Source of the DNA: Chiloscyllium plagiosum
Taxonomy: Eukaryota
Assembly: GCF_004010195.1 (NCBI RefSeq)
Contig: NC_057719.1
Span: forward strand, 3,765,145 to 3,812,918
Direction of reading: 5' to 3'
Length of the DNA: 47,774 nucleotides
Position numbers and translations under genes: made by a program. Below, one piece after another: positions 1 to 47,774 of the stretch. Numbering within the stretch: the first letter of the stretch is position 1; every line of letters starts with the position of its first letter. Below the pieces are notes generated by a model. The model made no database searches and was not told the DNA's origin. It saw nothing but the letters and a program-made list of their open reading frames with translations.

Positions 1-382
1 TGTAGAGGTCAGTGTGCCAGACTACCACTGCGCCCCCTTTGTCCGCTGGCTTGATGGTGAGGTCAGGTTTGGAGCAGAGGGATTGGAGGGCTGCGCGTTG
101 TGAGGGTGAGAGGTTGGAGTGGGGGAGGGGGGTCGACAGGTTGAGGCGGTTAATGTCCCGGCGGCAGTTGTGAATGAAGAGGTCGAGGGCAGGTAATAGG
201 CCAGCGCGGGGTGTCCAGGTGGATGCAGTGTGTTGGAGGTGGGCGAAGGGGTCCTCAGAAGGTGGGCGGGAGTCCTGATTGTGAAAGTAAGCTCGGAGGC
301 GAGGCAACAGAAGGGGGTGCAATGGTAGTCTGGCACACTGACCTCTACACCGCTGAATCCAGACGCCAACTCGAGGACACCT
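1..382 (-). mobile_element. Penelope-like element RT fragment with an internal inversion
   Basis: The minus strand encodes LTIKPADKGGAVVVWHTDLY, the PLE RT ADKG motif. The same segment recurs inverted at ~309-349. Confidence 0.8.
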
Positions 383-520
383 ATGAATAGGAAGGGTTTA
401 CAGGGATATAGGCCAAATGCTGGCAAATGGGACTACAATAATTTAGGGTATCTGGTCAACATGGACGAGTTGAAAGGAAGGGTCTGTTTCCGTGCTGTAC
501 ATCTCTATGATTCTATGACT
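383..520 (+). mobile_element. CR1 LINE 3' end
   Basis: tatgaataggaagggttta...ggtctgtttccgtgctgtacatctctatga tail, same family as 29230-29349 and 18804-18960. Confidence 0.75.
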
Positions 521-606
521 GTAATTAAACTCTTAAAGGGATTTCCCTCGGTTTCCCAAGGAAGAATTATGAGATCTATCTGAAATCCTACATCATTAGA
601 CCATAC

Positions 607-769
607 CTTGTTACAGCAGTTCTTACTAAGCATGAAGGGGAACACTCGCTGCTTGGCATATGATGATACAGTCCGTCTCCGACTCTGACAACCATACATA
701 AAAATGTTCTGCTTCCGACTGTGACCGTGGAGATCACAGTATAGAAACACCGTCCGCTCCTCCATTAAC
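607..769 (-). CDS. AGBL3: AGBL3/CCP3 coding exon (163 bp) carrying the third zinc ligand, DLHGH
   Basis: Acceptor tttctttccag|G at 770/769 and donor AAG|GTATGG at 607/606. Translates (R)LMEERTVFLYCDLHGHSRKQNIFMYGC...QRVFPFMLSKNCCNK. The phase-2 join CG|G with the 4760 exon is in frame. Confidence 0.95.
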
Positions 770-956
770 CTGGAAAGAAAGAAGAAAGGCGAACTTCCTT
801 CCACCATAAGATCAGAAGTGGAGATGTTTGCTAACGATTGTTCAAAGTTCAGCACCATTCATGACTCCTCAGATACAGAAGCAATCAATATCTAAATGCA
901 GCAAGACCTGGAAAAAAATCTAGGTTTTGGCTGACAAATGGCAAGTAACATTTGTG

Positions 957-1243
957 ATGTGAAGGTGCTGGTGATGGACTGGGGTGGACAAAGTTAAAAA
1001 TCACATATCACCAAGTTATAGTCCAACAATTTATTTGGAAGTACAAGCTTTTGGAGCACTGCTCCTTCATCAGGTAGCTAGTGGGACAGGATCATAGGAC
1101 ACAGAGTTTATAGTAAATACTATAACTGTAAATGACACAGTTTACTATAAATTCTATATCCTATGATTCTGCCCCACTAGCTACCTCCAAAAGCTTGTAC
1201 TTCCAAATAAACCTGTTGGACGACAGCGTGGTGTTGTGTGATG
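957..1243. mobile_element. Penelope-like inverted pLTR pair with a decayed hammerhead motif
   Basis: ~1000-1117 is mirrored by ~1141-1241. Degenerate TSD agtaacatttgtg (944-956)/agtgacgtttgtg (1244-1256). Minus-strand CTGATGAAGGAGCAGTGCTCCAAAAGCTT at 1045-1073. Confidence 0.7.
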
Positions 1244-1319
1244 AGTGACGTTTGTGTCACACAAATGCCTATCAATGCCTATCTCTGAGAAGAGAGCATG
1301 TAGTCCCAATAAAGCCTTA

Positions 1320-3005
1320 AGGAGGATAGGAGAAGTAGGCCATTCAGGCTATCAAGCCTGCTCTGCTATTCAATGAGATCATTGTTGATCTGATAATCGT
1401 CAACTCCACTCTCCTCCCTTTTCCCCATAACCCTTGATTCCTTATTAATTAAAAATCTTTGACAAAGGGTCAGTTAGATTCGAAACGTCAGCTCTTTTCT
1501 CTCCTTACAGATGCTGCCAGACCTGCTGAGATTTTCCAGCATTCTCTCTTTTGGTTTCAGATTCCAGCATCTGCAGTAATTTGCGATTATCTAATTAAAA
1601 ATCTGTCTACCTCAACTTTGAATAGACTTAATGACCCAGCCTCAACAGCCCTCTCTAACAAAGAATTCCACAGAATCACCACCCCAAGAGAAGAATTTCC
1701 TTCTTATCTCGCTTTCTAAAATGTGTGACCACTTATTCTGAGATGATACCCTCTGGTCCTAGACTCTCCCAAAAGGGGAAACAAACTCTCCACATTTACC
1801 CTACAAGTCCCATAAGAATCTTGCGTGTTTCAATAGGTCACCTCTCATTCTTCTAAACTCCAATGAGTACAGACCCAATCTACTCAACCTCTCCTCACAT
1901 TGCAGTCCTTCCACACCTGGTATCCTTCACACCTAGTGAGCCTTCTCTGGATTGCCTCCAGTGCCAGTATACTGCTCTTACCCATTGCTCTGACTTGTGC
2001 TTTGCAAAGCTTTAGCCAAATCTATTTTTATACTCTAATCCTTTTGAAATAAAGGCCAACATTCTGTTTGCTTTCCCCATTATCCATTAAACTTCATGCT
2101 ATCTTTTTGTGATTTATGTATGTGTTTCAGATTTCTGCAATCTTTCTCCATTTAAACAACCAAATCTATTTTTATACTCTAATCCTTTTGAAATAAAGGC
2201 CAACATTCTGTTTGCTTTCCCCATTATCCATTAAACTTCATGCTCGCTTTTTGTGATTTATGTATGTTTCAGATTTCTGCAATCTTTCTCCATTTAAACA
2301 ATATTTAGCTCCTCTATTCTTCTTGCCAAAGTACATATTTGCAATTTTCCGAATTATATATCTTCTGCCATTCAATGATGGTAATCACTGGTAATTACTC
2401 ACTTACCCTGTCTCTATCCCTCTGCAAACCCTTTGCGTCAGCCTCACAGCTTGATTTGCAACCTGTAATATTGTTTATCCGTGAAGTTGGGTACAGTACA
2501 TTCACTTCCCTCATCTAAGTCATTAATATAGATGGTAAATTGCTATGGCCCCAGCACTGATCCCTGGGGCACATCACTCATTCCCACCCTGAAAATGTCC
2601 CCCTTCTCCCCCAACTCTTTATTCTATTCATTAGCCAACCTCCTGTCTATGCTAATGTACTACCTCCAACCCCAGAGGGCTCTTATCCTATTAAGTACCT
2701 TGTGGTACATTATTAAATAATATACATGTGATACCTTATCAAAGTCTTCTAAAATTCCAAATACATTACATTCATTAATTCCCAGTGTTTCTGTCCCTCC
2801 ATTGTCAAATAAAGATGTTACATTGGCAGTTTTCCAATCCTCTGCGACTCTTCCAGAATCTAAGAATTCCTTGAAGATTACTAACAGTGCATCTACTACC
2901 TCTGTAGCAACTTCCTCTAATATTCTAAGATATATCCCACCAGGTCCGGGGACAGATCAGTCTTTAGGCCCATTAGCTATTCTGAGACCTTTTTTCTAGT
3001 CATAG
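1320..3005 (-). mobile_element. Degraded CR1/L2 LINE with a nested pLTR fragment (~1460-1590)
   Basis: Typical CR1 3'UTR and RT remnants, including the ggccccagcactgatccctgggg (PQGSVLGP) motif at ~2548. Confidence 0.7.
2016..2301. repeat. Direct tandem duplication of ~143 bp (2016-2159, 2160-2301)
   Basis: Two adjacent near-identical copies beginning ccaaatctatttttatactct, with a few substitutions and a 2-bp indel. Confidence 0.9.
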
Positions 3006-3009
3006 CTAA

Positions 3010-3615
3010 CATTCAATGGCACAACTTTCATTAACCTCCCCCCTCCCACCCCACTCACCATCAACAACCTGGAGATTGCCGTACACCAGAAACTCACCTG
3101 GACTAGCCTTATAAATAAGGAAGCTACAAGGGTGGGTCAGAGGTGAGGGATCTTGCAGCACGTAACTTACCTCTTGACTCCCCAAAGCCTGCCCACTATC
3201 TACAAGGCACAAGTAAGGAATGTGATGGAATATTCCTTACTAACCTGGATGGGTCAGCTCCAATAACACTCAACAACCTTGACGTGTTCCAGGAAAAATT
3301 TACTAAAGATCCTTAGAGAGCACCTTCCAAACCCATGACCACTTCCATCTAGAAGGACGAGGGCAGCAGATACATGGGAACACCACTCCCTGCAAGTTCC
3401 CCTTCAAGCCACTCACTATATCACTGTTCCTTCACTGTCACTGGGTCAAAATCCTGGAATTCCCTCCCTAAGGGCATTGTGGGTCAACCCACAGCACATG
3501 GACTGCAGCGATTCAAGAAGGCAGCTCACCCCCACCTTCTCAAGGGGGCAACTAGGGAAGGCAATAAATGCTGGGCCCAGCCAGTGATGCCCACATCTCA
3601 TGAATGTATTTTGAA
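3010..3615 (+). mobile_element. LINE 3' fragment (CR1/L2 superclade), recurring family
   Basis: gtgatggaata...cctggatgggtcagctccaataacactcaa / ccacttccatctagaaggac blocks recur at ~11720-12000, 16870-17125, 35180-35810(-), 36190-36400(-) and 42150-43110(-). Confidence 0.65.
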
Positions 3616-3761
3616 ACACAAATAAAAGAGCAGAACAAATTGAGCATTTTACTCTGCGTCTAACCTCGTGGTATATGTTCTGTGAACATTTGTTGGGAAT
3701 AGTGCAGAGGGAGATTTACTCAATATCAAAAACCACGTGATGGGCAAATATGTCATCAAAG

Positions 3762-4198
3762 ATGAAAAATGTGGTGCTGGAAAAACACAACAGGCCAGGC
3801 AGCATCCGAGGATTAGTAGAATCGACGTTTCGGGCATAAGCCCTTCTTCAGCCTAGGCAGAAGATGAGGCACTCTTCCTCCAGGCGTCATGTGGCCAGGA
3901 TCTGGCGATGGAGGAGGCCAAGGACCTGCATGTCATTGGCGGAGTGGGAGGGGAAGCTAAAGTGTTCAGCTACGGGGGGTTGGGTTGGTTGGTGCGGGTG
4001 TCCCAGAGGTGTTCCCTGAAATGTTTCGCAAGTAGGCGGCCTGTCTCCCCAATGTAGAGGAGGCCACATCGGGTGCAGCGGATACAGTCAATGTTGTGTG
4101 TGGAGGTGCAGGTGAATTTGTGATGGATATAGAAGGATCCATTGGGGCCTTGGAGGGAGGTGAGGGGGGAGGTGTGGGCACAAGGTTTGCACTTCAAG
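3762..4198 (-). mobile_element. Penelope-like element: GIY-YIG endonuclease fragment plus pLTR
   Basis: ORF ...FTCTSTHNIDCIRCTRCGLLYIGETGRLLAKHFREH (YIG motif). Hammerhead core at 3824-3851. Confidence 0.85.
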
Positions 4199-4759
4199 GT
4201 GTCATCAAAACAGCCTGGAAGAGACAGACCCAAAATGGTGAGTCATTGATCGTTGAAGAGATGGAATCATTTTTTGCAAAAGGAAGGGGAAAATGTATTT
4301 TTGAAGCTCACAGCATTGCTCCTAACCATGAGGGATCTCTGAGTTGCACTCTTTTTTCTGTTGTCTGTCTTTGTATCCTCCTTGGGCTGCACAAGCCACA
4401 ATCTTACTAATCACACTCCCCCCAAGGTATTTTCCAATCAGCTTGTTCAGAGATGTCATTACACACCTCCAGAGCAGGTGGGACTATGTACCTTGACCTC
4501 TCAGCCCAGAGACAGGGACACTTCTACTGTACGACAAGTGGCCAACACTCCAATTGCACTATCCCTGACTGAGTTCAGATGCTCATCATGGCCCAGTGAC
4601 TGACACCAAAATATTGCTAGTGCCTATAGTTTATACTGCATGGCAATAACGGGATTTCCTCCCTGACTGAGTTGAGACCTGGGTATGATTCAGGGGAAGG
4701 AGATGGTGGATCACCTTTAACTTTGTAACACACTTTGTACCTGCTCCATTCTCTCTCAC

Positions 4760-5542
4760 CGTTTGATCAGTTTCCGGGTGTACCACACAGAGGGGTAGGT
4801 CTCCTTCAAATAGGACCGGTATTTACGATTTAAATCCTGACCAGAGAGTGAGCACCGGTAATTCCCCACGATGACCCCATCAGGGTTCAGCATTGGCACG
4901 ATTTTGAAAAGGAATGTGTCCCGCAGCAGATTGGCATCCATCGAGTTGCCAAGAAGATAGTCAAGGAAACCCTTCATCATCCAGGAGCTGTTGGTCTCTC
5001 CTGGGTGGACACGGGCGGTCAGGACCACTGCTTTCTTTTCGAGTGCGGCCTCGGAACTCTCAGAGGGATTTGTCACAGTCAGAACGTAAACCATGTTCCC
5101 AGCCAATGAGCGGCACAGCACCCGGACTTTGCAGAATTTGGACTTGGCTGGATCGTTGACCACGTGTGTCACATAGTCCTGGAGGTCAGAGTAGGTGTAG
5201 GGATAGCAGTGGGCAAAGTAGCAAGTGTCCCCGTAATGCGGGAACTCAAACGTCCAGGTGAGCGAGTAGTAGTGGTGCTTGCTGTTGCTGTAGTTGTTTC
5301 GGTAGTACTTGATTTGGCTCCCCACCCTGCGCCAGCCAATCTTGTGCAGCTCTGCATCCTTGGTGGAATACAACAGCGGCTTCATTCCCATGTTGTACAG
5401 GCTGGTGGGCTTCATCAGATTAATGATGGTGAAGCGGTACTGGACTGCTGGCTGCATGTTCTGCACCTGGAAGTAATACCACTGGGTGTGTTTTGCTGTG
5501 TAGAGATCTGTGCGCAACATCAGGTTATATTCATATTCTCCT
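4760..5542 (-). CDS. AGBL3: AGBL3/CCP3 large coding exon (783 bp): end of the N-domain plus M14 carboxypeptidase core
   Basis: Acceptor ttctacttctgcag|A and donor CG|GTGAGA. Motifs QWYYF, YFAHCYPYTY, RVHPGETNSSW (HxxE zinc ligands), PMLNPDG and DLNR. QIKYYRNN, CYFAHCYP, ETNSSW and PSVWYTR fit AGBL3 better than AGBL2 (recalled human sequences). Confidence 0.96.
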
Positions 5543-5876
5543 CTGCAGAAGTAGAATGGAAATAACCAGCTGATTAAGAGACAGGGAAATATTAAGTGCC
5601 CTGAGAATTCTGGCTGTGCAAATATGAGCAAAATAACTCTCTATTCATGTACCATTAAGCTATTTATTTTGAATAATGCTAATCTAATTCGTAGTGTGCT
5701 TAGAGGAACTTTAAACAAATTTGATATTGGTATCTGACCAATGCCAGATCTCTGCAATTTCATCATCATCATTATCAGTCATTTGTCCCAATGAATGGGC
5801 ATAGAGTCATACAGATTAACAGCACAGAAACAGACCCTTCAGTCCAACTGATCCATGCCAAACAGATATCCTAAAT

Positions 5877-6544
5877 TTGTGAGAAGATTTGTAGCTCGGG
5901 TGCTCGTTGCTGTGGTTCTGTTCGCCGAGCTGGAAGTTTTTGTTGCAAACGTTTCGTCCCCTGTCTAGGTGACATCCTCAGTGCTTGGGAGCCTCCTGTG
6001 AAGCGCTTCTGTGGTGTTTCCTCCGGCATTTATAGTGGCCTGTCCCTGCCACTTCCGGTTGTCAGTTTCAGCTGTCCGCTGTAGTGGCCGGTATATTGGG
6101 TCCAGGTCGATGTGTTTGTTGATGGAGTTTGTGGATGAGTGCCATGCTTCTAGGAATTCCCTGGCTGTTCTTTGTTTCGCTTGCCCTATAATACTAGTGT
6201 TGTCCCAGTCAAATTCATGTTGCTTGTCGTCTGTGTGTGTGGCTACTAGGGATAGCTGGTCGTGTCGTTTCGTGGCTAGTTGATGTTCGTGGATGCGGAT
6301 CGTTAGCTGTCTTCCTGTTTGTCCTATATAGTGTTTTGAGCAGTCCTTGCATGGGATTTTGTACACTACGTTAGTTTTGCTCATACTGGGTATCGGGTCC
6401 TTCGTTTTGGTGAGTTGGACATAAATGCCGGAGGAAACACCACAGAAGCGCTTCACAGGAGGATCCCAAGCACTGAGGATGTCACCTAGACAGGGGACGA
6501 AACGTTTGCAACAAAATCTTCCAGCTCGGCGAACAGAACCACAG
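5877..6544 (-). mobile_element. Young Penelope-like insertion: GIY-YIG ORF, pLTR and inverted partial pLTR, 14-bp TSD
   Basis: NVVYKIPCKDCSKHYIGQTGRQLTIRIHEH...REFLEAWHS. ~5908-6033 is inverted at 6421-6546. TSD cagatatcctaaat at 5863-5876 and 6545-6558. Confidence 0.92.
6470..6509 (+). ncRNA. Minimal type I hammerhead ribozyme motif in a PLE pLTR (mirror copy 5945-5984 on -)
   Basis: gca CTGAGGA t gtcacct-agac-aggggac GAAA c GTT tgc: stem I gca/tgc, stem II, and palindromic AACGTT in place of stem III. Confidence 0.65.
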
Positions 6545-8107
6545 CAGATATCCTAAATAAATTAAGTTCCATTTGCCAGCACTTTACCCATACCGCTCTA
6601 AACCTTTCCTATTCATATACCCATCCTGATGCCTTCTAAATGCTGTAATTGTACCAGCTTCCGACACTTCCTCTGGCCGCTCATCCAGTACACACAGCAC
6701 CCTTTGAGTGAAAAAATTGCCTCTTAGGTCCCTTTTAAATCTTTCTCCTTTCACCTTAAATCTATGTCCTCTAGTTCTGGACTCCCCCAACCAAGGGAAA
6801 ACATCTTGTCTATTTACCTTATCCATGTCCGTCATGATCTTAGAAACCTCTATAAGGTCACCCCTCAGCCTCCGATGCTCCAGGGAAAACAGTCCCAGCC
6901 TATTGAGCCTCTCCCTATAGCTGAAACCTTCCAACCCTGGTAACGTTCTTGTAAATCTCTTCTGAACCCTTTCAAGTTTAACAACATCCTCTCCTATAGG
7001 AGGGAGGCCAGAACTGCCCACAGTATTCCAAAAGTGGCCTAACCAATGTCCTGTACAGCTACAACATGACCTCCCAACTACTGTACAAAATGCTCTGACC
7101 AATAAAGGAAAACATACTAAAAGCCTTCTTCACTATCCTATCTGCCTGAGACTCCACTTTCAAGAAATCATGAACCTGCTCTCCAAGGTCTCTTTGTTCA
7201 GCAACACTCTCTAGGACTTTACCATGAAATATACAAATACTGCTCTGATTTGCTTTCCCAAAATGCAGCACCTCTCATTTATCTAATTAAACTCCATCTG
7301 CCACTCCTCAGCTCTTTGGCCCATCTGATCAAGATCCTGTTGTAATCTGAGGTAACCTTCTTCGCTGTCCACTACACCTCCAATTTTGGTGTCATCTGCA
7401 AACTTACGAACTATGCCTCTTATGCTCACATCCAAATAATTTATTTAAATGACAAAACGTAGAGGACCCAGCACCGATCCTTCTGGCGCACCACTGTTCG
7501 CAGGCCTCCAGTATGAAAAGCAATCCTCCACCACCGCTCTCTGTCTTCTACCTTTGAGCCAGTTCTGTTTCCAAGGGGCTAGTTCTCCCTGTATTCCATG
7601 TGATCTAACTTTGTTAACCAGTCTCTCATGGGGAACCTTGTCGAACACCTTACTGAAGTCCATATAGATCACATCCAATTATCTACCCTCATCAATCCTC
7701 TTCATTACTTCTGCAAGAAACTCAGTCAAGTTAGTGAGACATGATTTCCCATGCACAAAGCCTTGCTGACTATCCCTAATCAGTCCTTGCCTTTCCAAAT
7801 ACATGTAAATCCTGTCCCTCAGGATTCCCTCCACAACCTGCCCACCACGGATGTCAGGGTCACCGGTAAGCTTTTCCTTACCACCTTTCATAAACAGTGG
7901 CACCACGTTAGCCAACGTCCAGACTTCCGGTACCTCACCTGTGACTATTGATGATAAAAGTATCTCAGCAAGAGGCCCAGCAGTCACTTCCCTAGCTTCC
8001 CACAGAATTCCAGGGTACACCTGATCAGGTCCTAGGGATTTATCCACTTTTATGTGTTTTAAGACATCTAACACTTCCTCCTCTGTAATATGGACATTTT
8101 TCAAGAT

Positions 8108-8399
8108 TAGATTAGATTACTTACAGTGTGGAGACAGGCCCTTCAGCCCAACAAGTCCACACCGGCCCACAGACCCATTCCCCTACATTTACCCCTGCCC
8201 CTCACACTACGGGCAATTTAGCATGGCCAATTCACCTGACCTGCACATTTTTGGACTGTGGGAGGAAACCGGAGCACCTGGAGGAAACCCACGCAGACAC
8301 GGGAGAATGTGCAAACTCCACACAGTCAGTCGCCTGAGGTAGGTATTGAACCCGGGTCTCTGGCGCTCTGAGGCAGCAGTGCTAACCACTGTGCCACCG
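8108..8399 (-). mobile_element. HE1-like tRNA-derived V-SINE
   Basis: A/B-box head GGTGGCACAGTGGTTAGC...GGTTCAA, V-domain TGTGGAGTTTGCACATTCTCCCGTGTCTGCGTGGGTTTCCTCC, (AATCT)n tail. Confidence 0.9.
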
Positions 8400-8943
8400 G
8401 AGATGTCATCATCTATTTTCCCACAACCTGTATTGTCCATGTTCTTCTTCACAGTAAACACTGACGCAAAGTACTCGTTTAGTACCTTCCCATGTCCTAT
8501 GGCTCCACACAAAGGCCACCTTGCTGATCTTTGAGCGGTCCTGTTTTCTCCCTAGTTAGTCTTTTGTCCTTAATGTATTTGTAAAATCCCTTTTGATTCT
8601 CCTTAACCCTATTTGCCAAAGCTATCTGATGTCACCTTTTGCCCTCCTGATTTCCCTCTTAAGTATACTCCTACTGCTTTTATACTCTTCTAAGGATTCA
8701 TTCGATCTCCGCTGTCCAAACCTGACATATGCTTCCTTCTTTTCCTTGACCAAACCCTCAATTTCTCCAGCCGTCCAGCATTCCCTATACCCTAACAGGA
8801 ATATACTGTCTCTGGACTCTTGTTATCTCATTTTTGAAGGCTTCCCATTTTCCAGTCATCCCTTTACTTGCAAGCATCCAATAAGGTGCTCATCCCTTTC
8901 TTAATTCTCAGTTCCACTCAACTAACTTCCCTGGGCATATTAA

Positions 8944-9224
8944 ATTAGATTCCCTACAGTATAGAAACAGGCCCTTTGGCCCAACAAGTCCACACCGACC
9001 CTCCGAACAGTAACCCACCCAGACCCATTCCCTTACCCTATATTTACCCCTGACAAATGCACCTAACCTGCGCATCTTTGGACTGCAGGAAGAAACTGGA
9101 GGAAGCCCACACAGACACAGCGAGAACGTGTAAACTCCACACAGGCAATCGCCTGAGGTGGGACTTGAACTTGGGTCTCTGGTGCTGTGAGGCAGCAGTG
9201 CTAACCACTGAGCCACTCTGCCGT
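8944..9224 (-). mobile_element. HE1-like V-SINE
   Basis: Same head, V-domain and tail as 8108-8399. Confidence 0.88.
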
Positions 9225-10291
9225 CCCAAGAATACCCTCCCTAAGTACAGCTGTAATGCTATCCCTTATCAAAAATGCCACGACCTCTCCTCTCTTGCCC
9301 CCTTTCTATCCTTCATACAGCATTTGTATCCTGGAACATTCAGCTGCCAGCCCTGTCCAACATTGAGCCATATTCCTGTAATTGTTATGTAATCCCAGTC
9401 CCATGTTCCTAACCATGTCTTGAGTTCATCTGCCTTCCCTGTTAGGCCTCTTGCATTGAAATAAATGCAGTTTAATTTACTCATTCTCTGCTTTGTCCCT
9501 GCCTGCCCTGACTGTTTGACTCACTTCTTTTCCGAAATGTACCAGTCTCAGATTGACCTTTTTCCTCACTATCTCCCTGGTTTCCCACCCACCACCAATT
9601 ATGAGTTTAAATCCTCCCGAGCAGCTCTAGCAAATCTCCCTGCCAGTATCTTAGTCCCCTTCCAATTCAGGTGCAATCCGTCCTTCTTGTACAGATCACT
9701 TCTACCCCAGAAGCGATTCCAATAATCCAAAAATGTGAACCCTTCTCCCCTGCACCAGCTCCTCAGCCACACATTCATCTGTTCTATGCTCCTATTCCTA
9801 CCCTCACTACTTCATAGCACTGGGAGTATTCAGATACTACTACTCTTGAGGACCTCCTTTATAAATTCCTTCCCAATTTCCTACATTCTCCCTTCAGAAT
9901 CCCATCCTTTTTCCTTCCTACATCATTAGTTCCAATGTGTACAACAACCTCCTGCTGGTTCCACCTTCCTTTGAGAATATTCTGCACTCTCTCCGAGATA
10001 TCCTTGATCGTGGCACCAGAGAGGCAACACACCATTCTGATTTCTCACTGTTGGCCACAGAAACTTCTGTCTGTGCCTCTGACTAGAGAGTTCCCTATCA
10101 CAAACAATTGCTTGGAACCGATGTACCCCTCATTGCATAAGAGCCAGTCTCGATACCAGAAACTTGGCTGTTCGTGCTACATTCTCCTGAGAGTCCATCA
10201 CCCTCTACATTTTCCAAAGCAGCATACTTGTTTGAGGTGGGAATAGCCACACAGACTCCTGCAGTATCTGCCTCCCTCTCCTACCTTTCTT

Positions 10292-10605
10292 TTAGATTAC
10301 GTACAGTGTGGAAACAGCACCTTTGGCCCAACAAGTCCACACCGACCCTCCGAAGAGCAACCCACCCAGACCCATTCCCCTCCATTTACCCCGTCACCTA
10401 ACACTACGGGCAATTTAGCATGGCTCATTCACCTAACCTGCACATCTTTGGACTGTGGGAGGAAACTGGAGCACCCGGAGGAAAGCCACGCAGACATGGG
10501 AAGAACGTGCAAGCTCCACACAGACAGTTGCCCGAGGCAGGAACTGAACCCAGGTCTCTGGCGCTGTGTGGCAGCAGTATTAACTGCTGTGCCACTGTGC
10601 TGCCC
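10292..10605 (-). mobile_element. HE1-like V-SINE
   Basis: Same family, nested in CR1 ORF1. Confidence 0.88.
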
Positions 10606-12619
10606 CTGGCGGTAACCCATCTACCTGACTGCAGTTTTTCTCCCTTCCTATAACTGCCATCCATCACACAGCTTGAGCTGCTGTAAATTCTTTGTTGTCT
10701 CTAACTGCCACCCCAATCAATCAATACAATATGACAGGATTTGTAACCAAAAACACTTACTGCAGACATAATCATCAGTAACATGGAAATTCTCCCTAAT
10801 CTCCCACATCCGACATGAGGAGCACATCCCTCTATTAAGGGTCATCTTTGCACCTTAACAATCTACAGAAAATAGCACAGTCTTACTGCTCTAAAGAACA
10901 AGCACCCAGCTAACTTTGTACTTATGTACTATATTTTTAAATTTTAATTAAGAGACAGATCTCAATATAACATATAACTAAACCCACTCTACTCACTATT
11001 TTAAAAAGACAGCAAGGTTACATTTAAAAGCCATGCACTTATCAGCTCCTGTGCTGTGAGCTCTCCCACACAGGTTCCTCCAAAGTCAGCTGTGAATTTA
11101 GCTATTTGTTATTTTTTCTTAGACGCACTCCGATGTCCAGAGATACTTGAACTCAAACAGCGAAGGCAGTAGCTGTACAGGTTCACTGCTGTGTCAGACA
11201 GCACAGTGTGGGTTTCTTTCTCTCACTGACTATGTGGTCTCTTCCTCATCTTAAATGTGCGCTTGTTTTGATCTTTTTTCCCCCAAAGTTCCAAAACAAT
11301 GCAACAGCTTATAAAACAATAATTATTGCTTCTGCAATTTGAAGAAATCACCTCCAATGCTGAAAATACCTCAAAAAAGAAGCCCCTACAGCCACAAATT
11401 TTCCCCATCCTCCATCTTAGATTACCCAGAATCCTAATTAGGTCATCAAAACAAAGTTCCGTCTCATTGAACATTTCCAGGAAACACATGGCACAGTTGA
11501 AACACAGAGTAATGTTTCTTCTATAGTGTCCCATCCACTGCTGCCAAATTTGCTATTGAATGATAGCAATCAAAGGCAGATGATCAAAGCTTGGTCAGAG
11601 GGAGGCTTTAAAGTCTGTCTTCAAAAGATGAAGAAGAGAATTAGATGGGGAATTCCAGGGATTCAAGTCTTGGAAACTGAAGACAAATCCGCTCGGGTCA
11701 AGCCAATTTGCCAATGATCCTCAACAAGCCTCTTCCAAACCCATAACCACTTCCATCTAGAAGGACAAGAGCAGCAGATACATGGGAACTGCAAGTTCCT
11801 CTCAAAGTCATCATCATTCTGTCTTGAAAATATATTGCTGCTCTTTCAGTGTTCTGAGGGAATTCCCTCCCTCAGGGCATTGTGGGGCAACCCACAGCAG
11901 GTGAACTATGGTTCAAGAAGGCAGCATCAAGAGCAACCGGGGATGAGCAATAAATGCTGGTCGGCCAGTGACGCCCACACCCCACAAATGAATACATTTT
12001 TAAAAACTTGGGTTAGTGTCAAAGGCCTGAATCAACTGAGACCAGATGTCTGGGCACCTTGTAGAGCAGGAAGTGATTACAAAGAAATGGATGATGGGAA
12101 AGATACGGTAAGAGCAGCACGGAAATTGGAGGGACTTAAAACAACTGTGAACATTGTCAAATCTGCTTTATCAGAGTTGAATATAGGTCAATGAGAAGGG
12201 AGCTGATAAATGAAAATAATTTGATGTAATTGAGATAATGTGAAGAAGAGTTTCGGATGACTTCACGTTTGTGGAGGGTAGAACACAGTTGGCTATTCTA
12301 ATCTACAAAGCCAGCTAGTGAAGGATAAAACTGGAGGCAATCTTTCTACGTTTTAATATTTGCTTACTGATCTCTAGACTACAAACGGGCCTCTCCTAAC
12401 CCAACGACAACAGATTTAGTCTTTATTGATGGAGCATAACCTATTTTCTAATCAATCTGCTCAGCGACATTATGACACATCTCTGGAACAGGTGAGACCT
12501 GAACCTGGGTCTCTTGGTTCAGAGGTAGGGACACTACTGCTTTGCCACAAGGGCTCTTTTTCATGGAGCTCAAGTGAATCTCCTGCTAATGACCACCTGT
12601 ATACAATTAATATACAATA

Positions 12620-12860
12620 AACAATGTTGGTTGAGAGATAATTATTGGTCTGGAGACCAGACCTTTCCTCTACTAACTACTTCAAATTAGTCGATGTGGT
12701 ATCTTTTAGGTTCACCTGGAAAAGTAGACAGGTCCTTCACCTAATATCTCAAAAAGAAAGTAATTCCAAAGCAGTAACCCTTCCGTACTGCTCTAGAAGT
12801 GTCAAGCCCTGTTATGTACTGCAGTCTTGCCTTCTGACACAGTGGTAACAATGATACTGC
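12620..12860 (-). mobile_element. Old Deu-SINE remnant
   Basis: Reverse complement resembles the Deu domain (…CCAATA.TTAT.CTCAACCAACAT…). Similar to 33810-34180 and 44090-44470. Confidence 0.5.
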
Positions 12861-13050
12861 TCATACAGGGCTGATGGACAAATATCCGAAGATAAATCCC
12901 CCCTAACCTGCACTGCCAGTAGGAAGCTGCATTTAACAGAAAGTTTGAAAAGGTTTAGAATGCATAAATTATGACATATATAAGACCTCAAAAGCATTTA
13001 GGAAGTGGGGCTCATTGCTTCACCACGTATTGCAGAAAAACCTTACGCAC

Positions 13051-13198
13051 ACTTTGAATACTTTCTCGAGATTCCCACTCTCAAATCGAGACTCAAATAT
13101 CAGTGTGTTGTTTTGATCACTGACATTAATGGATGCCTGTTTCAGGGGCTTGGAACTGCCACTCACTCGGGAAAAGGTGAAGCAGGGTTCCATATAAG
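13051..13198 (-). CDS. AGBL3: AGBL3 coding exon (148 bp) with the FESGNL motif
   Basis: Acceptor tttgtcttgcag|CT. Translates (A)YMEPCFTFSRVSGSSKPLKQASINVSDQNNTLIFESRFESGNLEKVFK(V). Donor GT|GTGCGT gives the phase 2 needed for the 5542 exon. Not in the supplied ORF track. Confidence 0.93.
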
Positions 13199-13494
13199 CT
13201 GCAAGACAAATGCATCACAAGCTTTATTTCCAATACTTCCAGTTTTGACATGCAAAAGTCAATCATGTAATCTCAGGTTTACGGTGGGCAGTATTACAGT
13301 GTGGAAGCACATATTGAAAACCTCCACATCTGTAACTGTGGTCTTCTATCCATCACAGATAGAAAATGGTGGAATTGCATGATCATTGTTCCTTGACATG
13401 AATACCTCCAATCCCCTCTCACCTGTAACAGGCAATGTTCAGCAATGGGAATGTAAAATTTATTCTGAATCATCCAGTGTGGTTAGAGGGTTCC

Positions 13495-13885
13495 AAGGCG
13501 GTCCCAAATCGTCCACGTTGGAACGCTCCCTCCAAACACACTGGATCAATCTGGATTTCACCAGTTTCCTCATTTCCCCTCTCCCCACCTTATCCCAGAT
13601 CCAACCTTCCAACTCAGCATCACCCGCTTGACCTGTCCCACCTGTCCATCTTCCTTCCTACCTATCCACTCCACCCTCCTCTCCGACCTATCACCATTAT
13701 CCCCACCTCCATCTATCACACTCTCAGCTACCTTCCCCCCAGCCCCAACCCTCCTCCCATTTATCTCTCAGTCTCCTTCAGCCACCCCCTCATTCCTGAT
13801 GAAGGGCTTATGCTCGAAACATCAACTCTCCTGCTCCTTGGATGCTGCCTGACCGGCTGTGCTTTTCCAGCACCACACTCATTCC
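13495..13885 (+). mobile_element. Penelope-like 3' end/pLTR
   Basis: C-rich tract followed by cctgatgaagggcttatgctcgaaacatc...gctgcctgacc...ttttccagcaccacactc. Confidence 0.8.
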
Positions 13886-14295
13886 ACACATTGTGCCTGG
13901 ATGAGCTATCCAGTTAGTTCCAATCCCTTCCTCTTGCCCCAAAACACTGCAAACATTTTCCTTTTAAATATTCATTCAAATGGATTTTAAAAACTACTAT
14001 TGAATCTATTTTCACCAGCTTTTCAAGGTGTGTCTTGAGCTCATAATTTTTCTGTGATTAATTTCCTCCTCCATGAAACTGAGAATTAGAGAAAACACTC
14101 TGTTCCAATCCTATATATCCATGTTCATGGAAAACAGTGAAACCCGTGACAAATTACTGGAGAAATCAAAAAATACTTGCCTTTTATTTAAACAGTTAAG
14201 AATCTAAAGATAGCTCCTTATAAATAATGCAGAGAAATCTGCTTTCTATTTAACACTTCTATTTTGTGCAGACTATACAGTACATCTCTAATTAC

Positions 14296-14403
14296 CTTTA
14301 CTGGTACTATAAACCACTTCACACTCTTCTGGGTTTATATAGATTGGTGCTTGCTCCAACCCTGTTGCTCTGTACAGAGGTTCTGGGCCTATTGAAACAC
14401 CCA
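14296..14403 (-). CDS. AGBL3: AGBL3 coding exon (108 bp)
   Basis: Acceptor ctctatttttacag|TG and donor AAG|GTAATT. (V)GVSIGPEPLYRATGLEQAPIYINPEECEVVYSTSK resembles human PEPVYIPTGLE...VVY. Phase 1-1 fits both neighbours. Confidence 0.9.
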
Positions 14404-15059
14404 CTGTAAAAATAGAGAACAGTTGAGAATTGTTGCAAAGTCCTGCACTGTATTCTGTACAAGAAAGATGGCACATGTAGAAAGGTTATGGCGCAGAAAG
14501 AAACAATTCAATTTGTCACGTCTATCCATGCTGGCCAAATGTAAAAACGAGCCAGCCATTCACTACCTTCCAGCTCCTGGTTTGTAGCCAAGTAGGTTAA
14601 AGTACTTCAGGTATGGATCCAGGTACCTTCAAATGAAGTCAGGGTTTTGCGATGAGATATAGAACATAACTAGAAACAAAGAGACATTAAACACCCAGCT
14701 ACTTCTCAGTCTATTCCCCTAAATCATCAATTTGCAACAATACATATCCAGAGATAGAAGCCTTCTATATTAAATATCAAACAGTAATGCAACATCTACA
14801 TAAATATCATGGACAAAGATTTTCTCCAGCCTATATATACAGATTAACTCATGGTTCTGTAATAGCCTCCAAATAAATAGTTTTTTGGACAATAAAACAC
14901 TAAGCTATTGAACCTTTTAAGCATCTGTGTTATACCTAATCTGTTTGCTGATGAGTCACCCTATGGTCTATATGCCCTTGCTGGTTATGATTTGGGCAAA
15001 ACAAAACCTTTCACTATACTTAGATACATGTGACTATAATAAATCAAATCAAATCAACT

Positions 15060-16830
15060 TCTCAATTTTTAATTTCTGATTCATTCTCCAATTGCAATGT
15101 TTCTGTTGCATTCCCTATTTCTTTCACTATTGTAAATATACTTTTCTCCTGACTAGCATCTCTGTCATAATATCTCTTCAACACATTAACAGAATGCACT
15201 AGCTGATTCCTTCTCAGTACTCACAACGTAGATTACTCCTTCTAGCTTCTTTTTGATTTGCTAAGGCCAGTGAATCATGCTTTTGATGGCTCCTGAGAGG
15301 CAGGTAACAATACTAGCTGCTTGCATTCAGCAACAAGATGCTGAACTTGGACCTTTTCTATCTGCTGTAGTTTTGATGGAGCACTCTTCCAACTCTTTTT
15401 GGCTACCTCAGATACTTTGACCAGTTTCTCTTGGAAGCCTAAAGCATAGGCTAAAAGTTCTAAGCCCTGGTTTATCAATTTTTCTTTAATCAGTTTAAAT
15501 GGACCTCTCACTTCATATCTATATAGCAGTTAAAAAAGACTGAATCCTGTGTACTCATTAGGGGCATCCCTAATAGTAAACAGTGACAAAGGAATTCCTA
15601 TCTCCCCAGTCCTTAGGACATTCTTGGTAAGAATTTCTAATCGTGTTCTTCAAAGGTTTGATGCCCTCTTCCCAATGCACCTTGAGATTGTCAGTGATGA
15701 GGAAAAGATGTGCATTGTTTTATTTCCAAACCAGTCATAATTTGTATTGAACATTTGCATTATTAAATTTGATAATTGAATCCAGTTGTATTTCATTGGA
15801 TAGTCACCATCTTGTAAAAATTTGAACTTTTTTTCCACTAACATTTTTGTAGCAATTTTTTCCGAAAGGTCCAACCTCAGGAAATTTTATGGAAAGATAT
15901 AGAATCATTAAAAGACATTGATTGCCATTCCTGGTTTTGTGTAGGAGTCCTACACAATCTACTCAGATACTGCTAACCAGGTCTTCAACAGCTGGCACCC
16001 TGAGGAAAGATACAGATTAAATTGATAATTGGGGTTTCCCCACTACCTGATATGTATGAAATGTCTGGAAAGATTGACCACATCTTTATGTCATTGTGTT
16101 AATAAACATTTCGTTAGTATTTTTTACTTGTGTTCACATAATACTTTCAGGGACCTGCCTTTAAAAGTTTGTGAGTCACTCATAAACATTATTATGATAC
16201 TCAGATTGAATTCTTGGGCCACTGCCCATTTAATGTGCTGTCCATTTCTTTATTAGTACTTTGGCTTACAATTAGTACATGCAGATTTTTAAAAAATCAA
16301 TTTCTGATAGACTGGTTGTTATAACTCTTTCAATTTAAGGTCCATTTGTTATATTTTTGTTAAAGACCAGGGGCTAAACATTAGCCTTATTCTCTTCACT
16401 TCCATTCTTTTCATTTATATATTCAATAATTGAATCTGATAGATTAATTTCTAAAGATCTCCCTGTTTTATAGACTCCTCTTCTTCTAGTCTATGATTAT
16501 GGGCTTAAGATCCAGTCATGACACAGTCAGGAAACAGTCTGGGATGTTCCTCCTGCAGTATCTCAATATCTTTTACCTTGTTGTTTCACCACTTTTGGTG
16601 AAACTAATATTCTCAAGCCTGCCAGATCACTTTCTAAACAAAAATTAATTCCCACTACAGGAATTTATTTTACTAATCCCAGCACAACTTTGTCATTTAC
16701 TGGGTCACTCCTTTAATCCCACTCGATAGTGAGACTGATTAGAGTCTCCATATATACTTCCAATTAATATTTTCTCTTTTATTAACCGTTGTAGAAGACA
16801 AATAGTATCATCAGCCAGCATTAGTGACAC
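15060..16830 (-). mobile_element. Highly decayed Gypsy LTR-retrotransposon internal region (integrase remnants)
   Basis: Minus strand gives ...LLYRYEVRGPFKLIKEKL, and a frameshifted HPQSQGALER-like segment lies at ~15660-15705. Confidence 0.6.
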
Positions 16831-17128
16831 TTGCTCCATTGTCTCTCAACATCATTATTGGTTTACTTACGACAACAAGTCAGGAGTGTAACAGAATCGT
16901 GCCCACTCCCCTGGATGGGTGCAGCTCCAACAACACTCAAGAAGCTTGATACCATCCAGGATGAAGCAGCCCACCTGATTAGCATCATATTCACAGGAAT
17001 CCACACCTGCCACAACCAATGCTCAGTAGCAGCGGCATGTACCATCTACAGGATGTACTGTAGAAATTCACCAAAGATAATACCTTTCAAACTCATGACC
17101 ACTTCAATTTAGAAGAACCAAGTCCATA

Positions 17129-18780
17129 GTGTTATGGACAAGGCCAGACACCCTCAAAATATCTCAAGAAGGTAGCCTAGACCCTAATTTATTCATATTT
17201 TAAAGGTAGATGTGGCTGGATATTGCAGGTGTGACGGAGCTGGTCAAACCACTCAGCTTTAAGCAAAACAGAGTTTATTTAATCATTGCAGTTGAAACGC
17301 AAACAAAAGAAAACAGAATGTAGAATAACTTCACTATTTGGTACCACAACTTCACTGGGGAGCTGTTCCAATTCCCGGAACATCCCATAAACACACCTCT
17401 TGGCAAAAGATAAATTCAAACACAGGTCCTAGTCAAGATGCCTCACAGGAGGCTACTGAGTAAGATAAGGGTCCATGGTGTCAGAGGCAAGGTGTTAGTA
17501 TTGATAGAAGCTTGGCTGTCCAGCAGAAGGCAGAAAGTGGGGATAAAAGGGTCCTTCTCAGAATGGCAGCCGATGACAAGCGGTGTTCTGTAAGGGTTGG
17601 TGTTGGGACCACAACTTTTCACTTTATACATTAACGATCTAGATGAAGGAACTGAGGGCATTCTGGCAATGTTTGCAGATGATACAAAGATAGGTGGAGG
17701 GGCAGGTGGCATTGAGGAGGCAGGGAGGCTGTAGAAGGATTTGGACAGGTTAGGAGAGTGGGCAAAGAAGTGGTGGATGGAGTACAACGTGGGAAAGTGT
17801 GAAGGCAGCACTTTGGTAGGAAGAATAGAGGCATGGAGTATTTTCTAAATGGGAAGAAAGTTCAGAAGTCTGGTGCAAAAGAATTTGGAGTTCTAGTCCA
17901 GGATTCTCTCAAGGTAAACTTGCAGATTAAGTCAATAGTTAGGAAGGCAAATGCAGTGACGGCATTTGTTTTGAGATGACTTGAATATAAAAGCAGGGAT
18001 GTACTTCTGAGGCTTGATAAGGCTCTAGTCAGGCCATATTTGGAATATTGTGCACAGTTTTGGGTCCCATATCTCAGGATGGATTTATTGGCCCTGGAGC
18101 GTGTTCAGAGGAGGTTCATGAGAACGGTCCCAGGAATGAAAAGCTTAACACATGAGGAACGTTTGAGGACTCTGGGACTATACTCAATGTGGTTTAAAAG
18201 GATGCGGGGGGGGGATCTAATTGAACTTCCAAAATACTGAATGGCCTGGATAGAGTAGATGTTGGGAAGATGTTTCCATTGGTAGGAGAGACTAGGACCC
18301 GAGGGCATAGCCTTAGTAAAGGGAAGATCCTTTAGAACAGAGATAAGGAGAAACTTCTTCAGCCAGACAGTGGTGAATCTATGGAATTCATTGCCACAGA
18401 AGGCTGTGGAGACCAGGTCATTGAGTGTATTTAAGACTGAGATAGATAGTTTCTTGAGTATCAAGGGGATCAAGAGTTATGGGGAGAGACCAGGAGAATG
18501 GGGTTGAGAAACTTATCAACCATGATTAAATGGTGGAGTAGACTCAATGGGCTGAATGGTCTAATTTATGTTCCTATGTCTTATGGTCCTAGGTTCTTAC
18601 AGGCAGGAGAGATTTCAGAGACAGAAGTCAATCAAGAATCATCTGCTGAAGCTTGGAACATTTTTACACTGTAGCAGTTTCTGACTGCCTGCTATGAGCA
18701 GCTTCTCTACCACAACTAAACCAAACTAGAAAAAAAACCTGAACTGGGAGAACTGGCCACTCCCGTGCTATTGTTAAAGT
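17129..18780. mobile_element. LTR-like element split by a CR1 insertion; second partial copy at ~23985-24240
   Basis: Both copies start TGTTA.GGAC.AGGCCAG..CCCTCAAAA and align for ~230 bp. Adjacent to the Gypsy remnants. Confidence 0.55.
17440..18590 (+). mobile_element. CR1 LINE 3' portion
   Basis: RT motifs FADDTKIGG and EYCAQFWVPYLRMDLLALERVQRRF, plus 3'UTR with tatg tail. Confidence 0.88.
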
Positions 18781-18803
18781 ATGATGTGGAGGTGTCGATG
18801 TTA

Positions 18804-19665
18804 TAGAGTCATAGAGTCATAGAGATGTACAGCACAGAAATAGACCCTTCAGTCCCATCCATCCATGCTAACCAGATATCCCAACCCAATCTAGTCCCAC
18901 CTGCCAGCACCTGACCCATATCTCTCCAAACCCTTCCTATTCATATACCCATCCAAATGCCTTTTAAATGTTGCAATTGTATCAGCCTCCACCACTCCCT
19001 CTGGCAGCTCATTCCATACACGTACCACCGTCTGCATAAAAAGTTGCCGCGTAGGTCTGTTTTATATCTTTCCCCTCTCACCCTAAGCCTATGCCCTCTA
19101 GTTCTGGATTCCCCCACCCCAGTGAAAAGACTTTGTCTATTTATTCTATATATGCCCCTCATAATTTTGTAAACCTCTATAAGGTCACCCCTCAACCTCC
19201 GACGCTCCAGGGAAAACAGTCCCAGCCTATTCAGCCTCTCCCTATAGATCAAATCTTCCAACCCTGGCAATATCCTTGTAAATCTTTTCTGAACCCTTTC
19301 AACTTTCACAACATCTTTCCGATTAGAAGGAGACCAGAATTGCACGCAATATACCAACAGTGGCTTAACCAATGTCCTACATAGCCTCCCTATATATGTC
19401 CTATATATTACAAAGGTGTATAGGACCTGCTGTCCCATGTGTCTCAATCCAAATTCAGATTTGTGCTTTTGTCGTCACCACCTTTGATTTTTGCTGGTTG
19501 TATTCAGGATTGGAGTTGAAAGACACTGTAGATACCACATGACCTCCTAACTCCTGTACTCAATACTCTGACCAATAAAGGAAAGCGTACCAAACGCCTT
19601 CTTCACTATCCTATCCACCTGCGACTCCACTTTCAAGGAGCTATGAACCTGCACTCCAAGGTCTC
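18804..19665 (-). mobile_element. CR1 LINE 3' portion containing a foreign templated insert (19379-19540)
   Basis: VERVQKRFTRILPGLE..RRLRGDLIEVYKI and an (atagagtc)n tail. Collinear with 6560-7190 except for the insert. Confidence 0.9.
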
Positions 19666-20167
19666 TTAAATCACACAACACCAGGTTATGGTCTAAGAGG
19701 TTACAAATGAACCTGTTGGACCATAACCTAGTGTTGTATGATTTTTATACTTTTTTTAAGTCAGGTGTTTCCTGAGTTGCCCTAAAACTTTTGATCTCTG
19801 AGTTTCTTAACCTAAAGTCAATTTTAATTATCCTGAACCAAAAGCAAGCCAATGGCCTACAATGTTTACCTTTACTACCTCAGTGCAAACAATCTTCTTT
19901 TAACACTCCAGGGGTCCCTGCTGTCCGACACTTACTGGATCAGGTCACCTTTCCAGAAAGACTGTCTCTCTAGTTACTTTTTTTTTCCAAACCCTTCAGA
20001 AAATATTCAACCATGTAAATTACTATTTTAAAATCCTGACCCAAAAAATGATATATGTGTGTGCGTGTGTCTGTGTGTGTGTGTAGAGAGAGAGATAGAG
20101 AGACACACCATTCACCATAACAACATTCAATATCCAACACGTTCCCTGGTCTGTAGCCAGAACTCAC

Positions 20168-20344
20168 CAATGTGCCTAATGCGTTCTTTGATGACCTCAC
20201 ACTCCTGTGGCCAACAGGGCAATTGGTGATTGGTTGAAAGGCCATAGAGGTCCCATGGTTCACACAAACGATGGACAAGCCCTCCAAAACTGTCCTCAAT
20301 CACAATCTGAGTTGTACGGGGTAAAAGAGGCTTTCGTTGACACC
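20168..20344 (-). CDS. AGBL3: AGBL3 coding exon (177 bp)
   Basis: Acceptor ttcttcccattttag|GG and donor TTG|GTGAGT. CQRKPLLPRTTQIVIEDSFGGLVHRLCEPWDLYGLSTNHQLPCWPQECEVIKERIRHI resembles human AGBL3 PRTTQI...RLREPRDLYG...RWPYHCEVIDEKVQHI. Phase 1-1. Confidence 0.92.
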
Positions 20345-20959
20345 CTAAAATGGGAAGAAAAGGGGAGAGGAATGGTAAAAGATTCTTTTTCCCTTAACAA
20401 AGTTTAAATATAAATTGCTCCAGCTAAGTAAATCACATCAGAAGTGGATAGCGCAGGATTGTATTCAGCCCAATCCCTTGCACATTAGCACCAGGAAAGC
20501 ATGGCCTTCTAATTCTACAATCAAATCACTCTATCCATTTCCTGGTGCCCAATGGCATCAAAATTAACATTTACAATCATCACAGAGTGACACTAAGAAC
20601 ATTAGAAATTGCTGGAGAAACTCTGTAGGTCTAGTAGTATCTGTGGAGAGAAAGAACTATGAAAAAGGATTATAGACCTGCTGAGTTTCTCCAGCAATTG
20701 CTGTTTTTATTTTAGATCCCCAGCACCTGCAGTTCTTTGATTTATTATAGTGTCACTCCACTTGTGTTTGCAACATGGAAAGCAGTTACCACGGCTACCC
20801 ACTCACAGCCATTAGACAGAAAGTCAGATTTAGATCCACAAGCTACTCCTTAATTCATGTAATATTATTCTTCCAGAATAACAACCCTGATCATTTATCT
20901 TTTAAATGAGTTCAATCCTGAATTACAGCGTTTTTAATAGTAAATGGTTTACTTTTCAC

Positions 20960-21292
20960 TGCCCGGGAAAGGCAGCTCGCATAATCAAAGATCTTCCCCA
21001 TCCCAGTTATAATCTCTTTCCACCCCTTTTCTTGGGCAGAAAATACAAAAAGCTTGAACACAATAGATTCATGAATAGCTTCTTCCCCACTGTTAATAAA
21101 CTTCTGAATGGACTCTTAAATTTTAAATTTTAAGTTAATTGTATTCTTTATGCACTTTCTCTGCAGCTGTAACATGGTATTCCTTGCTCTGTTCTATTGC
21201 CCTAATGCACTTTGTATTGAATGATCTGCCTGTACTGCACGCCAAATGAAACTTTTCACCGTACTTAGGTCCATGTGGCAATAATAATAAAA
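20960..21292 (+). mobile_element. Rex1/Babar-like LINE 3' fragment (related pieces at ~34300-34645 and ~14990-15058)
   Basis: KAARIIKDLPHPSYNLF..LGRKY..RFMNSFFP. Confidence 0.7.
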
Positions 21293-22158
21293 ACTGCTTT
21301 GACCTTTCATTCTCTTGTGTTAGCAAGTACTTTGTGGACATTTTCTCTTTTATTCAGGCTTCCTTTTCATGCCAAGTGCTGAACTATGTGACGAATACAT
21401 CATGGAGAAGGAGTGCCACAGCTATACATGACTCTGTCCTCCTCTGATATCCACACTCACCTACTTCCAACCAGTGGGGCTCGGAATAGCAGGAACCTCC
21501 TTGAACAAGTTTCTTGAGGAATGAAGACAATTAGAAGTAAGGTAAAGCAGAGAAATATTGACTTATTATTCTCACTTTATTTATTGTGTACTTGGCAGTA
21601 GATCATTTTGATCAGAGCAAGGATGAGAATAAGTAGCTTCTGCATAGTGCGTCCTGTGGACATATTGAAAAGAGGTAAAAACAAGGACGGTAGATGCTGG
21701 AAACCAGTTGAAAAGAGCACTGTCATGCAAAGGGTTAAATATGTAAATAGATTAGTCATCAGGAATATAAGATCAGATGACAACCAGAACAATTGGGAAC
21801 TGGATCTATGTAGAGTTCTCATGGAAAGCTATGTTTTGTACACAGTTAGAAGACAGTATTATTAGTAATGCGGTATCTACAGTGTCTTTCAACTCCAATC
21901 CTGAATACAACCAGCAACAATCAAAGGTGGTGACTACAAAAGCACCAATCAGAAATTGGATTGAGACACATTGGACAGCGGGTCCTATACACCTTTGTAA
22001 AGCTGCTCTTCAGTGTCACAGAAACGATAAGTAGTGGTCAGCAAGTGGTGAGCTTTCCCTGGTGAACACGTGAAGGGTTCTTGCTACAGAGTATGCAATA
22101 CTCAGAATAAGAGGCTGCACATATAAGACACAAATGAGGAGAAATTTCATCTCTCGGT

Positions 22159-22198
<40 letters not shown>
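22159..22198. repeat. 40-nt poly-G run inside a CR1 3' fragment (~22090-22410)
   Basis: Uninterrupted G run. Confidence 0.95.
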
Positions 22199-22875
22199 CG
22201 TTGTGAGTCTGTGGACTCCTTTAATGCAGAGGGCTGTTGAGGTTTAGTTATTAAGTATATTCAAGGCTGAGATCGAGAGATTTTTAACCAGGTAGGGAAC
22301 CAAAGTTATGGGGAAAAGGCAGGAAAGTGGAGTTGAGGGTTATCAGATCAGCCACCATTGTTGAATGATGGAGCAGACTCGATGGGCTGAATGGCCTCCT
22401 TCTGCTCTATGCAAAAGTGAGGACTGCAGATGCTGTACCAGAGTTTAGATCAGAATGCTGGAAAAGCACAGCAGGTCAGGTAGCATCTGAGGAGCAAGAA
22501 AATCGATGCCTGGGGCAAAAGCTCTTCATCAGGAATCCTTTTCCAGCACCACTCTACTTCTGCTCTATGTCTTATTTTGTTTATTTGTTTATTACTTTGT
22601 TACCTTGTTTATTCCCAGTTCCAACCTGAGTATGAGTGATACTAGGTGGCGAGGTTGTCTATCTGACATTGGGCAAGGACACTTCAGGGACACTTCATTC
22701 AGCTTTCGCTGCCATTTGACTAGATCAAGGCTAACCTTCAACATTAACAGCTTCTTCCTATACTAATCCCTTTTGTTTATCTCCTCTTGCAGTGCAAACT
22801 TCATCGACAAGGAAAGCATTTCCAGCCAATCCCAAATTACCCTTGAACTAAGTGGCTTACTGAGATATTTCAGGG

Positions 22876-23024
22876 CTGAAAATGTGTTGCTGAAAAAGCG
22901 CAGCAGGTCAGGAAGCATCCAAGGAGCAGGAGAATCGATGTTTCGGGCATGAGCCCTTGGAAACTGGAGAAATCTGAGTTTATCCCTTGTGGTTGGAGGG
23001 TTCCTAGGTGGAAGATGAGGCGCT
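22876..23024 (-). mobile_element. Short PLE pLTR insertion with 16-bp TSD
   Basis: TSD ctgagatatttcaggg at 22860-22875 and 23025-23040. Confidence 0.8.
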
Positions 23025-23586
23025 CTGAGATATTTCAGGGACTGTTAAGAGCTAATCACATCAAACCAGGCAAGGAAAGGAGATTTTCTTCCTTAAAAGA
23101 CATGGTAAATTAGACTTTAAAAAAATTACAATCAATAATAGTTTCACATACACTGTTACCAAGACTAGCTTTTAATTCAAAGTTTTTCTTATTAACCCAT
23201 CAGTTGGCTATGTGGGATTTGAAACTATATATCCTGTGAATGGGCTTAGAATCATAAATAGGTCATTCAGCTCCTCAAGCCTGCTCCATCATTGAATGAG
23301 ATAACGGCTGATCTGTAGCCGAACTCCGTATACCTGCTCTGACCTCATATCCTTTAATGACCTTCGCTTAACAAACATTTATCTCTCTCAGATTTTAAGT
23401 TAACACAATCTAGCATCCTCTGCCATTTCTGGAAGAGAGTTCCAAACATTTACCACCCTTTGAGTATAGAAGTGCTTCCTAACATCTCTGCTGAATGGTC
23501 TGGTCCTAATTCTCAGACTATGCCCCCAAGTTCTAGAATCCAGAGTAAATAATCCATCTTTATGTATCTGGTCTTTTCCTGTTAAT

Positions 23587-23888
23587 ATTAGATTAGATTC
23601 CCTACAGTGTGGATAGGTCCTTCGGCCCAACAAGTCCACACCGACCCTCCAAAGAGTAACCCCGCCAGACTCATTTCCCTCTGACTAATGCACCTAATAC
23701 TATGGGCAATTTAGCACGGCCAATTCACCTGATCTGCACATCTTTTAGAATGTGGGAGGAAACTGGAGCACCCAGAGGAAACCCATGCAGACACAGGGAG
23801 AATGTGCAAACTCCACACAGACAGTCACCCAAGGCAGGAATCAAACCCAGGTCCCTGGCGCTGTGAGGCAGCAGTGCTAATCACTGTG
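23587..23888 (-). mobile_element. HE1-like V-SINE nested in a decayed CR1 (~23250-24850)
   Basis: V-domain and AATCT tail. Confidence 0.87.
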
Positions 23889-24927
23889 AAGACTTCTTTT
23901 ATAGAACAAAGAACAAAACAGCACAGGAACAGGCCCTTTGGTCCTCCAGGCCTGTGCCTTTCCAAACTAAAACTGTCTTCACTTTGTTAAGGACCAGGCC
24001 AGGCCCCCTCAAAACATTTCAAGAAAGTAGCCCAGACCCTTACTTTGCTGGTTGTGTTAAGCAGGTGTAGAGTGGATATTCCAGGAGAGAATAGCTGGTC
24101 AACCACTTTGTTTTAAACAAAACAGAATTTATTTCTAAGATTACCAAATGAAACACAAACAAAAGAGAACAGATTAACTTAACCTGTCTGAAAACCCAAC
24201 AGATTTCACCAACTCAATGATACTTTTTCAAACACCTGTATCTGTTAGCTACAATCTAATTGGCCCTAAAACCCTTCAAACTTAGACTTTGATGAGATCA
24301 CTCCTTAAGATTCTAAATTATAGAGAAAACAAGCATAAAGTGCATAATCTTTCCTCATAATGGAAGCCCTGAAATGTAGGCATCATTCTTGTAAATCTAC
24401 GTTGTATTCACTCAAGGCCAATATTATCCTTCCTAAGGTTTGGTGCCCATATCTACTCACAGTACTCCAGTGGGGACGAACCGGGGTTATGTATAATCAC
24501 AGAATAACTTCTGCAGCTTTGCACTCCAGTTCTCTCAATATAAATAGCAGCTTGCCATTTGCTTTCTTGATTATTTTCTGCACCTGATCATGGCATTTTA
24601 AAGATCTATGTACCTGAACCCCAAGTCTCTTTGGACAACCATTGTATTTAACGTCATACCATCTAGAAAGTACTCTGATCTATCCTTTTTCAGTCCAAAA
24701 GAGATAACCTGACTCTTCCTGCCATTGAACTCTACCTCCCACAGTTTTGACCATTCACTTAGTCTATCAATATCCCTTTGTAATTTTATGCTATCATCTA
24801 CACTGTCTACAATGTCACCTAACTTTGGATATATGACTTTCTCTACAATAATTCAAGTTGTTATTAAATAATGACTTCTAGATTATTAGACCAGTGACAT
24901 TACTGCTATGGCACTATCTTCCCAATT

Positions 24928-25249
24928 GGAGCAGCACGGTGGGCTCAGTGGTTAGCACTGCTGCCTCACAGCGCCAGCGACCCAGGTTTGATTTCTGTCT
25001 TGGGCAACTGTCTGTGTGGAGTTTGCACATTCTCCCTGTGTCTGCGGGTTTCCTCCCACAGTCCAAAGATGTGCAGGTTAGGGTGAATTAGCCATGCTAA
25101 ATTACCCATGGTGTTAAGTGCATTAGTCAGGGGTAAATATAGGGAAGGGGAATGGGTCTGGGTGGGTTACTCATCAGAGGGTCGGTGTGGACTTGTTGGG
25201 CCGAAGGGCCTGTTTACACACTGTATTTCCACACTGTATCTAATCTAAT
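24928..25249 (+). mobile_element. HE1-like V-SINE
   Basis: tRNA-like head, V-domain and tail. Confidence 0.87.
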
Positions 25250-27199
25250 TATATAGCGTTCTACATCTTTAATTTCTAGATATCTATTGATCTCTGTCTT
25301 GATGACTGAGCCTTTTGGGTAGGGAATTTCAAACATTTATCACCCACTGAGTGAAGAAATCCATTTTCATCTCAGTCCTTAAAATTTGGACACTTATTCC
25401 AAAATGATGGCACTTGGTCCTATAGCCCCGAGTCAGGTGAAACATTCTTCCTGCATTGAATGAAAGCAAAGTTTTACAGATACTAGAAATCTGAACTAAA
25501 AGCACAAAATTCTGGAGAAACCCAGCTGATCTGGCAGCATCTGTGGAAAATAAAAACGAGTCAATGTGTCAAATCCACATTGGATTGGGTTGGGAAAGTA
25601 TGGTTTTCCTGCTGCTGACAAAAAGGGAGGAGGAGGAGGAGGAGGACTGATTGAAACAGATGATGAGGGTGTCCAAAGCAGAGTGCTAATAGTGGAAGAG
25701 GAAAGATGTAGATGAAGAGTAGATGTTAATAACAGAAAATAGATCAGCTCTGCTGAAAGCAAACCATGCAAAATACTAATGGAGAAAAAGAGGGTTTCGT
25801 CAAGATAAAGGGCAGCGTTCATGCTGTGGAGTTGCTGAATTCAATGTTGAGTCCTACAGACTATAAACTGCCGAAGCAGAAAATGAGTCACTGATCCTTC
25901 AGCTTGTCCTCACTGCTACAGTCTATGATGGAAATGTTAGCAACAAAGATGGTTTGTTGAAATCGCAAGCATCTGGAAGTTTGGATTCCTTCTTATGGTG
26001 GAATGGAGATACAGGAGGATTAAATGTCCATGGTGAAGAAGAGGAGGTTAGGCCTGGGAAACCCCGGAAATTGTAGAATCAGTATAAAGAAGCAGAAAAT
26101 TGGGACGAGGCGAGAGAATGAAAACCAGTAAAGGCAAGGTAGGATGAAAACAGCTCAGTGGCTAGGAACATGTAGCTGTGTGTGCACAGCCTAGTATCCT
26201 ATACAATCAGATTATTAATTCGCCTCTTTGGATTTAACAATATCAATTCTAAAATAGCTTGATTTCTTGTTGGTTCCTCAACATACAGTTTGAGAAAATT
26301 ATTTCATATACATTCGGGGAATTTGTCTTCCACAGCATTAGTACTAATTAGATTTACCCAGTTTATATGAAGACTGAAGTCCCCATGATTGCTGTGTTGC
26401 CTTTGTTACATGGACTTTTAATTTCCTGATTTATACAAAGACATGCAAAACTACTGCTGTTGGGTAGGTGCTGTGCTTAGGTCACAAAGGTTGCTACTCC
26501 TTGCTGTTTCTTAGCTCCACTCAAACAGAACTTACATCCTGATGTTCTGATTTAACATCCTTATTCCCTAATGTAGTGATGTCACCCTTTATTAACAATG
26601 TTCACCAATCCTTTATTTCATTTGTTTTTATCTGTCCTTCATAAATGAAAAATAGCCTCAAACACCCAGTTTCCAGCCTTGACCACCCTACCACCACATG
26701 TCTGTAACGCCAATACAATCAGACCTGTTTATTTTGATTTATGTCATCAATTTACGAAATGTCTTGCAAATACTTTCAGACAGAGTGCTTTAAATTATGT
26801 CATTTTATTCTTTTCACAACCTCTAGCCTCATCTGGACTTTAATTTGAATTACCGGCTGATCTCCAGTCGTGATGACTCTGAGGACATATTATTTTTTTT
26901 AAGATTTCATTATTTCCATAAGTGTCATAACAAGCAAAATGGTACAGAAAATAAGTGTGAAAGGGAAACTGTCATGAGGAAAGTGTTAGAACAAGTAAGT
27001 GTGAAAAGGAAATTAAGGACATGTGATAAAAGTGTTACAGAGATGCTTAATAAACATATCTTTCCATAAATATTCAGAAATGAGGTAAAAGGTCAGTATT
27101 CACAGTAAGAAGACCCAGAAGATATGCACAGAAAGAAACACACTGTAAAAGATCTAAATTAAAATAAGTTCAACAATATTTATAAAACAGATGTCATAC

Positions 27200-27370
27200 A
27201 TTCAGAGCTTTTGGCAGTCAGTGGGCTATCTCTGTCATTCCATTCTTCATCTGATTCCTGCAAGAATTCTTCGATTTCATCTTCATAATAATTTCCCGTT
27301 GAGGATAGAAAGAAATGGTTCTTATGCTTCACTTTAACTCCCATATCTCTTTGATGGGCCTTCTGTTGAG
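27200..27370 (-). CDS. AGBL3: Probable AGBL3 N-terminal exon (171 bp, acidic tract), with an internal ATG at 27344
   Basis: Acceptor gatatctttag|CT and donor AAT|GTATGA. Open frame QQKAHQRDMGVKVKHKNHFFLSSTGNYYEDEIEEFLQESDEEWNDRDSPLTAKSSE. The acidic stretch and LTA recall the human AGBL3 N-terminus. The phase-1 join T|GG to the 20344 exon is in frame. Confidence 0.65.
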
Positions 27371-28245
27371 CTAAAGATATCACAAGCAACAAATAATTCT
27401 ATGAGTGACTATTACATTTGCCTAGATAAATCTTTAGGTTTTGTCAAATAATTCCCTTTGGGTGAGTCCACAATTGTGTGGATTGCACGTGGTCACTGAA
27501 AGGAATGAGTTTGATGAGCCAACTACGTTTTTTTTGTACCATCATAATAAACTTGAAAATGAAAAGCATTCTAACATAGTTACTCTCTATCTGTCAAGTG
27601 CTTCCCAACATCAAACATCAAGAATAGGCAGAGATTCCACCCAAAGAGGTATCAAATATCCCTGACATGAAACACATAGAAATCCCATTCCCCCCACTCC
27701 CGCCCCCATTCCCATGTCAAATATATGGAATATCCTGTTTCTAAATTCCTTTATTACTGAATGCACAGAGTGTTCAGTGTTAGGCAATGATAGCTCATGG
27801 GGTACTATCTACATTTGTGTGCAGATTATAACAGTCTAAGTCTAGGCAATAGCCTAATGCTTTTATTGCTAAACTACCAGTCAAAAGACCCAAGTAATCT
27901 TCTGGTGTCAGGTTCAAATCCTACCATGGCAGATGATATAACTTGAATTCAAAAAAATCTGGAGTTAAGAGTCTAATGAAAACCATGAATTTGTTGTCAG
28001 TTGCTGTTAGAAACCCTTCGATACATTAATGTCCTTTAGGAAAAGAAAGTCCCATCTGTACCTGGTCTGGCCTATATGTATTTACCAACACCTTCCACCC
28101 CAACCTCAAATTCACCTGGACTGTCTCAAACTCCTCCCTCCCCTTCCTAGACCTTTCCATTTCTATCTCGGGCGACCGAATCAACATGGACATTTACTAT
28201 AAACCGACCGACTCCCCCGGCTACCTCGACTACACCTCCTCCCAC

Positions 28246-28988
28246 NNNNNNNNNNNNNNNNNNNNNNNNNNNNNNNNNNNNNNNNNNNNNNNNNNNNNNN
28301 NNNNNNNNNNNNNNNNNNNNNNNNNNNNNNNNNNNNNNNNNNNNNNNNNNNNNNNNNNNNNNNNNNNNNNNNNNNNNNNNNNNNNNNNNNNNNNNNNNNN
28401 NNNNNNNNNNNNNNNNNNNNNNNNNNNNNNNNNNNNNNNNNNNNNNNNNNNNNNNNNNNNNNNNNNNNNNNNNNNNNNNNNNNNNNNNNNNNNNNNNNNN
28501 NNNNNNNNNNNNNNNNNNNNNNNNNNNNNNNNNNNNNNNNNNNNNNNNNNNNNNNNNNNNNNNNNNNNNNNNNNNNNNNNNNNNNNNNNNNNNNNNNNNN
28601 NNNNNNNNNNNNNNNNNNNNNNNNNNNNNNNNNNNNNNNNNNNNNNNNNNNNNNNNNNNNNNNNNNNNNNNNNNNNNNNNNNNNNNNNNNNNNNNNNNNN
28701 NNNNNNNNNNNNNNNNNNNNNNNNNNNNNNNNNNNNNNNNNNNNNNNNNNNNNNNNNNNNNNNNNNNNNNNNNNNNNNNNNNNNNNNNNNNNNNNNNNNN
28801 NNNNNNNNNNNNNNNNNNNNNNNNNNNNNNNNNNNNNNNNNNNNNNNNNNNNNNNNNNNNNNNNNNNNNNNNNNNNNNNNNNNNNNNNNNNNNNNNNNNN
28901 NNNNNNNNNNNNNNNNNNNNNNNNNNNNNNNNNNNNNNNNNNNNNNNNNNNNNNNNNNNNNNNNNNNNNNNNNNNNNNNNNNNNNNNN
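28246..28988. other. Assembly gap (743 N)
   Basis: Run of N. Confidence 1.
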
Positions 28989-29020
28989 TTTTATCTTAGC
29001 CTGCTGGGCACACTTTCCTC

Positions 29021-29056
29021 ATTCCTGAAGAAGGGCTCATGCCCGAAACGTCGATT
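29021..29056 (+). ncRNA. Minimal type I hammerhead motif in a PLE pLTR, intact core
   Basis: attc CTGAAGA a gggc-tcat-gccc GAAA c GTC gatt. Stem I is weak. Confidence 0.6.
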
Positions 29057-29397
29057 CTCCTGCTCCTTGGATGCTGCCTGACCTGCTGCGCTTTTCCAGC
29101 AACACATTTTCAGCTCTGGCCTATATGTATTCCAGACACACAGCAACATGGCTGTCTCTTAATGCCCTCTGAGCAATAAATGCTGGGTAAACCAGCGACA
29201 CCCCACCTCCAGTGAAAGAATTCTTAAAAATGGGATATGGGCCAGGTGCTGGCAGGTGGGACTAGATTGGGTTGGGATATCTGGTCGGCATGGACGGGTT
29301 GAACCGAAGGGTCTGTTTCCATGCTGTACATCTCTATGACTCTATGACTGACCATAGTATGTGAATGGAATGAAACAATGATAGGCTGTTCACATAC

Positions 29398-29506
29398 CCA
29401 GGCAGAGATAAACTTTAAAACTTCGTAACCACTGGAAGTGCAACTTTATCTTTCTTTCACTGAATGGTTTTACTAACAGCACAGATTTATGACACATGTA
29501 ACTAAC
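29398..29506 (-). CDS. Candidate upstream AGBL3 exon (109 bp; coding or 5'UTR)
   Basis: Acceptor ctccttgcag| and donor TGG|GTATGT. Fully open frame VSYMCHKSVLLVKPFSERKIKLHFQWLRSFKVYLCL ends in phase 1, in frame with the 27370 exon. No homology recognised. Confidence 0.35.
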
Positions 29507-30164
29507 CTGCAAGGAGTTCTGGAAAATGTTTCCTCATATATCGGACATATATATCTTCAGCCTATCAAGAGAGAGACAGCATGACTTTTTACGACATGTT
29601 CAACCAATATTTGTGTTTATCATAGTGAAAGAGTTGGGAACAAGAAACTGGAATCAAACTCAGAAAAGGCATTCAAAAGCCAGGTACTCCAGTGCCCCAT
29701 CAATCAGTACAAGGCAGGTAGAGCAAGGTCGAGGGTTGGGAGTGTGGTGCTGGAAAAGCACAACATGTCAGGCAGCATCTGAGGAGCAGGACAGTCGAAG
29801 TTTCAGGCAAAAGCCTTTCATCATGAAATCTCCAGCATCTGCAGTCCTCACTTTCGCACAGCAAGGTCTAGTACAGAGGAAGGTTCTCCCTTTACATTGA
29901 ACCTAACACTGTCAGGTCAGGAACAACTCGGTTTTAGATACAGAGTAAAGCTTGCTTTGTGATATGTATTTTACATGTTTCAGAGTTATGCAGAGATGAT
30001 ACACAATCTTCTATATTTTATTCAGTGCTTCAACATATCTGCTCTACGTTCCTAGCAGTTGGCTATAGTTTGTTCATATTTCTGTGACCACACAAAGCAT
30101 AATTAATCAAACAAACTCAGAACAATTAAGACCACAATAAAAACTGTTGAGTCAAATGATCCCA

Positions 30165-30372
30165 TGCAGGGTATAGCATGGGTTGGATACAGAGTAAAGT
30201 GAGTTACTGGAGTAGGAATCAAAGTAAAACCCCAATTTACATTGTCCCCATCAAATGCTCCAAGAACAGGTTAGATACAGAGTGAAGCTTCCTCTACACT
30301 GGCCCCATCAAACACTCCCAGGAAAGAGACAGCATGGGGTTAGATACATAGTAAAGCCCCCTTTTCCACTGC
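30165..30372. repeat. Degenerate ~70-bp tandem repeat (gttagatacagagtaaagct...ctacactgtccccatcaaacactcccagg); related pieces at ~29680-29955
   Basis: About three imperfect units visible. Confidence 0.7.
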
Positions 30373-30442
30373 CCAGTTGGTGCACGGAGGGTCAAACTGC
30401 GCCAGTTTGACAGCTCACATTTCCCACAAAAGTCTGAAACTG

Positions 30443-30649
30443 TTTCAGAGGCAATAAATCTTGGATTCTTAAAAACTGAAGAATTTTTCATCTTGAGCTG
30501 CATGAACTTGGACAAAGGACAATGAGCCAACTCTCCAAATAACTATTGATATATCAGAGAGTTGGCTCATTGTCCTTTGTCCAAGTTCACGCAGCCCAAG
30601 ATGAAAAATTCTTCAGTTTTTAAGAATCCAAGATTTATTGCCTCTGAAA
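30443..30649. repeat. Long inverted repeat: 93-bp arms (30443-30535, 30557-30649), 21-nt spacer, 2 mismatches
   Basis: Direct reverse-complement comparison of the arms. Confidence 0.95.
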
Positions 30650-30753
30650 AAGTATCAGGCCAATTCCTAGTTGCGCTATGATACAAAATATCTCTATATA
30701 TACCTAAACAAATCTCTTTGCCATTTTAAACAGCTCAGTTAGATTATCCTTCA

Positions 30754-30901
30754 GGAGAAAGTGAGGTCTGCAGATGCTGGAGATCAGAGCTGAAAATGTG
30801 TTGCTGGAGGTCAGCAGGTCAGGCAGCATCCAGGGAACAGGAGAATCGACGTTTCGGGCATAAGAAGGGCTTATGCCCGAAACGTTGATTCTCCTGTTCC
30901 C
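30754..30901. mobile_element. pLTR-only insertion with head-to-head inversion and 14-bp TSD; a further pLTR follows at ~30925-31020
   Basis: TSD tagattatccttca at 30740-30753 and 30902-30915. Confidence 0.85.
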
Positions 30902-31354
30902 TAGATTATCCTTCAACCTGCTAATATTCCTGATGAAGAGCTTTTGCCCGAAACGTTGATTTCGCTGCTCCTTGGATGCTGCCTGAACTGCTGTGCTCTT
31001 CCAGTACCGTTAATCCAGAATAAGGAAATGCAATGTACAACTTGTCCCAAACTGGACTTTTTAACATCCCAGAATGATCTCATTGCTGGTGAATCAATTT
31101 CTTAGACCTTCGTGAGGGTCCCTGTCAAAAACTGAACACAATACATCAGATGGTGCCTAACCAAGGCTCTGTATCATTGTACCTCTTTAATATCTACCCA
31201 CCTTGAGATAATGATGAACATGATACCTGCAATGTGAAAGGTAAAGGCAAGGTAAAGTCATGATTAGCCTACCATCAGGCTTCTCTCTCATTACAGAAAG
31301 ATGACTGATGGTGGTTTAACCTGAGGGTCACCATGCTTCAGGTGAGGGGAGAGC

Positions 31355-32490
31355 ATTGAGTACAGGAGTTGGGGCATCATTTTGCAACTGTACAGGATAT
31401 TGGGTTAGGGCACTTTTGGAATACTATGTACAATGCTGGTTGCCCTGCTATAGGAAGAATGTTGTTAAACTGGAAAGGGTACATAAAAAGTTTACAAGGA
31501 TATTGCTGAGGCTGGAGGGGTTGAGCTACAGCAAGAGGTTAAATAGGCTGGAGTGTGGGATGACCTCATAGAGGTTTAATAAAATCATGAGAGACATAGG
31601 TAAGGTAAATAGCCAAGGTCTTTTTCCAAGGGTAGGTGAGTCCAAAACTAGAGGGCATGGGTTTAGGGTGATAGGGGAAAGATTTAAAAGGGAACTGAGG
31701 GACAACTTTTTCCACACAGAGGGTTGTGCATGTATGGAATGAGCTGTCAGTTAGTAGAGACTGACACAATTACAACAGTCAAAAACATTTGGACAGGTAT
31801 ATGATAGAAAAGGTTTAGAGGGAATAAAAACTAAAAGAACAGTGGATGCAGGAAATCAGAAACAAAAACAGAAATTGCTAGAAAAGCTCAGCAGGTCTGG
31901 CAGTATCTGCGGAGAGAAATCAGAGTTAACATTTTGGGTCAGGTGACCCTTCCTCAGAACATGTTTAGAGGGATATGGACAAATGCAGGTAAATGGTACT
32001 AAGTCAGTTTAGGATATCTGGCTAGCGTGGATGAGGTAGACCAAAGGATCTGTTTCAGTAATGTATGACTGTGTGGCTAGGTCTTTGAATTCTGGAGTTT
32101 AGAAGACTCAAGGATGACTTAATTGAAACATATGAAATCCTAAGGGGAACTGACTGAGTAGATGTGGAAAGGATGATTCCTCATTGTGGGGCTGGGGTGA
32201 CTCTATAACTAGGGGTCATTGTTTAAAAGTAAGGGATGCCCATTTAAGACAGAGATAAGGGAACATTTTTTTCGTCCAGGGGGTTGAGAATCTTTGAAAT
32301 GCCCTTCCTCAAAAAGCCAGTGAATGTAGAAACTTTGAGTATTTTTATGGCAGAGGTAGATAGATTCTTGACAACAAAGGTGATGAAAGATTATTTTGAA
32401 AACAGAATGTCGAGTTGAGGTTAAAATCAGATCAGCTATGATCTTATTGAATGAAGGAACAGGCTGGAAGGGCTGAGTGGCCTACTCTCA
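31355..32490 (+). mobile_element. Two CR1 3' fragments with a nested pLTR (~31825-31960, -)
   Basis: LEYYVQCW..LERVHKKFTR and CR1 3'UTRs. Confidence 0.8.
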
Positions 32491-33418
32491 TCCTTTGTTG
32501 AGACATTTGTATTTCATTCACCTTCTTGATTACTGTGTAAACAAAATAATTCAGCCCTAAGCTTGTTCCAGCCCCCATCTATACATCAGGATCGTTGTTG
32601 CAGTTCACATGGAAATCATTTTGTTGCTTCAATTTTGTAACAATTCAGTCAGACATTAGAGATAACTCTGCCGTGGTTCATTATACAGTGGTATCTTGAC
32701 GGTTTGGTTAGTTTGGTGGTGATCTGACCCATATTAAGTCCTCAACCAACACCTCAAATCAGATTCTGTCATTGTTATCTTTTGGCTTGTGAGAGCTGCC
32801 TGCAGATCAATTGGGCTGCTGTATATTCCAGAAAGGGTTAATGCTAATTGTGTGATTTTTTAAAAATGAGATAGTGTGCATCATCACAGGAAATGATGCA
32901 ATGTCACAAGATTGCTTGCTGTCCTGTAGTACATAAAGCCGCCATCATATGTTTCTTAAATAAAATTAATGTTTTCCTTACCTCAGATATGTGCAAATAT
33001 TCTTTAGCAACATAATAAGACCAAGAATATTTCATCACATTTGCCTCATTTCATCAGTGACTACACTTCAAAATACTTCATCATTAGGTGTAAGTCACTT
33101 CTGGACATTTATGGGTTGTGGGAAAAGTGATATATATATATGTTAGTTATTTCATTCTAGGTGCTGGGACAATATACTTACAAAGTCAGCTTCCTCCATG
33201 GTCACAGATGGGACTATTCCAGCTCTTGCCTGTTTAAAATGTCCTTCTTTTGTTGTGCTAATTGACCTAGGTCAGGCCACATTCTTTAAACCTAAAAAGT
33301 TCAGATCCATTATCTGCTTGAATATAAGGTGCTGGGGTTGGTAATGAGAGAGTCAGGCCAGTTGGAGCAGATAAAAACCATCAATAAACTCTGCCCTCTT
33401 TGATGCATTTCCATTTTT

Positions 33419-33503
33419 GATTGGCTAACAAAACTTACTAAGGCAGCTACCACTGAAGTCAGAGGTTTTGCTGTTGCCATAGAAACCATATTTAACCAAT
33501 CAG
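33419..33503. promoter_or_regulatory. Candidate AGBL3 promoter: RFX X-box between two NF-Y CCAAT boxes
   Basis: GTTGCCATAGAAAC (33473-33486), GATTGGCT (33419-33426), AACCAATCAG (33494-33503). Minus-strand donor TTA|GTAAGT at 33439/33438. Non-repetitive sequence upstream of the first coding exons. Confidence 0.6.
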
Positions 33504-33809
33504 AAAGCACATTCATGTTAAGCAATTCATTGTTACACACATTACCTGAAATAGAGGCACTTATGAATTCTGCAAGTTGCATTGTCTACTGTAAGCAGAA
33601 AGCATCTCTCCTGATTAGCTTGATTTGTGAAATCACTTTGTGGTGCATATATGAATCATTCTGTGATGATCATGGAGTCAATCCTTCTCAGTGCCAAGTT
33701 GATCAACCTCAGCTAAGGAGAGAAGGAATAAGGCTGAGGAGAGAATAAAGTTAACCAAGCTCTGTATTTCAGCCTGTTGATTGGTGGTCTTACCAATCTC
33801 TGCTTTATT

Positions 33810-34185
33810 CAGTAACACTCTCACCTTTATATCAGAGGGTTGTAGCCTCAAATTCCACTCTATAGACTCAAGTGGACATTGTTGGAGCACTGAGGGTGTA
33901 CAGCTCTGGCAGAGGTAGCATCTTCCAGATAAGACAATAAACCAAGATCCTAATTTCTTTCTCAAACTGAAATAAATGTTCTAAGAAATCATGGTTTTCT
34001 CTCACTGACATGCAGGCCAATATTTACTCTTCATGAACATCACAAAAACAGATTGTTACCTTATGTGGAACTGCATAGCATGAAAATTAACTGCAGTGTT
34101 TCCTCTCCTCAGAATTCAAAATTTCTTCAATGGCTGCCAATGTGTTTTTCGAAACCCTGAACTCTTGAAATATTTTAAATAGATG
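33810..34185 (+). mobile_element. Old Deu-SINE; further Deu remnants at ~32670-32830 and ~33035-33145
   Basis: tRNA-like head, then gcactgagggtg..gaggtagcatcttccagataagac...ggccaatatttactcttca..aacatcacaaaaacagatt, matching the recalled Deu domain. Confidence 0.6.
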
Positions 34186-35931
34186 TGATTTTTTTTTCTG
34201 CAAAGTTGAACTATAAATGATGAGAGCAAGGGTCATAGTTGCCCTGATTGTGAAATCAAACCAATCACAATTGATTTTCTATTCATTCTTGGAATGTGAC
34301 ATCACTGGCTGTGAAGACAGCATATCCCATCAAGCCTTGCAGCCATTGACTCCACCTATACTCCATCATCAAAGACCCTTCCAACCCCGGTTTTACTGTT
34401 TTCCACCATCTTCTGTCAGGTAGAAGACATAAAACTTTGAGTACATATTCTAACAGATTCAAGAACAGCTTCTTCCCCAATGTTATCATACTTTTGAATA
34501 AACCTCTTAAATGTTAAAGTTGATCCGGCCATCTACTCTGTTACTCTGATGCACTTGTATAGAACGATCTGCTTGCAAAGCACAGACGACAATAAATTTC
34601 ACCGTACCACAGTACACATGACAGTAATAAATCAAATCAAATTAAATCATTTGTTACTCTTTCCTACTTGGCCTCGTGAAGGTGGTGTGTTTTACCTCCT
34701 TCTTGAACCACTGCAGCCCATCTGGGATTGGTAAACCCATGGTGCCATTGGGAGGGGATTTTGACCCAACAACATTGAAGGAAGAAATCAACTAGGCAGA
34801 GGTGGATACTGTAGATGCTGGAGATTAGAGTCAAGATTAGAGTGGTGCTGCAAAAACACAGCAGGTCAGGCAGCATCCGAGGAGCAGGAACATTGAAGGA
34901 ACACTATATACTTCTGAGTTAGGACAGAGAGACTCCGTGTGAAAGGGTATTTGCAGATAGATGGGGTCCCCATTTCCCTGTGGCATTTGTTCTTTTAGGT
35001 GGTAGAAGGCATAACTTGTTTTGTATTCGTGCAAGAGCTGTGAGAATTGCTGCTTAGGGTATTTATGGCCCATCTTAATTACCCAGCAGGCAATTAAGGA
35101 TCAACCAAGATGCTGTGGGTCTGGAGTCACATGTAGGTTTGTGCAGGGATGGATGTGCAGATATTTTATGACAATTTATTTTTATTCATTTGTGGATGTG
35201 GACATTGCTGACTGGGCCAGCATTTATTGCCCATCCCTAGTTGCCTTTGAGATGGTGGGGGTGAGCTGCCTTCTTGAATCACTGCAGTCTATATGGTGAA
35301 GGTAAATCCACAATGCCTTTAGGGAGGGAATTACAGGATTATGACCCAGCGACAGTGAAGGAACGGTGATGTATTTCCAAATCAGGATGGTGAATGGCTT
35401 GGAGGGAACTTGCAGGGGGTGGTGTTCCCATGTACCTGCTGCCCTTGTCCTTCTAGGTCATAGTGATCATGGGTTTGCAACATGCTAACTCTGGCTCTTT
35501 GGTGATTTTCTGAGGTGCATCTTGTAGATAATACACACTGCTGCTACTGAGCATCGATGGTGGAGACTTGTGAATGTAATGCCAATCAAGCAGGCTGCTT
35601 TGTCTTGGATGGTGTTGAGAGGGTAGTGCTGGAAAAGCACAGCAGGTCAGGCAGCATCTGAGGAGCAAGAGAATCGATGTTTCAGGCAAAAGCCCTTCAT
35701 CAAGATGGTCCTGGATGATGTCAAGCTTCTTGAGTGTTGGGGCTACACCCATCCAGGCAAGTGCAGAGTATTCCATCACATTCTTGACTTGGTGCCTTGT
35801 AGACAGATTTTGGGGACAGGTAAGTCAACTTTTTAACTCCAGATATTTACTGAAGTTAAATTTCACCATCAGCCCAATTGAAATGCAGCACAAAATATTA
35901 GCTTAAGTTTGCTGTTCCAGTGACATTACCA

Positions 35932-36022
35932 TCCTGAAGAAGGGCTTATGCCCGAAAAGTCGATTCTCCTGTTCCCTGGATGCTGCCTGACCTGCTGCGC
36001 TGTTCCAGCAACACATTTTCAG
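35932..36022 (+). mobile_element. 91-bp pLTR-only insertion starting at the hammerhead, 14-bp TSD
   Basis: TSD cagtgacattacca at 35918-35931 and 36023-36036. The insert starts tcCTGAAGAAGGGCTTATGCCCGAAAAGTC. Confidence 0.85.
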
Positions 36023-36477
36023 CAGTGACATTACCACTATACCAGATCACCACTATCTACCCAATTAATGAAAATTAGAAACACAACAAAAATTGCTGGA
36101 AAAATCAGCAGGTCTGGCACCACCTGTGGAGAGAAAGCTGTGTTAAGAATTCAGATTTAATGATCCTTCTTCAGAACAGGTTAGATGTTTAAGGAGTGTC
36201 AAGTAAACCTACTTGTCCTGCATCATGTTGAGTTTCTTGAGTGTTGTTGAAGTTTTTCTCCCCCAGCAGTGGGCAGAATTCCATCACACTCCCAACTTGC
36301 ACCTTGTGGAATATAGTCACGCTTTGAGGAGTCTGGAGTGATTTGCTCCAGGTAGTGAGGGGCAGAACGGGAACCAACTTTCTGCACTGAAATAAACCTT
36401 CCAAACAAGCACTGCCTAAGCAAACAACCATGGCTTCAATCTGCTCTTCTGCATAACAGCTAGGAAAAGGTTAGCTC

Positions 36478-36787
36478 AGATTAGATTACTTACAGTGTGG
36501 AAACAGGCCCTTTGGCCCAACAAGTCCACACCGCCCCGCCGAAGCGCAACCCACCCATACCCCTACATTTACCCCTTACCTAACACTACGGGCAATTTAT
36601 CATGGCCAATTCACCTGACCTGCACATCTTTGGACTGTGGGAGGAAACCGGAGGACCCGGAGGAAACCCACGCAGACACGGGGAGAACGTGCAAACTCCA
36701 CACAGTCAGTCGCCTGAGGTGGGAATTGAACCCGGGTCTCTGGCGCTGTGAGGCAGCAGTGCTAACCACTGTGCCACTGTGCCGCCC
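36478..36787 (-). mobile_element. HE1-like V-SINE, young
   Basis: Intact CpG-rich copy. Confidence 0.9.
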
Positions 36788-36794
36788 ACAATTT

Positions 36795-36980
36795 TGATAC
36801 AGAGTAATACTAACAGTATAGGTTCAATTCCTGTACTGGCTGAGATTACCATGAAGGACTTTCCTTCTCAACATCTTGTCTCAGCAGAGGTGTGGTGACC
36901 CTTAGGTTAAACCACTATCAATCAGCCCTCTCCCTAATGAAGAGCAGCCCTACGGCTGGGTAGGACTATGGTAACATTCC
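36795..36980 (+). mobile_element. SINE with a Meta-like central domain; reverse copy at ~31240-31352
   Basis: gaggtgtggtgacccttaggttaaaccact...gagcagcc...ggactatgg. Family name from recall. Confidence 0.55.
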
Positions 36981-38389
36981 CTATTTATTAAGGCTCAGAT
37001 TAATCCCTAGTCAATACCCACCATACAGCTATATACATATATATCATTATATTACCCAATTAAATATAAATCATATGCAAGAATAAGACAGAGTGGTAAG
37101 TGTACCTACCTTAGGGCTAGAAGGTCTGGTTTCAAATCTTACCTGACTGGAGGCATGGCATAACATAATTAATCAGGAGACACTTACTTAATGCAGAATT
37201 CCCAGTGCTGATTTGCACTTGTAACCACAGTATTATGTGGTTAGTCCAGTTCAGTTCTTGCTCAGTGGCCCCGAGTGTATTGGTGAGTGACATTACAAAG
37301 CAGTCCTCACCAGTTCTGGAATTTCAGAAAAAGAAAGTTAGCTGTGCAAGGTGATCATACCAGTTATGGTGTTCTGCTTTATCATGCACAAATGTGTGAA
37401 CTCCTGATCACAGCCTCTCAGGAGCCACTACAAGAAAAGAGGGAGCATAAACTTCTGTTTCTATTGGAAACTGAGGCAATCAATTCTTTTGAATAAATGA
37501 TTGACAAATAAATCATCAACACACAAATGAGGTGGTGGAGTAGTGGTACTGTCATTGAGCTAGTCAATCAGAACCCTGAAGCAACATTTTTGGGACATTG
37601 GTTCAAATTGCACCATTAATGTTCTGCTGTTGATGAAATTTGATTTCAGCAAAATTCTGAATCAGAGAGATGAGGTGTTTTTTTTTGTGTAGTTTGCAAT
37701 ACCAACAGGTTACGGAAACCAATTTGAATTTTACTGCTATGAAATTTTGTTAGGCTCCCTGCCATGCTGCGTGATAACATGTAAAAATTCCAAATCAACA
37801 AATACATCTCATTCCCGATGATGATAAGCCATTGCACCAGATCAGTGGATAAAGTTGACATTTCAGATAGCCAACCTCTGTTTCTGTTCCCTCTTTGAAA
37901 AGTAACAGTGTGGTTTCTCCAATAGGTGAAGGTGCACTAGGGAGGATGGACCGTAAGTGCCTACATAGTCATTCTTCACATTCATTCAGCGATCACTGGC
38001 CAACATTTATTGCCCAGAGCTAATTATGTTAATTGAGTCACCTTTGTGACAACTGGAGGCTTATGAGGCTGTTTGAGGGTCGTTAGGGATCAACATATTG
38101 CTGGGGGTCTACAGTCATGTTTCAGACAAACCTGGTTAGGGTGACAGGGTGACCCTGAAGGACATTAGTGAACCTGATGGATTTCCTTTCACAATGATCA
38201 TGTAGCTTTGATCACAGTTCCTGCTGCTTACTTTTTATTCCAGATTTATTTAATTCAATTCTTCAGCTCTGTGGAGCGAGTTGAACTCTTGTTCCATTAG
38301 CCCAGGGATGGGCTACTAAGCTGCAACAGAACCATTAAAAAGAGTTACTTTTTAATCCATTTCAAATTCTCTGCTATTATTTCCATAAA

Positions 38390-41040
38390 AACATATGAAG
38401 CAGAAGTATTAGCAGGCCATTCAGCCCCTTGAGTCTGCTCTGTCATTCAATAGAATTGTGACAATCTGATTGTGGATTTGAAGGAACATTCTCACTTGTC
38501 CCAATTTCAAACCCTTGAGAAACAAAAATCTATCCACCCTGCCTTAAAAATATTCAAAGACTGTGACTCCACTGCCTCTGTAGGAATTTGAAAGACTCAT
38601 GATCCTCTGAGGAAAAATGTTACCATATCTCTGTTTAAATCGACAATCCCGATATAGTGAGTCCTAGTTCTAGATTCTCCTACAAGATGAAACATTATTT
38701 CTACCTCCATCCAGTCAAGTTCTCTCAGGCTCTTGTATGTTTCAAGGAAGTCACCTCCTACTCTTCTAAACTCCAATGGATACAAGCCTAACCCTGTCCA
38801 ACTTATCCTCATAAGACAACCCACCCATTAATCTGTAAAGCATTCCCCAAACTGCCTGCAATGCATTAACATCCCTTGTTAAAGAAGGAGACCAATATTG
38901 TACAGAATGTTCCAGATGTGGTCTCACTGGTGCCCTATGTAATTGAAGCATAACCTCTCTACTTGTGTATTCTATTCCCTCCCAATCAACGATAACCTTA
39001 TATTAGCCTTCTTGATTACTAACCTGCATACTAACCTTTTGTAATTCATGCACAAGAATCTCCCTACATCTCAGAGAACTGCAGTTTGTCACCATTTAGA
39101 TAATATGCTTCTTTTGTCAATCGCCCAACCAAAATGGGCAATTCCATTTATTCCCACAATCTACTCTATTCATTAGATCAATGCTCACTCACTCAACCTG
39201 TCTATATCTTTCTGGAGCCTCCTTCAGCCCACTTCACAACTTACCACTTTTGCTTACTATCTGTCAGATTTGACAATTTTACCTTCCATCCTTTCACCTG
39301 TGTCATTTTTATAAACGCTAGATAGTTGAGATTCCTTCACCAATCCCTGTGGTCCATTATCTTTCCAACCTGAAGAAGTCCCATTTTTTGCCTCCTCTCT
39401 ACTTCTTTAGAGGCAAAAAAAAGCTGCAGATTCTGTAATCCAAGGTAGATAGGCAGGAGGCTGGAAGAACACAGCAAGCCAGCAGCATCAGGAAGTAGAG
39501 AAGTCAAAGTTCAGGTGTAATCCTTCTTCAGGACTGGGGGTGGGGGTGGGGGTCTGCAGATAAAGGGGGTGCTGGGGGCAGGGTGGTGACATGGGGATAG
39601 GTAAAAACAGGTAGAGAGTACGACTTGGTTGGTCAATGGGAGGAGTGAATTGGATTGGTGGCAGGGAGCAGTGGAAGGGAGGGTTTCCAAGTGGCCTCCT
39701 CCATTGTCAAAACAAACCACAGCTCCTATCGGAGGAGCAACGCCTTATCTTCTGCTTAGACACCCCGCAGCCCGGCGGACTCAACATTGAATTCTCCAAT
39801 TTCAAATAACCTCCCTCCCCATCCCCCGACTCCTGTCCCAGTCCCACCAATCAGATTCATTCTTTCCATTAACCAACCAGGTCATACCCTCTACCTGCTG
39901 ATTTGTGATGAAGGGCTTTTGCTTGAAATGTTGATTCTCCTGTTCCTTGGATGCTGCCTGGTCTGCTTTGCTTTTCCAGCACCACCTTCTCAAATCTGTC
40001 TTCACCTATCCCCATTTCTCCACCCAGCCCCCATCTCCCCCTTTATTGCAGCGTCCCCCACATCCACCCCCAGTGCTGAACAAGGGTTACACCTGAAACG
40101 TCAACCTTTCCACCTCCAGATGCTGCCTGACTTGCTGTGTTCTCCCAGCCTCCTGCCTGTCTGCTCTCTGCTTCTTGTCAGCCAGCCACTCCTCTACCCA
40201 TGCCATTATGCTAGATCCTAAAGCATGAGCATTTATTTGATGAAGCACATGATCAAATACCTTCTGGAAATCTAAGTGGCTCAGTGGTTAGCATTGCTGT
40301 CTCACTGCACCAAGAACTCAGGTTCAATCCCACCCTTGGATGGCTATCTGCGTGGTCTTCCTCCAAGTACTCCAGTTTCCTTCTGCAGCCTAAAGATGTG
40401 CTGATTGGAGGGGGAAGCAGAGCAGGTCTGGGTAGGATGCTCTTTGAAGTGCTAGTGTGGACTCAATAGGCTGCATGGAGTGCTTCCACACTATTGGGAT
40501 TCTGTCAACTAAGTATGGAATATTTGCTGGTTCCCCTTCAACCACATTATGTTACCTCCTCAAAGAACTCCATATTGGTCAAAGATTATTTCCCTTTCAC
40601 AACACTACATTAACTCTGCCTGATTACCTTGAATGTATCTAAGTACCCAGCTATAACTTCTTCAACAATAGCTTCTAAAAATTTCCCAATGACGGATAAT
40701 AAACTAGCTGGCATGTAGTTTCCTGCTTGGGATCTTCCTCTCTCTTTGAACAAAGAAATTAAAGTTGCTAAGTTCCAATCTAATTGTTCATTTCTGAAAT
40801 GTAGAGAACTTTGAAAATCTAAAGACATCTCACCAGGCAACTCTTCTCAGGTCCTAGGCTGAAATCCATCATGGCCCAGACAACGGGCAGCTACAGCTCC
40901 AATAACTTACTCAATACCATTTCTCTTGTGATTGTAATTTTCCTTCCTCACTTCCATTTCCTTATCTATTGCTGCTTCTGTGTTCTTATTGGCATCATCT
41001 ATAGTGAAGACCAATGCAAACTACCTGTTCAATGTCTGTT
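38390..41040 (-). mobile_element. Decayed CR1 LINE with nested PLE pLTRs (39408-40163) and a degraded V-SINE (~40277-40503)
   Basis: VRPHLEHSVQYWSP and LFKERGRSQAGNYMPASLLSVIGK. The PLE block has near-TSD ctctct(a/g)cttctt at 39395-39407 and 40164-40176. Confidence 0.8.
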
Positions 41041-41894
41041 CGATAAGCCTAATGCCCTGGGTGTGTACTGTGAACTCCATTTATTTTAGAGAGCACAATT
41101 TGGAAATAGATACTTAAGAATGTAAGAAATAGGAGCAGGAGTCAATAATGTAGCTCTTTGAGCATGCTCCCATTATTCAATACTATAATTATATCGCAAC
41201 TCTACTTTTTCCCTGCTTCCAATATCAAAAGATTCCCTGAGAGATCAATGATCTGTTGATCTCAACCTTGAAAATACACAATGACAGAGTATCTAGAAGA
41301 CAGAATTCCAAAGATTCACAATTTGGGGAAAGAGATGTCCCCTCATGTCCTCTCAGCTCAATCCTGAATGAATGATCCCCTTATTCTGACAAGCCCTTTA
41401 AGAATCATTAATGTATCAAGCAAAATTAGCTCTTACTCTTTCAGGCTCTGAGGTTTGTAGGCCCAAATAATGGAGCCATTGGAGAACACCTTCATCTCAG
41501 GCAATAATCCAATCAGCCTTCACCATTTTGGCTCCGAAGTAAGCATATTCCTGGTGGAGGAGATGCTCTTTAGCTACAATGCCCAATCCAATGAAACTGA
41601 CTTCACAGGAGTTTTGACTGATTGTGTGTGGAGCTGGATTCAAGTAGGGCATTAGTGTTTGTGTAGCCTTGCTCTCAACACACTTGAAGAATTTGACAGA
41701 GACATTGTTTGTGGAATATCTCTTGCTCTCTCATGTGCTGCTGATACACATCTAGGTTTCACAACAGCGCTGTACACAAGGACTGGCTTGTGAATGCACC
41801 TGTCGTCAAACACTATGCTGCCATTCCACACAGTTCCAATGCGCTGTTACAATCTCTATGTAAATAAGATCAGTGTTAGGCCTTGGTTGTATTC

Positions 41895-42032
41895 TAGGAG
41901 AAAGTGAGGACTCCAGATGCTGGAGATCAGAGCTGAAAAATGTGAAGAAGGGCTTATGCCCGAAACATCGATTCTCCTGCTTCTTGGATGCTGCCTGACC
42001 TGCTGCGCTTTTCCAGCAACACATTTTTCAGC
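41895..42032. mobile_element. pLTR-only unit with inversion
   Basis: Minus-strand pLTR end (41895-41944) fused to a plus-strand hammerhead-start pLTR. Confidence 0.75.
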
Positions 42033-42935
42033 TTGGTTGTTTTCTGTAGAATGTTGTGTACCTGCCAAGACACTATTTGGAAACAGATGCTTACATAAGT
42101 CTCACAGCCATAGCTTACAGAAAATTAAGCTAACACAGCTGATTCAGTTCCCATGTATCTGCAACACTAGATGAAAGTGGTTGTGGGTTTGGAAAGTGCC
42201 ATCTAAGAAGCCTTCTTGCATTGTTGAAGTGCATCTAGTAAATGGTACATACTGCTACTACAGTTTTAATGGTGGTCGGACTGAATGCTGAAGATGTTTG
42301 ATGGGGTATTAATATGGCTTTACCTTTAATGATGTTTTTATTCATTCTGGGGATGTGGGTGTTCCTGGCTAGGCCAGGCAATTATTGTCTATCCCTAAAT
42401 GCCTTTGAGATAGTGGTAATGAGCTGCTTTCTTGGACTAATGCAGTTCTAGGCTTTTAGGAACAACTACAGTGCTATTTGGAAAGGAATTCTATGGTTTT
42501 GACCCAGTTACACTGGAGGAATTGAGAGTGTGTTGCTGGAAAAGCACAGCAGGTCAGGCAGCATCCAAGGAGCAGGAGAATCGATGTTTCCCTGCAAAAA
42601 CCCTTCATCAGGGATGGGGGACACTGGAGGAATGGAGATTTCCAAATCCAGGTGGTGAGTGACTTGAAGGGGAACCTGCAGGTGGAGGTGTTCCCATGTA
42701 TCTGCTGCCTTTCATCTTTTAGATGGTAGTTGTTTTGGGTTTGGAAGATGCTGTTGGAGAAGCCTTGGAGAGTTATTGCAGTCAATCTTGTGGATGGTAC
42801 ACATTGTTGCTACTGTGTACTCAGTGGTGGGGGGAGTGAATGTTGCATGCAGTGGATATGGTTCCATTCAAGTGGGCTGCTTAGTCCTGAATGGTGCTGA
42901 GCTTCTTAAAAGTTGCTGGAGCTTCACTTATCTAG

Positions 42936-43075
42936 CACGTTTGCACGATTCCTGAAGAAGGGCTTATGCCCGAAACGTCGATTCTCCTGTTCCCTGGATG
43001 CTGCCTGACCTGCTGCGCTTTTCCAGCAACACATTTTCAGCCCTGAACTCCAGCATCTGCAGACATCACTTTCTC
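42936..43075 (+). mobile_element. 140-bp pLTR-only insertion with intact hammerhead core (42952-42979), 14-bp TSD
   Basis: TSD cttcacttatctag at 42922-42935 and 43076-43089. Confidence 0.88.
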
Positions 43076-43255
43076 CTTCACTTATCTAGTCCTAGTGGAG
43101 AGTATTCCTGGGTCAAAATCCTGTAACACCCTCGCTCACAGAACTCTTAACACAAGCAGCTTAGCCAGCAAGATCCACAACCCCTGAATGAGTAAAATAT
43201 TCTTCTGAAATCCTTCACAGAATGTCTCAATAAGATTTGAGAAGAGAAAGCAAAG

Positions 43256-43537
43256 GATCCCTACAGTGTGGAAACAGGCCCTTCCGTCCAACAAGTCCAC
43301 ACTGACCCTCCAAAGAATAAACCACCATAACCATTCCCCTACATTTACCCCTGACTTATGCACCTAACCTACACATCCCTGAATGCTATGGGCAATTTTA
43401 ATGGCCAATTCACCTAACCTGCACATCTTTGGACTGTGGGAGGAAATTCACACAGACATGAGGAGAACGTGCAAACTCCACACAGACAGTTGCCCGAGGC
43501 TGGAATCGAACCTGGGTCCCTGGCGCTGTGAGGCATC
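43256..43537 (-). mobile_element. HE1-like V-SINE
   Basis: V-domain and tail. Confidence 0.85.
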
Positions 43538-44089
43538 ACCCTACCCCTGAGCCAAAGGCATGACACTCCTTAAAACAGAACCAAGCAGATGTTGAGAAAA
43601 ATCTAGCTTTGAAATACACACCTCACAGTCTCTAGTTTTAATATTGGTCCAAGGCTAACAATCACTGAAACAAAATTACTGACAATGTTTTGCTGACATG
43701 AATTATTAAATGGGTCTCAAAACCAAGCTTGTGCTGTCATCCAAATCAGATTATGTCATAATTCAATCAGGCTGTGTCCCATGAGACGAGTCCACCTCTG
43801 TATATAACACCAACACATGTGCATCATGGGTGTTGTCAAAGTCAGGTTGCAATCAAACAAAGGCACCCTGAGAAACAGCAGACCAGATGAAAGCCTGATG
43901 GGTGATTTTTTTTTCCCAGAGTGCAGCATCAAAGTTGATCCCTCCATTACTGATGGTAATTAAACACACATTATTTGGCACATAGTTCAGTGATCAGATC
44001 CTGACATTGCTGCTGTGGGCAGAAGGGAATTAAATTCTCATAGCCCCCTCAGGGTATTTGTAAGGAAGCTTGCTTATATATGGCCTCCT

Positions 44090-44475
44090 TCATAAATGTT
44101 CAGCATCCCAAAGCACTTTACAGTGAGTTATGTTAGTTAGATACATATGTTCTGAACCATTAATCACTTGTTTTATAGGTAACATCACAACCAATTAATG
44201 CACAACAACGGTTTACAGATGAAAAAGTGTTAATGATCAGATGATCTGTTTGTGATAGCATTGAGTGAAAGATAGACATTGACCTATATCTGCAGAACTC
44301 ACCTGTTCTTCTCACCTGTCATGGAATCATTTACATCCAAATGAGAAACCAGGTCTTAGTTATACATCTCATCCAAAATAACTGCGTGCCTAACACTACA
44401 CTGGAGCATTAGCATGGGACATGGATCCAAGGCTCAAGACCAGAGGCCTGAGCTCATAACTTTCAGTACCAGAGT
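44090..44475 (-). mobile_element. Old Deu-SINE remnant
   Basis: Reverse of the Deu domain and tail (catcccaaagcactttacag). Confidence 0.55.
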
Positions 44476-44483
44476 TGAAGATG

Positions 44484-44980
44484 CAGTTGTTTTTGTTAAG
44501 GTTAATCCCAAGCAGCTCTGTGCTCTTTACAGGATTCTGTACTCTATGGGCTGCTGCCCAGGACACACATCATCTGCACCTGGAGGACAGCCAACTCTTT
44601 GGTCTGCCTGAAACTTGCTGTTCCTCCAGTCAACCCTGACCAAGTGTTGCAGACTGGCACATTCCAAGGTCCAGGACTACGTGCTGAGGGACGCACCAAA
44701 GCTTGGGGCAGCTGCTGCCAAGGATCGGTGGGGAAAGACCACTGTCTGAGGGCTTTCTGCCAAAGTTAAATGGGGGTCCATTCAATTATCAGACCCTCCC
44801 AATGCCTCAAATATGTAAATATCATCTTGTATAAGTAACAAATGCCCTTGGTTTGTTTATCAGAAAGAATCAAACTCCAATGTTTGTTTGTTTCTTGATG
44901 CTCTACTGTACAGAACTTTAGTGACTATGTACATAGAATAAAGATATTTTTATGAATAAAGTATATTTTTGAAATAAAAA
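44484..44980 (+). mobile_element. Tx1/L1-clade LINE 3' end with AATAAA and A-rich tail
   Basis: Aligns with 46500-46670. The ORF ends ...WGKTTV*, followed by atgaataaagtatatttttgaaataaaaa. Confidence 0.75.
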
Positions 44981-45045
44981 GTAGTGTTTTCTACCAACCA
45001 AGTCTGACAGAGTCTCAATGGATGGGAATCAGAAAGCTTCCCAGG

Positions 45046-45341
45046 ACGGGTGGCACAGTGGTTAGCACTGCTACCTCACAGCGCCAAAGACAAGGGTTCA
45101 ATTCCCACCTCAGGCGACTGTGTGGAGTTTGCACATTCTCCCCGTGTCTGCGTGGGTTTACTCCAGTTTCCTCCCACAGTCCAAAAATGTGCAGGTTAGG
45201 TGGATTGGCTATGCTAAATTGCCCCTAGTGTTAGGTGAAGGGGTAAATGTAGGGGAATGGGTCTGGGTGGGTTGCTCTTCGGAGGGTCGGTGTGGACTTG
45301 TTGGGCCGAAGGGCCTGTTTCCACACTGTAGGTAATCTAAT
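45046..45341 (+). mobile_element. HE1-like V-SINE
   Basis: Head, V-domain and tail. Confidence 0.88.
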
Positions 45342-46670
45342 GTTCCCAATGAGATCTGGAGTCAGGCAGAGCTGCCCACTATCTCCTGCCTTGTTTGTGT
45401 GTTGCATAGAACCTTTTGCTGATTCCATCAGGGAAGGTGCGAGCCTGAGAGGGGTGACTATTTCAGGCAGCAGAGGCCTGTGGGTCAAAGCCTCCCTGTA
45501 CGTGGATGATGTCGCGGTTTTCTTCTCAGATCAGCTGTCAGTGCTCGACTCATGAGCATTTGCATCCAGTTTGAACTGGCCTCGGGAACCAAGGTAAATC
45601 AAGGCATGAGCGAGGCCATGTTCTTTGGGAAGCAGGCCGACAGATTCTTTATCCCCTTCACCATTCAGTAGATATTACATGAAGATGCTGGAATATGGTT
45701 TGGAGGAGCCAGGGAGTGTACAAACATTTGGGAGAAGTGTATTGCAAAGGTGGAGCAGAGACTGGGTCTTTGGGAACACGATTTCCCTTCCGTTGCGGGT
45801 AAAGATCTGGTCAACATATGCAAGATACTCTCTCTTAAGTAGCGTAGGTCCAGCCCATTTCCCAAACCTGTGTTGTTACAGTCACCCAAGCTATCTTCCA
45901 CTTCATCTGGAGGTCCCAGATGGGCTGTGTCCACACAGACACCATGTACAAAGGGAGAGAAGAATGTACCCAATGCTGCCCCCACCCTGTTGGTCACCTT
46001 TGAGTGTGGCTGCATCAAGCTGTGCTTCGACCCTAAGTACACAAATACCCAAGTTTCACTATGTACTGAGGTTCCTCTGGCCTCATTGGGCCTGCCTTCA
46101 TTGGGCCGCAGAATGCTCCAAGTAGTTGGTCCATGCCATATCACGTGCCCTTCAGTGGAGAAATTTGCAAAGAAAACCACCTTTGACCACAGGTCCATCA
46201 GAAAGTGGTCAGCACACAGCATCCTTGAGACCCTGCCAGAAAAGGTGGATTCTGTCGGGTTGTTCCCTGAGCAGACAAGCAAAGTCATTTGGCAGAATAT
46301 CTCATCGCCAGTACTTTCCAACAAGCACCAAGACATCGCCTGGCTGACTGTCAGAAAGGCACTACCTGTGAGATTTTTCATGTACACCCACTTGGTCTGT
46401 ACCACCACACGCTGCCCTTGAAGCAGTTGCAGGTGGGTTGAGACAGCCACACAGCTCCTTCTGGAACGTGCCTTTGCAAAGGGAATCTGGAGAGAGATAC
46501 AGTGGTTTTGGCAAGGTTCATCCTGAGCAGCTCTATGACATGGGACTCTGTGGTCTATAGGCTGATCCTGAGGACACACACTGAGACAAACATTGGCTGC
46601 ACTTGGAAAACCATCAAATCAGTGAAAGGTGCTCTTTGGTCTAACCAAAACTTGTTGGTTTTCCAGAACG
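45342..46670 (+). mobile_element. Tx1/L1-clade LINE ORF2 fragment (RT plus C-terminal Cys/His region), frameshifted
   Basis: SGVRQSCPLSPALFVCCIEPF, LYVDDV, HQDIAWL..RKALPVR...CP. Confidence 0.85.
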
Positions 46671-46744
46671 AGTCTACCACTGTTGCAGGCAGTGCATTCC
46701 ATGCCTCTACTACTCACTGAGTAAAGAAACTACCTCTGACATCT

Positions 46745-47774
46745 GAATTCAATTGAATTTGAATTGAATTTATTGTCACGTGTACCAAAGCACAGTGAAA
46801 AGCTTTGTAAATAGTAGGTAAACAGCAGCAAAAACAAAAACACAGATTCAGGCCAACATTAAGAGTTTGTGAGTCCATTCAGTATCTAACAACAGTCGGG
46901 TAGAAACTGTTATGAAACCGGCTGGTGCATGTGTTCAGGCTTCTGTATCTTCTCCCCAATGGTAGAGGTTGTAGAAAAACATTGCCAGGGTGGGATGGAT
47001 CTTTGAGAATGCTGGCGGCCTTTCCTTGACAGTGGGCCTGGTAGATGGATTCTATAGATGGGAGGTTGGCCTTTGTGATTGTCCGGGCCGAGTTCACCAC
47101 TCTCTGTAACTGTCTCCGATCTTGAATGGTACAGCTGCCATACAGGGATACATCCAGACAGAATGCTCTCAATGGCACATCTACAAAAGGTATTCACCGT
47201 CATGGCAAATTTCCTCAGCTATTGAGGAACAAGAGATGTTGTTGGGTCTTTGTAACCACATGAAGAGTCCAAGAAAGCTTGCCGTGGATAACCACTCCCA
47301 GGAGCTTGACACTCTCCACTCATTCCATCTCTGTGTTGTTAATGTGTAGAGGAGCATGAGTAACATCCCGCCGAAAGTCAATAATGAGTTCATTGGTTTT
47401 GCCAGCATCGAGAGCTAGGTTGTTCTCAGTGCACCATTTTTCCAGGTCTTACACCTCCCGTCTGTAGTCTGTTTCATCGCCATCTGAGATTCGATCGAGT
47501 ATGGTGGTGTCATCAATGAACTTGTAAATGGCATTAGTCTGGTATTTGGCGACACAGTCATGGGTGTACAGTGAGTACAGTAGGGGCTGAGTACACACCC
47601 CTGGGGGACTCCAGTGTTGAGTGTTAGTGAGGATGAAATATTGTACCAGTCTTCACTGATTGTGGCCTGTGGGTCAGGGAACTGAGGATCCAGTTGTAGA
47701 GAGTGGGGCTTAGTCCGAGATCACTGAGTTCAGTAATCAGTCTCCAGGGGATAATAGTGTTGAAGGCTGAACTG
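46745..47774 (-). mobile_element. Rex1/Babar-like LINE 3' portion
   Basis: CAIESILSGCI, DRRQLQRVVNSA, ILKDPSHPG, GRRYRSL..RFHNSFYP. PQGCVLSP and YKFIDDTTI at ~47500-47610. (aattc)n tail. Confidence 0.88.

Follow-up and report, generated by a model that had tools for sequence, protein, structure and literature searches.

The window analysed here, 47,774 nucleotides of Chiloscyllium plagiosum (NC_057719.1, positions 3,765,145 to 3,812,918), contains numerous short inserts made from the end repeat (pseudo-LTR, pLTR) of a Penelope-like element (PLE). This raises the question of how such pieces arise and what sets their ends. A preliminary description had read six of them as retrozyme-like units whose ends might be set by a hammerhead ribozyme.

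Short pLTR insertions in the window

The inserts are genuine and arose as separate insertions; they derive from the pLTR of a Neptune-type PLE that is referred to here as family A (Table 1). All six units originally described are flanked by exact direct repeats of 13-16 bp, as had been claimed; among random brackets of 90-150 bp, 7 of 1474 had a repeat of at least 13 bp. ORF-bearing copies have repeats of the same size (17 bp at 28083-29114; 14 bp in a Poseidon-type copy near 5870-6550), and this match in length upholds the proposal that PLE machinery mobilises the units. Paralogous empty sites were obtained for five of the 14 units tested (42523, 35615, 39898, 1459 and 31824): deleting any one of these restores a host repeat that is unbroken elsewhere in the window, at 35216-35486 in the case of 42523. 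The other nine gave no spanning match.

Table 1. Insertions and parent copies in the window, numbered from its first nucleotide; signed positions are relative to +1 of the pLTR.
Feature	Position	Strand	Structure and flanking repeats
pLTR-only insert	35932..36022	+	+3 to short 3' end (~+93); 14-bp repeats 35918-35931, 36023-36036; young T43/C47 subfamily
pLTR-only insert	42936..43075	+	11 unexplained bases, G, then +1 (42948) to long 3' end (~+128); hammerhead core 42952-42979, predicted cut after 42979; 14-bp repeats 42922-42935, 43076-43089
Head-to-head pLTR pair	30754..30901	-	Minus-strand +16 to long end and plus-strand ~+10 to +47, joined in hammerhead stem II; 14-bp repeats 30740-30753, 30902-30915
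ORF-piece + pLTR insert	22876..23024	-	+11 to short end; 16-bp repeats 22860-22875, 23025-23040
pLTR piece, no hammerhead	34784..34888	-	+38/39 to long end; 13-bp repeats 34771-34783, 34889-34901
Older pLTR-only insert	42523..42620	-	Start -5 to +1, short end; 13-bp repeats 42510-42522, 42621-42633
Further insert	22412..22556	-	Short inverted pLTR piece, G, +1 (22536) to long end; 13-bp repeats 22399-22411, 22557-22569
Further insert	41896..42031	+	Inverted tail piece (+83 to long end) head-to-head with +6 to short end; 14-bp repeats with one mismatch (41882-41895, 42032-42045)
Further insert	29731..29855	-	Inverted tail piece head-to-head with +1/+2 to short end; decayed repeats, 11/13 match
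Further older insert	35616..35705	-	+3 to short end; decayed 16-bp repeats, 13/16 match
Older pLTR piece	30926..31020	+	Starts at +1, preceded by T; no repeat found
Older pLTR piece	39898..39995	+	Start near +1, G before; in the 3' UTR of a sister-family PLE; no clear repeat
Linker zinc-finger end + broken GIY-YIG domain	3761..4199	-	Fused directly to pLTR +5; 10-bp exact repeats
ORF-linked young parent copy	28083..29114	+	RT thumb piece, 743-base gap, 3' UTR end, pLTR to short end; TTTAT 28990-28994; initiator-like word, +1 = 29021; hammerhead core from 29025; 17-bp repeats
ORF-linked older parent copy	13527..13880	+	ORF end, 3' UTR, pLTR; TTTAT 13760-13764; +1 = 13792
pLTR-only insert, sister family B	1459..1591	+	Starts at hammerhead core; 13-bp repeats
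pLTR-only insert, sister family C	31824..31962	-	Starts 5 bases before core; 11-bp exact repeats

Another five pLTR-only inserts of family A with flanking repeats had been missed (22412, 29731, 35616, 41896 and 39898, the last without a clear repeat), as had two of sister families (1459 and 31824). The label "pLTR-only" holds for five of the six original units and fails for 22876-23024, in which about 66 bp from the end of the GIY-YIG ORF (tblastn 23025-22936) are fused to the pLTR. Likewise, 30754-30901 had been taken for a single unit and consists of two pLTR pieces; the window holds four head-to-head units of this kind. The 3' ends fall into two classes about 35 bases apart. The elements are very abundant, as first proposed, with approximately 82,000-83,000 contig pieces aligned per DNA run, a figure that is not a copy number.

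Parent element and hammerheads

Pieces in the window match shark proteins with reverse transcriptase (RT) and GIY-YIG. The linker motif CX2-5CxxC is present in P0010 and in 99 of 120 long relatives, and its last CxxC lies in the window at 3852-4197. An RT with a C-terminal GIY-YIG and this linker is the combination expected of EN+ PLEs of the Neptune/Nematis type, and the label Neptune-type is to be read as a putative assignment from the linker motif. The features sought in a parent were also found, namely a minimal hammerhead in the pLTR, an optional tail of 30-40 bases and an inverted pLTR. The same hammerhead motif occurs in 23 of 80 related loci; in four near-full-length relatives it lies 5' of the ORF start or at it. 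The pLTR reading frame gave no match that would continue the shark tail into the ORF, and the pLTR peptide was absent from the first 36 relatives and from the N-termini of the long ones. The pLTR pattern had no match in collections of metagenomes, viruses or prokaryotes, nor did the ORF profile pick up a relative among viral contigs.

Animal non-LTR retrozymes (Cervera and de la Pena 2020, PMC7229834; Li, Clavereau and Pollet 2026, 10.64898/2026.07.22.740005) have been reported from one cartilaginous fish, with solo monomers noted. They resemble the shark inserts in being non-coding and pLTR-related, with a type I hammerhead and longer repeats: five of the six units lack ORF sequence, and their repeats exceed 4 bp. 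Retrozymes differ in being arranged in tandem, in units of mostly 150-450 bp that each hold a hammerhead, and in having abundant linear and circular RNAs, whereas the shark inserts are singles of 90-150 bp that mostly have broken hammerheads and do not run from cut to cut. While several units had been thought to carry a hammerhead, the whole minimal core, judged by sequence, is present in one of the six (42936), and none has the complete type I hammerhead that defines retrozymes. The 15.2-16.2 pair is broken in 35932, stem II has decayed in 42523, and the CTGANGA core is missing from 30754, 22876 and 34784, the last having been correctly described as free of hammerhead parts.

No tandem array of hammerhead units is present in the window, and head-to-tail dimer joints are few among the best 15 of 44 joints (4+2 and 4+1 contigs). 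Rfam returned no hammerhead family, its sole matches being microRNA models on an unrelated hairpin. The hammerheads have no stem III loop and a weak stem I, all six units fold no better than shuffles (z from -0.83 to +0.42), and the double hammerhead is not the best structure predicted for a two-copy fold. With one unit holding ORF sequence and none starting at the cut site, the term "retrozyme-like" is not retained. Single pLTR hammerheads are already known.

Clustering of 5' ends at +1

The units start close to CTGANGA, as had been observed, and cluster just before it. Twelve of the 15 family-A loci in the window break at -5 to +16 of +1, a position four bases before the hammerhead core; 34784 is the sole start outside the cluster. 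Under the most favourable exponential truncation this clustering has P ~6e-7, for an interval of positions that was chosen after looking. In public contigs of two shark species, +1 (29021) is the largest 5' loose end among the matches listed (564 of 10,994 and 580 of 11,293 partly aligned contigs in two DNA runs). An RNA run likewise has its largest 5' loose end there among the matches listed (223 reads). The tables of loose ends, joints and between-letter insertions comprise the best 18 of 504, 15 of 44 and 12 of 48 rows, and X1 counts are incomplete; the signal at 29020 and 29030 stems partly from subfamily differences. These results bear on the breakpoint check named in the preliminary description, in that the 5' ends are non-random. 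An intron ending at +1 was considered and rejected, as no AG precedes +1 and the flanks at 29021 are unrelated (agreement 0.31) rather than a shared exon. Searches of an open-access library turned up no earlier report of a single-base start-site footprint.

An additional base is associated with this end. The flank consensus before 29021 ends in G in both DNA runs, the inserted letter is G in three of four joints into 29021 among the matches listed, and G precedes three of the four window units that start at +1; both ORF-linked copies have C there. The G pairs with a C in hammerhead stem I, extending the stem to 4/5 pairs, so fold-back templating of the G is possible. Inversion joints have one side at 29017-29036 in eight of nine cases among the matches listed, and in six the other side is at 29053-29055, the predicted cleavage site.

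Plain random truncation is difficult to reconcile with these ends. PLEs as a rule lose 5' sequence (PMC8557442, PMC8969392), the start of one unit is at +38, and aligned depth still climbs from 29036 to 29078, which indicates that other starts exist. As the origin of the inserts it is nevertheless extremely improbable, given the clustering in the window and a single-base peak in two species.

The idea that the ribozyme itself sets the main end is not supported: the predicted cleavage site is 32 bases downstream of the 5' peak, none of 13 window junctions is at +33, and the folds are no better than shuffles. RNA structure or processing could act in other ways, through RT drop-off or a 5' exonuclease stop at the base of stem I or through cleaved RNA serving as template. 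The position of +1 at the outer edge of stem I, the pairing of the G, the six inversion joints near the predicted cut and the unit starting at +38 would all fit, yet RT would reach the 3' arm of this weak stem first, and it is the distant 5' arm that carries the peak. In addition, no 5' loose end occurs at 29053 among the matches listed; in relatives, five of seven inverted pLTR pieces have their start upstream of the core by 45-62 bases, and in the window's Poseidon-type copy the distance is 52 bases; and ribozyme mutants of an anole PLE insert normally (PMC11167929). We consider this explanation unlikely, and the hammerhead is likely to be a passenger in the setting of the main end.

Strong-stop cDNA as a candidate origin

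In retroviruses and LTR elements, priming of the minus strand near the 5' end of the RNA yields a short run-off cDNA known as strong-stop DNA. We think it rather probable that the shark inserts are "strong-stop" cDNAs too, made by copying RNA from an internal priming site to its predicted capped 5' end. A core promoter in the pLTR of ORF-linked copies would start transcripts at +1. The RT/GIY-YIG protein would then cut the target with a stagger of 13-17 bases and begin reverse transcription inside the RNA, at ~+90 or ~+128. Where the site nearest the 5' end is used, the template would run out after 90-130 bases, and the cap would sometimes be copied as an extra G. If the cDNA is joined to the other target end, a single unit would result, and if it is joined to another cDNA whose priming took place at the opposite nick, a head-to-head unit; a jump to ORF sequence or to another copy would produce the ORF-piece units and rare head-to-tail dimers.

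Transcription is predicted to start at +1 on the basis of two motifs. In all four ORF-linked copies the 3' UTR has a single TTTAT, at -29 to -32, and none of the flanks of nine short units has one; an initiator-like word is found at +1 in three of the four ORF-linked copies. Both motifs were labelled by reference to the TATA and initiator consensus. As the -30 element is lost from short copies, these are probably for the most part dead on arrival. Among relatives, an initiator at -4 is conserved in 0 of 22 and the TATA and initiator pair is present in only 5 of 21; in one relative (L034), whose predicted start is at -7, the inverted piece begins upstream of this, at -59. A downstream promoter element of the kind present in Drosophila LINEs was also tried and its spacing did not fit. 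Transcription start inside the pLTR has been reported (PMC2377424; PMC8557442).

The RNA run, a polyA single-cell library with tissue not given, is a weak test of start sites. Its 3020 reads cover both strands, 95% continue into unlike sequence, and they show no site where many molecules begin. No begin/end pile and no back-joint read of unit-length RNA were seen in this run, which would lose circles and short RNAs. A second run (X22) gave no alignments to the element.

Two further explanations concern the relation of the short copies to longer ones. Solo pLTRs may derive from full-length insertions whose two direct pLTRs have recombined, a process that would keep the repeats and the +1 start and predicts the same 5' peak; solo pLTRs have been ascribed partly to recombination or deletion (PMC3846280). 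It is highly improbable here: it accounts neither for the four head-to-head units nor for the ORF pieces that meet the pLTR at +5 and +11 without homology, and an ORF between two direct pLTRs is not seen in any family-A copy of the window. Moreover, repeats of 90-130 bp are poor recombination substrates.

The short copies might also form a self-copying non-autonomous family, with an internal promoter transcribing a solo into its flank and internal priming recreating the unit from +1 to the tail. Penelope of D. virilis has an internal promoter (PMC2377424) and non-autonomous PLEs are known in Chlamydomonas (PMC8557442). Within the window, three T43/C47 copies form a clade (86/86) and all are pLTR-only, and the C47 share of summed contig depth is 8.1% in organism A versus 0.6% in organism B. 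However, these three copies have three different structures, old and young subfamilies both hold short copies alongside ORF-linked ones, and ORF linkage shows no clustering on the tree (a value as low came up in 127 of 500 shuffles). All nine short units (9/9) have also lost the conserved -30 motif, and such a family seems rather unlikely.

Several steps of the strong-stop account have counterparts elsewhere. Full-length L1 5' junctions carry an extra G (PMC11702581), in line with copying to a capped end, which can leave a G. The shark inserts would differ from both L1 and strong-stop DNA in that cut target DNA primes and the short product is inserted, with no tRNA primer, integrase or poly(A) tail. 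For Poseidon PAc of Anolis in vitro (Frangieh et al. 2024, PMC11167929), two internal RT starts set the tail, both DNA strands are cut and extended, and the hammerhead near the ORF start is dispensable for insertion. That element belongs to the Poseidon clade, as opposed to the Neptune-type here, and the main text of the study is silent on genomic copy starts and short run-off insertions. Truncated PLEs and solo copies of the pLTR (Cervera and de la Pena 2014, PMC4209133; Arkhipova et al. 2013, PMC3846280) are similar in having thousands of dispersed single minimal hammerheads without a stem III loop, inverted pLTRs, an optional tail of 30-40 bases and target-site duplications. They differ in that the copies are read as products of truncation or recombination, with head-to-head inversions attributed to self-priming on antisense RNA (PMC3846280); the accessible portions of these two papers report no single-base 5' end, extra G or link to a start site.

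More tentatively, PLEs may make retrovirus-like strong-stop cDNA in vivo, with tens of thousands of copies in shark genomes marking the start site and cap to the base. Two cDNAs from both nicks could then build inverted pLTRs without an antisense template, and rare head-to-tail dimers, with their two minimal hammerheads, could be retrozymes at birth. We regard this wider proposal as possible, if somewhat doubtful.

How the pseudo-LTRs, tails and inverted ends of PLEs are built is still an open question, and the sole in vitro study leaves the other end unaddressed. If the inserts are run-off cDNAs, the shark genome would provide a very large natural record of the start site, cap copying, both priming sites and cDNA joining. 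It would also allow head-to-head inversions to be explained from a sense template and suggest concretely how a pLTR could become a retrozyme. Annotators would then have to treat many short hammerhead repeats of sharks as likely by-products rather than a separate family.

Inserts, target repeats and parent element

The short inserts were initially described as mini-elements consisting only of the pseudo-LTR (pLTR) of a Penelope-like element (PLE), flanked by target repeats. The repeats of the six named inserts are indeed exact and 13-16 bp long; repeats of at least 13 bp were reached by 7 of 1474 random brackets. Fourteen inserts were tested by joining their flanks: five of the joined sites match a host repeat that the window also holds in unbroken form at another place, and the other nine had no spanning match in the window. 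The structural claims hold less well. The insert at 22876-23024 is not pLTR-only, as the GIY-YIG ORF end forms part of it, and that at 30754-30901 is two head-to-head pieces rather than one unit. A hammerhead was attributed to several units; a whole minimal one is carried by the 42936 insert and by no other named insert.

The DNA of the window is animal, and the closest named proteins to the reverse transcriptase piece of the window PLE are from carpet sharks (Chiloscyllium punctatum, 83%; Rhincodon; Stegostoma). The CX2-5CxxC linker, given as a mark of Neptune and Nematis in PMC8557442, occurs in the shark relative protein P0010 and 99 of 120 long relatives. By this linker motif, the parent is putatively Neptune-type. 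The inverted pLTR of the separate Poseidon-type copy starts 52 bases before its core, inside a TATA-like word.

Features of the window and of related loci (L) from metagenome contigs
Feature	Position	Strand	Remarks
Named inserts	22876-23024, 30754-30901, 34784-34888, 35932-36022, 42523-42620, 42936-43075		
Edge joined to inverted pLTR piece	22412, 29731, 30754, 41896		
Edge joined to ORF sequence	3761, 22876		
N-terminal part of putative Neptune-type ORF	1-349	minus	Inverted junction near 262-311
Separate Poseidon-type PLE, different pLTR	near 5870-6550		Own minimal hammerhead, 14-bp repeats
Two PLE 3' ends, sister family D, head-to-head	39460-40162		One carries the 39898 insert
Cytosolic carboxypeptidase large exon	4756-5640	minus	Peptidase_M14 plus its N-terminal domain; presumably AGBL2/3-like
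Inverted repeat, MITE-like	30434-30658		102-base arms, 96% complementary, 21-base spacer; gives spurious microRNA-model matches
Long open frames	45610-46618		No Pfam match; plus-strand peptide, we assume, resembles a Tx1/L1-type ORF2 end
SINE-like repeat family, about 300 bp, eight copies	8103-8399, 8937-9227, 10292-10606, 23584-23888, 24924-25225, 36478-36793, 43258-43554, 45042-45341		Distinct from PLE inserts
L009, L016			Hammerhead about 160 and 205 bases before ATG, respectively
L024	about 240-500		TATA box, initiator; open frame from ATG inside hammerhead core

The 5' edge in the window and in DNA runs

A pLTR search of the window gave 28 matches, from which we defined 15 loci belonging to family A, the main one; matches to its sister families (B, C and D) are not counted here. 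Positions are numbered from +1, the A four bases ahead of the hammerhead core; in the ORF-linked copy this base is 29021. The predicted hammerhead cut lies between +32 and +33. Two of the 15 loci continue into the 3' UTR and ORF. The others break at +1, +1, +1, +1/2, +3, +3, +5, +6, +11, +16, -5 to +1, -3 to +6 and +38. With exponential truncation at its most favourable, P is about 6e-7 for breakage of 12 of 15 loci within -5 to +16, the post hoc choice of interval costing perhaps a factor of 10-20. The edge near +1 is common to every partner type (target DNA, inverted pLTR piece, ORF sequence), and family B and C inserts likewise start at, or at most 5 bases from, their own core. Eleven unexplained bases (42936-42946) precede the G and +1 of the 42936 insert, nine of them equal to bases at and downstream of the position where the window's Poseidon-type hammerhead would be cut. 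Coincidence, filler DNA or template switching from one element RNA to another could each account for them. The 3' ends group at about +86 to +98 and at +125 to +130, two classes that differ by an optional 30-40-base tail. Such a tail in the anole element agrees with two reverse transcriptase starts inside the RNA (PMC11167929).

Four sequencing runs were mapped to 28989-29140 at a threshold of 80% likeness. The DNA runs of two shark species, which are non-independent as the species have old insertions in common, yielded 81,785 and 83,322 matching contig pieces. Among the 18 of 504 loose-end rows listed, 29021 was the largest 5' loose end in both (564 of 10,994 and 580 of 11,293 partly matching contigs), followed by 29030 (454), 29022 (414) and 29020 (412). 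Flank agreement at 29021 was 0.31, the level of unrelated flanks. The 29030 count is overstated because of an A/T variant at 29029, and the 29020 consensus is C-rich, in part from other parents. Eight of nine inversion joints had one side at 29017-29036, among the 15 of 44 joint rows listed (between-letter rows, 12 of 48 listed; run X1 counts incomplete). Several listed inversion joints had their second side at 29053-29058, the predicted hammerhead cut or the 3' arm of stem I; either cleavage or pairing with stem I would fit, and the two are indistinguishable here.

Promoter-like words and a candidate mechanism

The initiator consensus is YYANWYY, and +1 is the A of a fitting word in three of four ORF-linked copies. 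Each of the four, from families A and D, has a single TTTAT in its 3' UTR, at -29 to -32, with variable bases between it and +1; none of nine short units has a TTTAT-like word at that distance. G precedes +1 in three of four window units starting there, and C in both family-A ORF-linked copies. The flank consensus before 29021 ends in G in both DNA runs, and the inserted letter is G in three of four joints into 29021 (among 15 of 44 joint rows listed). G is in excess before +1, in small samples. Full-length L1 insertions are marked by an extra G attributed to the cap (PMC11702581). Because G at -1 also completes a stem I pair of the hammerhead, templating by fold-back rather than by the cap is an alternative source.

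The data show insertion with repeats of PLE size, a pair of 3' ends, a sharply defined 5' edge and, in ORF-linked copies, promoter-like words. Earlier studies place a transcription start site within the pLTR (PMC2377424; PMC8557442) and describe PLE priming at internal sites, target strands that are both cut and extended, and a dispensable ribozyme (PMC11167929). We favour an origin as strong-stop cDNA: transcripts would begin at +1, use of the first priming site would give run-off cDNA of 90-130 bases, and this would be joined to the target, a second cDNA or upstream sequence. Given second-cDNA joining, head-to-head units would need no antisense template, in contrast to the self-priming by which PMC3846280 explains inversions.

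Because D. virilis Penelope is described as having an internal promoter (PMC2377424), the short copies may instead be self-copying solos, which we consider improbable. A tree built from 15 short rows, with no strongly supported branch, showed no clustering of the ORF label (127 of 500 shuffles as low), and old and young groups each contain short plus ORF-linked copies. A young three-copy clade (T43/C47) is pLTR-only in the window, and its marker makes up 8.1% of summed contig depth in one shark species (organism A) versus 0.6% in the other (B).

A polyA single-cell run gave 3020 matching reads among about 13 million records; 95% extend into unlike sequence, and both strands are covered. This single run showed no pile of read starts or ends and, among joints listed, no back-joint reads. 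The pattern fits scattered copies inside host transcripts and speaks neither way on gonadal transcription start at +1.

Related elements, retrozymes and significance

A minimal hammerhead was found in 23 of 80 related loci. In four near-full-length relatives it precedes the ORF start or coincides with it, so the pLTR is the transcript front there; L024 resembles the anole element in having its ATG inside the core. TATA-initiator pairs occur in 5 of 21 relative loci, spaced by 32-33 bases in L023 and L024, with the start 45-48 bases ahead of the core. Measured from the core, five inverted pLTR pieces begin at -45, -46, -59, -61 and -62, and two others at +1 and -222. With starts varying in this way, the boundary keeps no fixed relation to the ribozyme from family to family. 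Counting against the strong-stop reading, no initiator was found at -4 in 22 relatives, L034 starts upstream of its own predicted start site, and the relatives offer one junction per family.

Retrozymes are described as tandem units that are processed by their ribozymes and accumulate as abundant circles (PMC7229834; preprint 10.64898/2026.07.22.740005). The inserts differ in the first two characters, as the window has no tandem array of them and their starts cluster near +1 rather than at the predicted cut; we do not regard them as retrozymes, and the preliminary description as retrozyme-like is not borne out. Head-to-tail joints, from 29110 to 29024 (4 and 2 contigs) and from 29118 to 29020 (4 and 1), among 15 of 44 joint rows listed, might give rise to retrozymes.

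Truncated PLEs are already known as sources of single minimal hammerheads (PMC4209133; PMC8969392; PMC6155905). Our searches of the open-access literature turned up no description of PLE copies with a start-site edge sharp to one base or with an extra G. The inserts are real insertions of a known debris class; that they carry the footprint of a transposition mechanism is unexpected and testable.
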